The notes under the pieces: generated by a model
What the model was told of the DNA's origin: nothing
The model's input: only the letters and a program-made list of their open reading frames with translations
Database searches by the model: none
Shown here: one piece after another, positions 1 to 64,000 of the stretch
How the letters are laid out: each line of letters begins with the position of its first letter
How positions within the stretch are numbered: the first letter of the stretch is position 1
Source of the DNA: Calditrichia bacterium
GTDB lineage: Bacteria; Calditrichota; Calditrichia; JAJRVZ01
DNA: 64,000 bases
Reading direction: 5' to 3'
NCBI GenBank assembly: GCA_963765585.1
Contig: CAVXXB010000003.1
Span: 38,025 to 102,024 of the forward strand
Position numbers and translations under genes: made by a program

Positions 1-599
1 ATTTTTGCACGTATTTTCAGAACTTCGCTATCCGGATAGATCGTATCTTCCGGTTCCATCACTACTTTTGTTTCATCCAACCGGTTTTGCCTGATGTATA
101 ATTTTGCCAGGGCCACCCGCGGTGGAATCCGATCATCATATTTCTCAATTATTTGATTATAAATTATTTCCGCATCAGACATCCTGTCTGTAAGTTCGCT
201 CAATCGGGCCCGTTCCATCATGAAGTCAAAATTATCTGGCTCCTGTTCCAGGGCATTCTGAATATGCTGGTAAGCGGCAGAGAGAAATCCACTCCGTTCG
301 TATATCCTGGCCATGTAAAGATAGCAATACAATGAAGGATTGGGCGAGGCGAGTGATTTTTGAAAATCTGAGAGCGCCGTGGGATAATCTTCCTTTAGAA
401 AATGAAGATATCCCATGTTATAATATTTTAGCGCAGTTGTTTCTTCTGTTTCTTCAATCTTACGCACCGATTCTAACGCAAGATCAATATTTCCCGCCAT
501 CCAGGCCTCTTTTTCAGAGCTTAGGGTTACCGGGCTAAGTAAAAGCTCGGCAGATGCTGTGATGGTGAGAATCAGTACGAAAATAATTATTCGAAGCAC
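1..599 (-). CDS. TPR-repeat protein with N-terminal signal peptide (3'-partial; C-terminus runs off the left edge of the window)
   Basis: The reverse-strand reading frame is open from a GTG at 599..597 to position 1. Translation begins VLRIIIFVLILTITASAELLLSP, a hydrophobic signal-like N-terminus. It continues with TPR-like helical repeats (ALKYYNMGYLHFLKEDYPTALSDFQKSL..., YCYLYMARIYERSGFLSAAYQHIQNALEQEP). It is absent from the ORF track because it is incomplete. Confidence 0.5.
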   Translation of the reverse strand, partial: MLRIIIFVLILTITASAELLLSPVTLSSEKEAWMAGNIDLALESVRKIEETEETTALKYYNMGYLHFLKEDYPTALSDFQKSLASPNPSLYCYLYMARIYERSGFLSAAYQHIQNALEQEPDNFDFMMERARLSELTDRMSDAEIIYNQIIEKYDDRIPPRVALAKLYIRQNRLDETKVVMEPEDTIYPDSEVLKIRAK

Positions 600-614
600 A
601 GGAGTTCCATTTCT

Positions 615-1373
615 TTATTTATCATCCTTGTTAACGACTCTTTCTAAAAATGGCTTAAACAGATCGATAGGAACCGGAAAGATAGTCGTAGAATTATTCT
701 CAGCAGACACTTCACTCAATGTCTGGAGATATCTTAACTGGATTGCAACCGGGTGTTTTTCTATCACGCTGGCTGCCTGAGCCAGTTTTTCCGACGCCTG
801 ATACTCACCAGCTGCATTGATCACTTTCGCTCTTCTCTCCCGTTCAGCTTCGGCCTGTTTTGCCATAGCACGTTTCATTTCTAATGGTAAATCGATATGT
901 TTGACTTCTACCAGAGATACTTTTATTCCCCAGGGATCAGATTGTTTGTCAATGATTTTTTGAAGTTCATTATTTATTTTTTCACGCTCGCTGAGTAGTT
1001 CATCTAACTCAATCTGACCCGCGATACTACGCAATGTCGTCTGTGCCAGCTGGGAAGTGGCAAATAGGTAATTTTCTACCTCAACGATAGCCTTTTCAGG
1101 AATTACGACACGAAAATAGATAACGGCATTCACCTGAACCGATACGTTATCTTTGGTAATTACATCCTGTGGCGGGACATCCATTACCACTGTACGTAAA
1201 CTGGTTTTTACCATCTTATCGATAAACGGAATCAACAGAATTAATCCCGGGCCCTTTGCACCCACCAGGCGTCCCAGACGAAAAATAACACCCCGCTCAT
1301 ACTCTCTCAAAATTCGAACTGCGGAAGCCAGAATCATTATTATGACTATCACAAGACCTATCGTAAAAGGCAT
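615..1373 (-). CDS. SPFH/band-7 (stomatin/prohibitin-like) membrane protein
   Basis: It has an N-terminal TM helix, then the motifs [22 protein letters not shown] and [17 protein letters not shown] typical of the stomatin/QmcA family. It lies immediately downstream of an NfeD gene, the classical nfeD-stomatin pair. Confidence 0.85.
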
Positions 1374-1387
1374 ATCATCCTCCTCAT

Positions 1388-2668
1388 CTAATTAATCGGC
1401 TTTACCTTTATAGTTAAGTGGTTTTCGTCTACAGATTCTACAACAACTTTCTGGCCCTTTTTAATACGGATATCCGTAGTGGCGCGCCAGATTTCCCCAT
1501 GAACCTCAACCGAACCTGATTGAGTTATAGTTTCAAGGGCAATCCCCTCTTCGCCAACCAATCCTTCTCTGCCGGTCGTCGGTTTTTTTCTGAATGTCCG
1601 GACCGCAATACCGACGGCAAAAATGAAAAAAAGCGAAAAAGCGATGGTTGCGCCAACAATTACCTGCCAGCTGATTTGCATAAATGGCAGGGGGCTGTCA
1701 ACTAACATAATTGATCCCAGGACAAGTGAAATAACGCCTCCGATACTTAATATGCCATAACTGGGAATTTTGATCTCCAATAAAAACAATACCGCTGAGA
1801 ATATAATAAATAAAACACCGGCATAGTTAATTGGTATGGTTTGTACAGAAAACAAGAACAATATGATACAAATTCCCCCGACCACACCGGGTAATATCGA
1901 ACCGGGATTATATAATTCCAGTCCCAATCCGGAAATTCCAAGCAGAAATAATATATATAGAATATTCGGATCACTCAGGATGTCAAATAATTTTTGCCGC
2001 CAGTTCATACTATAGGTTATGATGCTGGCATCCTTTGTTTGCAGAACTTTTTTTCCACTCAGGACATCGACTTCCAAGCCATCAATGCGTGCGAGAAGGC
2101 TGTCTACAGTTGGTACGACAAAATCGATGACATTGTTTTCCAGAGCCTCTGATTCTGTAATATTCGCGCTTTCCCTTACTGCTTTCTCGGCCCACTCAAC
2201 ATTCCGCCCTCTTTTTTCAGTGACCGACTTTATGCTGGCAACCGCATCATTAATGACTTTTTCCATCATCACTTCACTGGTATCCTGACTACCGGTAATG
2301 GTTACCGGATGGGCGGAGCCAATATTGGTACCCGGCGCCATTGCGGCAATATGTGCAGCCATGGTAATAAATACACCTGCCGATCCGGCACGCGATCCCG
2401 ATGGCGACACAAACACGGCAACCGGTACTTCTGAGGCCATGATCGCCTTCACAATATCATGCATCGAACTCATCAAGCCTCCGGGTGTATCCATTTCTAT
2501 CACCAATAGTTCGGCATTTGCATTTTCTGCATTCTCGATAGATTCAATAATAAATTCCATGGACACCGGATTGATAACCCCATCAATGGTGATTTTATGG
2601 ACATCTTTTGCCTGTAGGGATAATTGTGCAAAGATGAATAAAAAGGCGGTTAGAAGTATATTTTTCAT
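1388..2668 (-). CDS. NfeD-family membrane-bound ClpP-class serine protease
   Basis: Signal peptide, then a ClpP/SppA-like protease core ([17 protein letters not shown] ... [13 protein letters not shown]). This is followed by multiple TM helices and a C-terminal OB-fold region. Paired with the SPFH gene. Confidence 0.85.
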
Positions 2669-2757
2669 GAGTATTTTTAGTATAATATAATGTTTTAATA
2701 CAGTTTTTTAAATTAGAATTTATACCCTCTAAAGTCAAGCAAATTCAAGGCTGGCAA

Positions 2758-3546
2758 TTACAGCAACCCGGAGTATCTGCCGCCATCCACCTGTATGGTA
2801 TTTCCGGTCATATAACTGGCTGCACCGGAAGCCAGAAAAACTACCAGGGCGGCCAGTTCACCGGGATCGCCGATTTTTTGCAGCGGCACACTTTGTTCCC
2901 ACCCGGCATAGATATCTTCTGCTTTTTCGCCTGCTTCAATCCGTTTTTTGACAATGCGTTCCAGACCATCGGTTTTATGAAAACCGGGGGCCACATTATG
3001 GACGGTAATTCCGTAAGGGCCCAATTCTTTTGACAAAGTTTTGGCCAAACCCACTACCGCAGCGCGCAATGCATTTGAATAAATCAGATTCATAATCGGT
3101 TCTTTAACAGAAATCGAAGTGATATTGATTATACGTCCCCATTTTTGCTCTTTCATTGCCGGAAGGACTGCTTTAACGGCGTGAACAACGCTCATAAACG
3201 TGATGTTAAAATATTTGTGCCATTCATCATCGGTTGTTTCATCAAAGGATTTTACCGGCGGGCCACCCGCATTATTAATCAGAATATCAATCGTTCCCCA
3301 GCGATCAAGAACCGTTTGGATAAATTCCCGGATATCATCTCCTTTTTCCACATCAACTACTTTTGTGATGACTGTTGACCCGGTTTCGGATCTTATCTCC
3401 TCTCCCGCCGCTTCAATCCGGCTTTGATCACTGGAACACATGGCAACTTTGCAACCCTCACGGGCCAGTTCCAGAGCACAGGCTTTACCCAGTCCCTTAC
3501 TGGCAGCAAAAACCACCGCTACTTTATTTTCGATGTTTGTTTTCAT
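2758..3546 (-). CDS. SDR-family oxidoreductase (3-oxoacyl-ACP reductase-like)
   Basis: N-terminal Rossmann motif VAVVFAASKGLGKA and an NNAG motif (ILINNAGG). The length, 262 aa, is typical of classical SDRs. Confidence 0.85.
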   Translation of the reverse strand: MKTNIENKVAVVFAASKGLGKACALELAREGCKVAMCSSDQSRIEAAGEEIRSETGSTVITKVVDVEKGDDIREFIQTVLDRWGTIDILINNAGGPPVKSFDETTDDEWHKYFNITFMSVVHAVKAVLPAMKEQKWGRIINITSISVKEPIMNLIYSNALRAAVVGLAKTLSKELGPYGITVHNVAPGFHKTDGLERIVKKRIEAGEKAEDIYAGWEQSVPLQKIGDPGELAALVVFLASGAASYMTGNTIQVDGGRYSGLL

Positions 3547-3576
3547 GGATTGATCCTCACTTTAAATGATTCAAGA

Positions 3577-3625
3577 TACTGGGTACTGGGTACTGGGTAC
3601 TGGGTACTGGGTACTGGGTACTGGA
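3577..3625. repeat. Perfect heptanucleotide tandem array (TACTGGG)x7, ~30 bp upstream of the SDR start codon
   Basis: Read directly: tactgggtactggg... seven exact 7-nt units. Confidence 0.9.
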
Positions 3626-3784
3626 GTGTAAGCCTTCTCCAAACATATGTCAATACAAGTATCCCTATATCCTATTTTCCTCTTAACCTTCTGGCCTTCA
3701 TTATCAAGATAATAAATCATCAATAATTTGGCCAGCATCTGCATTTTGTATCCAGTGCCCAGTGGCGAGTACCAAGCGCCGAGG

Positions 3785-3833
3785 ATCCTGTATCCTGAAT
3801 CCTGCATCCTGTATCCTGCATCTTGCATCCTGA
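3785..3833. repeat. Heptanucleotide tandem array (ATCCTGN)x7 in the same divergent intergenic region
   Basis: atcctgt atcctga atcctgc atcctgt atcctgc atcttgc atcctga. It is preceded at 3759..3775 by a degenerate reverse-complement copy of the TACTGGG unit (cccagtggcgagtacc). Confidence 0.85.
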
Positions 3834-4038
3834 ACTTAACAAATTCCCTACATATATTGACATATCATAAGTATTTAAATGCATTTTTTATCAATTTGAT
3901 TTCGTTATTTTATAATTTTAGCCGAAGATGGAAATATAGTATCGTGAAATTTATTGTAACCAATTGATATAAAAGGGAGTTATCTTGACTTCATGGTGCT
4001 ATTTTAATACATTTTTAGTTATTTAGTTTTTAAAGTCT

Positions 4039-5172
4039 ATGCTGAAAACAATACAGGAAATTACCAAACATACGTTGTTTAAAGTTGCTCTTGGAATTAC
4101 CTTCCTGGTACTTGCCGGTGCGACGATGATTTCACTTTTTGAAAGTGATGTAAATAGTCAGTTTTCAGCAACAGGCGATGCCATTTGGTGGGCCATTGTA
4201 ACCATGACAACCGTTGGATACGGCGATAAGGTACCGATTACTCCTGGTGGCCGGATGATCGGAATTTTTATCATGTTTTTTGGCATGGCTTTAATTTCAG
4301 TTTTTACAGCCACGGTATCATCCGTTTTTGTTACACGTAAAATAAAAGAGGGCAGAGGTTTGGAAGCTGTCAACTATAAGAACCATCTGGTTTTGTGCGG
4401 CTGGAATTTTAACGGTGAACAGGTGCTGAGTAATCTGCTCAAAGACAAGAAGAAGGCCGGTTCAATTGTATTGATCAATCAACTGCCGGAAGAAACCGTC
4501 AGTGATATTATCAGCAGTTTCCCGGGTTTGAAGATCAAATATGTACGCGGTGATTTCACCAAAGAAGCAATACTCAACCGGGCAAATGTAAAGGGAGCCA
4601 GCGCCGCGATTATTCTTCCTGATATTAACAGCGGATTAAGCGACAACAGTGATGAAAGAACCATTTTAGCGACCCTCTCTCTAAAAGCGATCAATCCCAA
4701 GATTAAAGTGTATGCCCATATTCTGAACCGTGATAACATATCACACCTTCGCAAAGCACATGCAGATGAGGTTTTAGTCAGTGATTCCTATGCTGGATTT
4801 CTGCTGGCGTCTCATGTACTTTCTCCGGGCGTACCGCAAACAGTTGATCTTCTTTTCTCTGAAGATGCTCCATTTAAATTTAAACGCTATGATTTACCGG
4901 CTCAGGAAGCGGGTAAAACCTATGAAAAAATTAAGGAAAAAGTGGAGGCCGGACTTGATGCAATTTGTATTGGATTTGGACGTGAAACTGAAGGGGTTAA
5001 TATTGCGGATATTCTGAGCGATGATTATTCATACCTCGATCAGTTTATTAAAACCAAATTCGAGCAGGCGGGCCGGGGTATTAGCGAGAAGAGTAAAATC
5101 AATGTTCGAATCAATCCGGATTCTGAAACGATATTAGAAGAAAAAGACTTTCTGATTGTAATCGGAGCATAA
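4039..5172 (+). CDS. Potassium channel with C-terminal RCK/TrkA-N domain
   Basis: TM helices plus the K+ selectivity filter TTVGYGD. Then a Rossmann-like RCK domain (LVLCGWNFNGEQVL ... ILPDINSG). Confidence 0.8.
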   Translation: MLKTIQEITKHTLFKVALGITFLVLAGATMISLFESDVNSQFSATGDAIWWAIVTMTTVGYGDKVPITPGGRMIGIFIMFFGMALISVFTATVSSVFVTRKIKEGRGLEAVNYKNHLVLCGWNFNGEQVLSNLLKDKKKAGSIVLINQLPEETVSDIISSFPGLKIKYVRGDFTKEAILNRANVKGASAAIILPDINSGLSDNSDERTILATLSLKAINPKIKVYAHILNRDNISHLRKAHADEVLVSDSYAGFLLASHVLSPGVPQTVDLLFSEDAPFKFKRYDLPAQEAGKTYEKIKEKVEAGLDAICIGFGRETEGVNIADILSDDYSYLDQFIKTKFEQAGRGISEKSKINVRINPDSETILEEKDFLIVIGA

Positions 5173-5181
5173 AGGATAGAG

Positions 5182-5709
5182 ATGGCTAAGGCAAGTTTAA
5201 AAATACAATTACCATATTTTAAAAAGGTTCTTTTATTTAAAGATCTGTTTGATGAGCAGATATCTGAGCTTATTGAGGTGATGAATACCCGGATGTATGC
5301 GGAGGGAGACTGGCTGGCCAAAGAAGGTGCGCGTGAAGATTGGCTATTTATTCTTTTAAAGGGCGAAGTCGAAATTTCCAAAAGCCTGTTGATGCCCCTG
5401 TGGGAAAGCGCGGCACAACCGCAACAAAAATCACTGGTACGGCTTTCCGAAAAGGATTTTGCATTTTTCGGGGAGATGGCCCTGTTTGAGGATTTTCCGG
5501 AAAGATCTGCGTCAATCCGTGCGCTGAAACCATGTACGGTCGCCATCATTGAGAAAAAAGCCTTGATTAACATTTTGCGACAGAGACCTGAGATGGGAAC
5601 CATCATCTACAAGAATATTGCGACAGTTCTAACAAGAAGACTGGTTAAAGCAAACAAAGATACACTGAAACTGACTACTGCATTTAGTCTTGCCCTGGAA
5701 GGTGAATAA
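5182..5709 (+). CDS. Cyclic-nucleotide-binding (cNMP) domain protein
   Basis: CAP/PKA-type cNMP-binding fold signature (FGEMALFEDFPERSASIRALKPCTVAIIEKKAL). It lies 10 bp downstream of the K+ channel gene. Confidence 0.6.
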   Translation: MAKASLKIQLPYFKKVLLFKDLFDEQISELIEVMNTRMYAEGDWLAKEGAREDWLFILLKGEVEISKSLLMPLWESAAQPQQKSLVRLSEKDFAFFGEMALFEDFPERSASIRALKPCTVAIIEKKALINILRQRPEMGTIIYKNIATVLTRRLVKANKDTLKLTTAFSLALEGE

Positions 5710-7534
5710 ATTGCTTGAGATTGGTGCTTACAAATTCAATAATGAGGTGGAGTATTTCGAATACGTTTTGGAAAAGTATTTTCGTAAGATTCCGCCAATT
5801 CCCACAAATATATATCTGAATCAAAGTAGTGCTTCTGATATTGAGAACCGTGTAAAATTGGCAGATATTTGCCATTTTCCGTCAATAATCAATACTCTGG
5901 CCAGAGATGAAAACTATTATGTCCGCGAGGCAGCCCGCAAGAACGAGTTCTGGGTACTGGTAGGACAATTGCAGGATGTTCTGGGATTCGAAAAACGGGA
6001 ACGTCGTGAATTTGCCCGACAGGAAGTGTTCCGGATCATTGTCGTAATGCTGTTGTTTGAAGACGATTTGGATGTGCTGCGCGAAGTCTTAAGAAATGCA
6101 TCGGTATCTACAAAGATGTTGACACGTTATAATGAATATCTGGAAAAGCGCAGCCATGGTAAACGTGATGAACAAATCCTGATTGAATCCCGCAATATTT
6201 TAGATGAGAAAAAACAACGAATTGTAAAAGTCGCCAATTTACAAAAAGCACGTAAAAATCTGAAAGATGAGCAAAGCCAGAAACTTATTGTAGAAATACT
6301 GGCTGATGTGGATCAGGTAATGCGTAAAGCGGTTCATAATCTGTTACAGGATATTGATCCGGTTGTCTTTTATCACCTGGTGCAGGTCGCTATCAATCAG
6401 GTTTATCAGGATAATATCCTCAGCAAATTTACAGTCTACACTGAATTAATCAACCTGGTTTCCCGCCGCGATGATTTGCGTGTCATAAAAGTAAGTGAAT
6501 TTAAAACAAACGATCCCATCGATTCAGATTTGTCCGGAAAAGATTTAAAAACATACATATTGCAGCTACTCACGCGACACCGGTTGGAACTTCTCGATCA
6601 ATGTCAGGATGATCTGACCAATTTTCAAAGTATTCAATTGCTCACCACCTGTCACTGCGATCCTGATCAAAAAATCAGGAAAGTCGCCGAAAACATTATT
6701 TCACTGGATGATATTTTTGCCCTGGTCAATGATATTTCAACACCACAGGTCGTTTTCAAATCGATTCTCACGATTCTTAGTGAGCATCCCGATGAAAAGG
6801 TTCAAAAACGGGTTAACACCAGTTATCTTGACGAAAGTGAACGTCTCAGAAACAAACTTAAAGAGCTTGAACAAAGTATCACCGCATATTTTGATATCAT
6901 TTTTAATTCGGTCGGTTTTCCGCAGATTAATGAATTTAATGTGTCGATCCAGACCATTGAGCAAGCTGAGCGGACTATCGAACTATTAACATCCAAATTC
7001 CATAAAGACTTGCAAAATCGGATTGAAGAGTCTCAGGCCGCATTTTCTGAGATTAAAAAAGCGATTGAGATGGAGATTTACAACATCAATTCGGATATTT
7101 CACCAGATTGTTTAGAAGATATCAGTTACATAGCCGATTTAACCAAACAGATTATAGCTTTAAAAAACTTCGGAACCCAGGGCATGCGAACTGGTGAACC
7201 AAACGATATCGATATTGATTTGATGAATAAAGCCAACACCATATGGCAAAGTGCGCTGGGACCGTTTCTTGGCCGCATAAAGCATCTTAATGAAATGGTA
7301 AAAATCAAATTTTCTATCCTTGCTCAAAATTTCGAGAAACACGGCTCAATACAGACTGATTTTCTCGAGGTAGTTGAAACATATGAGCAGCAGCATAAAG
7401 ATAAAATTAATTGCAAACTCACCATTGCCTGCAACCAATGTTCAAAAAGAAGTTGTGCCGCCGAGCGATTCCTGAATGAAACAGATTTTTTTATTGAGGA
7501 ATTATTAGATAACTTTATCCCCCAGAAGGAATAG
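5690..7534 (+). CDS. Hypothetical protein (614 aa), possible HEAT-like helical repeats and a Cys-rich C-terminus
   Basis: Long uninterrupted ORF that overlaps the upstream gene by 20 bp. The predicted protein is helical and charged, with a C-terminal CKLTIACNQCSKRSC motif. No family recognised. Confidence 0.5.
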   Translation: MPWKVNKLLEIGAYKFNNEVEYFEYVLEKYFRKIPPIPTNIYLNQSSASDIENRVKLADICHFPSIINTLARDENYYVREAARKNEFWVLVGQLQDVLGFEKRERREFARQEVFRIIVVMLLFEDDLDVLREVLRNASVSTKMLTRYNEYLEKRSHGKRDEQILIESRNILDEKKQRIVKVANLQKARKNLKDEQSQKLIVEILADVDQVMRKAVHNLLQDIDPVVFYHLVQVAINQVYQDNILSKFTVYTELINLVSRRDDLRVIKVSEFKTNDPIDSDLSGKDLKTYILQLLTRHRLELLDQCQDDLTNFQSIQLLTTCHCDPDQKIRKVAENIISLDDIFALVNDISTPQVVFKSILTILSEHPDEKVQKRVNTSYLDESERLRNKLKELEQSITAYFDIIFNSVGFPQINEFNVSIQTIEQAERTIELLTSKFHKDLQNRIEESQAAFSEIKKAIEMEIYNINSDISPDCLEDISYIADLTKQIIALKNFGTQGMRTGEPNDIDIDLMNKANTIWQSALGPFLGRIKHLNEMVKIKFSILAQNFEKHGSIQTDFLEVVETYEQQHKDKINCKLTIACNQCSKRSCAAERFLNETDFFIEELLDNFIPQKE

Positions 7535-7597
7535 TACTTCCTGCCGGAAATTTAAAAATGTTCTTTTTTTATAACACAGGAGTTTTACATTACCTAT

Positions 7598-10246
7598 ATG
7601 GATATACCAAAAATATACGACCCAAAAGCGATTGAGGATAAGTGGTACCAAGTCTGGATCGATAATAATTACTTTGCCGCCAACCCGAATACCGATAAAA
7701 AACCCTATGTGATTGTCATTCCACCGCCTAATGTAACTGCAATTCTGCACGCCGGGCATGCATTTAATAATACAATACAGGATATCTATATCCGGTATAA
7801 ACGGAAACTGGGGTTTGAGACTTTATGGCAACCGGGAACCGATCATGCCGGTATAGCCACGCAAAATGCCGTTGAAAGAAGTCTTGCCGAAAGTAAAATT
7901 TCGCGCCATGATTTAGGGCGGGAAAAATTTGTTGAAAAAGTATGGGAGTGGCGTGAAAAATACGGATCCACGATCATTCACCAGCTGAAAAAACTGGGTT
8001 GCTCCTGTGACTGGTCCCGGGAACGTTTTACCATGGATGAGAACTTGTCCAGGGCAGTAAAAGAGGTTTTTGTTCGTCTTTATGAAAAAGGACTTATTTA
8101 TCAGGGAAAATATATAATAAATTGGTGTCCACGTTGTGCCACGGCTCTGTCCGATGAAGAAGTGGAACACCGTGAGACACACGGACATCTCTGGTATTTT
8201 AAATATCCCAGGAAAGATGGAAAAGGTTATGTAACCGTTGCTACTACCCGGCCGGAAACCATGCTTGGCGATACCGCGGTTGCGGTCAACCCAAATGACG
8301 ACCGCTATAAAGATCTGATCGGTAAGACAATCGTTTTACCACTGATGGACAGAGAAATCCCGGTAATCGCCGATGAGTTCGTTGATCCGGAATTTGGAAC
8401 CGGTGTTGTAAAAGTAACCCCGGCACACGATCCAAATGATTTTTTGATGGGTCAGCGTCATGATCTTGAGCAAATTAATGTCCTGAATCCCGATGGAACT
8501 TTAAATGACCTGGCCGGACAGTTTGCCGGATCCGACAGATTTGTCGGACGCAATCAGGTGGTTCAGGAAATGAAAAAACTGGATCTGCTTGAGGATATCA
8601 AATCACATCATCATAATGTGGGCCATTGTCATCGCTGTAATACGGTTGTGGAACCCTATTTGTCAGAACAATGGTTTGTCAAAGTAGCACCCCTGGCAGA
8701 AAAAGCACTGGATGTTGTCAAAGAGGGAAAGGTAAAACTACATCCACATGATCGCTGGTATAAAACTTACGAGCATTGGATGGAAAACGTACGGGACTGG
8801 TGTATTTCGCGTCAGTTATGGTGGGGACATCGCATCCCGGTATACTATTGTGATGATTGTGGTGAAATGATGGTCCTGCGCGAGACACCCTCTGAATGTT
8901 CAAAATGTAACAGTGCAAAGATCAGACAGGATGAAGATGTGCTGGATACGTGGTTTTCATCATGGTTGTGGCCTTTCTCAACCCAGGGCTGGCCGGATGA
9001 ATCAGCCGATCTGAAATATTTTTATCCAACCGATCTGCTGGTCACAGGTCCGGACATTATCTTCTTTTGGGTAGCGCGTATGATTATGGCCGGTCTGGAA
9101 TTCATGGATGAAATTCCATTCAAAGATGTACTGCTTAATGGTATTGTCAGAGATGAATTCGGACGGAAAATGAGTAAATCTCTGGGCAATGGAATTGATC
9201 CGCTGGAGATGATAGATGAATACAGCGCCGATGCAGTTCGCTTTACCCTGGTCATGCTCAGTTCCGAAGGACAGGATGTCAACGTATCGCAAAATAGTTT
9301 TGAGATCGGGAGGAATTTTTCCAATAAAATCTGGAATGCGTATCGATTCCTTTCCATGCATCTGGAAAATATCGAAAGCGATTATATGCAATATGAGAAA
9401 CATTTTGAGTTATCGGATCGATGGATTCTTAGTAGTTTTTACAAAACAGTTAAGAAGTGCAGCACAAATCTCGACCGATTTAGAGTAAATGATTCACTGA
9501 ATGACATCTATCAGTTTTTCTGGCATGATTACTGCGACTGGTATCTTGAACTGATAAAAAAGCGATTATACCAAAAAGATATACCTGAATCGCATAATAC
9601 GGCCTTGAGTGTGGCAACCTTTATCATGAAAGAAACGATGAATCTGCTGCATCCCTATATTCCGTTCATAACCGAAGAAATCTGGCAATCATTGAATAAT
9701 GCAGAAAATGAGAGCATTGTTACCACAGGCTGGCCTGAGTATAAGAATGAGTTTATAAATGAACAGGCTGAGGAAAATATGGTATTTCTGCAGGAAGCAA
9801 TCAGTGCCTTAAGAAACATCCGGGCAGAGATGAATGTCCCGCCGGGAAAAACAGCCAGTCTATATATTCGCGGAGATGATGCAAAATCATTACTGATACA
9901 AGATAACATTGAATATTTTCAGAGTCTGGCAAAAGTGGATGATATTCATTCCTATTCTGATACCTTGTCGCACAAAGCGACAGCAACCGCGGTTGTTCAG
10001 GGCGCCGAATTATTTCTTCCATTGGCAGAGCTGATCGATGTGGATAAGGAACGTGTTCGTCTCGAAAAAGAAATAACCCGCCTCGAAGGACTGGATAAGA
10101 GTTTCTCGGCAAAACTTGCCAATGAAAAATTTATCAATAATGCGCCGGAGAAAGTAGTTGTTGCCGAACGTGAAAAGCTGACTAATATTCGCCTGGACCT
10201 GGAAAAACTGCGTAATAATTATAATAATTTGCAAAAAGATGATTAA
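7598..10246 (+). CDS. valS: Valine--tRNA ligase
   Basis: Class-I aaRS HIGH-type motif (PPPNVTAILHAGHAFNN), the KMSKSLGN motif, and a C-terminal coiled coil. The 882-aa length fits ValRS. An AGGAG RBS lies upstream. Confidence 0.95.
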   Translation: MDIPKIYDPKAIEDKWYQVWIDNNYFAANPNTDKKPYVIVIPPPNVTAILHAGHAFNNTIQDIYIRYKRKLGFETLWQPGTDHAGIATQNAVERSLAESKISRHDLGREKFVEKVWEWREKYGSTIIHQLKKLGCSCDWSRERFTMDENLSRAVKEVFVRLYEKGLIYQGKYIINWCPRCATALSDEEVEHRETHGHLWYFKYPRKDGKGYVTVATTRPETMLGDTAVAVNPNDDRYKDLIGKTIVLPLMDREIPVIADEFVDPEFGTGVVKVTPAHDPNDFLMGQRHDLEQINVLNPDGTLNDLAGQFAGSDRFVGRNQVVQEMKKLDLLEDIKSHHHNVGHCHRCNTVVEPYLSEQWFVKVAPLAEKALDVVKEGKVKLHPHDRWYKTYEHWMENVRDWCISRQLWWGHRIPVYYCDDCGEMMVLRETPSECSKCNSAKIRQDEDVLDTWFSSWLWPFSTQGWPDESADLKYFYPTDLLVTGPDIIFFWVARMIMAGLEFMDEIPFKDVLLNGIVRDEFGRKMSKSLGNGIDPLEMIDEYSADAVRFTLVMLSSEGQDVNVSQNSFEIGRNFSNKIWNAYRFLSMHLENIESDYMQYEKHFELSDRWILSSFYKTVKKCSTNLDRFRVNDSLNDIYQFFWHDYCDWYLELIKKRLYQKDIPESHNTALSVATFIMKETMNLLHPYIPFITEEIWQSLNNAENESIVTTGWPEYKNEFINEQAEENMVFLQEAISALRNIRAEMNVPPGKTASLYIRGDDAKSLLIQDNIEYFQSLAKVDDIHSYSDTLSHKATATAVVQGAELFLPLAELIDVDKERVRLEKEITRLEGLDKSFSAKLANEKFINNAPEKVVVAEREKLTNIRLDLEKLRNNYNNLQKDD

Positions 10247-10254
10247 AGCGGATT

Positions 10255-11574
10255 ATGCCTCAATCATATAATCTGTTTAAGAAAAGCGATGCATCTGATA
10301 TTCCTTTGGCAGAGAGATGTCGTCCGACATCTCTCGACGACATCATAGGGCATTCCAGGTATCTGAATACAAACTCTCCTCTGCGAAAGCAGATTGATGC
10401 CGGTAAAATTCCATCCATGCTGTTTTGGGGACCACCCGGGGTAGGAAAAACAACCCTGGCCCATACAATTGCCAAAACATCGGGTTTACCTTTTGAGACG
10501 CTGTCAGCTGTCACCTCAGGGAAAAAGGAACTGACAGAAGTGATTCGAAGAGCAAAGGTTTCTGCAACACGAATTGTCCTGTTTATAGATGAAATCCACC
10601 GGTTTAATAAAGCACAGCAAGATGGCTTGTTGCATGCGGTTGAAGATGGAACCATCATTCTGATCGGGGCAACAACCGAGAATCCGTCCTTTGAAGTGAT
10701 TCCTCCATTATTAAGCCGGTGCCAGGTTCTTCAGTTAGATCCCCTTGGAAAAGATGAATTAAATTCGATTATCACCCGGGCGATTCGTTCAGATACCATA
10801 CTCTCCAAACTGTCTATAGAAATTCCAGCCATGGATGAGCTGCTGTTTTTTGGCAATGGTGATGCCAGGCGTACATTGAATCTTTTGGAAAGCTGTGTGA
10901 ATACACATTGGAGTGACAAAAAAACTATTGTACTTACGAATGAAGTGATCAAAGAGGTTGCCGGGCAAAATGCGTTGCTCTATGATAAAAAGGGTGATTA
11001 TCATTACGATACCATATCCGCATTTATAAAAAGTATTCGCGGAAGCGATCCGGATGCCGCCGTTCATTATCTGGCACGTATGTTAGAGGCCGGTGAAGAT
11101 CCTGTTTTTATAAGCCGGCGCTTAATCATTCTGGCCTCTGAAGATATTGGCAATGCGGAGCCCTATGCGCTTTCTCTGGCCACTGCTGGCCTGCAGGCGG
11201 TTCAGGCAATCGGTATGCCGGAGGCACGGATCATACTGGGCCAGGTAAGCACGTATCTGGCATCATGTCCCAAAAGCAATGCCGCCTATCTTGCAATCGA
11301 CGCCGCATGGGATGATATACGCAATAATCCTCAACCAGAGACCCCTCTTCATCTGAGGAACGCACCGACCAAACTCATGAAAGAATTAAATTATGGTGCA
11401 GACTATAAATATCCACATGATTTTCCAAATCACTTTGTTCTTGAAAATTATCTTCCCAAAAACCTGAAAAATAAAGTATATTACAGACCAACAGATCTTG
11501 GCAGAGAAAAAATATTAAAAGAGCGCTTAACAAAGCTTTGGGGAAAGCGTAAAGATAACTATAAGTCGTCATAA
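10255..11574 (+). CDS. rarA: Replication-associated recombination protein A (AAA+ ATPase)
   Basis: Walker A LFWGPPGVGKTTLA and Walker B VLFIDEIHRFNK, with a MgsA-type C-terminal domain. 439 aa. Confidence 0.9.
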   Translation: MPQSYNLFKKSDASDIPLAERCRPTSLDDIIGHSRYLNTNSPLRKQIDAGKIPSMLFWGPPGVGKTTLAHTIAKTSGLPFETLSAVTSGKKELTEVIRRAKVSATRIVLFIDEIHRFNKAQQDGLLHAVEDGTIILIGATTENPSFEVIPPLLSRCQVLQLDPLGKDELNSIITRAIRSDTILSKLSIEIPAMDELLFFGNGDARRTLNLLESCVNTHWSDKKTIVLTNEVIKEVAGQNALLYDKKGDYHYDTISAFIKSIRGSDPDAAVHYLARMLEAGEDPVFISRRLIILASEDIGNAEPYALSLATAGLQAVQAIGMPEARIILGQVSTYLASCPKSNAAYLAIDAAWDDIRNNPQPETPLHLRNAPTKLMKELNYGADYKYPHDFPNHFVLENYLPKNLKNKVYYRPTDLGREKILKERLTKLWGKRKDNYKSS

Positions 11575-11596
11575 CCGGATATAAATTACCCACCCT

Positions 11597-12190
11597 TTGA
11601 TCTTCTTTCAGACATTGGGAGGAGAGAAAGTGTGGTGTATGGAGAAAACGATGAGCAGTACATCCAATAATTTTTTAAAAAATTATTTTCTTGAGAAAAT
11701 GATCAGTACCCGCCTTTATTTTTCGAAAGACAAAGGACAACTGACAGACTTTTTCGAGCGTCTACAGGCTGTAGAAAAGCTGCTTGTTATCTTACCCCAG
11801 GATCGCGCCGAAGAAGTATATGTCAGACAGTATGTGAGTAAAATACATGAAATCTTCGAATCGGCAAAATTCTCCACATTGGATGTATGTACCCTACGCA
11901 AATCGGATATTAACTGGCTGGGTGTTCCAAACAATACTTTTTTATCAAAAATTCAGGATGAAAATTTTGATCTTGTAATTGATATCAATGGACATCATGA
12001 TCATCTTTGTACCTATCTGGGTGTTTTTACAAATGCGCCACTAAGATTACATCTCTGCGAGGGCAAATTTGACAAATTTTATAATATACATATCCGGGCA
12101 GGAGATAATGCACGAACAGATGCCAGATTTAAAAATTTAATAAACTATCTGGCAAAAATTCGAAAAATGTCAAAACGCAAGGCTTCCTGA
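11597..12190 (+). CDS. Hypothetical protein
   Basis: ORF only. It lies immediately upstream of a polytopic membrane protein and an ABC ATPase. Confidence 0.35.
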   Translation: MIFFQTLGGEKVWCMEKTMSSTSNNFLKNYFLEKMISTRLYFSKDKGQLTDFFERLQAVEKLLVILPQDRAEEVYVRQYVSKIHEIFESAKFSTLDVCTLRKSDINWLGVPNNTFLSKIQDENFDLVIDINGHHDHLCTYLGVFTNAPLRLHLCEGKFDKFYNIHIRAGDNARTDARFKNLINYLAKIRKMSKRKAS

Positions 12191-12200
12191 TAACCACAAA

Positions 12201-13535
12201 ATGCATACCATATTCACCTGTTTCTTAAGACAATTTGTCAATTATTGGAATTCTCTTTATCTCCGAATCAAAATTGAAATCTTTGTACTTCTTATTATTT
12301 TTTATTCATTCATAAGCGAAAAGTTAGTTCATGTTTTTTCGGATCTTCTTACCCGTCCGAATATTACCGGGCTTGGGTTAAATAGTTTTAGCGGCCATGT
12401 AATCGCCCTATTGCTTTCCATATCTATGCCTTTTGTTTATTTTAAACTGCTGCCGCGCCAGGAAAGTTTGCGGGCACTCCGCATTCTTCCCCTGTCATCT
12501 AATCATGCACTGGCGGCCTTACTTGTCTATATCACCTGGTATGAGCTGATCTCTTTGATTATCAGCGGTCCGGTATTCATTGCCCTGTTAATAACATCAG
12601 GTCCCCTTCCGGTCAGTTATTACCTTTATCTGCTGATAGTTTTTCCGGTAACATCTCTATTGCTGTTACAATTCTTATTACGGAAATCAAAGAGCCGCAC
12701 GCTGGTTACTTTACTCTATTTTATTAGTCTTTCAATATATTTTAGTGTGCATTCATTTGTCTATTTACATTATGATTTTTATTTGATTATTGATATTTTT
12801 CTGTTCCCAGGGATATTGATCTTGCTTTATAATTTATTAAAGCCATTTGCCGATCATTGGGATCTGCCGTTAAGTATAATGCAAAGCAAAGAAGGCGTGG
12901 TACAGAAAGTAAAACATTCATTACAATATGCACAGATTCCAAAAATTGTTCCCGGCAAAATTCACCCTTTTCTTGCCCGTGAGATCCTGGGTCATATCAG
13001 AAATAAAAATTATTTGCGGATGAAGATCTTAAGTATAGTACTATTTTCAATTGTTCTGTTTTTTTTCGGAAATATCCGCCCGGATTTTATTGCCGTTATT
13101 TGTTTTATATTTTGCTGGTGGCACTACAGTCATCAGTTCAACAACAAATATGTTTTTTCAGAATCGCGGGATTTTTTGGTCAGTCTGCCGGTACAATATT
13201 ATCAAATTTGGTTTTCCAAATTTCTGACTGAGATTATCCTGCTTCTCCCCATACTGCTGATAAGTTTGCTGGCTCTTTTATTTTTTGGCGATTCGGGTCT
13301 GCATAGTATAGTAATATTTATGGCACTGGTAACATTTTCCGTTCTGCTACTATTCATTATTACAAACATACGTTTACTTTTTTTAGATAATGCCAGAATG
13401 GCGGGTTATGCCTATCATTTTCTGGTTATTTTCTCTTTGATAATGATCGGTAATTTTTATCTGGTCGGACCAATAGTTATTCTGGGACTATTAGTCTATT
13501 TATCATTTTTAAGCTATCGTCAATTTTCACGCTGA
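12201..13535 (+). CDS. Polytopic membrane protein (putative ABC-2-type permease partner)
   Basis: Very hydrophobic, with at least 10 predicted TM segments. It lies 8 bp upstream of an ABC ATP-binding protein. Confidence 0.5.
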   Translation: MHTIFTCFLRQFVNYWNSLYLRIKIEIFVLLIIFYSFISEKLVHVFSDLLTRPNITGLGLNSFSGHVIALLLSISMPFVYFKLLPRQESLRALRILPLSSNHALAALLVYITWYELISLIISGPVFIALLITSGPLPVSYYLYLLIVFPVTSLLLLQFLLRKSKSRTLVTLLYFISLSIYFSVHSFVYLHYDFYLIIDIFLFPGILILLYNLLKPFADHWDLPLSIMQSKEGVVQKVKHSLQYAQIPKIVPGKIHPFLAREILGHIRNKNYLRMKILSIVLFSIVLFFFGNIRPDFIAVICFIFCWWHYSHQFNNKYVFSESRDFLVSLPVQYYQIWFSKFLTEIILLLPILLISLLALLFFGDSGLHSIVIFMALVTFSVLLLFIITNIRLLFLDNARMAGYAYHFLVIFSLIMIGNFYLVGPIVILGLLVYLSFLSYRQFSR

Positions 13536-13542
13536 GGATTTC

Positions 13543-14268
13543 ATGATTAGGTTAGAAAACATTTCGATTCGTTACCCATCCGTTCTGGCAATCGATAATC
13601 TCAATTACGAATTTAAAGATGGTCTCATCTATGGATTAATCGGGCCAAATGGGGCCGGCAAGACTTCAATAATACAGGCGCTTGTTGGATTAATTACCGA
13701 ATTTGATGGTCGCATTCTGGTGGGAGATCAGGATGCCCTTTTAAACCGAAAGGCCGTAAAAAGTCTTATTGGTTTTGCGCCGGAGGAGACGAATCTCTTC
13801 CCATATTTGTCAGCAAAAGAATATCTAAACTTTATATGCGATGTGAGGCAGGTATCCCAAGGAGATAAAAAAGCGAATGATTTAATCGACTTGCTGGGTT
13901 TAACAGAAGTGGCGGATGATATGGTTGATCGGTACTCTCATGGTATGAGAAAAAAACTCTCTCTTGCCGGTGCACTGATTGCCGATCCCGATTATATCAT
14001 TCTGGATGAAGCACTAAACGGACTTGATCCGATAGCCATGCATAATACCCGGGAAAACCTGAGGGAACGTGCAGATAGTGGCAAAACGATTATTCTGGCC
14101 TCGCATGTACTTGAGGTAGTTGAAAACTGGTCTGATGTAATTGTAATATTAAATCATGGTAAAATTGCGGGTACTTATTCACAGGAAGAGATTAAAACAT
14201 GGTGTCAGAAAAACAATAAAAATTTTAGTGATTTTTTTGTTCAGTTGATTAATCTGAAATATTCATAA
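13543..14268 (+). CDS. ABC transporter ATP-binding protein
   Basis: Walker A GLIGPNGAGKTS, an ABC signature-like LSLAGAL segment, and Walker B IILDEALNGLDP. Confidence 0.85.
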   Translation: MIRLENISIRYPSVLAIDNLNYEFKDGLIYGLIGPNGAGKTSIIQALVGLITEFDGRILVGDQDALLNRKAVKSLIGFAPEETNLFPYLSAKEYLNFICDVRQVSQGDKKANDLIDLLGLTEVADDMVDRYSHGMRKKLSLAGALIADPDYIILDEALNGLDPIAMHNTRENLRERADSGKTIILASHVLEVVENWSDVIVILNHGKIAGTYSQEEIKTWCQKNNKNFSDFFVQLINLKYS

Positions 14269-14418
14269 CCACTAAGTCACAAAGTAGAAAATTATTTGTT
14301 ATAAGAAACATTTACAACTATAAGATATAATATTTGAATTTTAATTGTAATTTTTTAAATCATTTTCCCTTTGTGTCTTAGAGTCTTTGTGGTAAAGTTT
14401 GTGAATTAATCAGGTATA

Positions 14419-16008
14419 TTAATAATCACGATACACTGTTTTTCCTGCCAGAACGGTCATCTTATTTTTTATCTGATCAAGCCCTTCCTCACTCACATTA
14501 AAGATGTTATCACTGAGCACGATAAAGTCGCTCAGTTTTCCCGGGGCCAGCGTACCTTTTATATTTTCTTCATAGGATGCATACGCCGCTTCACGGGTAT
14601 ACGCATTCACCGCGGCTTCTGTGGTGATACACTGATGATTTTGCCATCTTGGCTCCGAAGGATCTGATTGATATCTTCGTCCAACGGCAGCCTGTATCCC
14701 TTTCAACGGATCCGGATCGGCAACCGGCATATCGGAGCCAAACACCACGCGGCAGCCGGATTGGAGCAAGCTATTTACCGGATACGTGTTTTGGGATCGT
14801 GTTCCCAGGTATTTCTCAGCAATCCGCACATCATCGGTAATATGCAGTGGCTGCATTGAGGCAATAATTTGTAACTGGGAAAATCTCGGGATATCTGTTT
14901 CCATAAGGATCTGGCTATGTTCAATCCGATGTCTTAGGGGAACAGGAGATTGGAAATCCTGTAATCTTTCAAACACGTTCAAAACTTTATGATTTGCCCG
15001 ATCACCGATTGCATGAATAGTTGCACTTAGTCCGTTTTCTGAACTGTGTTTTACCAAGTCATATAAATCTGATTCAGATAAAACACTAATCCCGTTATGA
15101 TCTAATCCGTCATAGTTCTCAAACATATCGGCAGTCTGCGACCCCAGAGAACCATCCATAAAATATTTTAAGCCGCCCATTCGGAACCATTCATCCCCAC
15201 TGCCACTTTGTACACCGGCCTCAATTAGTTTATCCATGTCAGCCACGGGCGGATGCACACATATTCTAAGTTGAAGATCCCCATTCATGTGCATCTGTTG
15301 AAATATCTTATGTTTATCCAACGTTTCGCAGCTATGGGCACCACTAACACCCAGACGATACAGATCCGGATATATTTTTTTCATACAGCGGTTTAATTGT
15401 TCGTAACTGCACAGATCAGAAATGCGGTCTACTAACTCACACACCTTTTCATAAACCAGTCCTGTTAGCTTTCCATTATTATCGCGGGCAAAGCGTCCGC
15501 CGGGTGGATCAACTGTATCATCATTAAAACCACATCGCACCAAAGCGAGACTGTTTAACCATTGGGTATGTCCGTCTTTATTATACAGAACAACCGGATG
15601 TTTTTGTGTGATCTCGTCCAGGTCAGTTCGATCCGGCCGACCTTCCGGCCAGATATTGGCATTCCATCCACCTCCAAGAATCCACTCCCCGGGATCAACT
15701 GAATCCGAGAATCTGGAAATCATATCAATTGCTTCTGCTTTTGAGTTACATTTATCCAGGCGCAGGCGTTCTTTATCCAGCGCGACTGCTGCGATATGTG
15801 AATGACAATCTGTGAAAGCCGGAAGGACAAACTGCTGGTTCAGATTAACGTACTCGGTCAGATAATCAGGTAAATTAATATCGGATTTTTTACCGCAGTG
15901 GATAATTCGGTTACCGTGGATTAATATGCTATCTGCAACAGGGTGGTTGTTCTGTAAGGTATGTATATTGCCGTTAAAAAATAGTTTGAATTTTTTAGAT
16001 TCGGACAT
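14419..16008 (-). CDS. Amidohydrolase-family metal-dependent hydrolase (amidohydrolase-3-like)
   Basis: HxH metal-binding motif (DCHSHIA) near the N-terminus and a typical C-terminal GSD motif (VVFGSDMPV). 529 aa. Confidence 0.8.
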   Translation of the reverse strand: MSESKKFKLFFNGNIHTLQNNHPVADSILIHGNRIIHCGKKSDINLPDYLTEYVNLNQQFVLPAFTDCHSHIAAVALDKERLRLDKCNSKAEAIDMISRFSDSVDPGEWILGGGWNANIWPEGRPDRTDLDEITQKHPVVLYNKDGHTQWLNSLALVRCGFNDDTVDPPGGRFARDNNGKLTGLVYEKVCELVDRISDLCSYEQLNRCMKKIYPDLYRLGVSGAHSCETLDKHKIFQQMHMNGDLQLRICVHPPVADMDKLIEAGVQSGSGDEWFRMGGLKYFMDGSLGSQTADMFENYDGLDHNGISVLSESDLYDLVKHSSENGLSATIHAIGDRANHKVLNVFERLQDFQSPVPLRHRIEHSQILMETDIPRFSQLQIIASMQPLHITDDVRIAEKYLGTRSQNTYPVNSLLQSGCRVVFGSDMPVADPDPLKGIQAAVGRRYQSDPSEPRWQNHQCITTEAAVNAYTREAAYASYEENIKGTLAPGKLSDFIVLSDNIFNVSEEGLDQIKNKMTVLAGKTVYRDY

Positions 16009-16041
16009 GGTCTTTGGAGGAAATGGATAAAAAAAAAGCCC

Positions 16042-16359
16042 TCATTCAGAGGGCAATTCTTCAATTTTGTTTTCTTCTTCAACGATATAATGGAAATTTA
16101 ATTTCCCTTCCATCAACTCTTCCTGAGCAATAACCGTGGGATTTATTTCTTTTTCGTGTTCAATACCTTCAAAGAATTCACGGTCATAAACGTCCATATC
16201 CTGCTCATAACCCGATTCTTCCAGGATTTCTTTTTCCTTGCGTTTGGCAATTCGCTCGCCATTTATTTCACGGGCTCTTTTGGCAATAACCAGAACTGCT
16301 TCATAGACATTGTGGCTGGTACTTTCGAGTTGTTCCAAATCAACTGTTTGAATCGCCAT
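16042..16359 (-). CDS. rpoZ: DNA-directed RNA polymerase subunit omega
   Basis: VYEAVLVIAKRAREIN matches the RpoZ core (E. coli NRFDLVLVAARRARQM). It has an acidic C-terminal tail. The start could also be the upstream ATG at 16371. Confidence 0.55.
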   Translation of the reverse strand: MAIQTVDLEQLESTSHNVYEAVLVIAKRAREINGERIAKRKEKEILEESGYEQDMDVYDREFFEGIEHEKEINPTVIAQEELMEGKLNFHYIVEEENKIEELPSE

Positions 16360-16444
16360 GTAATCCTCCAAAAAAATTGTTAAAGCCTTGTAATTTAGTA
16401 ATAACTACATGGGAAGTCAATTTTATTCCGCATAACATGAGTAT

Positions 16445-16469
16445 GTAGTCCATCTATAAGATGGACTAC
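16445..16469. repeat. Perfect palindrome GTAGTCCATCT-ata-AGATGGACTAC (11-bp stem); an identical stem recurs at 39826..39850
   Basis: Read directly. The second copy is GTAGTCCATCT-ttg-AGATGGACTAC. Confidence 0.85.
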
Positions 16470-17639
16470 ACTGATCCGCATAATTCCGGTAATTTTTCAC
16501 CCTGCAATCGGGCGACTACCACGGCACCAACACTATCACTCAATACATTTACTGTCGTACGAAACATATCCAGCACTCTGATCAACCGCAAGTATTATCC
16601 CAACACTTTCCAGGGGTAATCCTACGGCGGAGAGAATAATCGACATCATCACAAGCCCGCTCATCGGCACACTGGCAGCTCCGATCGAAGCCAGCAAAGC
16701 GGTAATCACAACAATAACCTGATCACTGACCGTCAAATCGGCACCATAAACCTGTGCAATAAATATCGTAGCGACACATTCATATAGGGCCGTACCATCC
16801 ATATTAACGGTTGCCCCAATTGGTAATGTAAATCCGGCCACCTTCCTGGAAACACCAGAATGCTCCGTTACAGCTGACATAGTTAATGGTAATGTCACCA
16901 TAGACGAACACGTGGAAAAAGCAGTGATAATTGCCGATGGCATTCCACGGTAGTGCTTAACCGGATTTCTATTCCCAATAAATCTCAGTAATAATGGTAA
17001 ATTAATAAATGCATGTATCGCTAATCCTACAAGGACAACCATAAAATAAAAACCAAGAGACTGGAAGGCACTAAAACCTGTTTTTGCAACTATTTTTGCG
17101 GTAATACCAAACACACCCAGTGGTGCACTCCAGACAACCAAATGAGTTAGTTTCAGCATTGCTTCAAATGCAGCCTGAAAAATATCTCCCATAGTCTTTT
17201 TATGTTGATCCTTCAGGCGGGTAATAAAATATCCAAAAAGTACGCTAAAAAAAATGACCGGCAAGACGTTCCCGTCAACCATTGATTTAAATGGATTCTC
17301 GGGAATAATTCTCAGTAATAAATCCTGAAAGCCCTGATTGGCCGCCGGAATAGATTTTACCGAACTTTCAAGCCCTATCTCGGCTCCGAGACCTGGCGCA
17401 AAGAGATTAACCAGGATCAGCCCGGTGATGATTGCCATCAGGCTGCTTAAAATATAATACCCAAATGTATGCAGGCTAAGTTTCCCCAAACCGGTCGCAC
17501 TGCCAACACTAATGACACCGGAAATAATCGATGTGATAATTAATGGCATGATCGCCATACGAAGCAGACGTAGAAATAATTCAGATAACGGTTCGGCGAC
17601 AGGTAAAACGGATTCGCCTGCCAACCATCCCGTAAGCAT
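16466..17639 (-). pseudogene. Dicarboxylate/amino-acid:cation (Na+/H+) symporter (DAACS/GltP family) with apparent frameshift near 16580 and no canonical start upstream of TM1
   Basis: The ORF at 16536..17639 ends ...ILAVDQSAGYVSYDSKCIE. A +1 shift at ~16580 (one extra base in the run gatCagagtg on the coding strand) gives the canonical family C-terminus [34 protein letters not shown]. That frame ends at a TAG at 16468..16466. Upstream of the ATG at 17639 the frame stays open and encodes a TM1-like segment (IFKKLTLTHYIFIGLFLG). No ATG, GTG or TTG precedes it before the in-frame stop. Confidence 0.6.
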
Positions 17640-17727
17640 ACCAAGGAAAAGACCGATAAATATATAGTGAGTGAGTGTTAGTTTTTTGAAAATCAGACCT
17701 TTTGATATATATAAATTTTCTATTTAC

Positions 17728-18858
17728 TCATTCCGGACCGAAACACCTGTACGGATTCTCAATCGAGTATTCATTGATAATTTCTTCATAATCATCAAAC
17801 CAGTACGCGTTTGGGTTTCTTTTAAAAACAATAAACCTTGCATTCTCCTGTGGATTAGCCGCACGATGATAGCGCATATATATATGTGTTTCCGTTAAAC
17901 CGACAATCTCAATTTTACCGGTGCTATGAGACATCACCAGCCGTGCTCTTTTTGCTAATCCGGAACATTTCATGCGTGATTTTTCAAATAATTCGAAGGA
18001 TTCTTCGATTGGAACAGCATAGGTTTTATTTCCCAATGTAGGTCGACAGATAAACAGATAATACGGTGCAACCCCCATATAAGACAATTCATTGAACAAC
18101 TCTGCAAGCACTTCGGGATCATCATTGATGCCACGAATGATCGGCGTCTGGTTTACAGCAACGGCACCGGATTTCCGCAATAGATTTATTCCTACGCTGG
18201 CAACATCGGTTATTTCCCGCGGATGATTAAAATGCGTCATTATATAAATACGCTTGTTGTTAAAACTAAATTTTTCAAACATATCTGTTAAAGATTTGTC
18301 ATTAATAATACGATATGGATTAAAACTGGGTATTTTTGTCCCAATCCTGATTACCTTGACATGTTCTATATCCCGTAATTGCTGTATAATATTTTCCAAT
18401 TTGGCAGTGGACATGATCAGCGGATCACCACCGGTTAGCAATACATTATTTATCTCAGGATGGTTTTTTATATACTCGATACCCTGAGAGACATCACGCA
18501 CTACCTCATCATTTATATCCATAAATATACGCTTTCGAAAACAAAAACGGCAGTACGCACCGCAAACATCATTCACCAATAAAAGAGCAGTATATTCATA
18601 TTTGTGCTCCAATCCGGGCACTTTGGTATAGGTTTCTTCATCAGAAGCATCAAGACGACCCCACTGATCCAGTTCATGGGGACTGGGCATGACAATTTTT
18701 CTAATGGGATCATCAGAATCATCCCAATTTATCAGATTCTGATAATAGTCATTTGTGCGAAATGCGAATTTATCGATAACTGGCTGCATCTCATTTAGCT
18801 CAGACTCAGTTAACTGAGGTACTTGATTAAGTTTCACGATATAATTAGGTTTATACAT
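17728..18858 (-). CDS. KamA-family radical SAM protein (lysine 2,3-aminomutase-like)
   Basis: CGAYCRFCFRKR is a CxxxCxxC motif in KamA-family context. A PLP/aminomutase-like region follows. 376 aa. Confidence 0.8.
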   Translation of the reverse strand: MYKPNYIVKLNQVPQLTESELNEMQPVIDKFAFRTNDYYQNLINWDDSDDPIRKIVMPSPHELDQWGRLDASDEETYTKVPGLEHKYEYTALLLVNDVCGAYCRFCFRKRIFMDINDEVVRDVSQGIEYIKNHPEINNVLLTGGDPLIMSTAKLENIIQQLRDIEHVKVIRIGTKIPSFNPYRIINDKSLTDMFEKFSFNNKRIYIMTHFNHPREITDVASVGINLLRKSGAVAVNQTPIIRGINDDPEVLAELFNELSYMGVAPYYLFICRPTLGNKTYAVPIEESFELFEKSRMKCSGLAKRARLVMSHSTGKIEIVGLTETHIYMRYHRAANPQENARFIVFKRNPNAYWFDDYEEIINEYSIENPYRCFGPE

Positions 18859-19022
18859 AACAATGATTCATTTTTTTACAGACAAATATTATCGGGAGAT
18901 CCTGGATTTAGCATTCCCTTTTATGACGAGAATTAATATATAAACTGACTTGGCATCAACCAAAATTATTTTACAGTTTCTGGATTAAAAATTTTGTCGG
19001 CAACAACTATTGGATTTGTCAG

Positions 19023-19235
19023 ATGAATTATAAAATTCATATTATTATGATACTATTTTTTTTGTTTCCGGTTCTGGTTTTCTCTCAACCCGAGATCGAT
19101 TTACCGTCCGAATTACATATTTTTGTGGGTGATTCTGCTTTCGAACCATCCGAATCCTGGACTGACAGCCTGATACTTGAAGCGCAGACTGGTTATTTAC
19201 GATACGAGATTGTGAGCAGCGTATCGTGGGTTTAA
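19023..19235 (+). CDS. Small hypothetical secreted protein (70 aa)
   Basis: Signal-peptide-like N-terminus MILFFLFPVLVFSQ. Weak; it sits in a ~1-kb gene-poor interval. Confidence 0.25.
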   Translation: MNYKIHIIMILFFLFPVLVFSQPEIDLPSELHIFVGDSAFEPSESWTDSLILEAQTGYLRYEIVSSVSWV

Positions 19236-19299
19236 TAAGATCCAAACTAAAATCAGAGTACCACAAATCTTTTTATTTAGTCAGGTTCTTCGCCAGATT

Positions 19300-19653
19300 G
19301 TGTTTTATTATGGACTACTAAATGATGAAAACACACGATCGGGTGAAATTCTTTTACTTTATCCCTTTTTCAGAGATATTGATGAAGAACCGGCCGCCAA
19401 ATGTAGTTATGTCAGTGAGGGCCGGTATCATATTGAACTAAATTACTGGGAGCATATTGATTTACCAAATCCACCACCACCGGAAGACAAATTCTTGTAT
19501 AACCAGTTGCTTGAAGCTTCCATGACTGAATTTGGTGACCGGGATGGCATCTCAGAAGAACTCCTGGAAAAGATTGCATCAGAAAACAACATAGACACGG
19601 ACCAGCTATTGCAAATATATCAGAATGTAAAATTATGGCAGCTGGCACAGTAA
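19300..19653 (+). CDS. Hypothetical protein (117 aa, GTG start)
   Basis: ORF only, with an acidic C-terminal half. It might be a frameshifted continuation of the preceding small ORF. Confidence 0.3.
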   Translation: MFYYGLLNDENTRSGEILLLYPFFRDIDEEPAAKCSYVSEGRYHIELNYWEHIDLPNPPPPEDKFLYNQLLEASMTEFGDRDGISEELLEKIASENNIDTDQLLQIYQNVKLWQLAQ

Positions 19654-19903
19654 TTTAGTATCATGAAATAATTTGACTATATTATTTTCGCGATACCTTC
19701 TTCAACTTGAATTACTCATATATTTACCACAAAGACACAAAGATAAATGAAGTAAACAGAAATTATACGGCAAAGATTGTATCTATCATTTTTTATCGTT
19801 TCTGGAAATCCATTATTTTTTCTAACTTTATGTCTTGATGACTTAGTGGTTATTCAAAATTTGTAATAAAAATATATATCAGGTGTATTAAAGGAAAAAA
19901 TTT

Positions 19904-22108
19904 ATGATGATACGGTTTTTAATCGGTGTAACATTTCTACTTCTATTTTTTTCATGCCAGGAAAAGGAAGAAATATTTATTCCGGTTATCAAACTGGATA
20001 ATCAGGATAAAGTATTCACATTTACAAATAAAAGCTCCGGTTTTTATCTTGGCAGAACACATTCCGAAAATCCATCCACGGGCTATGGCTGGATAGTAAA
20101 TGGGATTAATTATCTGCGAGACTATCAAATAGTCATAAATAATCAGATATTGCAAAGAGACTCCGTTCAGCATGTAAGTTATTATCCACATCAGCTCATC
20201 CGTGAGTATGGTAATGGTTTGCTCGAATCGTTTACCCTGCTTGACTCACTCGATGCCATTGTTTGGCAAATCACGACTCCGGATCCTAAAATGCAACTGG
20301 CATTTATTCCGGTTATAGGTGATTCATTTGCACAGAATAGAATCCTGAATAATGAGCATGATTCTTTATTTATCTCACCGGAAGAGCCGAATCCTGAAGC
20401 AGGTAATTTCGGGAACCTTGTTTCCGGCTTTCGCTGGCTGCAAATATCTCCACAACGTGCAGCCATTTTTTGCGTGTTAAATACCAGTAGTGATAAAGTT
20501 AAGAGTGATCTCGGCTTGCTGGCAAAAACTTATGAAAAAAATATTTCAGATCGGCGGGAGCGGATAACAAAATTTTTATCCATAAATGATGTAGTCACAA
20601 ATATTCCGGAAATCACAGATGCCATCCAATGGGCGCAAATTTCTCTTGATGCTCTGGTTTCGGAAAAAACGGATACCGGCATTTGGGCAGGAATACCTGA
20701 TGTTCCCAAATATCGGGGAAGAGATTCTTTCATTTCTCTTACTGGCGCATTCCTGTGCACGGGAAAATTTGATCAGGCCAGGCAGATACTATCAAAATTT
20801 GCTAAAAATCAGTTAACGAATTCAGATGATACCTGGTTTGGCAGGATTCCCACACAAATATCCAAACATGAAATCTCTTATAATGGTGCTGATGTCACCT
20901 GGTGGTTTATACGCGATGTATATGAGTATATTCTTTACAGTGGAGACACAGAATTTGCGGCAGAAATATTTCCTACAGTAAAAACTGCTCTGATGGGTGC
21001 CCTCAGATACCGGATGGATGAGAAATTCCTTCTGCGTCACCAGGAACTCGAAACATGGATGGGCGGGTATGATTTTCAGTTATCACCAGTACGTCGAGGT
21101 AACCGCGCAGTTGAGATTCAGGCCCTATGGTATACCGCGCTGCAAATAGGATCCAAACTCGCCAACCTGAATGGTGAGAAATCCTTATCAGAGCATTGGA
21201 TAACCATTGCCCGCGAGACAAAGAAAAATTTTCTATCTTACTACTGGAATGATTATAGTTTCCGCATGTATGATCATTTAAAACCGGATGGCAGTACAGA
21301 CAATATGATTCGCCCTAATCAAATATTTACGGTTACCATGCCGGATCTTCCCGGTATTGAACCCTTAGTAAGTGATGAAGCACAGGCATATGTAACAAAC
21401 CAGGTTACAAATAAATTGACATTTCGTTTGGGGGTATCTTCACTGTGGTTAAAATCTTCTGATTTTAATGCATCAGTTGTCAGCGGGACAGATCAGGATG
21501 AAAATACGATCAATCAATATGGGGTAATCTGGCCATGGCTGGCGGGACCCGTGATATCCGCCCTGTCTTCCTGTAATTATGATTATCTGATGTTCGAACT
21601 GTTTTATAATGAAGCCATTCAGATTCTTGATTGGGATGCGATTGGTAATTTTCACCAGCTAATGGCGCCTCCGACAGAGACCGGACAGATAAATCCTGTA
21701 ATTGCCGGTTCGGTATCGCACGCTAAAAGCCTGGCCGAATTTACCCGTAATTTTTATCAGGATATAATTGGATTTAAACCGAACGCGTTGGTTAATGTCG
21801 TCCAATTTAAGCCGGTATTCACGGAAGAACTTTCATTTATCAGTGCAAACTTACCCATGGCGGGCCAACTTATTCATTTTGAGGGTGAAAGAAGTGAGCA
21901 GCTGACTTCCTTTAATATAAGCGCAATAAATATTACGGACACTCTGAGAGTGATTCTGAATTTTCCCGGATATGACAGATCCTATTATAATTTAACCCGG
22001 TCCGAACCAGGTATTGTAATTCAATACGAGAATGCCGACCGGTTTAGGTATCGTAAATATGATAATTTGGATTGGTTTTTTGTACAACTTAGCCTTTTAT
22101 CCGATTAA
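19904..22108 (+). CDS. Amylo-alpha-1,6-glucosidase / glycogen-debranching-enzyme-like (GDE_C family) lipoprotein
   Basis: Lipobox-like signal (LLFFSC). The C-terminal region resembles the GDE_C six-hairpin glycosidase domain (AVEIQALWYTALQIG, QIFTVTMPDLPG). It lies adjacent and convergent to glgP. Confidence 0.6.
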   Translation: MMIRFLIGVTFLLLFFSCQEKEEIFIPVIKLDNQDKVFTFTNKSSGFYLGRTHSENPSTGYGWIVNGINYLRDYQIVINNQILQRDSVQHVSYYPHQLIREYGNGLLESFTLLDSLDAIVWQITTPDPKMQLAFIPVIGDSFAQNRILNNEHDSLFISPEEPNPEAGNFGNLVSGFRWLQISPQRAAIFCVLNTSSDKVKSDLGLLAKTYEKNISDRRERITKFLSINDVVTNIPEITDAIQWAQISLDALVSEKTDTGIWAGIPDVPKYRGRDSFISLTGAFLCTGKFDQARQILSKFAKNQLTNSDDTWFGRIPTQISKHEISYNGADVTWWFIRDVYEYILYSGDTEFAAEIFPTVKTALMGALRYRMDEKFLLRHQELETWMGGYDFQLSPVRRGNRAVEIQALWYTALQIGSKLANLNGEKSLSEHWITIARETKKNFLSYYWNDYSFRMYDHLKPDGSTDNMIRPNQIFTVTMPDLPGIEPLVSDEAQAYVTNQVTNKLTFRLGVSSLWLKSSDFNASVVSGTDQDENTINQYGVIWPWLAGPVISALSSCNYDYLMFELFYNEAIQILDWDAIGNFHQLMAPPTETGQINPVIAGSVSHAKSLAEFTRNFYQDIIGFKPNALVNVVQFKPVFTEELSFISANLPMAGQLIHFEGERSEQLTSFNISAINITDTLRVILNFPGYDRSYYNLTRSEPGIVIQYENADRFRYRKYDNLDWFFVQLSLLSD

Positions 22109-22124
22109 CCTTTTCCCCTTTTTG

Positions 22125-24677
22125 TTAATCCAACCATTTAATTAACCGCACCTCATAGGGATTAAATAAGTCTGGATGAGTTGCCATCACACGGCAATTA
22201 ATATGATAAGACCCGTCTTTTGCGACTTTCACAGCTGCCCGGTATTCTTTAACACCGTCTTCTGTTTCAGCAACCATGCCCATTGTTACGGTCTGCATAT
22301 CCTGATGCCCACGAAACGCATCCTGCCGTTCCAGAATGACCTCGGCTGTAATATCTGATTGTTCTATTCCTTCGGATTTAATCAAAAGTACAATTTCCCG
22401 CTTTTCGCCAGGTGAAAGTACTCGCCGATCTTCATCCATTTTATTTCCATTTTTCAGTTCAAGACGAACTTCCGGCCACAAACGTGTCAACCGGTTGCGC
22501 CACTTTGAAAAACGATCCAGTTCGCGGTATTCCTCCTGGGCATATCTCTCAGATCGTTTCATCGCCGGCATATAATATTGATTGACATAATTCCACACCA
22601 TTCTATGGGCGCTAAAATCGGTTATTGCAGAATGAAAGGCATGTTTCACCATTTGTATCCATTTGTGGGGGATACCATCCTTATCACGCTCATAGAATAG
22701 GGGTATCAATTCATTTTCCAAAATATCATAGAGTGATTCACTATCAGCTGCATCCTGTTGTTCGTGATTGTCATAATGACCTTCTGATCCAATGGCCCAT
22801 CCGTTTTGCTTATTATATCCCTCGATCCACCACCCATCGAGAATACTAAAATTGACGCCGCCATTAATAGGCACTTTTTGTCCGGAAGTACCACTGGCTT
22901 CCAACGGTCTTCTTGGCGTGTTCATCCAGACATCAACACCGGAGACCAGAACCCGGCCCATATTCATATTATAGCCTTCAACAAAAACGATTTTACCCTT
23001 AAAGCCCTCTTCTTTTGCGTATTGATTTAACTTTCGGATTAAATCTTTACCAGCATCATTTGCAGGATGAGCCTTACCGGCAAATAATATTTGCACCGGT
23101 TTATCTTTATTTGCCATAATTTTTTTGACTCTTTCCGGATCTCGAAAAAACAATAATGCACGTTTATATGGTGCAAAACGGCGGGCAAAGCCGATAGTCA
23201 AGGCATCCGGATCAAGGATATCTTCTGCTTCCGGATATCCGGCATTGCCTTCGCCATATCTTTCGATTCGTATTTTATAGTATCTGCGCAAATGGTCAAT
23301 CTGATCTGCACGCATGACCTGAATTTTTTCCCAGAGTACCTCATCGGGAATCTGATAAAATTTATCCCAATATTGCTGGTTTAAAATATTTTCACGCCAG
23401 TCATCGCCAAAATATTCATCAAGTAATTTTATCATTTCACGATGCAACCAGGTAAAGGTATGCACACCGTTGGTTACGTGACCAATAGGAATTTCATGTG
23501 TCGGTAAGCCCGGCCATACTTTTTGCCACATTCCTCTGGAAACCTCACCGTGTAATTTGCTAACACCATTGGCCTGACCGGATAGGTTTAGTGCCAGAAC
23601 CGTTAGTGAAAAATTCTCATGCTCATGAATATTGGTATTGCGACCTAAATCAAAAAACTTTTCATGAGAAATTTCAAGTTTTGGCCACATATGTTTGAAA
23701 TATTTTTCTATCAAATCAAATTCGAAGGCCTCATTGCCCGCCGGGATCGGTGTGTGTGTTGTAAATGTGGTTGAAGCACGGACATATTCCAACGCCGTTT
23801 TATAATCCATTCCATGGTTCATCAGGTTTGTAAGACGCTCTAATCCAAGGAATGCGGAATGGCCTTCGTTCATATGGTATACACTTGGGTTATATCCCAT
23901 TTCCTTTAATGCGCGCATACCGCCAATACCAAGAATAATCTCTTGTTGGATTCTGGTTTCCCTACTACCGCCATAGAGACTATGAATAATTTCCTTATCT
24001 TCATCACTATTAGCATCAACAGTGGTATCCATCAAAAAGACTGAGACACGTCCAACTTTTACTTCCCATATTTTAAGATAAAGATTGTGATCCAGCAAAG
24101 GGACACTAACCAACAGTGGTGTTCCATCCTGATTTTTCACCAGCCGGCATGGAAGTCTTTCGGGATCCAATACATCATATATTTCCACCTGCTCACCGTT
24201 TTCATTTATCTCCTGCTGAAAGTAGGCATGTTTATACATTAACCCGAAGGCAATAAACGGTAATCCAAGATCGCTGGCAGCTTTGGTATGATCGCCGGCG
24301 AGGATTCCTAATCCACCGGCATAATTAGGTAACGATTCATGAATGCCATATTCCGCACAAAAATAGGCCACCAAATGATCGCTCATTTTAGGAAAGTTCT
24401 TACTGAAGGTGGTATCTTTTTTCTCTAAATAATTTTGTAGTCGCTTCCAGCTTTTCCGCAACTTTCCAACAAATACAGTATCATTGGCCAGTTCTTCCAA
24501 CCGTTCTGGAGTTATTTCCAATAGCGTTTCAACCGGATTTCTGCCACGTGAGCGCCACAGATCAACATCCATTTCACGAAAAAGATCTCTGACATCCGGA
24601 TTCCATGCAAACCACAGATTATAAGCAAGGTCTTCAAGTTTCTCGAGATTTTTTGGTAAATTTATTTCATAACTCAT
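22125..24677 (-). CDS. glgP: Alpha-glucan phosphorylase (GT35, maltodextrin/glycogen phosphorylase, alpha-glucan-family type)
   Basis: HMNEGHSAFLGLERL and the TNGVH motif. The K of the FAGKAHP motif is the pyridoxal-phosphate lysine context. 850 aa. Confidence 0.85.
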   Translation of the reverse strand: MSYEINLPKNLEKLEDLAYNLWFAWNPDVRDLFREMDVDLWRSRGRNPVETLLEITPERLEELANDTVFVGKLRKSWKRLQNYLEKKDTTFSKNFPKMSDHLVAYFCAEYGIHESLPNYAGGLGILAGDHTKAASDLGLPFIAFGLMYKHAYFQQEINENGEQVEIYDVLDPERLPCRLVKNQDGTPLLVSVPLLDHNLYLKIWEVKVGRVSVFLMDTTVDANSDEDKEIIHSLYGGSRETRIQQEIILGIGGMRALKEMGYNPSVYHMNEGHSAFLGLERLTNLMNHGMDYKTALEYVRASTTFTTHTPIPAGNEAFEFDLIEKYFKHMWPKLEISHEKFFDLGRNTNIHEHENFSLTVLALNLSGQANGVSKLHGEVSRGMWQKVWPGLPTHEIPIGHVTNGVHTFTWLHREMIKLLDEYFGDDWRENILNQQYWDKFYQIPDEVLWEKIQVMRADQIDHLRRYYKIRIERYGEGNAGYPEAEDILDPDALTIGFARRFAPYKRALLFFRDPERVKKIMANKDKPVQILFAGKAHPANDAGKDLIRKLNQYAKEEGFKGKIVFVEGYNMNMGRVLVSGVDVWMNTPRRPLEASGTSGQKVPINGGVNFSILDGWWIEGYNKQNGWAIGSEGHYDNHEQQDAADSESLYDILENELIPLFYERDKDGIPHKWIQMVKHAFHSAITDFSAHRMVWNYVNQYYMPAMKRSERYAQEEYRELDRFSKWRNRLTRLWPEVRLELKNGNKMDEDRRVLSPGEKREIVLLIKSEGIEQSDITAEVILERQDAFRGHQDMQTVTMGMVAETEDGVKEYRAAVKVAKDGSYHINCRVMATHPDLFNPYEVRLIKWLD

Positions 24678-24780
24678 TTAAGTTTTTCCTCAAATTTCAG
24701 ATTTTTAATAGCCTTAAAGTTAACAAAATTTCATTTATTTTCAAAGCACCTGATATGCTATTTTAAAACATATTTTACTC

Positions 24781-24893
24781 GCTATCTGCTGTCGGCTATC
24801 GGCTATCAGCAAAGATTGGTGGTGCAACCAGCGCTTGGAGACCAAAAGCGGAAGGCCGAAAGCCGATGGCAGACAGCGGACAGCCGATTGCCA
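24781..24893. repeat. Imperfect inverted repeat built from CGGCTAT heptamers (left arm 24781..24810, right arm 24855..24893) abutting the SDR stop
   Basis: Left arm: gctgtcggctatcggctatcagc. The right arm reverse-complements to ggcaatcggctgtccgctgtctgccatcggc. Confidence 0.6.
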
Positions 24894-25628
24894 CTACGCA
24901 ATACTCCTGCCCCCATCCACATTGATAATTGCTCCGGTAATATAATCCGATCCTTCAAGAATAAACCGAACGGTTCGTGCAATATCTTCCGGGGAACCTT
25001 CTTTTTGAAGTAGGGTATTTCTTAGTGCTCTGTCCTGATCTTCCTGCGAGTAATGATCCGGGAACATAACCGGGCCAGGATTAATACAGTTCACCTGCAC
25101 TTCCGGTGCCAATGCCTTCGCCAATCCCTTTGTCATCGATATAATACCACTTTTTGTTAAACCATAAGGAATATAGGAAGGCCAGGGATTTAACCCACTG
25201 GGGTCACCGATATTTATAATTTTTCCCCCGCCATGCGCTTTCATATGTAATCCGGCTTTTTGCGCACAGAAAAACGGGGCCTTCAGGTTGATCTGAAATA
25301 ATTGATCCCAATCTTCTTCAGTTACATCACCCAATGGCGTTTTGAAAAAGACAGCGGCGTTGTTTATCAGTGCATCAATACGACCAGATTTTTTTATTAC
25401 CTGATCAACCATAGATTCAGCAAAATCGACAGAGTTCAGATCACCCTGAATCAGAGATAACTTCCCGGAACTATTTTCAGTCTCCTTTTGCAGAGATGCA
25501 GATTCCTTTTCGGAACTGTTATAGTGACAAAACACAGTAGCACCGGCACTGAGCAGATTAAGCGTGATTGCCCGGCCGACTCTTACCACCCCACCCGTTA
25601 TCAGGACATTTTTATTTTTTAGATCCAT
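24894..25628 (-). CDS. SDR-family oxidoreductase (pteridine-reductase/FolM-like)
   Basis: NVLITGGVVRVGRAI Rossmann motif and the NNAA motif. 244 aa. Confidence 0.8.
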   Translation of the reverse strand: MDLKNKNVLITGGVVRVGRAITLNLLSAGATVFCHYNSSEKESASLQKETENSSGKLSLIQGDLNSVDFAESMVDQVIKKSGRIDALINNAAVFFKTPLGDVTEEDWDQLFQINLKAPFFCAQKAGLHMKAHGGGKIINIGDPSGLNPWPSYIPYGLTKSGIISMTKGLAKALAPEVQVNCINPGPVMFPDHYSQEDQDRALRNTLLQKEGSPEDIARTVRFILEGSDYITGAIINVDGGRSIA

Positions 25629-25695
25629 GTTGCTAACTCATTCTCATAATTTCAGGATATTAGTTTAAGGGTTTGGCAGGCAGCAAGCAAAAAGA

Positions 25696-26322
25696 TTAAG
25701 ACTGGAGGAAGGGGTTATGAATCTTTTCCCGTCCAATAGTGGTTGACGGACCATGTCCGGAATGTACATTTGTTGATTCAGGAAGTGTCAGCAGTTCTTT
25801 TTTGATCGATTGGATTAACTGGTCAAAATCACCTTTATATAGATCGGTCCGGCCGATTGAATCCATAAACAGGCAGTCTCCAACAAACACATCTTCACCC
25901 CAGTGAATTGAAATGCTGCCGGGTGAGTGACCGGGCGTATGATATAACTTTGCTTTGTAATCACCTAACTGAATTTCGTCGCCGTCATTTACATATTTGG
26001 TAACGGTCGGTGCCTCATCCGCTTTAAGCCCGAACATTTTTGCCTGCTCCGGCAGGACATCCAGCAGAGGTAACTCTTCCCGATGCAAATAGAACCCGAC
26101 ATCAAAATGTTTTTGCACCGTTCCGGCTTCCGCCACATGATCAATGTGTGCATGAGTATTTATAATATAGTTCAGGTTCAATCCCAATTCCTCAACGCGT
26201 TTGATCAATCGTTCCGCTTCCATCCCCGGATCAATATAAATTGCATCTTTGGTATCGTCATCATATAGCAAGTAACAATTCATGGCAAAAGCGCCGACCG
26301 TGATCGTCTCAATATTTAGCAT
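25696..26322 (-). CDS. MBL-fold metallo-hydrolase (hydroxyacylglutathione hydrolase-like)
   Basis: HAHIDHV (HxHxDH) metal-binding motif. The start is taken at ATG 26322, one nt after the stop of the upstream small ORF (TAAtATG coupling). The track ORF extends to 26355. Confidence 0.8.
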   Translation of the reverse strand: MLNIETITVGAFAMNCYLLYDDDTKDAIYIDPGMEAERLIKRVEELGLNLNYIINTHAHIDHVAEAGTVQKHFDVGFYLHREELPLLDVLPEQAKMFGLKADEAPTVTKYVNDGDEIQLGDYKAKLYHTPGHSPGSISIHWGEDVFVGDCLFMDSIGRTDLYKGDFDQLIQSIKKELLTLPESTNVHSGHGPSTTIGREKIHNPFLQS

Positions 26323-26323
26323 A

Positions 26324-26515
26324 TTATTCACACCCGCCCATTTTACTGATCGCAAAATAAGGAATAATTATATACAGCGTAACATCGCGTACCAAATAAA
26401 AAAGAATAAAGGCAATAAAGAACTTCCAGCCTTTTTGTTTGATAAAGGCCTTTACGCCTTCGTTCTTTATAATAGTTAACCAATCGACCGCCCACTGTGG
26501 TCTTAAAAATTTCAT
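26324..26515 (-). CDS. Small membrane protein (63 aa)
   Basis: One or two predicted TM helices. Its stop sits 1 nt from the MBL start, suggesting translational coupling. Confidence 0.3.
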   Translation of the reverse strand: MKFLRPQWAVDWLTIIKNEGVKAFIKQKGWKFFIAFILFYLVRDVTLYIIIPYFAISKMGGCE

Positions 26516-26707
26516 ATCGTAAATCTCACTATTCTTATATATTCAATCTTGCCAAGAGCGAAAGTGTAACGTGATTCATGGCTAAAATATTCTCTTTGTT
26601 GAATATTGTAAATATTTGAGGATGCAGGACTCAAGATTCAGGTCTTAATTATCAGGATTTTTGCTGCGGACTCAGCTGATTTTTACACGACTATTAGATT
26701 GCCTTGT

Positions 26708-27487
26708 TTAGAATTGTATGTGTCCCTCCATATACAACTGTCCCCTGCCGGCTATTGTCACCCGGTCACTATTCAACTCACAGAACAACTCGCCGCCGCG
26801 GCATGATATCTGGCGGGCTTCCATCTTATTCTTACCCAGTTTTTTTGCCCAATATGGAATCAGTGTACAATGGGCCGAACCGGTAACCGGATCTTCCGGT
26901 ATGCCTACCGCCGGTGCAAAAAAGCGCGAAACAAAATCTACCTCATCTCCGGGCGCTGTCACAATAACTGCCATGCGATCAAGTTCTTTCAGTTTTGCCA
27001 TATATGGATGAAGTTCACGAACCTCTTTTTCAGTATCATATACAACAAGATAATAATTTGAGGCAAGCACTTCCTTCGGTTCCAGATCCAGTCCTTTTAA
27101 TAAATTTTCAGGCACCTCGCATACTTCCGGGGGATGTACCGGAAAATCCATGGAATATATATCATCTTTTTTTACCACATGTAATTCACCACTATGTGTA
27201 CCAAATTTTACTTCCGTTAAATCCGGCTGAATTTTATTCATGAGCACATAGGCGCTGGCAAGGGTTGCATGACCGCAAAGATCTACTTCGCGTTGCGGAG
27301 TAAACCATCGCAGCTGATAGTAGCCGCCACGATCCACAAAAAACGCGGTTTCTGACAGATTGTTTTCTTCGGCAATTTTTTGCATCAGATCATCTTCCAG
27401 CCAGTATTCCAGTGGAATTACCGCGGCCGGATTTCCGGAAAAAATACTACTTGAAAAGGCATCAATTTGAAAAATGGGAAGTTTCAT
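26708..27487 (-). CDS. PhzF-family phenazine-biosynthesis-like isomerase
   Basis: MKLPIFQIDAFSSSIFSGNPAAVI is the PhzF/DAP-epimerase-fold N-terminus. AGGTGGAG RBS 5 nt upstream of ATG 27487. The track ORF starts 22 codons further upstream. Confidence 0.8.
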   Translation of the reverse strand: MKLPIFQIDAFSSSIFSGNPAAVIPLEYWLEDDLMQKIAEENNLSETAFFVDRGGYYQLRWFTPQREVDLCGHATLASAYVLMNKIQPDLTEVKFGTHSGELHVVKKDDIYSMDFPVHPPEVCEVPENLLKGLDLEPKEVLASNYYLVVYDTEKEVRELHPYMAKLKELDRMAVIVTAPGDEVDFVSRFFAPAVGIPEDPVTGSAHCTLIPYWAKKLGKNKMEARQISCRGGELFCELNSDRVTIAGRGQLYMEGHIQF

Positions 27488-27610
27488 TTTTACTCCACCT
27501 GAATTTTCGGTTGATTGACCATATAAAATCGGAATAATAGTTAAAATTATCAACTATTATTAGCTTTTTTTTGTATTTATTTGGAATTGGTTAGTCATGG
27601 CGAAAATTAG

Positions 27611-27984
27611 TCCCTGAGCACCTGAGTTCCTAAGCAATTCCTATATTACCTAAAATGTCATCATGTAATGATCTTTTACCCGAAATGTTAAACTTGATAG
27701 AATGTGATAAATCTAAAGAAGAACCGCAGAGGACGCGGAGAAGTCACAGAGTTCACTGAGAAAAAAAATACTGGATACTTGATGCTGGATGCTGGCCAAA
27801 TCATGGATGATTTGGTCCCGATATGTTTTCTGGAGGAAAACGCTTCTATCGGGAGCGATCTTTGTGGAAATACATTGCGTCATTACGGTTAAAAAAGTTG
27901 AACACATAGTGACAATTGTACTTCGGGTAAAAGGTCCTTCCAGGATGACATCATCGGATGCACTTAGGGACTCAGGTGCTCAGG
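27611..27984. mobile_element. MITE-like non-autonomous element, or a large structured RNA: ~70-bp imperfect terminal inverted repeats flanking a ~230-bp core
   Basis: Left end tccctgagcacctgagttcctaagc (27611..27635) matches the reverse complement of gcacttagggactcaggtgctcaggga (27958..27984) at 24 of 26 positions. Inner arms also pair: the reverse complement of 27651..27676 begins ttcgggtaaaag..., and 27922..27953 reads cttcgggtaaaaggtcc...gatgacatcat. The interior has only 62- and 64-codon ORFs. Confidence 0.4.
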
Positions 27985-28108
27985 GATAATGGACTTTCTT
28001 AAACTAATTTTACTCCGTATTCTCCATCGTTTTATTTTTAATCCCATTTTTCATATATTATATGTTTATACCGGAATCGGTAGTTTTAACAGAAGTAAAG
28101 GAATTGGT

Positions 28109-29998
28109 TTGAGTAAAAATCCCAGCAGCGACCTGCGTCAATATTTTCGAATATTATCTTATTTAAAACCCTATACACGACAAATCATTGTTATTTTAGT
28201 TTTTAATTTCATGTTTGTCATATTCAATGCACTGTCAATCTGGATGGTGGCACCCTTTGTCAGCACACTTTTTGACACTCAGGACGAACAGGTTGAACAG
28301 AGCATTACTGAAAAAGCGCCTGAGGAAGAAGTCAGTTTCTTTGATCTGAATGAGTGGCTTAAATCTAAAATTGATGGCTTGTTCAAACGCTCGGACAAGA
28401 TCGAAACTTTAAAACTGCTTTGTTTTATGATATTTTTTACTTTTCTATTGAAAAATATGTTCGCCTTTCTTGAAGCCTGGTTTGTTACCTATGTGGAACA
28501 AAGAGCAGTCAAAGATATGCGCGATGAAACCTATGGTCATATTCTGATACAACCACTTAGTTTCTTCACCAGATATGAAACCGGGAATTTAATGTCCCGG
28601 ATCACAAATGATATCACCACACTCAGCGTCACACTAAATCAGAATTTTACAAAAGTCATCCGTGAGCCTCTGGTCGTTATTATTTTCCTGACCATTTTGA
28701 TAAGTATTAGTTGGCAACTGACTTTGATTGCCTTACTTGTATTTCCGATAACCGGATTTATGATAACAAAAATCGGCCGGATTATTAAAAGACGCAGTAA
28801 ACGTGTACAGGAAAAGATTGCTGATATTACCACTGTATTACAGGAAACCTTTACCGGTGTAAAAGTGGTTAAGGCATTTTCCATGGAAAAATATGAGGAC
28901 GATAAATTTAAAGAAAAAACCAACGTTCATTTTAAAGCCAGTGTGCGACAGTTACGTATGAATCGGTTAGGTTCTCCCCTTTCTGAAACTCTCGGCATCG
29001 GTATCATGGTTCTGGTGCTATGGTTTGGCGGAAGCCTGGTACTGGTTGGTCAACTTGTCAGTGCCGAGGATTTTATTCGATTCCTTGCCGTTCTCTTTTC
29101 TATAATGTCACCGATAAAAGCACTTGGCCAGTTAAATAATGATATTCAGGTATCACTGGCGGCCGGAAATCGTATCTTCTCCATTTTGGATACCCAATCT
29201 GACATTATTGATAAGCCGGATGCGTTAAACAAAGAAACGTTCGACCATAAAATCACATATGACAATGTTAGTTTTCAGTATAGTGCAAATGATGATCTCG
29301 TATTACATGATATTCAATTGGAGATTGAGAAAAATACAAAAGTTGCATTTGTTGGTGGTAGTGGTGCAGGAAAGACAACCCTCGTGAACCTGTTGCCCCG
29401 GTTTTATGATGTCCTTAAGGGCCGTATTTTAATCGATGATACAGATATTCGTGATATGAAGATGGCCGGTCTGCGTAAACTAATGGGCATTGTCACCCAG
29501 GAAGTCATTTTATTCAACGACACCATTGCTAATAACATTGCCTATGGCCTTAAAGACTATTCGCGAACCGATATTGAAAACGCTGCGCGTCTGGCAAATG
29601 CGTATGATTTTATTATGGCCTTTCCCGATGGATTTGAAACCATGATCGGTGAGCGTGGCATGCGCCTCTCCGGTGGCCAAAGACAGAGAATATCCATAGC
29701 AAGAGCTATCCTGAAGAATCCACCGATCCTCATTTTTGATGAAGCCACCTCTTCCCTCGATTCCGAATCTGAACGTCTGATACAGGAAGCTATTGATAAT
29801 CTGATGAAAGACCGTACCGTTTTAATTGTGGCCCATCGTCTCTCCTCAATTATAAAATCCGACTATATTGCAGTAATGGAGAATGGCAGGATCATAGATA
29901 TCGGCAACCATGAAGAGCTTCTGGAACGATCGAAAAGATACAAGTTTTTGTATCAGCTGCAGTTTGCGGATAAGAATGATGTTGGCACGGATGAATAA
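28109..29998 (+). CDS. ABC transporter, fused permease/ATP-binding (MsbA/lipid-A-exporter-like)
   Basis: Six-TM ABC exporter domain, then Walker A GGSGAGKTTL, signature LSGGQRQR and Walker B ILIFDEATSSLD. The track ORF starts at 27989, inside the MITE-like arm. An in-frame TTG at 28109 with an AAGGA 8 nt upstream gives MSKNPSSDLRQYFRILSYLKPY, a typical MsbA N-terminus. Confidence 0.85.
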   Translation: MSKNPSSDLRQYFRILSYLKPYTRQIIVILVFNFMFVIFNALSIWMVAPFVSTLFDTQDEQVEQSITEKAPEEEVSFFDLNEWLKSKIDGLFKRSDKIETLKLLCFMIFFTFLLKNMFAFLEAWFVTYVEQRAVKDMRDETYGHILIQPLSFFTRYETGNLMSRITNDITTLSVTLNQNFTKVIREPLVVIIFLTILISISWQLTLIALLVFPITGFMITKIGRIIKRRSKRVQEKIADITTVLQETFTGVKVVKAFSMEKYEDDKFKEKTNVHFKASVRQLRMNRLGSPLSETLGIGIMVLVLWFGGSLVLVGQLVSAEDFIRFLAVLFSIMSPIKALGQLNNDIQVSLAAGNRIFSILDTQSDIIDKPDALNKETFDHKITYDNVSFQYSANDDLVLHDIQLEIEKNTKVAFVGGSGAGKTTLVNLLPRFYDVLKGRILIDDTDIRDMKMAGLRKLMGIVTQEVILFNDTIANNIAYGLKDYSRTDIENAARLANAYDFIMAFPDGFETMIGERGMRLSGGQRQRISIARAILKNPPILIFDEATSSLDSESERLIQEAIDNLMKDRTVLIVAHRLSSIIKSDYIAVMENGRIIDIGNHEELLERSKRYKFLYQLQFADKNDVGTDE

Positions 29999-30082
29999 TT
30001 TCCGAGTACGGATATAAGTACAGATAGTCATGCTGTAAGCACCTTTGACCCGGAGCACGATTATCCCGGCAGGTTTACTCTT

Positions 30083-30180
30083 TTAACCGCAAAGAGCGCA
30101 AGGGATAAAATAAAAGATCGCAAAATAAATAAATTGATTTTTCTTTGCTTCAGTTACCTCTCCGCGTTCTCTGCGGTTAA
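30083..30180. repeat. Inverted repeat ttaaccgcaaagagcgc ... gcgttctctgcggttaa flanking ~60 bp, between convergent gene ends
   Basis: Read directly. A likely bidirectional terminator or structured element. Confidence 0.5.
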
Positions 30181-30196
30181 TCTTTATCTAATCACC

Positions 30197-30961
30197 CTAA
30201 AAAATCACTTCTATCCCCAAGGGACAATGATCCGATCCATGAATTTCTGGTAAAATAAATGCATCTTTCAAATTATCTGTCATATTATCACTGATAAAAA
30301 AATAATCAATCCGCCAGCCGATATTTCTTTTACGCGCATCCATACGGTAACTCCACCAGGTATAATTATCAGGCTCCTTATTGAATACCCGAAAGGTGTC
30401 GATATAGCCATGATCAATAAATTTATCGATCCATGCACGTTCCTCTGGTAAAAATCCGGTATTTTTAGTATTTGTTTTTGGATTCTTGAGGTCAATTTCT
30501 GTGTGTGCGGTGTTATAATCCCCACAGATAATTATTTTTCGTCCTTCTTTTTTTAATGTTTCACATCGCTCCAATACCGTATCGGAAAAAGCCAGCTTAA
30601 ATGGTACACGACCCAGATCATGTTGCCCATTGGGGACATACATATTTATCAACACAAAATCACCGTGATCAGATTCGATGACCCGACCCTCAGCATCATA
30701 ATCTTCCACGCCGATTCCATATGTAATCTTTGCAGGTTCATTCAGAGAAAAAGTCGCTACTCCGCTATACCCTTTCTTTTTTGCAGAATGCCAGTAGGCA
30801 TGGTAGCCTTCAGGCTCGGCTATCTCCGGCGGAACCTGTTCCTTATGTGCCTTCGTTTCCTGCAAACATACAATATCCGGTTTGGATTCATCAAACCATT
30901 CTCTATATCCCTTACCACTTGCCGCTCTGATTCCATTTACGTTCCAGCTGTAGATCTTCAT
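30197..30961 (-). CDS. xthA: Exodeoxyribonuclease III (AP endonuclease)
   Basis: MKIYSWNVNGIRAA and LQETK, plus the C-terminal SDHCP motif of the ExoIII/EEP family. Confidence 0.9.
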   Translation of the reverse strand: MKIYSWNVNGIRAASGKGYREWFDESKPDIVCLQETKAHKEQVPPEIAEPEGYHAYWHSAKKKGYSGVATFSLNEPAKITYGIGVEDYDAEGRVIESDHGDFVLINMYVPNGQHDLGRVPFKLAFSDTVLERCETLKKEGRKIIICGDYNTAHTEIDLKNPKTNTKNTGFLPEERAWIDKFIDHGYIDTFRVFNKEPDNYTWWSYRMDARKRNIGWRIDYFFISDNMTDNLKDAFILPEIHGSDHCPLGIEVIF

Positions 30962-31008
30962 ATATGTTCCTTCTTAATAAAGGTGATTTACTTTTTAAAC
31001 ACTGAGAC

Positions 31009-31146
31009 AAACGTAATTAGGAATTGGGAATTGGGAATTAGGAACTTGTAATTTTTTTGCTATAATCACCTGTGTGTAAAATGTCAAATTCCCAATTACA
31101 AATTACAAAGAACCAATAACTAATTCCCAGTTCCAAATTACGTTTT
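31009..31146. repeat. ~55-bp inverted repeats built from GGGAATT heptamers flanking a 28-bp core containing TATAAT
   Basis: Left arm: aaacgtaattaggaattgggaattgggaattaggaacttgtaattt. The right arm reverse-complements to aaaacgtaatttggaactgggaattagttattggttctttgtaatttgtaattgggaatttg. Core: tttgctataatcacctgtgtgtaaaatgt. Confidence 0.7.
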
Positions 31147-31519
31147 ATCATTCCCGGTGGCTATGTAATTTCGCGGAACGGTCTCAGACCGTTCCCTACG
31201 AAGTAGCACACAAAAAAAATGGAGTATTTAATCTTCGTGTTCTTCGTGAACTTAGTGGTGAAAATTACTATATTGTCCTTTGATTCTTTTTCTCACAAGA
31301 TAATCAGCCCTGATTTTATTTACAACGCCTGATCGCTGCTTTGTCATTCCGAAGCGGAAAATATGCAATTTAATTTCGATAGGACGCATTCAATGCGTCC
31401 CTACTATCCCTGATATTCCTCTTGATTTATAAGCATCCGGTGACTATTTTTAACCCTTATATTTTATTTGTTTTATTGTATATTTATCCAAAAAAATTTT
31501 CTTCCCGGGAGGATTTGTT

Positions 31520-32482
31520 ATGTGGGTTTCACTAAGTATTATTTTGGTAATCATATTTCTGGTGATATTGGAATATCGTATCCGAAAACCCGATCAGTTT
31601 ATTCTCTTTGAATCAGAAGGAAAAGTTAAGAGACGTAAAGCCCGCTTTTATCCCCGGCACTTCAGTCTGGCTCTTCCTGCCACAACACATTCAATTTCCT
31701 TAAAAGTAGAAACTGAGGCCAGGGGGAAATTACCTATCATTGTATCACTTGCTGTAACCATTGCCGCCTCAGCAGAACATCTTTCTGCTTTAATCCGCGT
31801 GGGTGGTTGGAAAAAAGATGCGGTGATCAAAGCCGGAAAAGAACTGGAAGTACTGCTGCAATCTGCCATTTCGGAACATTGTGAAAAATATGAGATAGAA
31901 GATCTTTCAACAGAAGCTCTGAATAAGCAATTAAATACCAAACTGGGAAAATCAGTTGCCGATCTGGGCATTAACATTATCTCTCTAAGTATTCAGGCCG
32001 TTGATCCAGTCGATGATGAAATCGCCGAAGCGATGCAGCAACGTGAAGCCAGCCGCATTCTTGAACAGACCGAGGCCGAAAAACAGAGAGCCCGGGTCGC
32101 GGCAACAAAAGCAAAAATCGACGCCGATGAAAAGATTGCACTGGCCGAACATGATCTCGATTTGAAAAAATTCAAATTACAGGAAGCACATCTCGCCAGA
32201 GAAAATGATATTACTAACCAGAAAGTGAAAGAAGATTTGAAACGACGCGAAATGCAACTTGATTTTGAAAAACAAGAGGTCGAATTATTGAGTAAAAATC
32301 CGGAACTCATGGTGCTCAGTCCGCAATTAACGCGCCTGGCTGAAGCCAGTCAGAATCTTAAAAATGCCCGGACGGTAGTATCACTCTCGCCACAACAAGC
32401 ATCACAAGGCGGTCAGATTCTTGATCTGATCCAGGATTTTCTGGGAGGAATGGCCAAGGGACAGGGGAAGAAGAAGAATTAG
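31520..32482 (+). CDS. Flotillin-like / SPFH-domain membrane protein with coiled-coil C-terminus
   Basis: N-terminal TM helix, a band-7-like middle region, and a long EA-rich coiled coil (EQTEAEKQRARVAATKAKIDADEK...). 320 aa. Confidence 0.6.
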   Translation: MWVSLSIILVIIFLVILEYRIRKPDQFILFESEGKVKRRKARFYPRHFSLALPATTHSISLKVETEARGKLPIIVSLAVTIAASAEHLSALIRVGGWKKDAVIKAGKELEVLLQSAISEHCEKYEIEDLSTEALNKQLNTKLGKSVADLGINIISLSIQAVDPVDDEIAEAMQQREASRILEQTEAEKQRARVAATKAKIDADEKIALAEHDLDLKKFKLQEAHLARENDITNQKVKEDLKRREMQLDFEKQEVELLSKNPELMVLSPQLTRLAEASQNLKNARTVVSLSPQQASQGGQILDLIQDFLGGMAKGQGKKKN

Positions 32483-32605
32483 GAATGAGGAGTGAGGAGT
32501 CAGAAATTAGAATATTTCAGATAGTGCTTTTTGCTCTGGAAACAAATATTAAATATTGATAACACAAAAGTTCATAGTATAAAATTCATACTTAACAACC
32601 CATTC

Positions 32606-35600
32606 ATGCCGAATAATAAAGACCTACATGATTTGTTTCAGCTCCGGGCGTTGAAAAGTGCCAAGGTTTCTGAAATTAGTGAGGCCACCGCCGCTTCTCC
32701 GGTTCCTGTTGCAGAACGAGTAAATTTACATATTGGGAATCCGGTTCAGGATGGACGCCTGGTTGATTTGTATTATCAGATGGTGACTGGAATTCAACCG
32801 GGGCCAAATCCGGAATTAGAATTATCAGGATGGGATACTGAGCATAAAGCGTGGCTAGAACTCATCAGAAATTCCATAAGAAAAAGTGTCCCCTATTTGC
32901 CACGCGGCGGGTATTTACGGTCTGATCCCGGAGATGTAATCACCTTTTTTAAAAGCTGGCTTACAAAGGATCAACCTGAACCACTGGAATATGATTTTGG
33001 TGAAAAATCGGGAAAAAGAGAATGTATAATCGCCAGCGGCGGCATTAACGAAGTTTTACGTGTTATACTGCATTCCATATCGGACTATCTGATTCACAAA
33101 CCGGCCCACATTATTTTTTCCGGGATTAAACCATCCGGGTGTCTAAAGACATTTAAGGCACTCCAATTGTCGTATCTTAATTTAAAAGAGGAGCATCAGC
33201 TAAAAATATTATCCGGTTACTTCAATGCCAAAAACGATGAAGTCGTTTACCTGATCCTCGGACATCACATATCTGAATTAATGCGTCGTGAAATCCGGCA
33301 AATATGCCTGCAACACCCATTGATGGTAATCGAAGCAAACGATACACCAAACCACCTTTCCCTGGCCCGTGAAGCAAAAATGCGTGATCGGGTAATTCGT
33401 ATTTTGTCTCCTGCTACGATAATTCCCAATAAGACGAGACTACCGATTTCTTTTATTGCCGGAAATGCTGACTATTTGCGTGTATTCGAAAATGTACATT
33501 TTGAATTAAAGGGTACCCCGCCTGCCGCGGAGGTCGAACTCCTGTCATTTCTGATAAACAATAAAGAGGCTCCGGAAACTCTGCCGTTACCCGATGCCAC
33601 AGGTGAAGAATCGGGATATTACACAACAATGGACCGGAATCTGGCGAACTCCGTGAAGTTACATGAACGCATAGGATTGCAGTACACCGATCGAACTGCC
33701 ACAATTGAGAAAATCAGCAATAAATATTTTAGCAGAACAGACAGAATACGTGACCGTTTTTTAAAAAAGTACCCGGCATCTTTACGGGCTGATGATCCCT
33801 ACGCAAATCAGGAATCGTCTCAGGTCTTAGCCGAGTTTTTGACCGATATCCGGACAAATACAAATCTGAACCAAATTTATGAGTCATTTCTGTCCGCCTT
33901 TATTACCCATCATCCACAATATGATTTCGACAAATGCTTTGTATCAAGCGGCTCCTCACGAACCGCACTGAGTCTTCTGGGTTTTCAATGTGGCATTAAA
34001 ACGGCCATTGTGCCTGATCTGAGCTGGACATATCACCACTGCTTCCCGGAAGTAAAAACTGTTCCCCTGACAGAAGATCTGATGCTCGATGAACAGTCTG
34101 TTTTAGACCAGGTCCGGGATGTATCGAACTCGTCGTCATCCGGTCAGTTGGCATTAGTGCTTAATAATCCTCACAATGCCAGCGGCAAAATTTTTGATGA
34201 ATCTGTACTGAAAAATTTATTAATAAAACTACTTACGCAGAAAATATTTGTGATTGACGATTTGTCATATGAGAATGTAGCACCGGCAAAAAACCTGAGG
34301 GGACCCAAAACATTGAAGCAGATCGCCCTCGATCTGCGGAAAACAGGTGTTCTCAATGATCTGGATTTGCAATACCTGATCAGCGTTCACTCACTTTCAA
34401 AGACTGATTGTTTTGCCGGGGGCAGACTATCGGTTATTGAAATTTTACATCCCGGATTACACAGCGAGTATAGCGAAATTAACAATAATATCGTGCCAAA
34501 CTACATGGCAATATTTCTGGCGTATATGTTCTACCGCAACCCGCCAGATCAGGTACGGACCTTCTGGACTTTACGCAATGAGATCATGGATGAACGCATG
34601 AGAGCGCTCGAGCAGGCAGAAAATGAACTGCCGGCAGACCGTAACCTGTTCAATATCAAAATTATCCGTCCTATGGGCAGCATGTATCCACATCTGATTG
34701 TCACAGATCTTCCTAAAGGTATATCTCTGGATTGGCTGGCATCCGGGTTGGCACGTCGTGGTATTGGACTGGTTCCGCTTACCACATTTAGCCGCACCGG
34801 AAAAGGATATGAACTGGCCAGAAAAACCTTTCGATTAACTCTGGGAGGTAGTTCAGATCATGAAGAACTATTCCGGAAGACTCGACGAGTATTAATCGAT
34901 CTGAATCGTCTGATCAAAGAGGAATCAACCAGATATAATTTAAATCTCTTTCCGCTGCGTAAATTAAAATATCGCCCGGAGAAATATTTTCCGGAAGCTA
35001 TTAGCATGTGGAATGATATTACAGATAAAGTAATTGTCGACGCGCAATTACTGTTTGAAAAAAAATGCCGGCAAATACCAGCCCTGTCCGGTGACGATTC
35101 ACTGGCCAAAAAATTTAGCACTGATTATTTACCATCCCGTCTGGAGATTCTTAAAACCAGGTTGGATGATCAGATAAACATTAAATCTGCATTCTTGTCG
35201 GAGATATCAGAGAATCCGCATCATCAGATCGAAGCCCTCTTAAAACAGGAACTATATAAAGAAAATATTGAAATTCGTGCGGAGAATTTTCGTCACCGGA
35301 TGTTTGACAGAACGGTACATCCCACACAAAATTACGCATTAAAAGTTGATTTGACAGCAAACCTGTTATTTGAGGCTATTCTTAGCGGGCAACTTCCGGA
35401 CCGGCAGACAATTGGTCATCTCATATCTGAATTAGTAGCCGAATACCTGGGTCTTAATGTTCCCATTCGCGCAGTGGAAGAAGGAAATGAACTGGTCATG
35501 GATCTAAAGGCCGTATTATTGGCCGAGGAACATACCCGCTGGAATTCCATGGAATCCGTTACGCCATACTTGCTTTCCTTCTGGGGCGACTGGGATGGCA

Positions 35601-38017
35601 GTACAAGACCATCCGGACAGGGACATCTTCTGGTTTCTGCTGTTTTACTTGAAAATGTTCGCCAACTGTCTGAGCTGGTAAAGTCTTTAAACAAAAACTC
35701 ACCGGAAGTCCATATCCCGGCAGACATATTAGCCGAAATTCAAAATCTGGATTCACGAACCATAAAATTCTGGAAATTGTTTCATCGCATCAATATTTTG
35801 ACCAATCAACTGGAAAAACGATATCGCAGCGTCTTACCCCACAATTTTAGTAGTTCTAAGCTGAGAAAGATTGCATCACGTTTTAAAGTGGTCCGGGATC
35901 CTATCAGGGCGTTATGGCAACATAATGACCGTCTTGAAAAAAAGATGCTTGATCTGCGCAAGCAACGCCATGATTCTATGGAATATTATTTTGCCCTAAA
36001 TAAACGTCTGCGTAAACTCTTATTTGAAAATATATCCTTATTCGGTGCATCATTCCATAATCCCCGATTTGCAATAAAAGCCGGACTATACCGCAGTCCA
36101 TTACGACGATTCAATCTAACACCCCGGATCCATCAGAATATGATCACATCAACAGATCAGTTCGCGATCGACACCACAGTTCATAACATGATGGAAATAA
36201 ATGAAATCTCCGGGAAATACGGAAATCCGGGAATGATTCAGGCGTTACAAATTAGTATGTCAGACCGGCCCGAGGCATTAATCGCACTCGACCAGAAGAT
36301 CCGATCTTACCGGGAAAATTTATTACGCGAGCACCCGGATCTTCAGGTGCCAAATATTTGGCTCATTCCCCTGTTTGAGGATGTCGAAACGGTACAAGGT
36401 TTAGGAAAATATCTGGACCGGTTATGGGAATACAGTATTGCCAGTAGAAGAATCGATCAGGATACGGCTGACCGGTTTGCTGAAATGATTTGTGAAATTT
36501 TCATTGCCGGCTCTGACCTGAGTCAGCAAGTGGGTCAATCAACTGCTGCATTTTTATTTAAAGATGCCAAATTGAAAACCATACAATGGTTAGCTGAAAA
36601 GGGTCTTAGCGACAGAGTTCGTATCAAACTTGGCAGCGGTGAACCGATGCAACGCCAGGGTGGCTATTATAAATCGGCACTAACCAGAAATCCATTTATA
36701 AATAGCCGCAATTCACGGATACGCATGACACAAAATTTGAGTCCGGCCGCACAAAAGAGCACCGAATATGCCAAGAGCCCCTTGCAGGGTATTATGTCCA
36801 CCGGTGATTTAAGAACATTTCAGAGTCGTGTTTTTGAAAAAATAAAATTTATTCCAACGGCAGAGCGAGCACGCCTGCTGCATCATATAATGAAAGCACA
36901 GGAATTCTATCAGAACGAACTTTTCCGGATAAGCGAACCATTTCTTGAAACACGACTGGCCTTCGAAGAGAGAGGATTTCAGGAACTGGAGCGATTATCA
37001 TTTGGACAACGAGATCCTATTTATTCAGATTTCACGGATCTGGTGACGCAAAATTTCCGCCGAATATTGTATGGCAGCGATGATGATGTAGTGGGTATTC
37101 ATGTTATCTCATATTTTATTTCACGGACCACACCAGCGCTTCGCGACCGTCCAACGGTAAGACCTACCCGGGAAGTGACCTCTGACCGTGGACAGAGAAT
37201 TATTCAGCGTATTGCCCAGACATTACCCATGTCACGTCATGGCACGCTATTAAGGGCTATCGGACATAATCGTGCCCAGACTCTCATTCTTGGTATAAAT
37301 CAGCTAACTACGGGCTTATTTCGTGCCCTTGATGAATTTGCAGCTACGCAAAGCACCTATGAAGATGGCTTGGCTTTGATAAATGACAGAATTTTACCAA
37401 ATCTTCCCGTTCAGGAAATATTGCATAGCCTGCGAATTTATCACGAACCAAGCCATACATATCTGAAGAAAATGGCACGGGGGTTTCCTGCAGAAAATTC
37501 TGCGTTTCTCTATCTACGCGAAGAATTGGATAGTATGAATAAATATATCGGGATTTTTCAGAAAGAATTTCTGAGACGTCACGGTCTGAATATAAATGAA
37601 TTCTTCGATGGCAATATGTTCAAGCCTGATCTGTTACCCACAATCAGACCATCTCTGGCCGTTTTACTTCAACCTGATCTCTTTAATACATCCGAAGAAA
37701 AACTGATTGAACAAATTAGTGGAAAAGTCGACAGTGACTGGAACGAGGAAATTCGTCCGCTTCTGGAATTGCCATTAGCCATACAAAACTGGCGTCAACA
37801 GACATGGGAATTAATTGAGAAGCCCATTTTTACACAGGTGAAAAGTTTTGTTGAATTGGCCCACGCACTTAATACACTAACTGCCGGACAATCGCAAAAG
37901 GATGCCGGTCTGGCGATCAACCCGTCAAAGATGTTAAGAATGAGTTCAAATATTACCTCCCTGCTATCGGGTGTACGTGATGATTCGATGCGTCAATTCC
38001 TTAGCCTCTGTGGTTGA
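32606..38017 (+). CDS. Giant multidomain protein: class-I aminotransferase-fold (PLP) domain fused to a divergent phosphoenolpyruvate-carboxylase-like domain
   Basis: Aminotransferase motifs sit at canonical spacing: NNPHNASG (cf. NPxNPTG), IDDLSYE ~30 aa later, SLSK (the Schiff-base Lys) ~45 aa later, then GGRLS (cf. GxRxG). PEPC-like motifs sit at E. coli-like spacing: TVHPTQ (TAHPTE); ~363 aa later IPLFEDVETV (VPLFETIEDL); ~37 aa later IAGSDLSQQVG (GYSDSAKDAG); ~42 aa later GSGEPMQRQGG (GRGGSIGRGG). The protein ends in Gly, as PEPC does. The track ORF starts at a TTG at 32531; the first ATG is 32606. Confidence 0.6.
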   Translation: MPNNKDLHDLFQLRALKSAKVSEISEATAASPVPVAERVNLHIGNPVQDGRLVDLYYQMVTGIQPGPNPELELSGWDTEHKAWLELIRNSIRKSVPYLPRGGYLRSDPGDVITFFKSWLTKDQPEPLEYDFGEKSGKRECIIASGGINEVLRVILHSISDYLIHKPAHIIFSGIKPSGCLKTFKALQLSYLNLKEEHQLKILSGYFNAKNDEVVYLILGHHISELMRREIRQICLQHPLMVIEANDTPNHLSLAREAKMRDRVIRILSPATIIPNKTRLPISFIAGNADYLRVFENVHFELKGTPPAAEVELLSFLINNKEAPETLPLPDATGEESGYYTTMDRNLANSVKLHERIGLQYTDRTATIEKISNKYFSRTDRIRDRFLKKYPASLRADDPYANQESSQVLAEFLTDIRTNTNLNQIYESFLSAFITHHPQYDFDKCFVSSGSSRTALSLLGFQCGIKTAIVPDLSWTYHHCFPEVKTVPLTEDLMLDEQSVLDQVRDVSNSSSSGQLALVLNNPHNASGKIFDESVLKNLLIKLLTQKIFVIDDLSYENVAPAKNLRGPKTLKQIALDLRKTGVLNDLDLQYLISVHSLSKTDCFAGGRLSVIEILHPGLHSEYSEINNNIVPNYMAIFLAYMFYRNPPDQVRTFWTLRNEIMDERMRALEQAENELPADRNLFNIKIIRPMGSMYPHLIVTDLPKGISLDWLASGLARRGIGLVPLTTFSRTGKGYELARKTFRLTLGGSSDHEELFRKTRRVLIDLNRLIKEESTRYNLNLFPLRKLKYRPEKYFPEAISMWNDITDKVIVDAQLLFEKKCRQIPALSGDDSLAKKFSTDYLPSRLEILKTRLDDQINIKSAFLSEISENPHHQIEALLKQELYKENIEIRAENFRHRMFDRTVHPTQNYALKVDLTANLLFEAILSGQLPDRQTIGHLISELVAEYLGLNVPIRAVEEGNELVMDLKAVLLAEEHTRWNSMESVTPYLLSFWGDWDGSTRPSGQGHLLVSAVLLENVRQLSELVKSLNKNSPEVHIPADILAEIQNLDSRTIKFWKLFHRINILTNQLEKRYRSVLPHNFSSSKLRKIASRFKVVRDPIRALWQHNDRLEKKMLDLRKQRHDSMEYYFALNKRLRKLLFENISLFGASFHNPRFAIKAGLYRSPLRRFNLTPRIHQNMITSTDQFAIDTTVHNMMEINEISGKYGNPGMIQALQISMSDRPEALIALDQKIRSYRENLLREHPDLQVPNIWLIPLFEDVETVQGLGKYLDRLWEYSIASRRIDQDTADRFAEMICEIFIAGSDLSQQVGQSTAAFLFKDAKLKTIQWLAEKGLSDRVRIKLGSGEPMQRQGGYYKSALTRNPFINSRNSRIRMTQNLSPAAQKSTEYAKSPLQGIMSTGDLRTFQSRVFEKIKFIPTAERARLLHHIMKAQEFYQNELFRISEPFLETRLAFEERGFQELERLSFGQRDPIYSDFTDLVTQNFRRILYGSDDDVVGIHVISYFISRTTPALRDRPTVRPTREVTSDRGQRIIQRIAQTLPMSRHGTLLRAIGHNRAQTLILGINQLTTGLFRALDEFAATQSTYEDGLALINDRILPNLPVQEILHSLRIYHEPSHTYLKKMARGFPAENSAFLYLREELDSMNKYIGIFQKEFLRRHGLNINEFFDGNMFKPDLLPTIRPSLAVLLQPDLFNTSEEKLIEQISGKVDSDWNEEIRPLLELPLAIQNWRQQTWELIEKPIFTQVKSFVELAHALNTLTAGQSQKDAGLAINPSKMLRMSSNITSLLSGVRDDSMRQFLSLCG

Positions 38018-38367
38018 ATTTCTGACTCAATTTCCGGAATCCTCAGATCAGGTTCCAATCAATATTTTGCGTGCCCTGGAGGATGTTGAAACAATCATCA
38101 AAATTGAAGAACAGGCATTAAGCAAAAAAGAGCAGGATGCATTGCGATTTTATATTTTACAGATGGCACGCCTTGCCGGTGAGAATGGGTAGGGACGTAT
38201 TACATGTGTCCTGTTTGTGGTAATTGTAAAGAATTCCATTTTTTTTAATAAAAATGTCATCTCGAAGAGATCTTCCAGGATTTTTTACACATAGATAACG
38301 AGAAGATTCCTGCGGAATGACTTCTATGATTGACTTGAAGTTTTAAGGTTTATTAGTGGAATATTTT

Positions 38368-39714
38368 CTATCCGGGAACGGATGGGTTCAAATCAAACAC
38401 GCGCATCTTTTCGCGGAGTGTTGTTCGAGAGATATTCAGAATTTCTGCTGCACGAGATTTATTTCCATTAGTACGTGATAACACTTTTTTAATATGTGCT
38501 CTTTCAATATCCTGTAATGTACAGTTTCCCAACACATCTATTTCGGCCGGATTCTTGCGTGCGTCCAAATCAAGAAAAGGCAAAGTCTCAACCGCAATAC
38601 TTCCTTTGCGTGTAATCAGGACTGCCCGTTCAATCAATAATCGCAATTCCTCAACATTTCCCGGCCAATGATATTCTTTTATCTTTTTTTCCGCCTCTGG
38701 CATCAAATCTTTTACTTTATGATCAAACTTCCGGTTAAACAGTTGAATATAGAAATAGGCGATTGGTAAAATGTCTGCCTGGCGCTGACGTAATGGCGAT
38801 ATTACCAGTTCGAATGCACGCAGGCGGAAAAATAATTCGCGGGAAAAATGATCATAATTCAAAAACGTTTCCAGATCGAATTCTGTAATTCCGATTATTC
38901 TGGTGTTTGATTTCTGGTCTATTTGAGAATTAATTCTTCTAAAATTTCCAGTATCCAGATAAAAAAGCAATCTATGTTGCAGTTCACTATCCAGGGTTTC
39001 TATATGCGTCAGGACCAGTGTACCATCTTGTGAAATCTCAAGATAGCCAGCCGGTTCAGCATTTTTATCTGGCGAATTTTTCTCCTCACCAAATAATTGT
39101 TTGAGCAATTCTTGTGAAGAAACCATTTTACAATTAATTACATGAAACGGCTTTGTCGCATCATTACTTTTAAAGTGTATCAATCGGGCAATATATTCTT
39201 TTTCCGTTCCCTTTTCACCGCGTATTAAACAATGGGTTTTTCGGGATTTAGAAATCACATTAACAAAATCATTAATCTGCTTAAGTGTTTTACTTTCTCC
39301 AACCAGCGGCAGATCATGTTCATTGCTTACAGATTCGGCGTAAGATTGAAAACGGGACCGGGTCGGAATTGCGGTATTGTAAAGCAATAACTTTAGATTA
39401 TGCTTATTGGGAGGGGTAACTATTTCTTTAATCATTCTGGGTTGCACTGATTTAGGCAAACGAACTGCGGTCTGAGCCACATTAAAAATAGCCAAACCCG
39501 TTTTTGAATTATTAGCCAGATAACGGGTTAATCCTTTGGGGAATTTCCCCTTGGAAAACTCAGGTTGCCAGATAATCAGATCCAGATCCATTCTTACAAA
39601 CTCAGGACTATCTATATCTGAATGAGTAAGGATTTGTGTTTGAATATCTGATTCTTCGCTTAGCTTTTGAAAGCCACTAAAGCTCTTAATGGCCAGACCA
39701 ATACGTAAAACCAT
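38368..39714 (-). CDS. Sigma-54-activator (bEBP) homologue with degenerate AAA+ motifs, no GAFTGA, and a C-terminal Fis-type HTH
   Basis: The central domain aligns end to end with bEBPs: VINC, LFGEEK, WPGNVEEL. But Walker A is GEKGTEKE (vs GESGTGKE), GAFTGA is replaced by NSPDKN, and Walker B GTLFLDEI has become GTLVLTHIETL. C-terminal HTH: RAAEILNISRTTLREKM. Confidence 0.7.
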   Translation of the reverse strand: MVLRIGLAIKSFSGFQKLSEESDIQTQILTHSDIDSPEFVRMDLDLIIWQPEFSKGKFPKGLTRYLANNSKTGLAIFNVAQTAVRLPKSVQPRMIKEIVTPPNKHNLKLLLYNTAIPTRSRFQSYAESVSNEHDLPLVGESKTLKQINDFVNVISKSRKTHCLIRGEKGTEKEYIARLIHFKSNDATKPFHVINCKMVSSQELLKQLFGEEKNSPDKNAEPAGYLEISQDGTLVLTHIETLDSELQHRLLFYLDTGNFRRINSQIDQKSNTRIIGITEFDLETFLNYDHFSRELFFRLRAFELVISPLRQRQADILPIAYFYIQLFNRKFDHKVKDLMPEAEKKIKEYHWPGNVEELRLLIERAVLITRKGSIAVETLPFLDLDARKNPAEIDVLGNCTLQDIERAHIKKVLSRTNGNKSRAAEILNISRTTLREKMRVFDLNPSVPG

Positions 39715-39825
39715 ATGCCCCTTGCAGAGATTATTATAACATAGTAATCGTCATAAAAAGGACAGACGTTATTACATTTTAAGAATTTTTCTTGAAGTTT
39801 TGTAAGGGGGGAAGATCCAATTAAT

Positions 39826-39850
39826 GTAGTCCATCTTTGAGATGGACTAC
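39826..39850. repeat. Second copy of the GTAGTCCATCT/AGATGGACTAC palindrome
   Basis: Same 11-bp stem as 16445..16469, with loop ttg. It lies between two co-oriented minus-strand genes. Confidence 0.85.
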
Positions 39851-39873
39851 ATTCTGGACTACATCATATAAAA

Positions 39874-41457
39874 TCATAATGCTTTAATTGCTTCCATAAT
39901 AGCTTCTTTGGTAAGACCAAAATGCTCCCACACTTCATAATGACCTTCAGAAGGAGCGATTCTTGGATCTGTGATACCAACATGCGCCATGGGTGTGTCA
40001 AATTGATTTCCATATCCGGCTACAAGATTGGCAAAACCACGCAAACCGGTTGTCGTTGTTCCGATTAAACCGTCTTCGATTGTAACAACTCCCTTTGAAT
40101 ATTTTTTAATCGTTGTTTCAATAAAATTTTCAGGTAACGGTAAACCATTAATAATAATCACATCCGTCGGTAAACCATCAGTGTTTAATTCCTCTGCCGC
40201 ATCTGCAGCCAAATGGGCCGGCGCACCCAGGGCCAAAATCACACGTCGTGCATTCGGGTATGTGCGAAAGATGGTTACCGGATTCCATTCCTGATCTTTT
40301 TTCCACAACGCTTCAGAACCACCTTGCTGACTGAGTACCGGCAAATTATCCCTCGGTATGCCAATAATATGAGCGCCATAAAATTCGGCCGCATCTTTTA
40401 CAGCCAAAAAGGCCGCACACGCATCAGCCGGGGCATAAAAGCGATGCAAATATGGAAGATAACCAATTGCCAGCGTAATCCAATCCAGACTCCATCCGGA
40501 AAAATGGTCCCGTCCTGTACACGCACCCACATGAGAAAGGTGAAATGTAACATTCAAACCTTCATTTATACCATTCAAATTTCGCTGATATCGCCACATT
40601 TCAAATCCTTCGCGGGCAATACCTTCATAAAAAGCGGCAAAAGTGGAAAACACATTAAACTGTGGCCCATGGCTGGCCACTGCCAATCCATTTGCCATTA
40701 AAGCCGATGCCTGTTCCTCAATACTCATTTCAAACTGATGATTTTCATCAAGATACGTACGCGCTTTATCCAGTTTGGTAGATGGATCCAGATCACAACT
40801 GACAATAAACACAGATTCAGGATGCGATTGTGCCACGGCTGCATAGGCTGACTGAACACCCGCCCGGGGGCTGACTTTACTGTCTACCTCAGGTAAATTT
40901 ACACTACCAAGTATTTCTGGGTTGATAACCAGATTTTTTGTTCCTGGAGCAGAACGGGCGGTGGTAACAACCTCCAGTTTATCTGATTCTTCCAGCGACT
41001 TAAGAGCAGTCTTTTGATCGTCAGACATCTGGAGCATTGGATTATTGAGCACCGCCTGTAAATCACGTCCCTGCATATGACCGTCATGATGTCCTTTACC
41101 CCCACTGAGACCATTGACAAGAAATACACATTCGAGCATTGATTGCACATCACCAAAACTCATCAAGGCGCCTGGAATCCAGATTTCTGTATCCATCTTA
41201 ATTTGATTTTTCCCGGCAAGCTCAGCGACCTCAGCGGAAATACCATATTTTTCCCCGAGAACGTTTAAATCAACTTTTTCCTTAGAACCCGAAGAATATC
41301 CGGCTGGATAAATCAGACTCGGCCGACCCGATTGTGCCATTTTAAATGCTTCTTTATATGCCTTAAACAATCCCGCTTTATCATGAATGCTTTCTATCTC
41401 CAGAATTGAAATTCCCAGCGATTCGATAATAGGACGTGGATCTTTATCCATGATCAT
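39874..41457 (-). CDS. Transketolase-like protein, C-terminal portion (rest of the ThDP/PP domain, plus Pyr and C-terminal domains)
   Basis: IESIHDKAGLFKAYKEAFKMAQSGRPSLIYPAGYSSGS aligns with the TK segment DGHD..ai..Ai.eAk..dkPtlI.ckT.IGfGsP. HVGACTGRDHFSGWSL and GAHIIGIPRDNLPVL align with the Pyr domain. Start taken at ATG 41457 (MIMDKD...), 1 nt after the upstream stop. Confidence 0.65.
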   Translation of the reverse strand: MIMDKDPRPIIESLGISILEIESIHDKAGLFKAYKEAFKMAQSGRPSLIYPAGYSSGSKEKVDLNVLGEKYGISAEVAELAGKNQIKMDTEIWIPGALMSFGDVQSMLECVFLVNGLSGGKGHHDGHMQGRDLQAVLNNPMLQMSDDQKTALKSLEESDKLEVVTTARSAPGTKNLVINPEILGSVNLPEVDSKVSPRAGVQSAYAAVAQSHPESVFIVSCDLDPSTKLDKARTYLDENHQFEMSIEEQASALMANGLAVASHGPQFNVFSTFAAFYEGIAREGFEMWRYQRNLNGINEGLNVTFHLSHVGACTGRDHFSGWSLDWITLAIGYLPYLHRFYAPADACAAFLAVKDAAEFYGAHIIGIPRDNLPVLSQQGGSEALWKKDQEWNPVTIFRTYPNARRVILALGAPAHLAADAAEELNTDGLPTDVIIINGLPLPENFIETTIKKYSKGVVTIEDGLIGTTTTGLRGFANLVAGYGNQFDTPMAHVGITDPRIAPSEGHYEVWEHFGLTKEAIMEAIKAL

Positions 41458-41458
41458 C

Positions 41459-42067
41459 TTATTTGATCCGCTGAAGCTGGATACCATTACGATGCATAAT
41501 AAAAGTGATCGGAGCACCATGCAAATCCGCCCCATTAAAGCCATTCAACGCCTGACCGGATATCCAACCCGCATCGCCACAATGGGTAACAACCCAGGCA
41601 TCCTGTCCGTAAATGGCCTTTTTCCCCAGGGCTTGTCCTGCGGCGGCAGGAACCATCACACCAAGACGCCCACCATTTAACTGCGTACCTCCCGGGACCC
41701 AGGCCACATGGCCGGCAATATCCAATCCCTGGCGAAAATTTTGTATCACATATTCCGGATCCAGATAACCGTATGCCGCAAGTGTGCCATAGTATCCAAT
41801 ACTGGTATGGGCGTTTTCAATCGTATATTCTTTTTTCTCAAAATCGACTACGGCAAGTGTTAGCGCCAGAGCAGAAATTAAATCCAACCCGCCACCCATA
41901 TGATCCACTTCTTTTAATTTGGCCAGTTCCGAGACTGCTTTCACTGAAGTCCGGTCGGCATTAATTTCTAATGCACGCAGGGTATTAACCTGCATCCGCA
42001 GATAAATCATCCACTTTGGTAATATCGATTTTAAAGGGTAAGTACATGCTCGAAATAAGTTTTTCAC
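41459..42067 (-). CDS. Transketolase-like protein, N-terminal portion (ThDP-binding region ending just after the GDG-x27-N motif)
   Basis: NFRQGLDIAGHVAWVPG (cf. FRQ..SkTPGHPE) and HCGDAGWISGQALNGFNGADLHGAPITFIMHRNGIQL (cf. GDGcLMEGiSHEA...DDNgISIDG). It ends in TAA, immediately followed by g-ATG of the next ORF. Confidence 0.65.
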   Translation of the reverse strand: MKNLFRACTYPLKSILPKWMIYLRMQVNTLRALEINADRTSVKAVSELAKLKEVDHMGGGLDLISALALTLAVVDFEKKEYTIENAHTSIGYYGTLAAYGYLDPEYVIQNFRQGLDIAGHVAWVPGGTQLNGGRLGVMVPAAAGQALGKKAIYGQDAWVVTHCGDAGWISGQALNGFNGADLHGAPITFIMHRNGIQLQRIK

Positions 42068-42307
42068 CTACATATTTTGATTTTTCAATTAGATTTTCAT
42101 TTCGGCTTGGTTTGATCAGAGATATATTTTTTTTCAAAGGCACTCATCATGATCCTCAAATGTAGTTTATTCTTTCCTTTAGATCTGCTTTAATTATTTA
42201 CCAGAACCCATCTTTTTCCTTTTAGCCCTGTTATCCTTTTCTCCCCAGCAATTCCAGATTAATTCGAATTACCATGGTGAATAGTCACTTACTAAAATCT
42301 AAAAAAC

Positions 42308-43522
42308 TTATGCACCATACTTCTGTATTCTACCAGCGGCAGCCAGAGCCTCAACAATGATATAGCGCATAGGCATGCGACCCAAACCACCTTGTGCACA
42401 GTAAATTTCACCAAACTCAGAGGTCTGATCAGCCCGCACCATTTTATTATTTGCAAATAATAGTGCCGGGACCGGATGCCAGCTGTGCGCGGCCATAACG
42501 GCCGGTGTGGAATGGTCACCGGTAATTAAAATAACTTCCGGGTTTAGCTGATCCAGATTCTTTACCCATTTATCAACGGTCTCGATCACACCGACCTTGG
42601 CATCAAAATTTCCATCTTCGCCATAACTATCGGTCTTTTTAAAGTGGATAAAGAAGAAATCATATTTGTCATAATTTTCTTTTAATTGGTCAAACATGGC
42701 CTCATATGTATCCGGTCGTGGCAGAACATCCATACCGACCAATCTCGCCAAACCACGATACATAGGATATTGTGCAATGGCCGCACAATGTATACCATAT
42801 CTTTCTTCCATGGTCGCCAGGGGTTCATGTTTGGCAAATCCACGGGCAAGAATAAAGTTCGCCGGGCTTTCATCGCTAAGTACTTCTTTTGCCTTTGACA
42901 AAAATTCGTTTACATATTTTGCTGTTTTTTGTGATTCAGAATTGGTTCCTTTTGCTTCCAGAGGCGGTACGCCGGTTTGTTGTGAATCCGTATCATTGAT
43001 ACTGCCGCCAAGTCCATCGCCTCGGATTACTAATAATGCGCGATGCTCAGACTCTGTTTGCATGAAAAATTCAATACCATCAGAAAGCGTAATCGATTCC
43101 TGCAATTTTTTACACAAACGTTCATTTATGTCTGTAGCAATTCTCCCGGCCCTGCGATCCGTGACATTACCTTTATCGTCAATCGTACAAAAATTCAGAC
43201 GGGCACATACATCACGACCGGTTACCGCGAAATCTACTCCCAGGGCAGATAATATTCCTCTACCCACATTATCGGCGATGGGATCATATCCAAACAGGGA
43301 TAAGTGTGCCGGTCCTGATCCAGGTGTAATTCCATAGCCAATCGGGTCAAGCAAAGCCAGTGTGCCATCGGTTGCCATCTTGTCCATATTGGGTGTATTT
43401 GCAGTTTCAAGTTCGGTTTTTCCCCCATGTTCTTTTGCCAGGCCACCAAGACCATCCATAATGATATATAAAATTTTTGAGTCATTTTTATGGATTAACG
43501 GTTGTAATATTTCTTGATTCAT
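42308..43522 (-). CDS. apgM: Archaeal-type cofactor-independent phosphoglycerate mutase (ApgM family; alkaline-phosphatase superfamily)
   Basis: N-terminus ILYIIMDGLGGL, a metalloenzyme-domain C-terminus (ILITGDHSTP), and ~404 aa, characteristic of ApgM. Confidence 0.75.
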   Translation of the reverse strand: MNQEILQPLIHKNDSKILYIIMDGLGGLAKEHGGKTELETANTPNMDKMATDGTLALLDPIGYGITPGSGPAHLSLFGYDPIADNVGRGILSALGVDFAVTGRDVCARLNFCTIDDKGNVTDRRAGRIATDINERLCKKLQESITLSDGIEFFMQTESEHRALLVIRGDGLGGSINDTDSQQTGVPPLEAKGTNSESQKTAKYVNEFLSKAKEVLSDESPANFILARGFAKHEPLATMEERYGIHCAAIAQYPMYRGLARLVGMDVLPRPDTYEAMFDQLKENYDKYDFFFIHFKKTDSYGEDGNFDAKVGVIETVDKWVKNLDQLNPEVILITGDHSTPAVMAAHSWHPVPALLFANNKMVRADQTSEFGEIYCAQGGLGRMPMRYIIVEALAAAGRIQKYGA

Positions 43523-43648
43523 AAATCACTCCATAATATTTTAGGATATCAAAGAAGATAAATATATTGATCATTTTATTCAACCGATATCCATATTTTA
43601 AATAGACATATTTTAGAATATTATTTATCTGGAGACTTGTAAATTAAT

Positions 43649-46066
43649 ATGGCCGTTATCATATCCGGAAAACATATCACGCTTGCCGTTCGCGATCTTA
43701 TTGGTCTTAATCCCAGATCATCCCGTACCTTGTCTTCATTTCCCTTACCTCAGCGGGGCATGCTTGGAAGAGATGCCCAGGTAAAGGTACAAAAACGTTC
43801 TCAACAAAAATATGGTCTGTTTCACAGAGAATATTCAGTCAGTGGTTTTTTAACCTGGAATGGGTATGATTTCACAATTCAGGGACGTATCGATGGACTC
43901 TACGAATTAAAAGAGCGGGTGGAAGTTGAGGAAATCAAATCGGTTATTCTGACATCAAAGGAATTCAATTCTCTGAATATTGAAAAATACCCGGAATTTA
44001 GCGAGCAACTTCTTTTTTATTGTTATCTCCTTTATCTCCAGGATGGCGCCCGGGAGATCAGGCCATATCTGACATTAATAAATATAGTTAATGATAAGGA
44101 ACGAATGTTTCCGCTGAATTTTTCCCCTCTTGCCATTGAAAACTTGCTATTCAATCGCCTGCAACTGATTATTGAAAAAATTCTATATGAAGAAAAACTT
44201 AGAATAAATAAACAGAAAAAATTTTCCAGTCTGAAGTTTGATCTCAAAGAAGAACGACCGCAACAAAACAAAATGATGGAGGTCGTTCGGGACTCCCTTT
44301 CTTCACAAAAACACTTAATGATTTCGGCCCCAACCGGCACAGGCAAAACGGCCGGGGCCATAATTCCGGCATTGGAATATGCCATCACCGAAGGCAAGAA
44401 ACTTTTTTATTGCACATCGAAAAATACGCAACAGGAAATAGTACAACAAACGCTACAGCCGTTAAAGAGTAGTGATGCTGAAATCACCGCTTTGTTTTTA
44501 CGATCCGTTCAAAAAATGTGTGTGAATGATGTCTTTTTTTGTCATGAGGATTATTGCCCATACGCAAAAGACTATCGCGATCGCTTATCCGGTTCAAACG
44601 CCATTGATACGCTGCTACAGGACAAATTGATACTCCCTGACAAAATTATTAAAGAGGGCCGGAATCAAAAATTGTGCCCGGCCGAACTGATGCTGGATGT
44701 TGCCATCCATTGTGATGTGATTGTGGGGGACTATAATTATGTTTTTGATCCAACGGTATATTTACGCAGAATATTTAATCAAAAAGATTATTCCGATTGG
44801 ATATTAATTATTGATGAGGCGCATAATTTATATCAGCGTGGGTTGGGTTATTACTCACCTCAATTGAGCCGGAAACAGCTTCGTTCGCTGATTAAAGATC
44901 ATGCGTCAAAAAAAACAAAAGTATATAAAGATATCATATCCATACTCCGAAAAATTGATAACAGCTATGATGATATTTTAAAGGATGCAGCTGCCTGGCA
45001 CCCGGGAGATCAGTTCTGTGATATTACACTGGATCTGAAATTATGGGAAACATATAATTCTGCGTATGAAACCGCATTTATAAAATACCTGATCCATAAA
45101 GTGAAGAAAAAAATAGTTGTACAGAATGATCCTTTTGAAGATTTTTATTACGCTCTGCGCCGGTTTATACAAATCACACGTCTGAATGAAGATATCTATA
45201 AATTATATCTGGATGCCGCCGGCGGCGGGATATTAAACATACAGTGCTGTGATCCCTCATCTCCCCTGGGTCAGAGAATCGATGGATTTCATTCTGTAAT
45301 CGCAATGTCAGCTACACTGGATCCTATTACGTATTATCAGGAAGTGCTTGGCTTTCCCCAGGACCAGACAGATCAGATAGTGCTGGACTCCCCCTTCCCC
45401 GTCCAAAACAGAAAAATGATCATTATCCCCAATGTCTCCACAAAATTCAGCAAACGACATGATGCTTTTCCGGCATATGCCAGGATTATAAAGGAAATCG
45501 TAGCCATTAAACCCGGTAATTATTTGATTTTCTTTCCGAGCTTTGAATTCATGCAAAATGTAAACTTGTTTTTGGGTTCGCTTCCTTTTGAACGAATGTT
45601 ACAGCGGCCAAGAATGTCGGATATAGAACGCGAGGAATATCTTGATGCATTACGTGATCCGGATTCGCCTCGTCTGTTACTTGCGGTTATGGGGGGAATT
45701 TTCTCTGAAGGGGTGGATTATCTGGGTGATATGTGTATTGGTGTTATCCTTTTCAGTCCGGCATTACCCCAGGTTAATTATGCCCGCGAACTGATCCGTG
45801 ACTATTATGAGACCAGGCAGGGAAACGGGTTTGAATACGCTTATATATATCCAGGAATTAACAAGGTGATACAGGCAGCCGGACGTTTGATCCGTTCGCA
45901 TCAGGATAAAGGAATAATTGTTCTTGTAGGGGAGAGATTTGCTGAAGAGCAAATAAATTCGCTACTACCGGATTACTGGTTTAAAACACCGGAAAGTTTG
46001 GTGGTTACCGAAGATTATGTGAAAGAGATACAGAATTTTTGGGAATTTTTGGAGGTTGGTAAATAG
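43649..46066 (+). CDS. DinG/Rad3(XPD)-family ATP-dependent DNA helicase with Fe-S cluster domain and ~200-aa N-terminal extension
   Basis: Walker A ISAPTGTGKTAG and DEAH box (IIDEAHNL). Four Cys: FFCHEDYCPYAKDY..C. C-terminal helicase motif (VIQAAGRLIRSHQDKG). Confidence 0.8.
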   Translation: MAVIISGKHITLAVRDLIGLNPRSSRTLSSFPLPQRGMLGRDAQVKVQKRSQQKYGLFHREYSVSGFLTWNGYDFTIQGRIDGLYELKERVEVEEIKSVILTSKEFNSLNIEKYPEFSEQLLFYCYLLYLQDGAREIRPYLTLINIVNDKERMFPLNFSPLAIENLLFNRLQLIIEKILYEEKLRINKQKKFSSLKFDLKEERPQQNKMMEVVRDSLSSQKHLMISAPTGTGKTAGAIIPALEYAITEGKKLFYCTSKNTQQEIVQQTLQPLKSSDAEITALFLRSVQKMCVNDVFFCHEDYCPYAKDYRDRLSGSNAIDTLLQDKLILPDKIIKEGRNQKLCPAELMLDVAIHCDVIVGDYNYVFDPTVYLRRIFNQKDYSDWILIIDEAHNLYQRGLGYYSPQLSRKQLRSLIKDHASKKTKVYKDIISILRKIDNSYDDILKDAAAWHPGDQFCDITLDLKLWETYNSAYETAFIKYLIHKVKKKIVVQNDPFEDFYYALRRFIQITRLNEDIYKLYLDAAGGGILNIQCCDPSSPLGQRIDGFHSVIAMSATLDPITYYQEVLGFPQDQTDQIVLDSPFPVQNRKMIIIPNVSTKFSKRHDAFPAYARIIKEIVAIKPGNYLIFFPSFEFMQNVNLFLGSLPFERMLQRPRMSDIEREEYLDALRDPDSPRLLLAVMGGIFSEGVDYLGDMCIGVILFSPALPQVNYARELIRDYYETRQGNGFEYAYIYPGINKVIQAAGRLIRSHQDKGIIVLVGERFAEEQINSLLPDYWFKTPESLVVTEDYVKEIQNFWEFLEVGK

Positions 46067-46120
46067 GTTCCTTTTTAGTTTTTGGGGGAGCGGTGAATAA
46101 GATTTTTTAAGACTAAATTA

Positions 46121-46140
46121 CCCCAAGATTAATCTTGGGG
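46121..46140. terminator. GC hairpin ccccaagattaatcttgggg between convergent genes
   Basis: Perfect 8-bp stem with a 4-nt loop. Downstream of the helicase stop. Confidence 0.5.
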
Positions 46141-46226
46141 TAAGCAAAAAAGTAATTATTGAGATGATAGAATTTTATAATTTTATTTTGGATATGCAGT
46201 TTTTTGGTCTATCACCCAAGTATCTC

Positions 46227-46255
46227 CCCGTTCCAAGGTTAAACCTTGGAACGGG
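46227..46255. terminator. 29-nt perfect palindrome cccgttccaaggtt-a-aaccttggaacggg adjacent to the OMP gene stop
   Basis: Read directly. Followed on the + strand by agattaaattttt. A likely bidirectional terminator. Confidence 0.55.
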
Positions 46256-46266
46256 AGATTAAATTT

Positions 46267-47856
46267 TTAAAACGCGAAAACCGTCTGAATATTCGTAGTC
46301 CGGATAGTCTCATCCGGCCCACTGATTAGTCCATCTCCATTAAGATCTTTATAGGTTTCACGATAATCCAGTACCAGCGCAGCGCCTCCTGCAATTTCAT
46401 AATGCAGTCTCGCGCCGAGAATCGTTCCTTCGGTTTTATTGAAGAGATCGTCTGCATTTTGCTGATAAAAATAAGCGCCTGCTTTCTTAATTTTCGGTAC
46501 AAAGGAAGTATTCAGATCAAGATCCATCCGCAGGGTATTTACCTTAATGCCGTTTCCCGACATTCTTTGATAATCGGCACCAAATATCATTACATTCCAT
46601 AAATTGAAATCAGCACCGGCCACATATCCCTGCAGTCGCGTATCAATCATATGCAACTGCTCACGTTTTGTGATGGTATACAGATCCCCGGCTCCGGTTG
46701 AATCTACAACAGAAACGCGATCCAGCTCATAGGTAGTACTAAAATATTCCGGAGCAAAGCGCTCTTCCTGAATCCGGTGCTCGGCAAAGAAGTTCATAAA
46801 TCCTACTTTACCGCGAACGCCGGGAAGAGTATAACCCCAGCCACCGCCATAACCAAACTTTGCCGCCTGTGCATATGCAGTCAGCTCAAAGGTCTTATTC
46901 TGAATAAACGGATAACCGATATCAGCAGCAAATGCAATCTGTTCTTTATTGGGAGCCTGGTCAATCGTCATCGGTATTGGTTTTAAAAGGCCTTCATTAA
47001 AAAAGAGGTCATTATTTTGAATAAAGGGATTTTGGCTATTATCTGTATAGCCGTTGCCGTCACGATCGGGATCCCAGTAATCTGCTACACCATTGCCATC
47101 ACTATCAACGGCCTGACGCCCGGTTCCCGGTGTATCGGGAAAATCATCCAGTGCATCCGGAATACCATCTCCATCCCGGTCTCTCAACGTGGCATACTGA
47201 TTGCGATCATAAACAACGCTGGCTCCCAATTCCAGTTTACCTAAAAATCTATAACCAACCCGTCCGGCAAATAAGCCACCTTTTTTACGTCCCAACTCAT
47301 TAAAATCATTCATCATGATGTCGGCTACAAAGCCGCCGGTGTCTATTCCAATGGTCATACCGGTACGAATTACACTGGGGTATTGTATCGTATTGCAATA
47401 GCGGTTCATTAAAATACCATATCCCAGTCGGTAGTTATTTATCGCGCCAACGCGGGCATAAAACGGATCCCCTTTGTGTGCCCAGCGGATGTAATATATC
47501 TTCTCAAGAATATCATTGGCAGAATCCCAGTTATCTGTACGGATATTGCCATTTTCATCAATAAAAATACGCAGATCCAGAGCGATACCAAACTTTCCGG
47601 CGGAGAACTCCGGCATGAAACTGATTTGTGTATGAATTTTATCATCAATGGTCACCGCACCAACTGAAAAGCCAAATCCAAACGGTGCATCGCCCTCTTT
47701 TGGAAAGGGCAGGTACTCATCTTGCTCAGATTCCTGTTTTGCATCAGAGGTTTTTTCATCTTCCTGATTTAAACCCGGAAGTAGTGCAGAACCTGAAGAC
47801 TGGCCGAAACCGGAAACAACTAAAAGCACTAAACTAAGGATGATTAAATATCGCAT
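46267..47856 (-). CDS. Outer-membrane beta-barrel protein with thrombospondin-type-3 (Ca2+-binding) Asp-rich repeats
   Basis: Signal peptide. DRDGDGIPDALDDFPD...DSDGNGVADYWDPDRDGNGYTDN are TSP3-like repeats. It ends ...TVFAF with a C-terminal aromatic residue, as in an OM barrel. Confidence 0.7.
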   Translation of the reverse strand: MRYLIILSLVLLVVSGFGQSSGSALLPGLNQEDEKTSDAKQESEQDEYLPFPKEGDAPFGFGFSVGAVTIDDKIHTQISFMPEFSAGKFGIALDLRIFIDENGNIRTDNWDSANDILEKIYYIRWAHKGDPFYARVGAINNYRLGYGILMNRYCNTIQYPSVIRTGMTIGIDTGGFVADIMMNDFNELGRKKGGLFAGRVGYRFLGKLELGASVVYDRNQYATLRDRDGDGIPDALDDFPDTPGTGRQAVDSDGNGVADYWDPDRDGNGYTDNSQNPFIQNNDLFFNEGLLKPIPMTIDQAPNKEQIAFAADIGYPFIQNKTFELTAYAQAAKFGYGGGWGYTLPGVRGKVGFMNFFAEHRIQEERFAPEYFSTTYELDRVSVVDSTGAGDLYTITKREQLHMIDTRLQGYVAGADFNLWNVMIFGADYQRMSGNGIKVNTLRMDLDLNTSFVPKIKKAGAYFYQQNADDLFNKTEGTILGARLHYEIAGGAALVLDYRETYKDLNGDGLISGPDETIRTTNIQTVFAF

Positions 47857-48085
47857 ATGATCTCCTATATCCTTTAATGTGAGTTCCCGAGAATATCTCA
47901 GAAACGAGGAATTTATTATTCTGGTTTTACCGATATTTTCGGCAAAAAATCGATGGATGTGAATATTTCTTTAAATTTGGTCTAAAATATTTTACCCATT
48001 AACCTATTTTCCTTTTAACCTTTTGCTATAAAAAAAAGGCTGCCCTGATATCAGAACAGCCTTTGTGCAATCACTTTAAAGTAAA

Positions 48086-49075
48086 CTAGATATAGCTCTT
48101 CAGCACCCGCATATAATTGGCGCGCTCAAATGCAGCCGGTTCGGGAACTGATTTATGGCTCATGCTGCCCTTCATCTGCTCAACCGACTCATATTCATGA
48201 TCTTCCATCCATTTACGCATGTCATCAAGAATAGTCGTAATTCTACCGATCCCATGTTGAAAAAGTACCGCACAGAGCATAGTAACATCCGCACCAGCCA
48301 TAATCATTTTCAACACATCTTCAGCCGTATGAATACCGGATGTTGCGGCAATATTTGCTTTAATCTTTCCATACAAAATGGCCACCCAGCGCAACGGTAA
48401 ACGCATCGACTCCGAAGAACTCAGTACCAGATTTGGAACCACTTCCAGATTTTCCAGATCGATATCCGGCTGATAAAAACGATTAAACAGAACCAGACCA
48501 TCCACACCCTCTTCATCAAATTTCTTTGCCATAGAAGACAGGGATGTAAAGAACGGTGATAATTTCATTGCCACAGGAATCGTAACGACTTTTTTAATTT
48601 CTCGAAGAATTTCAACATAATTTTCTTCGATAACTCTGCTATCTTTATCAGGATCTGTGGCAAGATAGTAAGTGTTCAGTTCAATAGCGTCTGCCCCGGC
48701 CTGTTGCATTTTGCGGGCATATTCGATCCATCCGCCGGTTGACACGCCATTCAAACTGGCAATTACCGGAAAGTCAACCGCTTCTTTAGACTTACGGATA
48801 TGCTCCAGATATTCATCGGGACCAAAATTATACATATCACTATCAGGGAAATAACTGAGAGATTCAGCAAAACTTTCAGTTCCTTGTGACAGATAGTGAT
48901 CAATTTCATTTTTTTCGTGAAGGATCTGCTCTTCAAAGAGAGATTCCAATACCACCGCACCAGCGCCTGCATCCTCCATTAGTTTTATCGAGGCTTCATC
49001 CCTCGATAAAGGAGACGCGGAAGGCACCAGGGGATTTTTAAGTTTTTTACCCAGGTAAGTTGTACTTAAATCCAT
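48086..49075 (-). CDS. Dihydroorotate-dehydrogenase-family (class-1 DHOD / DHPD-like FMN TIM-barrel) protein
   Basis: MDLSTTYLGKKLKNPLVPSASPLS N-terminus, GADAIELN, and the C-terminal GADVTML flavin-barrel signature. It lies immediately downstream of PFOR. Confidence 0.6.
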   Translation of the reverse strand: MDLSTTYLGKKLKNPLVPSASPLSRDEASIKLMEDAGAGAVVLESLFEEQILHEKNEIDHYLSQGTESFAESLSYFPDSDMYNFGPDEYLEHIRKSKEAVDFPVIASLNGVSTGGWIEYARKMQQAGADAIELNTYYLATDPDKDSRVIEENYVEILREIKKVVTIPVAMKLSPFFTSLSSMAKKFDEEGVDGLVLFNRFYQPDIDLENLEVVPNLVLSSSESMRLPLRWVAILYGKIKANIAATSGIHTAEDVLKMIMAGADVTMLCAVLFQHGIGRITTILDDMRKWMEDHEYESVEQMKGSMSHKSVPEPAAFERANYMRVLKSYI

Positions 49076-49141
49076 TCTAACTACCTTTCTTTATTTGATT
49101 TTTTTATATTTCTATAAACGATAACGTCAATTTATTTATCA

Positions 49142-52100
49142 TCAGCTATTTGAATAATCCAATGTGGCCATTCCGCTATATAATTGCCACTTTTCTTTCA
49201 CATCCTGCTTTGCCTGTTTCATAAGTTTCTTTGCAGCTTCCGGATGTGATTTTGTAAGCATACGATAGCGGGTTTCATTATAAGCATATGTCTGGAAATC
49301 GATAGAAGGTGCTTTTGAATCCAGTTTCAATGGATTCTGGCCTTCGGCTGCCATGTCCGGATTATAGCGATACAACGGCCAGTAGCCACTATCCACAGCC
49401 AGTTTTTGCTGATCAAGCCCCTTCCGCATATTAATACCATGCGCAATACAGTGACTATATGCAATGATGATCGATGGTCCATCATATGCTTCCGCTTCAA
49501 TAAAGGCCCGAACGGTTTGTGCATCACTTGATCCCATCGCCACCTGTGCAACATACACATTGCCATAGCTCATGGCCAGCATTCCCAGGTCTTTCCTTTT
49601 AATTGGCTTGCCGCTGGCAGCAAATTTTGCCACCGCACCACGAGGCGTTGCTTTTGACATCTGACCACCGGTATTGGAATATACTTCCGTATCCAGAACC
49701 AGAACATTGACATTTTTACCCGATGCCAGAACGTGATCCAGACCGCCATATCCGATATCATAGGCCCAGCCATCGCCTCCCATAATCCAAACGCTCTTTT
49801 TTACCAGCATGTCGGCAAGACTGTGCAATTGTTTTGCTTCGGATGAATCCACTTTTGCCAGCACTTCTTTCAGACTTTCAACTCGCTCGCGCTGCTCAAT
49901 AATCCCGGCTTCTCCGGTCTGATCTGCATTTAAGATAGCGTCTGCCAGTTTTTTATCCACGCCACCGTTCATGCCTTTGAGTAATTCTCTGGCATATTCG
50001 GTATGTTTGTCGATGGTTAACCGGAAACCAAGACCAAATTCTGCATTATCTTCAAAAAGTGAATTTGACCATGAAGGACCGCGGCCATCTTTATTCTGTG
50101 CCCATGGGGTCGTCGGCAGGTTGCCGCCATAAATGGAAGAGCACCCGGTCGCATTGGCGATAATAGTACGATCACCAAACAACTGACTGACTAATTTTAC
50201 ATATGGCGTCTCACCACAACCGGTACATGCGCCTGAGAACTCAAACAGTGGTTGTAACACCTGGGATCCTTTTACCGTATTGGCCGTTACCTCTTTTCTG
50301 TCCAATTCAGGAATATCCAGGAAAAAGTTCCAGTTTTCCTTTTCGGTCTCTCTTAATGGCGGCTGATCAGCCATATTGATCGCTTTCAAACGGATTTCTT
50401 TTTTATTCTTTACGGGACAAACCTCAACACAGAGTGCACATCCGGTACAGTCTTCCGGCGCAACCTGCAGGGTGTACATCATGTCGTCGGTGTACTCTTT
50501 TCCTCTGGCCTTTGCCGACTTAAATGTCTCCGGCGCATCTTTTAACAGATCTTTATTATATACTTTGGGACGAATTACCGCATGGGGACATACAAATGCA
50601 CACTTATTACACTGTATACATATTTCTTCATCCCAAACCGGTATTTCCAGTGAAATGTTCCGCTTTTCCCATTGTGTTGTTGCTGTTGGGAATGTACCGT
50701 CTATTGGAAACATGCTGACAGGAATTTGATCACCACGTCCGGCAATTATTTCTGCGGTTACCTGTTTTACGAAATCAGGTGCATTATCGGGAACAACAGG
50801 CGGTAATTCAACTTTACTGTCGGCAGTTTGCGGAACTTTAAATTCATGCAGATTGGCCAGGGTGGTATCTACCGCCTCATAATTCTTTTGAACTACTTCA
50901 TCACCTTTGGCGCCATATGTTTTTTTGATCGAATCTTTGATCTTAGCAATAGCCTCATCTTTAGGCAAAATCCCTGAAATTGCAAAGAAACAGGTTTGCA
51001 TAATCGTATTTGTTCTGCTCCCCATACCGGCTTCTTTTGCCACATCGTATGCATCAATGATATACATCTTCAACTTTTTATCGATAATTTCCTGTTGAAC
51101 TTTCTTAGGAATTTTGTCCCATGTTTCCTCATGAGGATAAGGACTGTTCAGCAAAAAAACAGCGCCGTCAACCGCAGTTGCAAGGACATCATTTTTCTCA
51201 AGAAATACAAACTGGTGACAGCCGATAAAATTAGCCGTACTAACCAGATATGTAGAGTGAATCGGATTTGGCCCAAATCTAAGGTGAGAAATGGTCATCG
51301 ACCCGGACTTTTTCGAATCATATACAAAATAACCCTGGGCAAAATTATCAGTTCCCTCGCCAATGATCTTAATTGAGTTTTTATTGGCTCCAACCGTACC
51401 ATCTGCACCCAGACCATAGAACATAGCACGTACCACATCATCTTTTTCCGTGCTATAACCTGGATCGTAGTCAAGACTGGTATGGGTTACATCATCATTA
51501 ATACCTACTGTGAAATGATTTTTGGGTTTGTCTTTATTCAACTCATCAAATACGGCTTTTACCATCGCCGGAGTAAATTCTTTAGAGGAGAGACCATATC
51601 GCCCGCCGATTATTTTGGGCATTTCTGCGGTAGGTAAATTACCATCGGTCTGAGCCTCACTTAATGCTGTAATAACGTCGATATATAACGGTTCGCCCGC
51701 GCCACCTGGTTCCTTTGTTCTGTCCAGAACAGCAATTGATTTAACAGTTGAAGGAATTGCAGAGATAAAATGCTTGATTGAGAACGGACGATACAAGCGC
51801 ACTTTTAATAAACCGACTTTTTCACCCCCGGCACTCAGATGATCTACCGTTTCGTGAGTCGTCTCGGCACCGGAGCCCATCATAATGATGAGACGCTCAG
51901 CATCTTTGGGACCATAATATTCAAAAAGTTTATATTCACGTCCAACAACTTTTGCAAATTTGTCCATAGTCTCCTGAACAATATCTGCACACGCATCATA
52001 AAATGGATTGATAGTTTCACGACACTGAAAAAACACATCCGGATTCTGAGCCGTACCACGCAAGACCGGATGATCCGGTGATAATGCCCGTTTACGATGT

Positions 52101-52705
52101 TCAATAATCAGATCATCATCCATCATCGCTTTCAGGTCCTCATCAATCAATGCCTCAATTTTTTGAACTTCATGGGATGTACGAAATCCATCAAAAAAGT
52201 GAATCATTGGAATACGTGTTTTTAAAGTAGCCGCATGACTGATCAGTGTAAAATCCATGGCCTCCTGTACGGAATTTGATGAAAGCAGTCCAAACCCCGT
52301 AGCCCTGACAGCCATTACATCACTATGGTCACCAAATATCGACAACGCATGTGCAGCCACAGATCTTGCGGATACATGAAATACCGTTGGTGTAAGTTCT
52401 CCGGCAATTTTATACATGTTAGGGATCATCAACAATAGCCCCTGAGAAGCCGTAAAGGTCGTTGTCAAAGCACCGGTTTGAAGTGCGCCATGAACAGCGC
52501 CCGATGCACCCCCTTCACTTTGCATCTCTGTTACTATGGGAATGGTTCCCCAAATATTCTTTCTTTCTTCTGCAGAATACGCATCCGCCCACTCACCCAT
52601 GTTTGATGATGGGGTAATCGGATAAATGGCGATAACCTCATTAATTTTGTGTGCCACCAGCGCGACTGCTTCATTTCCATCAATAGTCAACTTCGGTCGT
52701 TTCAT
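49142..52705 (-). CDS. nifJ: Pyruvate:ferredoxin (flavodoxin) oxidoreductase, single-polypeptide form
   Basis: 1187 aa. Two 4Fe-4S ferredoxin motifs (CIQCNKCAFVCP, CTGCALCVEVCP), a ThDP-binding region (GGDGWAYDIGYGGLDH) and conserved PFOR domains I to VI. Confidence 0.95.
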   Translation of the reverse strand: MKRPKLTIDGNEAVALVAHKINEVIAIYPITPSSNMGEWADAYSAEERKNIWGTIPIVTEMQSEGGASGAVHGALQTGALTTTFTASQGLLLMIPNMYKIAGELTPTVFHVSARSVAAHALSIFGDHSDVMAVRATGFGLLSSNSVQEAMDFTLISHAATLKTRIPMIHFFDGFRTSHEVQKIEALIDEDLKAMMDDDLIIEHRKRALSPDHPVLRGTAQNPDVFFQCRETINPFYDACADIVQETMDKFAKVVGREYKLFEYYGPKDAERLIIMMGSGAETTHETVDHLSAGGEKVGLLKVRLYRPFSIKHFISAIPSTVKSIAVLDRTKEPGGAGEPLYIDVITALSEAQTDGNLPTAEMPKIIGGRYGLSSKEFTPAMVKAVFDELNKDKPKNHFTVGINDDVTHTSLDYDPGYSTEKDDVVRAMFYGLGADGTVGANKNSIKIIGEGTDNFAQGYFVYDSKKSGSMTISHLRFGPNPIHSTYLVSTANFIGCHQFVFLEKNDVLATAVDGAVFLLNSPYPHEETWDKIPKKVQQEIIDKKLKMYIIDAYDVAKEAGMGSRTNTIMQTCFFAISGILPKDEAIAKIKDSIKKTYGAKGDEVVQKNYEAVDTTLANLHEFKVPQTADSKVELPPVVPDNAPDFVKQVTAEIIAGRGDQIPVSMFPIDGTFPTATTQWEKRNISLEIPVWDEEICIQCNKCAFVCPHAVIRPKVYNKDLLKDAPETFKSAKARGKEYTDDMMYTLQVAPEDCTGCALCVEVCPVKNKKEIRLKAINMADQPPLRETEKENWNFFLDIPELDRKEVTANTVKGSQVLQPLFEFSGACTGCGETPYVKLVSQLFGDRTIIANATGCSSIYGGNLPTTPWAQNKDGRGPSWSNSLFEDNAEFGLGFRLTIDKHTEYARELLKGMNGGVDKKLADAILNADQTGEAGIIEQRERVESLKEVLAKVDSSEAKQLHSLADMLVKKSVWIMGGDGWAYDIGYGGLDHVLASGKNVNVLVLDTEVYSNTGGQMSKATPRGAVAKFAASGKPIKRKDLGMLAMSYGNVYVAQVAMGSSDAQTVRAFIEAEAYDGPSIIIAYSHCIAHGINMRKGLDQQKLAVDSGYWPLYRYNPDMAAEGQNPLKLDSKAPSIDFQTYAYNETRYRMLTKSHPEAAKKLMKQAKQDVKEKWQLYSGMATLDYSNS

Positions 52706-52985
52706 TTATTCCTCCTGATTATGGAAAATTTCTCTATAAAATTTTCAATATTCATAATGTTAATCATTCTTTTACAAATTTAAACATAAAAATCTAAACT
52801 AATAGCGCTTTATTTAAGACAATAAGTATGCCAAAAACTTAAAACAAAGGGAAACTTAAAAATAACAATAGCTTAGGGAATTGATCCTATATCCAGAGAA
52901 GATAATTTTTCTCAAATTTTAGAAGAAATATAAAAAAAAACTCAAAATTAAGAGAATTTCAACAGATTTCATGTTCTTGTGAGGA

Positions 52986-54314
52986 TTAATGAAGGTAAGA
53001 GCGTGCGTTACCGGGAAAGACGTATTCAAGATTTATGAGTCGCCAGCCATAGAGCGTCGGTTTTATACTGGCATCAATTATCATTCCTGCAAGCATGGTA
53101 TTATTAAAAGGAATTGAAATCTGTACATTCTTATATTTGTCTTTGAGAAAATGATCGTGTAACCGGGTTAATCCATTCGCGTGGACTTCTTCCACAATAA
53201 ATAATGAACTGACGACCTTGGCTTCAGGATCATTTGAGACCAAAACTCCGTCGATCATAGAATTATTATTAAAATAACCCCTGGTAATCAAAATTGAGTT
53301 TTTAAATTCCTGGAAATATTTATGGATGATATCCTGGAAATGATGATTGAGGTTTATTTCTCTGGTAAGATCAAGCCATTTAAAAAACCGGCTCATTGTA
53401 TCTTCAACCATATCGGGTTGTACATCCATTTCCAACACAATTTCACGGATTAACCAGAAGATAAAAAATTCTTCCAGATCTTCATATGTTATTTCATCCA
53501 GGCGATCGATACCGGCATACTCTTCCAGATATGTATGAAATAATCTTAAAATAAGTGAATCATGTTCGGAATTGTTGGTAGTAGCATCAGACTGATCCAA
53601 AAATTCGTCTATCAGATTTGCAATTTGATACTCACCGAGTTTCCACATCTCAGTATCATCCATATCATCATCAAACTGGTATTGAAACAGGTCGTCCCAA
53701 TCTTCTTGTGAATCCTGTATCAGTTTCTCAAACAGTCCCGAGGCAGATTCTTTGGGATTATGTAAAAATTGCTGACCATGTGCTTCGATAAATATTTCCA
53801 CAATAGATGTAATAAAATCAGCAAATTGCATCAATCCGATATCTGTATCCTCCAGATCGATACCCATTTCATAATTATAGAAATCAAAGAGAGTGTCCAA
53901 AACAACATAATTTAAAATGTCCGTAAGAAAAAATTGTTTTTTCTTAAGTTCTTCGGTCTGTGCGAATTGAAGTAGCGGAAAGTGCGGGGAATCCAGTTTA
54001 ATTTCCTGAGGATTCATCTTTTCATTGAGTTTTGTCGGACACGCCAGGGAACAATCACCGAAGCAATTATTCTCCAGGAATGACTCAAAACTATCCCCGA
54101 TATTAAACGCCAGGGTACCTATATCTTCGGACTCAATCTGTAAATAACCTATCAATTGCTTCTTATTCAGATAACTCGTTTCAATCTGATTACCAAGAAA
54201 ATTGATCATTAAATATGAAAAATAATCCAGATTGGAAAGTTCATATAATTCCTTTTCCCAGGATGATATAAACTCTTGAATAGATATGTATGTTTTCTCG
54301 GATCTCTGAGACAA
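52986..54314 (-). CDS. Hypothetical acidic protein (442 aa)
   Basis: Long ORF rich in D/E, with a CFGDCSLACP motif. No family recognised. Confidence 0.45.
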   Translation of the reverse strand: MSQRSEKTYISIQEFISSWEKELYELSNLDYFSYLMINFLGNQIETSYLNKKQLIGYLQIESEDIGTLAFNIGDSFESFLENNCFGDCSLACPTKLNEKMNPQEIKLDSPHFPLLQFAQTEELKKKQFFLTDILNYVVLDTLFDFYNYEMGIDLEDTDIGLMQFADFITSIVEIFIEAHGQQFLHNPKESASGLFEKLIQDSQEDWDDLFQYQFDDDMDDTEMWKLGEYQIANLIDEFLDQSDATTNNSEHDSLILRLFHTYLEEYAGIDRLDEITYEDLEEFFIFWLIREIVLEMDVQPDMVEDTMSRFFKWLDLTREINLNHHFQDIIHKYFQEFKNSILITRGYFNNNSMIDGVLVSNDPEAKVVSSLFIVEEVHANGLTRLHDHFLKDKYKNVQISIPFNNTMLAGMIIDASIKPTLYGWRLINLEYVFPGNARSYLH

Positions 54315-54640
54315 TTTTTTTTCTCCAGTACCTGCTAAAATATAACACTGAGCCGGCCTACAGTCAAGATTGTTCTTAGCAGAATTTCACATCCTATAAC
54401 TAATTATAATTCAATTTTGTTTCGATTTTTATGGATTTATTCAGATTGCGCTTCAATTTTTATTTTTGTACCTTTTTTCGTACTCCGGTATCCATACAAC
54501 TCCTTCTAACTGCCTGAAAAAATTGGTGCTACACTGGCTTAAATTGAATAAAATGCTACCTGATTTATTATGGATATCCGGTTTTTTTTAATTAATGCAT
54601 GATTATATCATTTTAGAAGAGATAGTGCAATCTTTCCGGT

Positions 54641-55270
54641 TTGGTGAGAGAAATGAGTTCCAAATACAAATACATTTTGATAATTTTGCTATCCACCGGA
54701 TTTGCACTTGTTGTGGGCTTTGCCGGTAGTTATTACTGGATAAAAAACGTATACCTGAAAGAGCAAATTGAACTTAAAGTTAATGCAAAGAAGTTAACTG
54801 AGTGGTATCAGGAGGATACATTTGTCCCACCAAAAAATAACAAAATTACTGATAAACAAATGGCAGCCTTTTTACTAACAAATCAACATTTATCCTATTT
54901 ACTGGAAAGAATGCAAAAACAACTCCAGGAGAACAGCTGGTCAATCGCTATTGAGGTAATTAAATTACAGCCGGAGTGGCAAGCGAAGAAGTACATTGCA
55001 TTACAAGAGAGCGAACTTTCACCAATGGAATATGACTGGATTGCCAATCAGGTTGTTCATTTCTGGATATATCAATGGAAACAGGAATCTTTACAAATAT
55101 TAAATGAATACGGCTGGTCATTTGACAATTTAAAGCATGACGAGGATACATTTCTCGTGAATCTTGAATTGTTGCGCAAATATGAAAAAGAATTGATTAA
55201 AACTTTTAATCTTCTCTGGCCCGATCAGGATACACCCAAAATGCTAACTAAAGATTCTTTGGCTAATTAG
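54641..55270 (+). CDS. Hypothetical membrane-anchored protein (209 aa)
   Basis: Single N-terminal TM helix (ILIILLSTGFALVVGFAG), then a charged helical domain. Confidence 0.4.
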   Translation: MVREMSSKYKYILIILLSTGFALVVGFAGSYYWIKNVYLKEQIELKVNAKKLTEWYQEDTFVPPKNNKITDKQMAAFLLTNQHLSYLLERMQKQLQENSWSIAIEVIKLQPEWQAKKYIALQESELSPMEYDWIANQVVHFWIYQWKQESLQILNEYGWSFDNLKHDEDTFLVNLELLRKYEKELIKTFNLLWPDQDTPKMLTKDSLAN

Positions 55271-56441
55271 TATTTGCCTTGAATACCCGCATTAAATTTC
55301 CACCTAAAATTTTTTTAATTCGCTCTTCCGAATAACCCCGCTTTATCATTTCTCTAGTCAGATTGGCCATTTTCCCAACATGTTCGATCCCTTTGGGGGT
55401 GATAGACATGCCATCAAAATCTGAACCCAGTCCCACATGATCATCCCCGACCAGTTTGATTATGGCATCAATATGGTCAATGATTATACCTAAATCGGGT
55501 AAATAAGAGTCGGCTTTCTCCCTCAAAAATGAATTTCTGTGTGCGCGATAAGACAACCGATCTTTGCCATATACCTGCTTCAACGAATCGATTTCCGGCT
55601 TGTACTTTGCAATGGTCTTGTCATGTTCCCGGGTAAATTCATAGCTCAGATATACCGGATAAAAATTCACAAACAGGACGCCGCCCTTTTCCGCCAGGGC
55701 CTGTATTTGCTCCTTCTTCAAATTTCGATAATGCCAGCGTAAATCATATACACAGGAATGTGATGCGATCACTGGTTTGGTTGAAACTTCAATCACATCC
55801 CAAAATGTTTGTTCCCCTGCGTGAGACACATCAACCATCATTCCGATTTCATTCATTTTTTTTACAACCGTTTTCCCAAAATCAGACAAGCCTTTTCGTA
55901 CAAGAAGTGTATCGTGATATTCATCTTTGGCAGACGTCGCCCAATCCGGGCTGTCTTCCCAGGTAAGACCAAGATAGCGAACCCCGCGATCATAAAAGGT
56001 CTGTAAGTTTTCAAGACTGTTTTCAATGGCCGTGCCACCTTCCACACCGATACAGGCAGCAATCTTTTTTTCACCTACCGTCTGTAATATTTCAGATGGT
56101 GAGCGTGTCAGGGCTATTTTATCTGCATTCTCTGACAGCACCTGGTCCAACCGGTCAAGTAAACCTATGGATTGCTCAAACATTTTATCCGGTGGTGATG
56201 AGTTTGGATTTGGCCAGATGACAAAGTATTGAACATCCACCCCACCTTCTTTAAGCCGCACCAAATCCACATGGCCATAATCAAGTCTTTGAGAAATATC
56301 CGCACCCCTGAGCACTTGTAACAATACATCCGTATGCATGTCCACTACAATTGCTTCATCATGAATGCGGTTAACCTCATCCTGAGCGAAACACAGATTC
56401 AGAAATATTAATAGACCCACAAATATATTTGTTTTTATCAT
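55263..56441 (-). CDS. Membrane dipeptidase (peptidase family M19)
   Basis: Signal peptide. VVDMHTDVL is the HxD zinc ligand of M19. The family-typical C-terminal region HVGLGSDFDG is present. Confidence 0.8.
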   Translation of the reverse strand: MIKTNIFVGLLIFLNLCFAQDEVNRIHDEAIVVDMHTDVLLQVLRGADISQRLDYGHVDLVRLKEGGVDVQYFVIWPNPNSSPPDKMFEQSIGLLDRLDQVLSENADKIALTRSPSEILQTVGEKKIAACIGVEGGTAIENSLENLQTFYDRGVRYLGLTWEDSPDWATSAKDEYHDTLLVRKGLSDFGKTVVKKMNEIGMMVDVSHAGEQTFWDVIEVSTKPVIASHSCVYDLRWHYRNLKKEQIQALAEKGGVLFVNFYPVYLSYEFTREHDKTIAKYKPEIDSLKQVYGKDRLSYRAHRNSFLREKADSYLPDLGIIIDHIDAIIKLVGDDHVGLGSDFDGMSITPKGIEHVGKMANLTREMIKRGYSEERIKKILGGNLMRVFKANTN

Positions 56442-58192
56442 TCGACCAACTCCAGACTTTCTTCCAGGCGCTGTTTTTCATAGAGATCAGAGTAGATACC
56501 ACCCCGGATTAATAATTCCTGATGTGTTCCTTCCTCAGCAATTTCCCCATCTTCCAGAACTATAATTTTATCTGCGTTTTTAATAGACGAAATACGATGG
56601 GATATCCATATACAGGTTCGATTATTCATGACTAATTTAAGCTGATCGAGAATTTTCTCTTCGGTAAGTGTATCCACTGCAGAGAGCGAATCATCCAGAA
56701 AAAGCATAGCCGGGTTTCGGATAATCGCCCGTGAAATTGCCAGGCGCTGTTTCTGTCCACCGGATAAATTTATACCACGCTCTCCGAGCAAAGTGTCATA
56801 TTTATGTGGAAATTCAAGAATAGAATCATGTATCTGGGCAATTTGGGCCGCATTTTCAATCTCCGTCTGCGAAGCTGTCGTATTGCCAAAGATTATATTT
56901 TCTGCAATCGTATCAGAGAATAAAAATGTCTCCTGAGGAATATATCCAATATTCCGGTGTAAGGTATCAAGAGGAATTTTTCGGATATCGATATCATCAA
57001 TAAAAATTGAATTCCGGGGCGGATCATAAATCCGGTTGAGCAAATTCAGTACCGTTGACTTACCGCATCCCGTGCGACCAACGATAGCTAAAATTTTACC
57101 CGATTCAATACTAAATGACATATTCTTTATTACCGAAACACCTCCGGAAGAATATGAAAACGTAAGATCCCGAAATTCGATTTTTCCTTTGATATCAGTA
57201 ATTGGCTCTACAATATCATCATCTCGTATTTCCGGTATGGTATCAAGAATCACATTGATGCGTTCCATCGACGCCGAACCTTGTTGGAAGATTCCGACAA
57301 CCCAACCCAGGGCGATGGAAGGCCAGACAAGCATCCCCATATATAATGTAAAAGCCACAAATGCACCCAGTGTAATTACTTCATCAACAATAAGAGTTCC
57401 CCCGACAAAAAGAACCAGAACCACACCTATGCCAACAATCAGCATCATCATGGGATGAAATGCCGCATATACTTTTACAAAGTCCATATTTTTTCTGATA
57501 TATTCACTATTCAGATTATTGAATGTCTCAATCTCACTTTTTTCCTGAGCATAAGATTTAACAATGCGAATTCCGGACAGGTTTTCCTGGGCCTTGGTAT
57601 TAATGCGTGAAAATTGCGCCTGGATTTTTTTGTAGCGATCATGGATCTTTGAGCCAAAATGATAAACAAAATAAGCCATAATCGGTATGGGTATCAGACC
57701 AACCAGGGTGAGCAATGGACTTATTGTAAACATCATCACGATTACAAATATAAATGTGATGATTGTATTGATAGAATACATGATTCCGGGCCCCAGAACC
57801 GAGCGTACCGCATTCAGATCATTAGTCATACGGGACATAATGTCACCGGTGGGCATTTCCTGAAAAAATCCGGCAGACATTTTTTGCAGATGGGCAAACA
57901 AATCATTCCTAAAATCATTTTCGATCAGTCTGGATCCGACGATGATTGTCTGGCGCATCAAAAACCGGAAAATACCCTGTCCCAACGAAATCAGAATTAT
58001 CAAACCGGCATATATCAATAACTGCCCTACGGCAATATCCTTTGCCAGATAATCAATTGCCAATTGTACTACTTTGGGATTGATAATTCCTATTCCGGTT
58101 CCAATGGTAATAAAAATGGTACCAAGAAAAATTTTACCTTTATATCGGAATAAATATTTTTTCAGGTATATAAATGTATTAAAAAATTTCAT
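56438..58192 (-). CDS. ABC transporter, fused permease/ATP-binding (multidrug/lipid exporter type)
   Basis: Six-TM exporter domain. Walker A GRTGCGKST, signature LSGGQKQR, Walker B LFLDDSLSAVD. It overlaps the dipeptidase start by 4 nt. Confidence 0.85.
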   Translation of the reverse strand: MKFFNTFIYLKKYLFRYKGKIFLGTIFITIGTGIGIINPKVVQLAIDYLAKDIAVGQLLIYAGLIILISLGQGIFRFLMRQTIIVGSRLIENDFRNDLFAHLQKMSAGFFQEMPTGDIMSRMTNDLNAVRSVLGPGIMYSINTIITFIFVIVMMFTISPLLTLVGLIPIPIMAYFVYHFGSKIHDRYKKIQAQFSRINTKAQENLSGIRIVKSYAQEKSEIETFNNLNSEYIRKNMDFVKVYAAFHPMMMLIVGIGVVLVLFVGGTLIVDEVITLGAFVAFTLYMGMLVWPSIALGWVVGIFQQGSASMERINVILDTIPEIRDDDIVEPITDIKGKIEFRDLTFSYSSGGVSVIKNMSFSIESGKILAIVGRTGCGKSTVLNLLNRIYDPPRNSIFIDDIDIRKIPLDTLHRNIGYIPQETFLFSDTIAENIIFGNTTASQTEIENAAQIAQIHDSILEFPHKYDTLLGERGINLSGGQKQRLAISRAIIRNPAMLFLDDSLSAVDTLTEEKILDQLKLVMNNRTCIWISHRISSIKNADKIIVLEDGEIAEEGTHQELLIRGGIYSDLYEKQRLEESLELVE

Positions 58193-58342
58193 TGTGTAAA
58201 TAATCTTTGGACTTTAGCGGAACAAAATAATTTTAAGTTAGTTAAAAAAATCTACATCATTTCCTGATATATATCAAATTTACTCTCTGTGGCATAATTT
58301 TTAATAACCACAGAGCACACAGAAAAACGATTTGTTAATAAT

Positions 58343-58420
58343 AATTCGGAACTGGGAATTAGTAAAGAAAAAGTGGATCGGTACTAAGTAACCAATTACC
58401 AATTCCTAATTCCGAATTCC
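58343..58420. repeat. Inverted repeat of GGAATT-type heptamers (aattcggaactgggaattagtaa ... ttaccaattcctaattccgaattcc)
   Basis: Read directly. It lies in a divergent promoter region. Confidence 0.65.
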
Positions 58421-58554
58421 TTTTTCATAGATGATCTCAGTAGCTTATATTTATTTTTTTGTTTATATAGAATATTTTATATTCCGGAAGAATTGACACA
58501 TCTGAATAAATAGTTGCTCATAGGTTTCACTTTATTGCACCCGATAGGCCTGAA

Positions 58555-59247
58555 ATGGAAATTAACAAGCTCTATCAGGGGGATACTACTCTTCGGGGGG
58601 AAGAGTTTGATCTGGATAATTTCAGACGCTTTCTGCATTATCCTGAAGAACGCGCATTGCCCCAAAATATTTCCGGTTTTCTTGATTCCGATCTGATTCC
58701 CCAATTATCCCACCACCCGGTTGCAAAGCAATTTCGCACCGTCCCAATCATGGAATGTGATGCAAAACTTAAAAAAGTGAAACTTAGCGATAGTCTTGAA
58801 TTTTCCGGACCATTAATATACAATCTACTCAAGTATTGCGATTTAGTTGTTGTCCATGCCCTGACAACAAAACCACATGAATTCACAGATGACTGGCAAT
58901 CATTTATATCATATTGCTTTTATAATACACTTATCCAAACTTCATCAGATTTATTACGCAAGCAAATCTTAGAAGAACTCCAGCTGCCCGAAAGCCGCCT
59001 CACTCAAAGATATGCGCCGGGGTATTGTGGCTGGCCAATACAGGACCAAAAAGCAATTTTAGACCTGCTAAATCCGGGAGCAATTGGAATAAATGTTGAC
59101 GAAACCCTGGCACTTGATCCGGCACATACTATTACCGGGGTATATGGGGTTCGAAGCAGTTCTGCCATTCGAGAAGAAATGCCATGTTATTCATGTACCA
59201 GCATTTCCTGTGGTGTACATTACGATTTTATAAAAGAAATTAAATAA
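58555..59247 (+). CDS. Methionine-synthase (MetH) reactivation/AdoMet-binding domain protein, stand-alone
   Basis: RYAPGYCGWP matches the MetH activation-domain RxxxGYxxxP AdoMet-binding motif. 230 aa. It lies directly upstream of a homocysteine-binding-domain gene. Confidence 0.55.
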   Translation: MEINKLYQGDTTLRGEEFDLDNFRRFLHYPEERALPQNISGFLDSDLIPQLSHHPVAKQFRTVPIMECDAKLKKVKLSDSLEFSGPLIYNLLKYCDLVVVHALTTKPHEFTDDWQSFISYCFYNTLIQTSSDLLRKQILEELQLPESRLTQRYAPGYCGWPIQDQKAILDLLNPGAIGINVDETLALDPAHTITGVYGVRSSSAIREEMPCYSCTSISCGVHYDFIKEIK

Positions 59248-59269
59248 TAATTTTAAATCGGTCTTAGCA

Positions 59270-60207
<938 letters not shown>

Positions 60208-60587
60208 TTTAAAAAAGGTTCGATTATTCAAATACTTGTCAAGTATTATTTTGTCTTTTATCTTTTTTACATAGGACTCAGAAATTTGTGATATCCTGAA
60301 ACAAGTTCAGGATGACGAATGGATCTATTATCCTCTTATCCCTTTAACCTTTTTCCTGCAACTTAGGGACTAAGGTGCTAATGGACTTTGTCTCTTTGTC
60401 TCTCAATTTTCTGTCTGCTGATTCCCACTATTTGTATATATTCACATCAATTTGCATATATAAAACATTTAATAACAAATCTTTATCCCGTGTAATTTAT
60501 TCTGTTGGAAAATGTGTACTTCCTCTTTATATTTGCACAATTGGATATATTAATACTACAAATAATTAATAAAAGCGGAGGTAGCGA

Positions 60588-61838
60588 TTGATGACATCAC
60601 AGGATTTTATTGCACTTGAAAATAAATATGGCGCCCACAATTATCATCCTCTTGATGTGGTGATTGATCGCGGTAAAGGTGTATGGGTCTGGGACGTCGA
60701 AGGTAAAAAATATATGGATTTTTTAAGTGCCTATTCTGCTGTCAATCAGGGACACTGCCATCCCAAAATTATAGACGCATTTTCTCGTCAGGCTAACAAA
60801 CTGACACTCACCTCACGTGCCTTTTATAACAGCGTATTAGGCAATTATGAGAAATATATAACCGAATTATTTGGATATGACAAAGTTTTACCCATGAACA
60901 CGGGTGTTGAAGGTGGCGAAACGGCCATAAAACTGGCCCGGAAGTGGGCATATAAAGTAAAGGGTGTACCTGATCAAAAAGCAAAAATTATTTTTGCTGA
61001 GGGTAATTTTCATGGTCGCACTTTGGCAATTATCTCCGCCTCTACAGATCCCGATGCCAGAGATGGTTTTGGCCCCTATATGCCCGGTTATGAGATTATT
61101 CCTTATAATAATTTAGATGCGCTTAGTGAGGCAGTGAAAGATCCGAATGTGGCAGCATTTATGGTGGAACCCATCCAGGGTGAGGCAGGCGTTTATGTAC
61201 CCGATGAGGGCTATCTCAAAAGTGTGGAAAAAATTTGTCGTGATAATAACGTTCTTTTAATCTGCGATGAAGTGCAGACAGGACTGGCCCGAACCGGCAA
61301 AATGCTGGCATCTGATCATGAAAATGTAAGACCCGATATCCTGATCCTCGGAAAAGCTTTGTCAGGCGGTGTTATGCCCGTTTCTGCAGTTCTGGCTGAT
61401 GACGAAATTATGCTGACCATTCAACCCGGTGAACATGGTTCGACCTTTGGTGGAAATCCACTGGCATGTGAGGTCGCCATGGCAGCACTGGAAGTTCTCA
61501 GAGAGGAAAATCTGGCAGAAAATGCCGATCACCTGGGGAAACTATTTCGATCAGAACTATCCAAACTTATGGAGAAACACTCTTTTGTCACCATGGTTCG
61601 TGGTCGTGGATTGTTAAATGCAGTTGTAATCGAGCCACAAGGCGATGACAAAACCGCCTGGGAATTCTGCGTAGAATTAAAGAAAAAAGGCCTGTTGGCA
61701 AAACCCACCCATGGCAATATTATTCGTTTTGCACCGCCACTGGTTATAACCGAAGAAGAGATTATGTGGGCGGTGGGGGTAATTGAAGAAGTGATGAGTG
61801 AGTTTGTGGAGCAGGAAAAAGCAGAAATGGTGAGTTAG
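60588..61838 (+). CDS. rocD: Ornithine aminotransferase (class-III PLP aminotransferase)
   Basis: [12 protein letters not shown] and [16 protein letters not shown]. The PLP lysine context is ILGKALSGG. 416 aa. Confidence 0.85.
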
Positions 61839-61970
61839 GTACTGGGCTCTCGGTACTGGGCTCTCGCCGCTTGGCACTCGTTTGTAAATGAACACCAAGT
61901 GATAATGACATAACAATTAGCATCGGCATCCAAAAACGAGTACCGAGTGCCTAGTACCCGAGAGCCGAGC
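61838..61970. repeat. ~45-bp inverted repeats of (GGTACTGGGCTCTC)-type units flanking a ~45-bp core, between convergent rocD and glgC
   Basis: Left arm: ggtactgggctctcggtactgggctctcgccgcttggcactcgtttg. The right arm reverse-complements to ggctcggctctcgggtactaggcactcggtactcgtttttg. Confidence 0.7.
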
Positions 61971-61974
61971 CAAA

Positions 61975-63252
61975 TCAAATTATTGTCCCATGCGGTATTA
62001 CAGCGCCTTTTGGTACAATAATAATTCCATCCCGTATAGCATAATTATCCTGAAATGTTTCTGTTATCTGCTCACGATTAATCAACTGAACATTATCCCC
62101 CACCCTGACATCCAGATCCAGAATGGCATTTTTAATATAACAATTGGCCCCTATACCCAGATTGGGACGCCCTTTTTCCCGGTTCGTATTATGCTCGGCT
62201 ATTGTTTCATACTTTGCATTACCCATCACAATCGAGCCCTGAACGTGAGAACCATGATCAATATATGACCTGATTCCGATCACAGAATGTTCAATTTTCG
62301 ACTGCAGGATGATCGATCCTTCAGCAAGAATGGAATCGATAATATGACAGTCATTAATCTTCGTAGCCGGTAAAAATCTGGGACGTGTATAAAAACGATG
62401 TTCTTCATCGTAAAAATTAAAATCCGGTACGGGTTTGGTCAGATCCATATGTGCTTTTAAGAAGCTGCTGATACTACCGATATCCTGCCAATAATCATCA
62501 AAGAAATATGCAGAACAGTTAAGTGTTTTAAGTGCGTCCGGGATAATTTCACGGCCAAAATCCTGTTTATTATTATTCTCAAGTGCATCAAACAGGACCT
62601 GCTTCTTGAAAATGTAAATGCCCATGGAGGCTAAATGAGTGCGGTTTCCGGACTCAATATCGAAGTTCTTAAAAAGTTGTTTAGAAACCCGAAACTTATC
62701 CAGTATTTTCTGGTCTTTTGGCTTTTCATAAAATGCTGTGATTTTACCGTCCCGATTGGCTTTTAGTATACCGAACTCTCCCGCTTCATTTTCGTGAATT
62801 GGTTTTACGGCAATTGAGATATCCGAATCTGTCCGCAGGTGATAGTCAAAAAATTTACGGTAATCCATGCGATAAAGATGATCGCCTGACAAAATAATAA
62901 TATGGTCATCAATGTTCCGGAAGAAAAGCAGGTTTTTACGCACCGCATCGGCCGTACCCTGATACCAGTCCATAATCTCTGCTGTTTGTTGTGCTGCCAA
63001 TATTCTGATATAACCGCCTGAGAAACTGTCAAAACGGTAGGTGAGATGAATGTGGCGATGTAGTGATTCGGAATTGAATTGTGTCAGGATAAATATATGA
63101 TTGATATCCGAGTGCAGGCAATTGCTGATTGGGATATCAATTAAGCGAAACTTTCCGGCAATCGGAACTGCTGGTTTTGCGCGCATTTTTGTCAAGGGTT
63201 GAAGACGAGAACCTTGTCCACCACCAAGTATCAAAGCAGATAATCGGACCAT
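61975..63252 (-). CDS. glgC: Glucose-1-phosphate adenylyltransferase
   Basis: LILGGGQGSRLQPLTKMRAKPAVPIAGKFRLIDIPISN is the GlgC N-terminal signature. It has a left-handed beta-helix C-terminus. 425 aa. Confidence 0.9.
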   Translation of the reverse strand: MVRLSALILGGGQGSRLQPLTKMRAKPAVPIAGKFRLIDIPISNCLHSDINHIFILTQFNSESLHRHIHLTYRFDSFSGGYIRILAAQQTAEIMDWYQGTADAVRKNLLFFRNIDDHIIILSGDHLYRMDYRKFFDYHLRTDSDISIAVKPIHENEAGEFGILKANRDGKITAFYEKPKDQKILDKFRVSKQLFKNFDIESGNRTHLASMGIYIFKKQVLFDALENNNKQDFGREIIPDALKTLNCSAYFFDDYWQDIGSISSFLKAHMDLTKPVPDFNFYDEEHRFYTRPRFLPATKINDCHIIDSILAEGSIILQSKIEHSVIGIRSYIDHGSHVQGSIVMGNAKYETIAEHNTNREKGRPNLGIGANCYIKNAILDLDVRVGDNVQLINREQITETFQDNYAIRDGIIIVPKGAVIPHGTII

Positions 63253-63360
63253 TTTTTTCCTCAGTAAATTTAGTTACACAAAGGACACGAAGAGGGCACG
63301 GAGAGCACCAAGATTTCTAATGTCAGGTTCCCAATACCCAATTACTAATTACAATAACAT

Positions 63361-63702
63361 CTATTTAATAAATTTTTCTATCGCTTGTTCATCAAAACCA
63401 ACATGGTACTTACCATTATTTTCAATTAACGGACGTTTGATCATGGATTGTTCATTTAAAAGATTATCAAATTTTTCCTTTTCACTCATCTGATCAAAGT
63501 TCAGATGCAACCGGCGGTAGGTGGTACCTTTCTTATTAAAAACGGTATCCATACCAAGATTTGCAATAATTTTTGTTAAATGACCTTCAGATATGGGGGT
63601 TTTACGTACATTTATAAATTCATAAGCAACCTGCTTATCATCAAGAATTTTAATTGTATTCCTGATTTTACTTCAATTTGGAATTCCATAAAGTCTTAGC
63701 AT
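63361..63702 (-). CDS. ArsC/YffB-family (Spx/ArsC thioredoxin-fold) protein with in-frame TGA at the catalytic-Cys position (candidate selenoprotein)
   Basis: ATG at 63702..63700 with an AAGGA RBS. Reading through the TGA at 63675..63673 gives MLRLYGIPN-U-SKIRNTIKILDDKQVAYEFINVRK...KKGTTYRRL...IKRPLI...GFDEQAIEKF. E. coli YffB is LYGIKNCDTIKKARRWLE...TRGTTWRKL...IKRPLL...GFSDSSYQQF, and ArsC is HNPACGTSRNT. The TGA codon aligns exactly with the family's active-site Cys. The track shows only the post-TGA ORF (63361..63552). Confidence 0.55.
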
Positions 63703-63798
63703 AAATTTTTCCTTCTCTTATCAAAGGTAGTGTAAAAAATAACCACAGAGTACACGGAGTTTTACTCGCTACTTAGCACTCGGTGCTCGGTTCTCGTC

Positions 63799-64000
63799 TT
63801 AATCAAGGGCATGAATCGAAGCGGCGACCACATTTGCCACCAGACTGCGCAGACGAACGACACTGGCCGAGTCATCCGGATGTACCCTGTTGGTTAGCAG
63901 AATCACTGCCGTTTGCGTCATGGGATCGATCCACATGGATGTCCCGGTATATCCTGTATGACCGTAAGATCCATATTGAAAAAGATCGCCACCATTGGAC
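63799..64000 (-). CDS. Serine hydrolase of the beta-lactamase/transpeptidase-like family (5'-partial, C-terminal end only)
   Basis: The reverse-strand frame is open to the window edge and ends in a TAA at 63801..63799. Translation reads ...SYGHTGYTGTSMWIDPMTQTAVILLTNRVHPDDSASVVRLRSLVANVVAASIHALD. The GHTG(F/Y)TGT...W(I/V)DP...LLTNR block is typical of the C-terminus of AmpC/EstB-like serine hydrolases. Confidence 0.5.
   Translation of the reverse strand, partial: SNGGDLFQYGSYGHTGYTGTSMWIDPMTQTAVILLTNRVHPDDSASVVRLRSLVANVVAASIHALD

Follow-up and report, generated by a model that had tools for sequence, protein, structure and literature searches.

An imperfect intergenic palindrome with arms of short repeat units upstream of an MsbA-like ABC transporter gene in a Calditrichia bacterium

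The window, i.e. the whole 64-kb stretch of DNA from a Calditrichia bacterium that was analysed, carries a palindromic element between two divergent genes, one for a PhzF-family protein and the other for an MsbA-like ABC transporter, the latter being followed by the gene for exonuclease III (table 1). The nearest relatives of the MsbA-like protein are found in Calditrichota/Calditrichia MAGs (L002, 84%; L004, 66%; L003, 64%), along with metagenomic proteins of 78-88% identity. Here and in the following, the percentages given with the relatives are the identities of their ABC protein to that of the window. The order of the genes around the element is kept in L012 and L013 (88%), L015 (79%) and L003 (64%).

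The open reading frame originally called for the ABC gene encodes 669 aa and starts from ATG 27989, on the outermost border of the element's right arm in its extended form. Homology with the orthologues, at both the protein and the DNA level, begins instead at TTG 28109, the equivalent codon being GTG in L002 and L015 and TTG in L012 and L014. The 40-codon extension upstream of TTG 28109 is not conserved in the orthologues, and the DNA homology reaches only approximately 80 nt further upstream. By taking these alignments into account, the 669-aa call is judged to be an artefact and TTG 28109 the true start, as the initial annotation had proposed from the AAGGA ribosome-binding site that precedes it. 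That the arm sits where the promoter of the ABC gene would be was not confirmed: the right arm ends just upstream of a conserved block, recognized in orthologue alignments, which is the probable promoter/operator region of this gene. On the other side of the element, the minus-strand sequence TTGATA-N17-GATTTT, with its −35-like box (27548-27553) separated from the element's left end by approximately 50 nt, was read by eye as conserved in L012 and L015 and is predicted to be part of the promoter region of the PhzF gene. Since the element lies outside both conserved promoter-like blocks, it would fill the space between two putative divergent promoter regions and is probably part of neither mRNA.

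Table 1. Positions in the window of the genes, of the parts of the palindromic element and of related sequences.
Feature	Position	Strand	Description
PhzF-family gene	26708-27487	-	Pfam assignment; divergent from ABC gene
Palindromic element	27605-27992		~380 bp; non-coding, ~80-nt arms
End-type sequence of element			CTTAGGGACTCAGGTGCTCAGGGA
Outer left arm	27605-27634		ATTAG, then three degenerate 8-nt units TCCCTGAG CACCTGAG TTCCTAAG
Inner left arm	27655-27684		ATGTCATCATGTAATGATCTTTTACCCGAA; pairs with 27922-27951
Module M1	about 27710-27750	+	tandem CRCRGAG-type units AACCGCAGAGGACGCGGAGAAGTCACAGAG; middle helix, 5' half
Module M2	about 27770-27816	+	heptad run CTGGATA CTTGATG CTGGATG CTGGCCA, then hairpin CCAAATC-ATGGAT-GATTTGG
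Two-level hairpin	27815-27851	+	CCCGATA..GTTTTC-TGGAG-GAAAAC..TATCGGG
Module M3	27855-27921	+	middle helix, 3' half; GCGATCTTTGTGG...CGGTTAAAAAAG...
Inner right arm	27922-27951		TTCGGGTAAAAGGTCCTTCCAGGATGACAT; paralogue about 30027-30061 (-)
Outer right arm	27963-27992		CTTAGGGA CTCAGGTG CTCAGGGA TAATGG
T/C-rich 8-nt-periodic flank	27993-28029	+	collinear with 60391-60430
Conserved block	about 28030-28078	+	TTTTATTT..CATTTTTCATAnATTA..TTTAnACC; from orthologue alignments; downstream of element
MsbA-like ABC transporter gene	28109-29998	+	start TTG 28109, RBS AAGGA 28098-28102
Partial paralogue E3	30027-30190	-	M1 + M3 + inner right arm, without outer arms and M2; convergent ABC/xth spacer
Exonuclease III gene (xth)	30197-30961		convergent with ABC gene
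Related element E1	3577-3832	-	(CAGGATN)7, core with M2, TTGACA-17-TACACT, (CCAGTAC)7; upstream of SDR gene
Related element E6	60153-60471	+	(GTAGGCA)8, N27, CTTGTCAAG, T/C-rich octads, CTTAGGGACTAAGGTGCTAATGGAC = right-arm counterpart
Perfect arrays	3577-3624, 3785-3832, 60153-60208
Heptad-based hairpins	31012-31145, 58342-58414, 61838-61970

The palindrome was confirmed and greatly exceeds what chance would produce. A repeat search of the window paired the outer arms (27611-27634 / 27963-27986, 24 nt, 96% complementary) and the inner arms (27655-27684 / 27922-27951, 30 nt, 87% complementary); the 24-mer of the outer arm is found at only these two sites in the 64 kb, with 0 occurrences in 100 shuffles. 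A gapped alignment of the left arm with the reverse complement of the right one, spanning about 27606-27696 / 27913-27990, contains 67 identities in 78 positions, plus 13 nt of indels. The initial annotation of an element of approximately 370 bp bounded by imperfect terminal inverted repeats, with inner arm segments that also pair, is thus borne out, with arms of approximately 80 nt. The folding check that it had recommended gave an equally clear answer: as compared with shuffled sequences, 27605-27992 forms a single long nested hairpin as RNA of the plus strand (-141.8 kcal/mol, z = -8.6), as RNA of the minus strand (-131.9 kcal/mol, z = -8.5) and as DNA (-72.8 kcal/mol, z = -8.5). The strand-specific wobble pairs in the arms, 2 T·G versus 1 A·C, are too few to separate selection at the RNA level from selection at the DNA level.

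The three ORFs internal to the element (62-66 aa) have no match in Pfam, in agreement with the earlier statement that the core is without coding capacity, and when 5.8 billion proteins were searched with all six frames of the element joined into a chimera, neither a protein nor spurious ORFs on other copies were returned. A degraded gene remnant was therefore discarded as a candidate on account of the lack of family matches of the ORFs. An assembly artefact, namely an inverted chimera, was also rejected because the two arms do not match each other perfectly and because the element from 27797 onward, i.e. its right half, is reproduced at 99.6-100% identity in contig L011 (Logan ERR11523668), which comes from an independent sample.

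The arms have a period of 8 nt, with autocorrelation peaks of 0.38-0.43 at lags 8 and 16 and values of 0.38-0.41 at lag 8 itself, and consist of three to four degenerate 8-nt units (TCCCTGAG CACCTGAG TTCCTAAG on one side, CTTAGGGA CTCAGGTG CTCAGGGA TAATGGAC on the other). The arm-type unit CTTAGGRACTMAGGTGCT occurs three times in the 64 kb, the inverted pair of the element being spaced 328 nt. By a sensitive self-comparison of the window, four stretches of the element were matched to paralogous sequence at three further loci, which differ from one another in their surroundings. Thus, M1 (27714-27750) is 84% identical to 30150-30186 on the minus strand, and M3 together with the inner right arm (27855-27949) matches 30121-30027 with 71% identity over 96 nt, the counterpart of M3 alone occupying about 30062-30121 (-). 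M2 (27770-27813) has 84% identity over 44 nt with 3714-3756 (-), which is within the heptad-rich spacer upstream of the SDR gene, and the outer right arm with its flank (27962-28068) matches 60361-60471 with 65.5% identity over 116 nt, the paralogue of the arm itself (60361-60390) having one 8-nt unit fewer. For the two-level hairpin at 27815-27851 no paralogue was found in the same comparison. When the left arm is counted as a copy of the right one, paralogous modules account for approximately 74% of the element. Distinct sub-modules are therefore present in differing combinations at different loci, which is how elements of the BIME/BOX type are recognized. Since the copies elsewhere share modules, and not the whole element, this is mosaic (BIME/BOX-like) behaviour rather than the behaviour of a MITE.

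The position of the partial paralogue E3, at the 3' end of the ABC gene, gives a hint on the origin of the element. An inner-arm-type hairpin (GTCATCCTACAAGGATC..GATGCTTACAGCATGAC) is present in the ABC/xth spacer of L014 (85%) as well, so that, from this comparison, the inner-arm unit is taken to have resided for longer at the 3' side of the ABC gene and to be the probable source of the upstream element.

Comparison of the PhzF/ABC site among relatives revealed that those with an ABC protein 79-88% identical to that of the window carry a different sequence at this position. In L012 and L013, a long hairpin (z = -7.3) is formed by a (GAGGATAA)n array together with a core and T/C-rich octads, and a second copy of this array-based element is present 3 kb away. 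Yet another sequence is found in L002 (84%), while the spacer of L015 (79%) measures 759 nt and includes a 47-aa ORF, and that of L003 (64%) only about 220 nt. The orthologues keep only the last ~80 nt before the ABC start codon, everything upstream being replaced. A similar replacement is seen upstream of a K+ channel gene, where the homology between the window and L042 (83%) starts exactly at a TTGACA box, the sequence beyond it being replaced. Thus, the element appears to be specific to this species. The initial proposal of a large hairpin RNA is left without conservation support by its absence from the relatives with 79-88% ABC identity. By the same comparison, the region is not part of a longer conserved 5' UTR, a possibility that the initial annotation had set against the existence of a discrete element.

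The short-unit character of the arms is shared with much of the surrounding non-coding DNA. Autocorrelation detects a lag-7/14 periodicity in the intergenic fraction of the window, which coding DNA does not have, and most of the other intergenic arrays of the window peak at lag 7. The likeness that had been noted between the arm units and the other intergenic repeats of the window therefore holds as far as membership of the same short-unit family is concerned, but the period of the arms is 8 nt and not the heptad first reported. As many as 10 of the 20 intergenic regions fold with z <= -3.5, as compared with values from 0 to -1.3 for coding controls, and perfect arrays, (TACTGGG)7, (ATCCTGN)7 and (GTAGGCA)8, are also found. 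The unit TACTGGG is one base off the complement of STRR1 (ACTGGGG), a member of the cyanobacterial STRR, which were reportedly described by Mazel in 1990 as intergenic heptanucleotide arrays.

The number of units varies within species. In three samples of one species, the array at 3785-3832 was found with 7, 6 and 5 units between identical flanks, and L012 and L013 differ by 5 units in the (GAGGATAA)n array that they carry between PhzF and ABC; the copy-number polymorphism observed is that of these two arrays, both of which are distinct from the arms of the element. Units also recur in different genera, as exemplified by (ACTGGGT)6.6 of L003, which has the same unit as TACTGGG of the window, and L012 contains (AATTAGA)7 in addition to inverted (CGGATAAA)/(TCCGCTTA) arrays. 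Furthermore, 7-8-nt arrays are separated by a fixed interval of 25-29 nt from an invariant TGTCAA, which reads on the opposite strand as a perfect TTGACA −35 box, N17 and a −10-like nAnnnT, for example at 3625-3653 (-) and 60215-60242 (-). This association was seen in 6 of 6 cases, along with a bias towards the plus strand. The pattern TTGACA-N16-18-nAnnnT occurs 11 times in the window as compared with 10.8 expected, i.e. without enrichment, and the reading of TGTCAA as a promoter is therefore derived solely from its fixed position beside the arrays.

The element is best read as a young mosaic palindrome of 7-8-nt repeat modules that are common in the intergenic DNA of this lineage. A probability of about one half is assigned to its being a lineage-specific mosaic repeat of the REP/BIME/STRR kind, to which slippage, inverted duplication and exchanges among the copies would all have contributed. 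For heptamer simple-sequence arrays, slippage is generally accepted as the mechanism of origin. Heptanucleotide repeats are the commonest class of long simple-sequence repeats in many bacteria and have been attributed to polymerase slippage (Mrazek 2007, in the summary given in PMC4679880). In the proposed sequence of events, short-unit arrays would arise and change length by replication slippage. The older hairpin unit, with M1, M3 and the inner arm, of which another copy lies 2 kb away in the ABC/xth spacer, would then be copied into the upstream spacer, and an inverted duplication or template switch of approximately 80 nt of the right-hand sequence would produce the left arm. M2, with its heptads and hairpin, would end up in the loop. 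The modules may have spread when dispersed copies recombined, underwent gene conversion or served for template switching, which is the behaviour of mosaic repeats of the REP/BIME type and not the cut-and-paste movement of a defined unit. The most likely effect of the element would be structural, i.e. the formation of a cruciform- or hairpin-prone spacer between the putative divergent promoters, or of a long hairpin in a read-through transcript; nothing in the analysis points to a sequence-specific function.

Alternatively, the element could be a genuine non-autonomous mobile element, either a MITE for which a DDE transposase would act in trans, or a hairpin of the REPIN type dependent on a RAYT/HUH enzyme, with the enzyme encoded elsewhere in the genome, the other full copies lying outside the window and the partial paralogues being decayed or truncated insertions. 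Such a proposal would account for the long terminal inverted repeats, the small size and the lack of coding capacity, as well as for the intergenic location, the absence of the element from the orthologous site in all relatives examined and the recurrence of arm-like sequence at 60361-60390. It is also consistent with the observation that short-read contigs of the same or related species break at or beside such elements (L001 stops at about 27572, L011 begins with 27797, and the ABC gene is preceded by no more than 63 nt in L014), and with the architecture of REPINs, which are inverted REP doublets forming hairpins (PMC3116915). However, the target-site duplication that was expected from the initial annotation is missing, as no direct repeat of at least 3 nt is in register at either plausible boundary, be it GGCGAAAATTAG/TCCC...GGGA/TAATGGAC (outer flank on the right, TAATGGACTTTC) or, with extended arms, GGCGAAA/ATTAG...ATAAT/GGACTT (outer flank on the right, GGACTTTC). 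Neither a second full-length copy nor a second pair of termini is present in the 64 kb, and the copies that were detected share different modules and not the whole unit. Outside the window, the degenerate 24-nt arm pattern gave 0 matches in an exact-match scan of the metagenome collection, no match to the element was found in approximately 100 kb from seven related Calditrichota loci, and the six-frame protein search was equally negative. There is no transposase, Y1 transposase or RAYT among the 39 long ORFs of the window, and no RAYT among the called genes of L012, L013, L015 and L042. Moreover, the arms are separated by 328 nt as opposed to the 60-120 nt typical of REPINs, and the relatives have other elements at the site rather than a clean empty site.

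In IMG/VR, scans with the arm, M1 and M2 patterns produced nothing beyond single matches at chance level; one of these falls within coding DNA (L033), and another, in the high-GC contig L039, is identical to M1 over 22 nt. When the metagenome collection was scanned with a 22-nt pattern taken from the sister family of L012, only the unrelated L016 and L017 were matched, the L012 and L013 contigs being absent from this collection. Thus, of the MITE that had been proposed, the non-coding architecture bounded by inverted repeats stands, but there is no target-site duplication, no second full copy in the window, none in the approximately 100 kb from the relatives and no transposase in the window. 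On present evidence a MITE is less likely than a mosaic short-unit repeat, and a mobile element in the broader sense appears unlikely.

A second alternative would assign a function to the whole class of repeats. Calditrichia genomes would contain functional short-unit repeat cassettes, in which a TTGACA promoter fires into the array and the arrays, as extreme 5' leaders, serve as platforms for a post-transcriptional regulator that can be tuned through copy number, with 27605-27992 as a decoy or sRNA derivative with a GGA-rich core. The variable copy number of the arrays is the observation from which tunability is argued, and the lack of enrichment of the promoter pattern has been mentioned above; this scheme is quite improbable.

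In another proposal, the core (~27710-27870, plus strand) would be a gene for a small regulatory RNA, whose several GGA stem-loops would act as a decoy for a CsrA-like or other protein that binds single-stranded RNA, with (CAGGATN)7 at 3785-3832 (-) and (GAGGATAA)n of L012 as variants. The core has 9 GGA on the plus strand and 1 on the minus strand (GGAT, 3 versus 0), and two hairpins (CCAAAUC-AUGGAU-GAUUUGG; GUUUUC-UGGAG-GAAAAC) have GGA within or next to their loops. An extended −10-like sequence, TGATAGAAT, ends at 27703, and a terminator-like hairpin is found at 27841-27857. The unit of (CAGGATN)7 matches the CAGGAUG repeat carried by CsrB, and CsrA/FliW often travels with flagellar systems. 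Caldithrix encodes such a system (PMC5317091), and CsrA, S1 and Csp have been proposed to bind intergenic heptamer arrays (PMC4679880). However, the promoter-like and terminator-like matches are no more frequent than in shuffled sequences, the isolated core folds with a z of only -2.9, and many arrays of the same genome (TACTGGG, GTAGGCA, AATTAGA) are without GGA on either strand. Rfam, at the gathering score, has no match in the whole window, and at E <= 10 the best scores on 27400-28200 are 16-19 bits as compared with thresholds of 38-80. The core is not conserved in any relative, and thus no covariation evidence is available to sustain an RNA gene, which is a very improbable reading. Least probable of all is a long structured 5' leader of the ABC gene that would include the element, the latter working in cis on the transcript as an attenuator or processing site and being transcribed from a promoter to its left. 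In favour of it, a sigma-70-like match (TTGATT-16-AATAAT, 27511-27538, plus strand) points into the element, the fold is very stable and the element is co-oriented with the ABC gene, as judged from the strand bias of its core. However, this match falls within conserved sequence that belongs to the 5' part of the divergent PhzF gene, and sites of this type are as frequent as expected by chance; Rfam gave no riboswitch or leader family, and the replacement in the orthologues of everything upstream of the last ~80 nt excludes a conserved leader.

The reading as a mosaic short-unit repeat has to face some objections of its own. A unit that was formerly mobile could have left the paralogous modules as its decayed copies, and the finding of three modules each with a paralogue within 64 kb implies high genomic copy numbers, which would be expected of an active mobile family too. 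The 96% complementarity of the outer 24 nt suggests either a recent origin or selection for pairing; if pairing were selected, this would argue for a function, as a substrate of a transposase or HUH enzyme or as an RNA helix. Finally, the 9:1 strand bias of GGA in the core is not predicted by a purely neutral DNA palindrome.

Taken alone, the element matters little, being an intergenic palindrome without a demonstrated function. In practice, it misled the ORF calling of the adjacent ABC gene, and it probably fragments short-read assemblies. More interesting than the element itself is the genome-wide repeat architecture to which it belongs, in this lineage of a little-studied phylum: most long intergenic regions consist of 7-8-nt tandem units and inverted copies, the units recur across genera and vary in copy number within species, and from one species to another whole elements have been replaced by different ones, with the occupied sites persisting. 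With their likeness to the long-unexplained STRR and TAACTGA heptamers of cyanobacteria and Beggiatoaceae, the repeats of Calditrichota would offer a further, phylogenetically separate case in which to distinguish between slippage junk, mobile DNA and platforms for the binding of regulators.

In the literature, no description was found of such repeats in Calditrichota, the sole repeat reported for the phylum being an 18-nt intergenic palindrome of Caldithrix abyssi (aAACCGTTgaAACGGTTt), which was likened to REP by the authors (PMC5317091). With respect to the latter, the sequence of the element is unrelated, and the Caldithrix repeat is limited to 18 nt with no tandem-unit structure. The similarity with MITEs (Correia, Nezha, RUP) concerns the size, the terminal inverted repeats, the absence of an ORF and the promoter-adjacent location, but the element has no target-site duplication, second full-length copy or partner IS in the window, and its paralogues are modular rather than collinear. 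As in REPINs (PMC3116915), two inverted copies of a repeat unit form a hairpin in a non-autonomous, intergenic element. In contrast to REPINs, the spacing is 328 nt instead of tens of nucleotides, the loop is filled with other repeat modules, and neither hundreds of near-identical copies nor an associated RAYT were found in the 64-kb window and in the loci of the relatives.

A closer resemblance is seen with REP/BIME of enterobacteria and with BOX of Streptococcus pneumoniae, which are likewise intergenic, non-coding and hairpin-forming and combine a few modules in various ways, and in which the occupied sites, between convergent or divergent genes, can similarly be conserved between related species while the sequence of the repeat is species-specific. 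The element differs from both in that its modules are themselves degenerate 7-8-nt tandem arrays, and from REP (20-40 nt) also in its size of ~380 bp with ~80-nt arms, with no RAYT seen in the window. Intergenic heptamer arrays, in turn, have been described in Beggiatoaceae, Cyanobacteria and Bacteroidetes (PMC4679880; bioRxiv 10.1101/2022.06.06.494920), including the TAACTGA repeats of all three groups (PMC4679880) and those of Nostoc (bioRxiv 10.1101/2022.06.06.494920). Compared with STRR and TAACTGA arrays, those of the element are short, with 3-4 degenerate units each, and flank a core of 240 nt as inverted complements of one another, and many units coexist in one genome with no single dominant heptamer. 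In both cases, tandem units of 7 nt (here also of 8 nt) are limited to intergenic DNA, often near promoters or starts, recur across genera (TACTGGG in the window, ACTGGGT in L003) and vary in copy number. By taking all these features into account, the element would fit a mosaic of the REP/BIME/BOX type and the heptamer arrays exemplified by STRR and TAACTGA better than a MITE.

An invariant TGTCAA was found 25-29 nt past the final array unit in all six array-bearing elements, which come from three species. The opposite strand of the site reads TTGACA-N17-(TACACT / AAACTT / CAACTT / AAAAAT / ACCTTT) and is directed into the array, beyond which it points at a co-oriented gene in four of the six (SDR, PhzF, xth and a 170-aa ORF) and is antisense into a convergent gene in the remaining two. 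The TTGACA-type promoter-like pattern is not enriched across the whole window. The right side of these elements includes a T/C-rich octad portion, TTATCCnnTTAACCTTTT, which occurs eight times in the window (1.6 expected), always on the + strand, with the copy at 22097 overlapping the stop codon of a GDE-like gene. Since all the array-TGTCAA elements seen are likewise on the + strand of their own locus, both features may have an orientation bias relative to the direction of replication.

Coordinates of repeats, contig ends and ORFs (contig ends of the same or sister species in window coordinates)
Feature	Location	Strand
Array-TGTCAA elements	window 3604-3660, 60188-60245; L012:9774-9830, 12931-12990, 3811-3870; L003:13342-13400 (L012, L003, related Calditrichota loci)	
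TTATCCnnTTAACCTTTT motif	window 3675-3692, 22097-22122, 47991-48024, 60328-60353	+
(ATCCTGN)n heptad array	window 3785-3832	
(GAGGATAA)13 array	L012:9684-9789	
Second member of the L012 element family	L012:12890-13085	
CRCRGAG-type runs	window 27722-27741, 30150-30186, 58303-58323, 63738-63758; L042:9720-9765; L039:1868-1898	
ATGTAGTCCATCT..AGATGGACTACA palindrome	window 16440-16475, 39820-39855	
Inverted intergenic stretches	window 14274-14415, 19705-19836	
Contig ends, same or sister species	L001 end ~27572; L011 start 27797; L040 start ~3782; L041 start ~3619	
Contig end, same or sister species	L014 start, 63 nt ahead of ABC gene	
ORFs without Pfam match	window 32531-38017, 5690-7534, 12201-13535, 46267-47856, 52986-54314	
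47-aa ORF	L015:7097-7240	

In the same or a sister species, contigs built from short reads break off time and again at these repeat elements or inside them, which suggests that the repeats are multi-copy and break up assemblies.

Other repeats are dispersed in the intergenic DNA. Runs of CRCRGAG-type units (AACCGCAGAGGACGCGGAG, AACCACAGAGCACACAGA, CACAGAGATCCACTGAGGAAGCACGGAG) recur in intergenic DNA both across the window and in L042, a relative with an 83% identical K+ channel protein; L039, an unrelated high-GC IMG/VR contig, has an identical stretch of 22 nt, which may be due to chance. A perfect-stem palindrome of 28-36 nt (ATGTAGTCCATCT..AGATGGACTACA) is present in two copies, both in intergenic spacers and 23 kb apart, and appears to be a repeat of REP-like or terminator-like type; the spacer that holds one of them (39715-39873) has a fold z of -12. 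Two intergenic stretches of approximately 140 nt, inverted and separated by 5.3 kb, are 64% identical and include CACAAAG/CTTTGTG-type units.

With respect to coding capacity, neither the 1828-aa ORF at 32531-38017 nor the other four long ORFs listed matched a Pfam family at E <= 1e-5. The PhzF/ABC spacer of the relative with a 79% identical ABC protein contains, instead of any repeat element, a called 47-aa ORF, the product of which appears hydrophobic by eye.

The number of array units varies between samples. In the relative with an 88% identical ABC protein, the array that precedes the ABC gene, (GAGGATAA)13, occupies the same site as the window's imperfect palindrome; between two metagenomes, L012 and L013, its length differs by 5 units, or 40 nt. 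A second member of this element family is found 3 kb away, upstream of xth, and carries (GCGGATAA)7. The (ATCCTGN)n array of the window was compared across three samples of one species, including L040 and L041: it has 7, 6 and 5 units, respectively from sample to sample, between flanks that are 100% identical. On the minus strand its unit reads CAGGATN, identical to the repeat in CsrB to which CsrA binds.

Follow-up and report, generated by a model that had tools for sequence, protein, structure and literature searches.

In a 64,000-nt window (the whole stretch of DNA analyzed here, and the frame for all coordinates below), a single gene encodes a protein of ~1860 aa that carries three parts on one chain: a PLP-fold-like N-domain, a class-I aminotransferase and a domain with the fold of PEP carboxylase (PEPC). 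The combination of aminotransferase and PEPC-like domain is an architecture that is so far unannotated; full-text literature searches found no PEPC-aminotransferase fusion, and none is mentioned in a 2022 review of aminotransferases (PMC9309667) or in a 2020 review of the PEP-pyruvate-oxaloacetate node (PMC8100219). As to function, we propose tentatively, and at somewhat less than an even chance, that this giant protein would convert PEP and HCO3- to oxaloacetate and then to aspartate as a three-part enzyme that has a membrane SPFH partner. The two-domain fusion suggested by a sequence-only reading of the locus is supported, since Pfam Aminotran_1_2 matches in the middle of the protein and the C-terminal ~1080 aa have the PEPC fold.

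Reading frame and reality of the fusion

32606..38193, + strand: full gene of the giant protein, 1861 aa once one inserted base near 38005 is removed
38003..38009, + strand: frameshift site 'AGCCTCT', one base extra relative to the in-frame FLSSVVEF of homologues
38192..38212, + strand: terminator-like hairpin directly past the corrected stop (weak, from a consensus scan only)

The long open reading frame first read at 32531..38017 on the + strand is real and has no break (1828 codons counted from TTG), and translation likely begins with the ATG at 32606, which is preferred over 32531 because homologues and the public gene call (1803 aa, annotated as "aminotransferase" and nothing more) begin there. 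As assembled, the frame ends 1803 aa from this ATG at a stop codon at 38015-38017, which is due to the one surplus base in 'AGCCTCT': P0002, the homologue nearest to the protein, follows frame 2 as far as 38005 and frame 3 over 38001 to 38189, and the corrected protein reaches 1861 aa with the C-terminus ...ARLAGENG and the stop codon at 38191-38193. The 61 codons past the frameshift give, in the corrected frame, a dN/dS of 0.06 against locus L004, and another frameshift is found 3.5 kb off within a different conserved gene; the truncation in the window most likely reflects an indel from sequencing or assembly and not biology. The earlier remark that the protein ends in Gly like PEPC stands for the true C-terminus, while the Gly that prompted it arose by chance in the truncated frame.

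With two frameshifts within 3.5 kb, the contig does have indel errors, and the long frame could be imagined as an assembly chimera, that is, an aminotransferase gene mis-joined to a separate PEPC-like gene, but the chance of this is negligible and the comparative data refute it. All three parts are present in 76 of 80 loci, each from a different species, and their order is identical in 76/76, across different assemblies and including the isolate genomes of Melioribacter sp. OK-6-Me, Rosettibacter primus and Stygiobacter electus; the fusion is a constant trait of the family. Composition is flat along the whole length of the gene, and every full-length representative is fused, with a C-terminal domain that spans about residues 780-1860 in all ~36 full-length representatives at 50% identity. 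Homologues form at least 638 clusters at 90% identity, the best 120 of which are 1749-1904 aa long with 94-100% query coverage, and the fusion family was found in 175 species genomes, mainly of Calditrichota and Ignavibacteriota with some Acidobacteriota. The giant protein looks single-copy and is under strong purifying selection (dN/dS 0.02-0.06).

The aminotransferase half and its SPFH neighbor

31520..32482, + strand: SPFH/Band_7 membrane-anchored protein of 320 aa, with N-terminal TM helix, SPFH domain and coiled coil
32606..33595, + strand: N-terminal domain, residues 1-330, with motifs VNxHIGNPVQD, PYxPRGG and ASGGxxExLR
33803..34945, + strand: class-I/II aminotransferase domain, residues ~400-780, from PF00155, fold and conserved residues
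34400-34402, + strand: Schiff-base Lys599 in S-x-S-K context

The aminotransferase motifs named from the sequence (NNPHNASG, DDLSYE, SLSK and GGRLS) are all in the translation in the order claimed, and the assignment of this core to class I/II bore out in both profile and fold: PF00155 matches residues 429-746 at 25.2 bits (gathering score 19.7), with precomputed matches for 120/120 homologues among those listed, a PDB profile search retrieved BNA3 (4e-10), and Foldseek matched the AF2 model of the domain (pLDDT 89.8) to ACC synthase, LysN and AspAT (E 1e-15). Known class-I aminotransferases (Thermus AspAT 1BJW, LysN 2EGY, ACC synthase 1YNU and yeast BNA3 3B46) are alike in fold, with TM 0.65-0.70 and rmsd ~3.5 Å, and have in common with the giant protein the PLP-binding set of Asn, Asp, Tyr, Ser-Lys and Arg plus a distal Arg, all invariant there (N524, D551, D552, Y555, S598, K599, R607 and R743 in 104/104 homologues). 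By motif analogy, the Asp would serve the pyridine N, Asn and Tyr the O3', Arg the phosphate and the C-terminal Arg the substrate carboxylate. By sequence, this domain is closest to aminotransferases of the kynurenine/methionine type and not to AspAT, and its amino-acid specificity is not readable from the sequence.

Canonical class-I aminotransferases are ~400-aa homodimers, whereas the giant protein carries a lysine-less PLP-fold-like domain ahead of the catalytic one on the same chain, which makes a pseudo-heterodimer probable. This first domain, with 44 invariant columns among 24 species but no catalytic lysine, is probably a degenerate fold-type-I PLP 'large domain' (a pseudo-aminotransferase), judging from an AF2 model (pLDDT 89.8) in which the order beta-alpha-beta-beta-alpha-beta-alpha-beta-beta-beta-alpha is that of the catalytic domain, and from an hhalign comparison of the two that is in register and weak (P 0.04); Pfam and PDB sequence searches with it gave no match. 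The same topology and P 0.04 alignment are the basis on which this pseudo-subunit would probably act as an intramolecular 'dimer partner' of the aminotransferase. The PF00155 match begins only at model position 51, and the N-terminal GxP and Y...G aminotransferase motifs appear to sit in the first domain instead.

The flotillin-like gene reported directly upstream is confirmed by a Band_7 (PF01145) match at E 2.7e-11 (44.3 bits, cutoff 23.6), and its product reads as a protein with a hydrophobic, TM-like N-terminus and an E/K/A-rich, coiled-coil-like repeat region. It adjoins the giant gene on the same strand in 69/69 evaluable loci at 42-59% identity, the two families co-occur on the same contigs, and in the gene context of the giant gene the SPFH gene alone is conserved. 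The bEBP-like regulator seen on the convergent strand is indeed a convergent sigma-54 activator. The sequence-only reading was without the lysine-less N-terminal domain, the frameshift and true C-terminus, the conservation of the SPFH gene and the nearness to archaeal-type PEPC described below.

A divergent PEPC-fold domain

34946..38190, + strand: divergent PEPC-fold domain with eight recognizable barrel-strand motifs, residues 781-1861 after frameshift correction
35318..35320, + strand: His905 in RTVHPTQ, equivalent to E. coli Ppc His138 by both hhalign routes, invariant (104/104)
36377..36379, + strand: Glu1258 in IPLFED, equivalent to E. coli metal ligand Glu506, invariant (104/104)
36515..36526, + strand: Asp1304-Gln1307 in AGSDLSQQ, the Asp equivalent to E. 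coli metal ligand Asp543 (104/104)
36635..36655, + strand: Gly-rich loop GSGEPMQRQGG, Ser1344 for E. coli Arg581 and Arg1350 equivalent to Arg587
37148..37255, + strand: RDRPTVRP ... LLRAI block, Arg1515, Arg1519 and Arg1550 equivalent to E. coli Arg699, Arg703 and Arg713, all 104/104

Could the C-terminal ~1000 aa belong to an unrelated family? Structure and profile comparisons say no: with the AF2 model (pLDDT 84.7, pTM 0.87), the top 28 Foldseek matches in the PDB are all PEPC, with E 1.4e-10 (bacterial/plant type) and 9e-9 (archaeal type), and the next match stands at E 0.14. Single-sequence and standard model searches do not see this, as PF00311 gives no match to the giant protein even at E 10, PDB PEPCs do not match it by phmmer or hmmsearch, BLASTP of the domain against PEPC is not significant, and the Pfam and NCBIfam PEPC models do not recognize it. 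Profile-profile comparison of the fused family with bacterial PEPC gives E 0.0064 directly and, for the merged profile, E 3.7e-5 (reversed control 0.066). The fused family aligns with the family of the stand-alone protein P0260 at Prob 99.8 and E 5.7e-29 over 861 columns, the stand-alone family matches bacterial PEPC at E 1.9e-5, and P0260 itself matches PF14010 (PEPcase_2) at E 3.6e-8 (32.8 bits, cutoff 25); at the level of sequence, homology to PEPC is transitive, with P0260 as the link to Pfam PEPcase_2.

These stand-alone proteins of ~1000 aa (P0260 and P0266-P0269; uncharacterized, metagenomic only, with five clusters known) are full-length homologues of the C-terminal domain and have the GxGE..(F/Q)RQ loop and the C-terminal Gly in common with it, but they are without the aminotransferase part and the SPFH neighbor, and they keep the Lys of GSDSSK. 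Among characterized groups, the domain is by sequence nearer to the archaeal-type family (PepcA, 3ODM; PF14010, TIGR02751), which is also the best length-normalized structural match (TM 0.50-0.53 by target) and supplies the only PEPC sequence models giving any signal on the fused family, albeit below threshold: TIGR02751 scores 12.6 bits on the window protein against a cutoff of 146 (E 0.046), and PF14010 appears at E 0.043 in 2/9 members. Archaeal-type PEPCs are stand-alone proteins of 55-60 kDa (PMC8100219), whereas the domain of the giant protein is ~1080 aa, or roughly 120 kDa, and always fused.

With bacterial/plant PEPC (E. coli Ppc, 1JQN/1FIY; PF00311) the domain shares its fold and is collinear over ~730 columns, in which some ten hallmark blocks align in order, including TAHPTE, SWxGGDRDGNP, YVISM, PLFE, GYSD, the GR587GG half of the Gly loop, YFxxATP...SRPxKR, LRAI, LQxELLxR and the C-terminal Gly; unlike these enzymes, it sits behind two PLP-fold domains, with the SPFH gene always adjoining. 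The four blocks picked out at the start (TVHPTQ, IPLFEDVETV, AGSDLSQQVG and GSGEPMQRQGG) are all in the translation in the order given, and the claim of almost E. coli spacing is fair for them, with 353 vs 368 residues from His to Glu, 46 vs 37 from Glu to Asp and 46 vs 44 from Asp to Arg in the giant protein and E. coli Ppc, respectively. Past these blocks, large insertions widen the spacing to 165 residues against 112 and to 311 against 170, and the domain is ~200 residues longer than E. coli Ppc.

Both substitutions flagged earlier at catalytic positions are real. The Lys of GYSDSxKD (E. coli Lys546) is Gln1307 in 104/104 sequences, whereas stand-alone relatives keep Lys, and the first Arg of GRGG is replaced at position 1344 by S/C/T across the 104. 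Position 1342 (E. coli His579) is L/M/F and Gly583 of E. coli Ppc is replaced by Glu, so that from the FHGRGGxxGRGG loop only Arg587, as Arg1350 (104/104), and the final GG are retained. Of the arginines that bind the PEP phosphate (E. coli Arg396, Arg699 and Arg713), Arg396 is ambiguous in placement and has two candidate equivalents: R1136, with which hhalign pairs it, and R1174, where predicted strand beta3 ends. The last two residues, ...NG, do not vary in the family, and each of the 12 reference PEPCs has (T/S)G as its C-terminus. The residues of the PEPC allosteric Asp site (Lys773 and Arg832) are not conserved in the fused family.

Candidate chemistry and its significance

How might such a protein work? 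In the proposed route, the PEPC-like barrel would bind PEP and a divalent metal via the His, Glu, Asp and four Arg that it has kept and turn PEP and bicarbonate into oxaloacetate, and this labile product would be transaminated to aspartate at the adjacent aminotransferase site, for instance with glutamate as the amino donor; that site would probably be completed by the N-terminal pseudo-subunit, and the SPFH partner would probably tether or organize the giant enzyme at the membrane. The logic is that the product of PEPC is a 2-oxo acid, the substrate class of aminotransferases, and PEPC and AspAT are well known to act one after the other in C4 plants. The invariant equivalents of H138, E506, D543, R587, R699, R703 and R713, the invariant C-terminal ...NG and the dN/dS of 0.02-0.06 can be read as signs of catalytic competence, and canonical PEPC is not listed in the genome papers of Melioribacter roseus and Caldithrix abyssi. 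Fusion of an aminotransferase to a pathway neighbor with channeling has a precedent in plant and fungal BIO3-BIO1 (PMC9309667). Against the proposal, the aminotransferase is closer to kynurenine/methionine-type enzymes than to AspAT, the Arg396 equivalent is ambiguous, M. roseus has pyruvate carboxylase and PEP carboxykinase (its genome paper), so an extra oxaloacetate route is not obviously needed, and the role of the SPFH partner is not accounted for.

Nor is carboxylation with HCO3- assured, because Gln stands in place of Lys546 and neither His579 nor Arg581 is retained. In plant PEPC mutagenesis the Lys546 position is tied to bicarbonate handling. Its replacement and the loss of His579 and Arg581 in 104/104 sequences, with Lys kept in the stand-alone relatives, together with the metal- and phosphate-binding residues being invariant and the ~200 residues more than in E. 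coli Ppc, would favor a barrel that acts on PEP or a related enol-phosphate without carboxylating it, giving enolpyruvate/pyruvate and then alanine, or joining the enolate to a non-CO2 electrophile to form another 2-oxo acid. This we consider unlikely: His138 and Arg587, which by E. coli mutagenesis are needed specifically for the carboxylation half-reaction, are kept, plain PEP hydrolysis wastes a high-energy bond, and a gene context in which the SPFH gene alone is conserved suggests no other electrophile. Quite improbable, in our estimate, is that the PEPC-like domain is a pseudoenzyme, serving as a regulatory, ligand-sensing or oligomerization module on an aminotransferase with substrates unrelated to oxaloacetate. 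Several canonical PEPC positions are substituted, the Pfam and NCBIfam models miss the domain, and another domain of the protein, the lysine-less N-terminal PLP fold, already looks dead; but seven residues equivalent to catalytic or ligand-binding positions, along with the C-terminal Gly, never vary across phyla, the domain equals the aminotransferase part in conservation (49% vs 50% identity; dN/dS 0.02), and the loss of Lys773 and Arg832 does not support a retained allosteric function. We hold it similarly improbable that this is a third, unrecognized class of PEPC-fold enzyme with new chemistry and not a plain PEPC plus AspAT, be it a direct, channeled route by which PEP becomes an amino acid on a flotillin-organized membrane platform or capture of enolpyruvate by a non-CO2 electrophile; the Lys to Gln change, the loss of His579 and Arg581 and the obligatory coupling to a PLP site and pseudo-subunit would then reflect that chemistry.

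At present, PEPCs are divided between bacterial/plant-type enzymes and small archaeal-type ones (PMC8100219), and the fused family adds to these a very divergent ~120-kDa version that is invisible to standard Pfam/NCBIfam models and permanently joined to an aminotransferase. An intramolecular pseudo-dimeric aminotransferase would be unusual, as would a metabolic enzyme with an SPFH/flotillin protein as its obligatory partner. If oxaloacetate is channeled, as in the proposed PEP-to-aspartate route, this would be a natural one-polypeptide path from PEP and CO2 to aspartate, and such a channeling fusion would bear on carbon-fixation engineering and on the handling of labile oxaloacetate. For the organisms themselves, the giant protein runs through whole lineages of Ignavibacteriota, Calditrichota and some Acidobacteriota in whose published metabolic reconstructions PEPC is not listed, and carbon and nitrogen models of these bacteria may therefore miss an anaplerotic or aspartate-forming step.

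Reading frame and distribution of the fusion

The open frame that the sequence-only reading had described at 32531..38017 on the + strand is present without interruption in the window, every aminotransferase and PEP carboxylase (PEPC) motif it quoted occurs in the translation in the order claimed, and base composition along the giant gene is flat (GC 0.41-0.44). The likely start is the ATG at 32606 (MPNNKD...), used by the public gene call of the same contig and by all homologues, and this gives a protein of 1803 aa. The homologues are ~60 residues longer and end in ...ARLxGENG, and the tail missing from the assembled ORF lies intact in the window one frame over (...SVVEFLTQFPESSDQVPINILRALEDVETIIKIEEQALSKKEQDALRFYILQMARLAGENG*, stop at 38191-38193). 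In a tblastn search of the window the alignment of the closest homologue, P0002, runs in frame 2 as far as 38005 and continues in frame 3 from 38001, a switch attributable to one surplus base in 'AGCCTCT', and deleting that base yields 1861 aa, the length of P0002 itself. Measured against the Calditrichota locus L004, dN/dS is 0.06 over the 61 codons 3' of the shift versus 0.024 over the 821 codons 5' of it, both values indicating purifying selection; the corrected stop codon is followed by a terminator-like hairpin; and a second conserved gene, 3.5 kb from the shift, is also split:

39874..42067, - strand, fused 2-oxoacid dehydrogenase E1 gene (E1_dh + Transket_pyr + Transketolase_C)

In the window this E1 gene occupies two ORFs that overlap (41459..42067 and 39874..41544), the frame switching at ~41471-41475, whereas its counterpart in the syntenic locus L003 is one unbroken ORF of 752 aa. 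The switch is a second indel in the contig. On the strength of the tail dN/dS, the hairpin and the split E1 gene, we take the truncation of the giant ORF to be an indel error in the contig or else a lesion of very recent date, and not biology; a programmed frameshift is ruled out by homologues that are in frame.

The fusion is widespread. At least 638 matches were found among 5.8 billion proteins, and the best 120 cover 94-100% of the query at 1749-1904 aa and 46-76% identity, with annotation that goes no further than 'aminotransferase class I/II'. A profile of the C-terminal 1081 aa found only 238 matches among 1.84 billion 50%-identity representatives, with no canonical PEPC among the best 150 of these; ~36 of the representatives listed are full-length, all with the C-terminal domain at ~residues 780-1860, and the others listed are contig-end fragments, with the single exception of the outlier P0260. 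When a single genome was scanned for each species, the fused family turned up in 175 genomes, the closest being Calditrichota MAGs (83% and 57%), a result that also places the window's organism, followed by Ignavibacteriota, including the isolates Melioribacter sp. OK-6-Me, Rosettibacter primus and Stygiobacter electus, with further carriers in Caldithrix abyssi, Bryobacterales and other Acidobacteriota, and a few others. Orthologues do retain the fusion, with all three parts in 76 of the 80 loci kept, and the constant order of those parts (76/76) excludes the assembly chimera that had been a concern.

Three domains of the giant protein

The aminotransferase domain assigned earlier to the N-terminal half (residues ~400-780) was borne out by a Pfam Aminotran_1_2 match above the gathering score, and the family profile matches yeast BNA3 (4e-10) and many class-I aminotransferases. 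Residues 1-785 were modelled with AlphaFold (pLDDT 89.8, pTM 0.88), and structural matches to the model include ACC synthase, LysN and Thermus AspAT, with E ~1e-15, TM 0.65-0.70 and rmsd ~3.5 A, and the PLP constellation N524, D551/D552, Y555, S598-K599, R607 and R743 is unchanged in 104/104 sequences; judged from these residues, the domain looks like an active PLP enzyme for alpha-amino and 2-oxo acids. In the same model residues 1-330 show the element order of the catalytic large domain (beta-alpha-beta-beta-alpha-beta-alpha-beta-beta-beta-alpha), and the two domains align weakly but in register (hhalign P 0.04). The Lys position is not kept in the N-terminal domain, which has 'LTPxxFSP' in place of 'HSLSK', and this domain carries the class-I-like N-terminal motifs VNxHIGNP and PYxPRGG, which are missing from the catalytic domain, where the Pfam match begins at model position 51. 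Plausibly, the N-terminal domain is an inactive copy that takes the part of the 'second subunit' in an intramolecular pseudo-dimer; its fold assignment is provisional because Pfam, NCBIfam and PDB searches by sequence returned no relatives of it.

That the C-terminal half (residues 781-1861) has the PEPC fold, as the sequence-only reading had proposed, is upheld by a confident model (pLDDT 84.7, pTM 0.87) whose best 28 PDB matches are all PEP carboxylases, including those of Arabidopsis, maize, E. coli (1JQN, E 1.4e-10) and the archaeal type (3ODM, E 9e-9, TM 0.5 by target); the next families, PPDK and pyruvate kinase, have E >=0.14. By sequence, PEPC was missed by Pfam and NCBIfam models at their thresholds, by phmmer and hmmsearch against the PDB, by BLASTP against E. 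coli Ppc and by hhalign against the single E. coli sequence in global or local mode, the sole traces in model searches being TIGR02751 (E 0.046) and PF14010 (E 0.043), both archaeal-type models. A direct signal appeared only when the bacterial PEPCs were entered as a profile of 12 diverse sequences, namely E. coli Ppc and the products of 11 ppc genes carried on plasmids, and a bridging family made it stronger. The outlier P0260 is a stand-alone protein of 1038 aa that matches the fused-family profile at 4e-22 and also exceeds the Pfam PEPcase_2 gathering score (32.8 bits, E 3.6e-8), so that, going by profile scores, its family bridges PEPcase_2 and the fused family. In hhalign the fused family aligns with the stand-alone family at Prob 99.8, E 5.7e-29 over 861 columns, the stand-alone family with the bacterial profile at Prob 77.6, E 1.9e-5 over 720 columns, and the merged fused and stand-alone profile with PEPC at E 3.7e-5 over 731 collinear columns (reversed-PEPC control, E 0.066). 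At the level of sequence, the bridging family, the profile-profile comparisons and the collinear hallmark blocks establish that the C-terminal domain is homologous to PEPC.

Hallmark blocks in direct alignment (fused family; E. coli Ppc)
RTVHPTQ; TAHPTE
FWGDWDGS; SWMGGDRDGN
ALQISMS; AYVISMA
IPLFED; APLFET
AGSDLSQQ; GYSDSAKD
KLGSGEPMQRQGG; FHGRGGSIGRGG
YFISRTTP..RDRPTVRP; YFRSATP..GSRPAKRR
LLRAI; LRAIPW
QKEFLRRHG; QAELLHRSR
ARLAGENG (C-terminus); AAGMRNTG (C-terminus)

The stand-alone family (P0260, at L095 6001-9117, and P0266-P0269) spans 976-1038 aa, retains the GSDSSK lysine and comprises only 5 clusters among 5.8 billion proteins, all from Logan assemblies.

Catalytic positions of E. coli Ppc in the fused family
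His138; H905, 104/104
Glu506; E1258, 104/104
Asp543; D1304, 104/104
Arg587; R1350, 104/104
Arg699; R1515, 104/104
Arg703; R1519, 104/104
Arg713; R1550, 104/104
His579; L/M/F
Gly583; Glu

The C-terminal Asn-Gly is likewise unchanged throughout the family. Both substitutions that had been pointed out from the sequence hold across it: the first GRGG Arg (E. coli Arg581) is S/C/T, and the GYSDSxKD Lys (Lys546) is Gln1307 in 104/104, the stand-alone relatives keeping Lys. For Arg396 there are two candidates: hhalign points to R1136, and R1174 (in 'LTPRIHQ') sits where predicted strand beta3 ends. The allosteric aspartate-site residues (Lys773, Arg832) are not conserved in the fused family. In mutagenesis of PEPC, His138 and Arg587 are needed for the carboxylation step, His579 is dispensable and the GYSDSxKD lysine influences bicarbonate affinity. 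Taken with this mutagenesis, the kept and changed residues suggest a barrel that should remain able to bind PEP and metal and that probably turns PEP over.

Genomic neighbourhood

The flotillin-like gene noted directly upstream is there (31520..32482, 320 aa; SPFH/Band_7 E 2.7e-11), and encodes an N-terminal transmembrane helix, the SPFH/Band_7 domain and a coiled coil. An SPFH gene lies directly upstream on the same strand in 69/69 evaluable loci, at a median gap of ~36 nt (5-8 nt in L002 and L003), and the family, at 47-84% identity, diverges at the same rate as the giant gene and shares contigs with it; the two form a conserved two-gene operon. In the window the gap is 123 nt (32483..32605) and contains a sigma-70-like match, TTGATA-18-TAAAAT (32556-32585), promoter-like sites being locally no commoner than in shuffles. 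Further upstream, the 560-nt intergenic region before the SPFH gene holds an imperfect, GGAATT-rich inverted repeat of 46 nt (31009-31054 / 31100-31145, 78% complementary), which gave spurious miRNA-precursor matches in Rfam; it could act as a hairpin in regulation, terminate the divergent gene or be a repeat element of small size.

There are no other conserved neighbours: the E1 gene, a downstream phosphoglycerate mutase and the following regulator are syntenic only within Calditrichia.

38368..39714, - strand, sigma-54 enhancer-binding protein (AAA+ Sigma54_activat, AAA_lid_14, HTH_8)

In the N-terminal ~136 aa of the convergent regulator, which had been called degenerate, Pfam finds no sensor or receiver domain. 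Present in Calditrichia (L003) and absent beside the Melioribacter orthologue (L002), the regulator probably has no functional link to the giant gene. PADLOC gave no match to a defence system, and a riboswitch-controlled operon was rejected as Rfam gave no credible match. Genes of central carbon metabolism surround the locus, namely a single-chain pyruvate:ferredoxin oxidoreductase (49142..52705, - strand, 1187 aa) and a glycogen-metabolism pair (19904..24677; GDE_C debranching enzyme and DUF3417/alpha-glucan phosphorylase). A 614-aa ORF at 5690..7534 (+) is without a Pfam match at E 1e-5.

Possible chemistry and place among known enzymes

Enzymes fused to each other usually act in consecutive steps, to our knowledge PEPC-type chemistry yields only 2-oxo acids, the substrate class of aminotransferases, and PEPC and AspAT acting in succession are a well-established pair in metabolism, all of which leads to a PEP-to-aspartate reading that we hold tentatively, at slightly less than even chances. 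The barrel would form oxaloacetate out of PEP and bicarbonate and the adjoining PLP site would transaminate it to aspartate, channelling would shield the labile oxaloacetate, and the built-in pseudo-subunit would place one aminotransferase site beside one barrel without aminotransferase homodimerisation. A variant of the barrel that uses PEP without carboxylating it seems unlikely; in its favour, the invariant Gln1307 replaces the lysine that bears on bicarbonate affinity, and against it, the equivalents of His138 and Arg587 are invariant too. That the PEPC-like part is a pseudoenzyme or a regulatory domain we consider quite improbable, the substitutions at Arg581, His579 and Gly583 standing beside seven catalytic residues kept in every sequence. 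The SPFH partner is accounted for by neither the PEP-to-aspartate reading nor these rivals.

A 2020 review of the PEP-pyruvate-oxaloacetate node (PMC8100219) divides PEPCs into an archaeal type of 55-60 kDa and a bacterial/plant type of 90-110 kDa, with no fused form of either. PEPC is likewise not a partner in any of the fusions, BIO3-BIO1 among them, given in a 2022 review of aminotransferases (PMC9309667). Full-text literature searches for a PEPC-aminotransferase fusion or 'PEPC-like' proteins found nothing relevant, public names of family members refer only to the aminotransferase, and neither the first 330 aa nor the last 1080 aa has a model in Pfam 2025 or NCBIfam 2026. Scores below the profile thresholds and departures in two motifs keep the C-terminal domain out of PF00311 (bacterial/plant type) and PF14010, and we classify it as a new fused variant inside the PEPC fold family.

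No canonical ppc occurs among the large ORFs of the 64-kb window, and no PEPC figures in the reconstructions published for M. roseus (Pyc, Mae, Pck) or C. abyssi. Equally, both organisms already have routes to oxaloacetate. The architecture is phylum-wide, strongly conserved and unannotated, and offers a clear and testable hypothesis, with chemistry that we infer; if true, a hidden PEPC would alter the metabolic models of M. roseus and C. abyssi.

Follow-up and report, generated by a model that had tools for sequence, protein, structure and literature searches.

A candidate ArsC/YffB-like selenoprotein with a displaced SECIS-like hairpin in a Calditrichia bacterium

ArsC-like selenoproteins and the gene in the window

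ArsC-like selenoproteins have been known since 2005-2008 (PMC1794560, PMC2398784). They were reported in Deltaproteobacteria (PMC1794560), and ocean metagenomes contained both ArsC 1 (pfam03960, with a UxxS motif, 77 sequences) and ArsC 2 (cd03032, with a UxxC motif, 42 sequences) (PMC2398784). A 2026 review of selenoproteins places the ArsC-like members under TIGR00014 (UxxS) and NF041106 (UxxC), and contains no TIGR01617, Spx or YffB entry (PMC13188914). The signal expected downstream of the UGA is described by the bSECIS model, which has a loop of 3-9 nt, an upper stem of 4-16 bp and a UGA-to-loop distance of 16-37 nt. The model also asks for a G at loop position 1 or 2, with G or U as the next base, and for a minimum free energy (MFE) of -7.5 kcal/mol or lower (PMC13188914).

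The gene described here lies in a 64-kb stretch of DNA from a Calditrichia bacterium, which was analysed over its whole length and is referred to as the window (G+C about 41%). It is an arsC/Spx/YffB-family gene on the minus strand (63702..63361), a frame of 114 codons which comprises 113 residues and a stop, with Sec proposed at residue 10. The sole internal stop is a TGA at codon 10 (63675..63673, minus strand), read here as a Sec codon, and the frame terminates with TAG. The translation begins with MLRLYGIPN, passes the TGA into SKIRNT, continues through GTTYRRL and IKRPLI, and ends in VGFDEQAIEKFIK before the final stop; written out in full, it is MLRLYGIPN, the TGA, SKIRNTIKILDDKQVAYEFINVRKTPISEGHLTKIIANLGMDTVFNKKGTTYRRLHLNFDQMSEKEKFDNLLNEQSMIKRPLIENNGKYHVGFDEQAIEKFIK and the stop. 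A Shine-Dalgarno-like GAAGGA, read from the sequence, is found at 63715..63710 (minus strand), 7 nt 5' of the ATG at 63702. Re-reading of the frame thus agreed with the initial sequence-only reading, which had proposed a 114-codon minus-strand frame with a ribosome-binding site, this ATG and no interruption other than the TGA. The ribosome-binding site, the start codon and all residues invariant in the family are preserved. Standard ORF finding returns the 63-codon tail only (63552..63361), and the public gene call for the locus (P0025) is a 63-aa fragment.

The family assignment was made by profile scoring with Cys entered at codon 10. The window protein belongs to PF03960 (Pfam ArsC), which it matches over the full profile (1-79) with 77.2 bits against a cut-off of 24 (E 1.2e-21). 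Among the NCBIfam models tested, TIGR01617 (arsC_related, the Spx/MgsR/YffB subfamily) is alone in being above cut-off, with 98.2 bits against 75.05. For comparison, a Sec form from a metagenome, L044, scores 91.3 bits with the same model. These scores bear out the earlier placement in the ArsC/YffB family, which had rested on the active-site context and on the GTTYRRL, IKRPLI and GF...F blocks. NF008107 (the YffB equivalog, "ArsC family reductase") gives 73.4 bits against 121, and by that criterion the window protein is therefore not a YffB orthologue. NF041106 (ArsC_rel_Se_1, UxxC) gives 25.5 bits against 85, the motif in the window being UxxI, and the Spx models NF002459, NF009885 and NF009210 are all below cut-off. 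The CXXC redox switch of Spx is likewise absent, the window having U-S-K-I and its relatives C/U-x-x-I. With TIGR00014 (glutaredoxin-dependent arsenate reductase ArsC) the score is 56.5 bits against 106.05; judged by this profile, arsenate reductase activity is not to be assigned to the window protein.

The best solved relative is YffB of Pseudomonas aeruginosa (PA3664, PDB 1rw1; E 1.1e-14, aligned residues 4-107), and in this alignment the TGA column is the conserved Cys of 1rw1. Structures of R773 ArsC align to query residues 3-93 only, and the coordinate offset of the match puts the TGA at residue 12 of 1i9d, which we take to be the catalytic Cys. PDB entries of Spx are matched with E values of 1e-8 to 1e-11. 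Moreover, when 37 homologues are aligned, the TGA falls on the Cys of GIPNC(N/S)KIR, which is nearly invariant. The suggestion of a TGA at the catalytic-Cys position was thus upheld. The window protein is therefore very probably a single-nucleophile (monothiol-type) ArsC/YffB-like protein of the thioredoxin fold, with the motif U-S-K-I-R-N-T in which Sec is predicted.

Genes in the window follow the order beta-lactamase-family, arsC-like, glgC, class-III aminotransferase, homocysteine S-methyltransferase, ABC exporter and M19 dipeptidase. A 264-kb contig (L002/L003) from a Calditrichia MAG is arranged collinearly; it is also the nearest match in the genome collection (61% identity), followed by Calditrichaceae and then by Balneolaceae at about 42-45%. 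Homology and synteny thus point to an uncultured lineage related to Calditrichia. The downstream neighbour, glgC (61975..63252, minus strand; Pfam NTP_transferase and LbH_GLGC), encodes glucose-1-phosphate adenylyltransferase, and glgC is also found 3' of the arsC-like gene in L002, L044, L055, L056, L058, L059 and L060. Upstream, the 3' end of a beta-lactamase-family (serine hydrolase) gene (63799..64000, minus strand) runs off the window; its identity comes from synteny, its counterparts in L002, L055, L058 and L059 matching PF00144. The arrangement of beta-lactamase-family gene, arsC-like gene and glgC is conserved among both Cys and Sec forms, L054 being the exception. It occupies 61975..64000 (minus strand) in the window, 8743..11580 in L002, 4332..7325 in L055, 195..3249 in L058, 96..3108 in L059, 4826..6399 in L056 and 569..2093 in L060. 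That the position between these two genes is kept hints at a housekeeping redox role, and a link to glycogen metabolism or synthesis is possible as a speculation.

Other observations concern the remainder of the window and its nearest relative. An 1828-codon ORF (32531..38017, plus strand) has no Pfam match at E <= 1e-5, and further sizeable ORFs without a family lie at 5690..7534, 12201..13535, 46267..47856 and 52986..54314. Two minus-strand ORFs, 39874..41544 and 41459..42067, overlap by 86 nt; the former contains a transketolase pyrimidine-binding domain only, and the latter (202 aa) has no Pfam match. They could represent two subunits, or one TPP-enzyme gene that is split or frameshifted. 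No convincing case emerged from scans for further TGA-interrupted ORFs in the window. One 108-codon ORF (16045..16371, minus strand) terminates at a TGA and shares its frame with an amidohydrolase gene that starts 11 codons on (14419..16008, minus strand); it is probably a separate small gene, and Cys homologues provide no evidence for Sec there. In L002, lytB/ispH (3079..4281, plus strand) is called as two ORFs with an in-frame TGA between them. A second selenoprotein was considered and rejected here, since the alternate frame at the split reads NDRYGAQNIDDH, presumably IspH-like, which points to a frameshift and probably to an assembly indel.

Codon 10 among homologues

The full-length homologues retrieved in the first protein search carry Cys within GIPNC(N/S)KIR(N/K)T. 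The matches listed by a scan of the genome collection, among which the window's own genome did not appear, are Cys forms, with TGT or TGC at this codon in all 29 homologues examined (L003-L031), and the syntenic gene of L002 has TGT. In a larger alignment of homologues, the Sec/Cys column contains 72 C, 10 TGA and 6 W. The window gene thus shows the Sec/Cys pairing by which bacterial selenoproteins are recognized.

Further TGA forms came from metagenomes and from protein searches. A metagenome search with a TGA-specific degenerate pattern gave 18 matches, of which 17 were due to chance and one, L044, was a true orthologue. Its sequence around the TGA is MLKLYGIPN-TGA-SKIRNT, so that the U-S-K-I-R-N-T context is identical to that of the window, and it shares 58% identity with the window protein. 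The frame of L044 is intact, and glgC comes next. Protein searches seeded with L044 and then with L053 returned about 20 truncated gene calls of 63-100 aa, and every one of these for which DNA was retrieved has a TGA at codon 10 or its equivalent, the frame of 113-117 codons being intact apart from it. Nine TGA lineages besides the window were recognized in this way, namely L044 (with L051 and L052), L053, L054, L055, L056 (with L057), L058, L059, L060 and L061; L054 and L059 belong to the assemblies GCA_024278755.1 and GCA_029935835.1. The nine lineages are about 45-60% identical, mostly syntenic and intact in frame, and their motifs, together with that of the window, are USKI, UQQI, UNQI and UGQI. 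Alignment of orthologues, which had been proposed as a check, thus recovered TGA in nine other lineages as well as Cys in 29/29 homologues examined from the genome collection.

Some database proteins have W at the Sec column (P0122, P0123, P0188, P0226, P0229, P0230, P0245 and P0248, eight in all). They are full-length and sit inside TGA clades. Most likely they represent this TGA too, translated to Trp where gene callers applied code 4 or 25 to short contigs. The family is therefore systematically mis-annotated, being called either as fragments of 63-100 residues or with Trp at the active site.

In a weakly resolved neighbour-joining tree of 113 residues, Sec forms make up several groups, with Cys forms scattered among them. 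One all-TGA clade contains L044, L056 and L061 together with W entries, and another contains L054, L055 and L059 with P0188. L053 pairs with L060 and L058 stands alone, both adjoining Cys forms. The nearest clade of the window consists of P0001-P0006 (65-69% identity), which are all Cys, and the window is its sole TGA form.

The UGA is thus conserved in diverged orthologues whose frames are intact. Since the TGA is kept across lineages of 45-60% identity along with every invariant residue, pseudogenes cannot explain it at the level of the family. Judged from these comparisons, the family is a selenoprotein family, and the nine other lineages indicate that selection maintains a TGA at this position.

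Hairpins downstream of the UGA and the explanations weighed

All nine Sec forms other than the window have a hairpin of 5-7 bp which begins 12-16 nt 3' of the UGA. The loops are (A)GGU(C/U), GUC or CG(U/G)GC and lie 18-22 nt from the UGA, and both loops and spacing fit the published bSECIS pattern. Two types can be distinguished. Type A, AAAA(C/G)C - AGGUC / AGGUU / CGUGC / CGGGC - G(G/C)UUUU, occurs in L053, L054, L055, L058, L059 and L060, and type B, CCAAAA - GUC - UUUUGG, in L044, L056 and L061. The hairpins are A/U-rich and weak, with -2.2 to -4.8 kcal/mol each. They arise from residues and codons that go with the Sec forms, such as K-T-R-S-V (AAA ACC AGG UCG GUU) where Cys forms have K-T-K-A-L. 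A hairpin of this kind is absent from all five Cys forms of Calditrichia, and 22 of 24 more distant Cys forms also lack it. Under a uniform rule (at least 5 bp of stem, a loop of the form [N]G[G/U]... and a distance of 10-50 nt from the codon), 10/10 Sec forms pass, including the window at 40 nt, against 2/29 Cys forms; the sequences share kinship, and hence no formal P value is attached to these counts.

RNAfold also pairs the codons of (K/Q)-I-R (AAAUUCG) with those of Y-E-F (CGAAUUU) about 45 nt downstream, at approximately nt 6-16 and 52-62 after the Sec/Cys codon, in L053-L061, L003 and L007. As this pairing is found in Sec forms and in some Cys forms, it seems to be a by-product of conserved residues and not a part of the SECIS.

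In the window, the sequence-only reading had described two weak hairpins after the UGA, neither of them a textbook bSECIS. Both are found by RNAfold, with the first starting 6 nt after the UGA and not 9 nt as stated. Hairpin 1 (63666..63640, minus strand; AUCAGGAAU-ACAAUUAAA-AUUCUUGAU) has 9 bp, one of them G-U, and a 9-nt loop without G. It occupies the place of the SECIS hairpin of the relatives and was tried as the SelB-binding element, but this was rejected because its loop, ACAAUUAAA, lacks the G of the always G[G/U]-containing loops of the relatives. Hairpin 2 (63638..63622, minus strand; AUAAGC-AGGUU-GCUUAU), the putative SelB-binding SECIS, was found both by RNAfold, in the form AUAAGC(A)/GGU/(U)GCUUAU, and by a covariance model (R1, below). 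It begins 34 nt after the UGA and one nt beyond hairpin 1. Its loop (AGGUU or GGU) and its stem of 6-7 bp are those of a bSECIS, in which respect the earlier judgement was too severe; it was apt for hairpin 1, which has no G in the loop, and for the position of hairpin 2, whose loop lies 40-41 nt 3' of the UGA and so exceeds the 16-37 nt to which all nine relatives conform. The 61 nt that contain both hairpins have an MFE of -13.1 kcal/mol (z = -2.85; 4 of 200 shuffles were as good), and hairpin 2 by itself has -4.5 kcal/mol. It is encoded by K-Q-V-A-Y, whereas the closest Cys relatives have K-D/N-I-E-Y and are unable to encode the hairpin. Relative to the other Sec forms the shift is 22 nt, which is not a multiple of three, and hairpin 2 is therefore formed from different codons in a different phase.

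The covariance model R1 was built from the six type A hairpins (L053, L054, L055, L058, L059 and L060), with the window left out. As types A and B did not yield a structural alignment with MAFFT, R1 represents type A only and is blind to CCAAAA-GUC-UUUUGG. When the whole 64-kb window was searched on both strands (128 kb) with filters off, the top match was 63638..63622 on the minus strand, that is hairpin 2, with 19.9 bits (E 0.0023); the runner-up, located elsewhere, had 15.8 bits. A search of both strands of 599 kb from other loci (about 1.2 Mb) gave two non-training matches of 19.9 bits or more, and no match beside Cys-form genes. The chance of a 19.9-bit match within 100 nt after the UGA is estimated at about 2e-4, a figure to be read with the fact that the resemblance of hairpin 2 to the hairpins of the relatives had been noticed before R1 was built. 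When the window is added to the R1 alignment, which is small and fitted to R1, 36/36 pair cells are standard, and compensatory changes are seen at two of the six pairs (2 and 5), in one case with U-A for A-U in the window and in the other with a 3:3 split between C-G and G-C. No SECIS family of Rfam was matched in the whole window at gathering thresholds, nor in 63300..63800 at E <= 10, where the matches were chance snoRNA and miRNA matches only.

Taken together, the window gene very likely encodes a 113-residue ArsC/YffB-like protein with Sec as its N-terminal active-site nucleophile. In the proposed mechanism, a ribosome would arrive at the UGA of codon 10, SelB-GTP-Sec-tRNA(Sec) would bind the AGGUU-loop hairpin (63638..63622) and deliver Sec with no termination, and Sec10 would serve as the conserved Cys does in YffB and ArsC. 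Since U-S-K-I has no CXXC partner, a resolving thiol would need to be external. We infer a dependence on SelB and the presence of the Sec machinery, a functional hairpin 2 at 40 nt from the UGA, and a substrate and a redox partner for the protein.

A recent pseudogene, producing only a 9-residue peptide, is an unlikely explanation of the locus, whether it arose by a TGY-to-TGA nonsense mutation in a Cys-form gene or is a Sec form stranded by loss of the machinery. It would account for a window gene that has Cys in all of its nearest relatives (P0001-P0006), as TGT or TGC is one base away from TGA and a recent stop at codon 10 would leave no other trace. The 40-nt spacing of hairpin 2, outside 16-37 nt (PMC13188914), speaks for it as well. 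Counting against the selenoprotein, the 64-kb window contains no sel genes and no tRNA: ARAGORN detected neither tRNA nor tRNA-Sec there or in 16 related loci, and Pfam scans found no SelA, SelB or SelD among the 39 large ORFs of the window. The hairpin itself is difficult to reconcile with a pseudogene, because the best R1 match of 128 kb lies on the right strand just 3' of the TGA, against a background of about two matches in 1.2 Mb of strand, and because it is formed from the lineage-specific residues Q-V-A, so that the match would have to be a coincidence. Moreover, U-S-K-I-R-N-T is the same as in the Sec form L044, the invariant residues, ribosome-binding site and ATG are intact, and the TGA is maintained at the site in nine other lineages. 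Close relatives with Cys combined with additional disruptions of the locus had been named beforehand as grounds for giving up the selenoprotein; the close relatives do have Cys, but no further disruption is present.

A sequencing or assembly error at a codon that is really TGT or TGC would likewise require one base, and is extremely unlikely because a second assembly has the same TGA: the Logan assembly of run ERR11523668 (L001) differs from the gene by one synonymous base, this run possibly being the data behind the genome itself. Furthermore, TGA is found at this codon in independent assemblies from many samples. The W seen at the site in several database entries would suit a UGA decoded in another way, either by genome-wide reassignment of TGA to Trp or Gly (code 4/25) or by local near-cognate read-through, and this too is very unlikely. 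The 39 large ORFs of the window stop at TAA (18), TAG (12) and TGA (9), and long ORFs, reaching as many as 1828 codons, have no in-frame TGA; as TGA ends 9 of the 39, the standard code is used in this genome. Trp or Gly in place of a conserved redox Cys would also abolish the chemistry, and the TGA is accompanied by a hairpin linked to Sec forms. The selenoprotein first proposed as a candidate is thus supported by the nine TGA lineages, by the hairpin in 9/9 of them, and by an R1 search whose top match is hairpin 2.

How Sec would be inserted at the larger spacing is a separate matter. Hairpin 1 starts 6 nt 3' of the UGA, and by the geometry of ribosome and mRNA this is roughly the location of structures that stimulate frameshifting, with the recoded codon in the A site. 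Hairpin 1 may shorten the effective distance to hairpin 2 or pause the ribosome at the UGA. An unusual SECIS can tentatively be envisaged, although we consider it rather doubtful, in which the AGGUU hairpin was moved 22 nt downstream and the spacer hairpin restores the distance or pauses the ribosome in the manner of a frameshift stimulator; being out of codon phase with the hairpins of the relatives, hairpin 2 would have re-evolved rather than shifted. If this were true, the 16-37 nt rule of selenoprotein finders would miss a class of two-hairpin signals, and the locus would record either the relocation of a SECIS or an independent gain of Sec from Cys inside a Cys clade. The displaced hairpin of the window lends itself to testing how far the spacing rule of the bacterial SECIS applies.

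Comparison with known systems

The Sec forms imply the use of selenocysteine in Calditrichia-like bacteria, for which the literature searched contained no relevant report on selenocysteine or selenoproteins in Caldithrix or Calditrich*. Comprising 10 or more Sec lineages, Sec and Cys forms interspersed and a defined small SECIS, this compact family offers material for studies of Sec/Cys interconversion.

Compared with the YffB protein of 1rw1, the window protein has the same single N-terminal Cys position in LYGI(K)xC..., a similar length of about 114 residues, and the GTT(F/Y)R and MIKRP blocks; it differs in having Sec for Cys and in scoring under the cut-off of NF008107. To our knowledge, the function of YffB has not been established. 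With the RNA polymerase-binding redox regulators Spx and MgsR it shares the TIGR01617 subfamily and the fold. Spx possesses a CXXC switch, whereas the +3 residue in the window is Ile, and an intramolecular disulfide or selenylsulfide of the Spx type is therefore not possible.

The SECIS loop of E. coli fdhF is of the GGUC type, and the loop of hairpin 2 resembles it. The likeness to fdhF and to bSECIS elements extends to the small loop with G followed by G or U, the stem of 6-7 bp and the position within the coding sequence 3' of the UGA. In contrast to the bSECIS model, the window has a spacing of 40-41 nt, greater than 37, and its SelB-type hairpin is separated from the UGA by an additional hairpin of 9 bp. 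This displaced two-hairpin signal is the sole part of the locus with some novelty.

The closest counterparts remain the ArsC-like selenoproteins. As in these, the window protein belongs to PF03960, has Sec for the N-terminal active-site Cys and a thioredoxin-like fold, and the Cys homologues far outnumber the Sec forms. It differs in its U-x-x-I motif, theirs being UxxS or UxxC, and in its Calditrichia-like lineage. Because the TIGR00014 and NF041106 scores are below cut-off and TIGR01617 has no entry in the review, the family is a new member, and arguably a new subfamily, of a known selenoprotein class. The very probable selenoprotein would thus be a genuine but unsurprising addition, the ArsC-like class being established, and the current understanding of that class stands.
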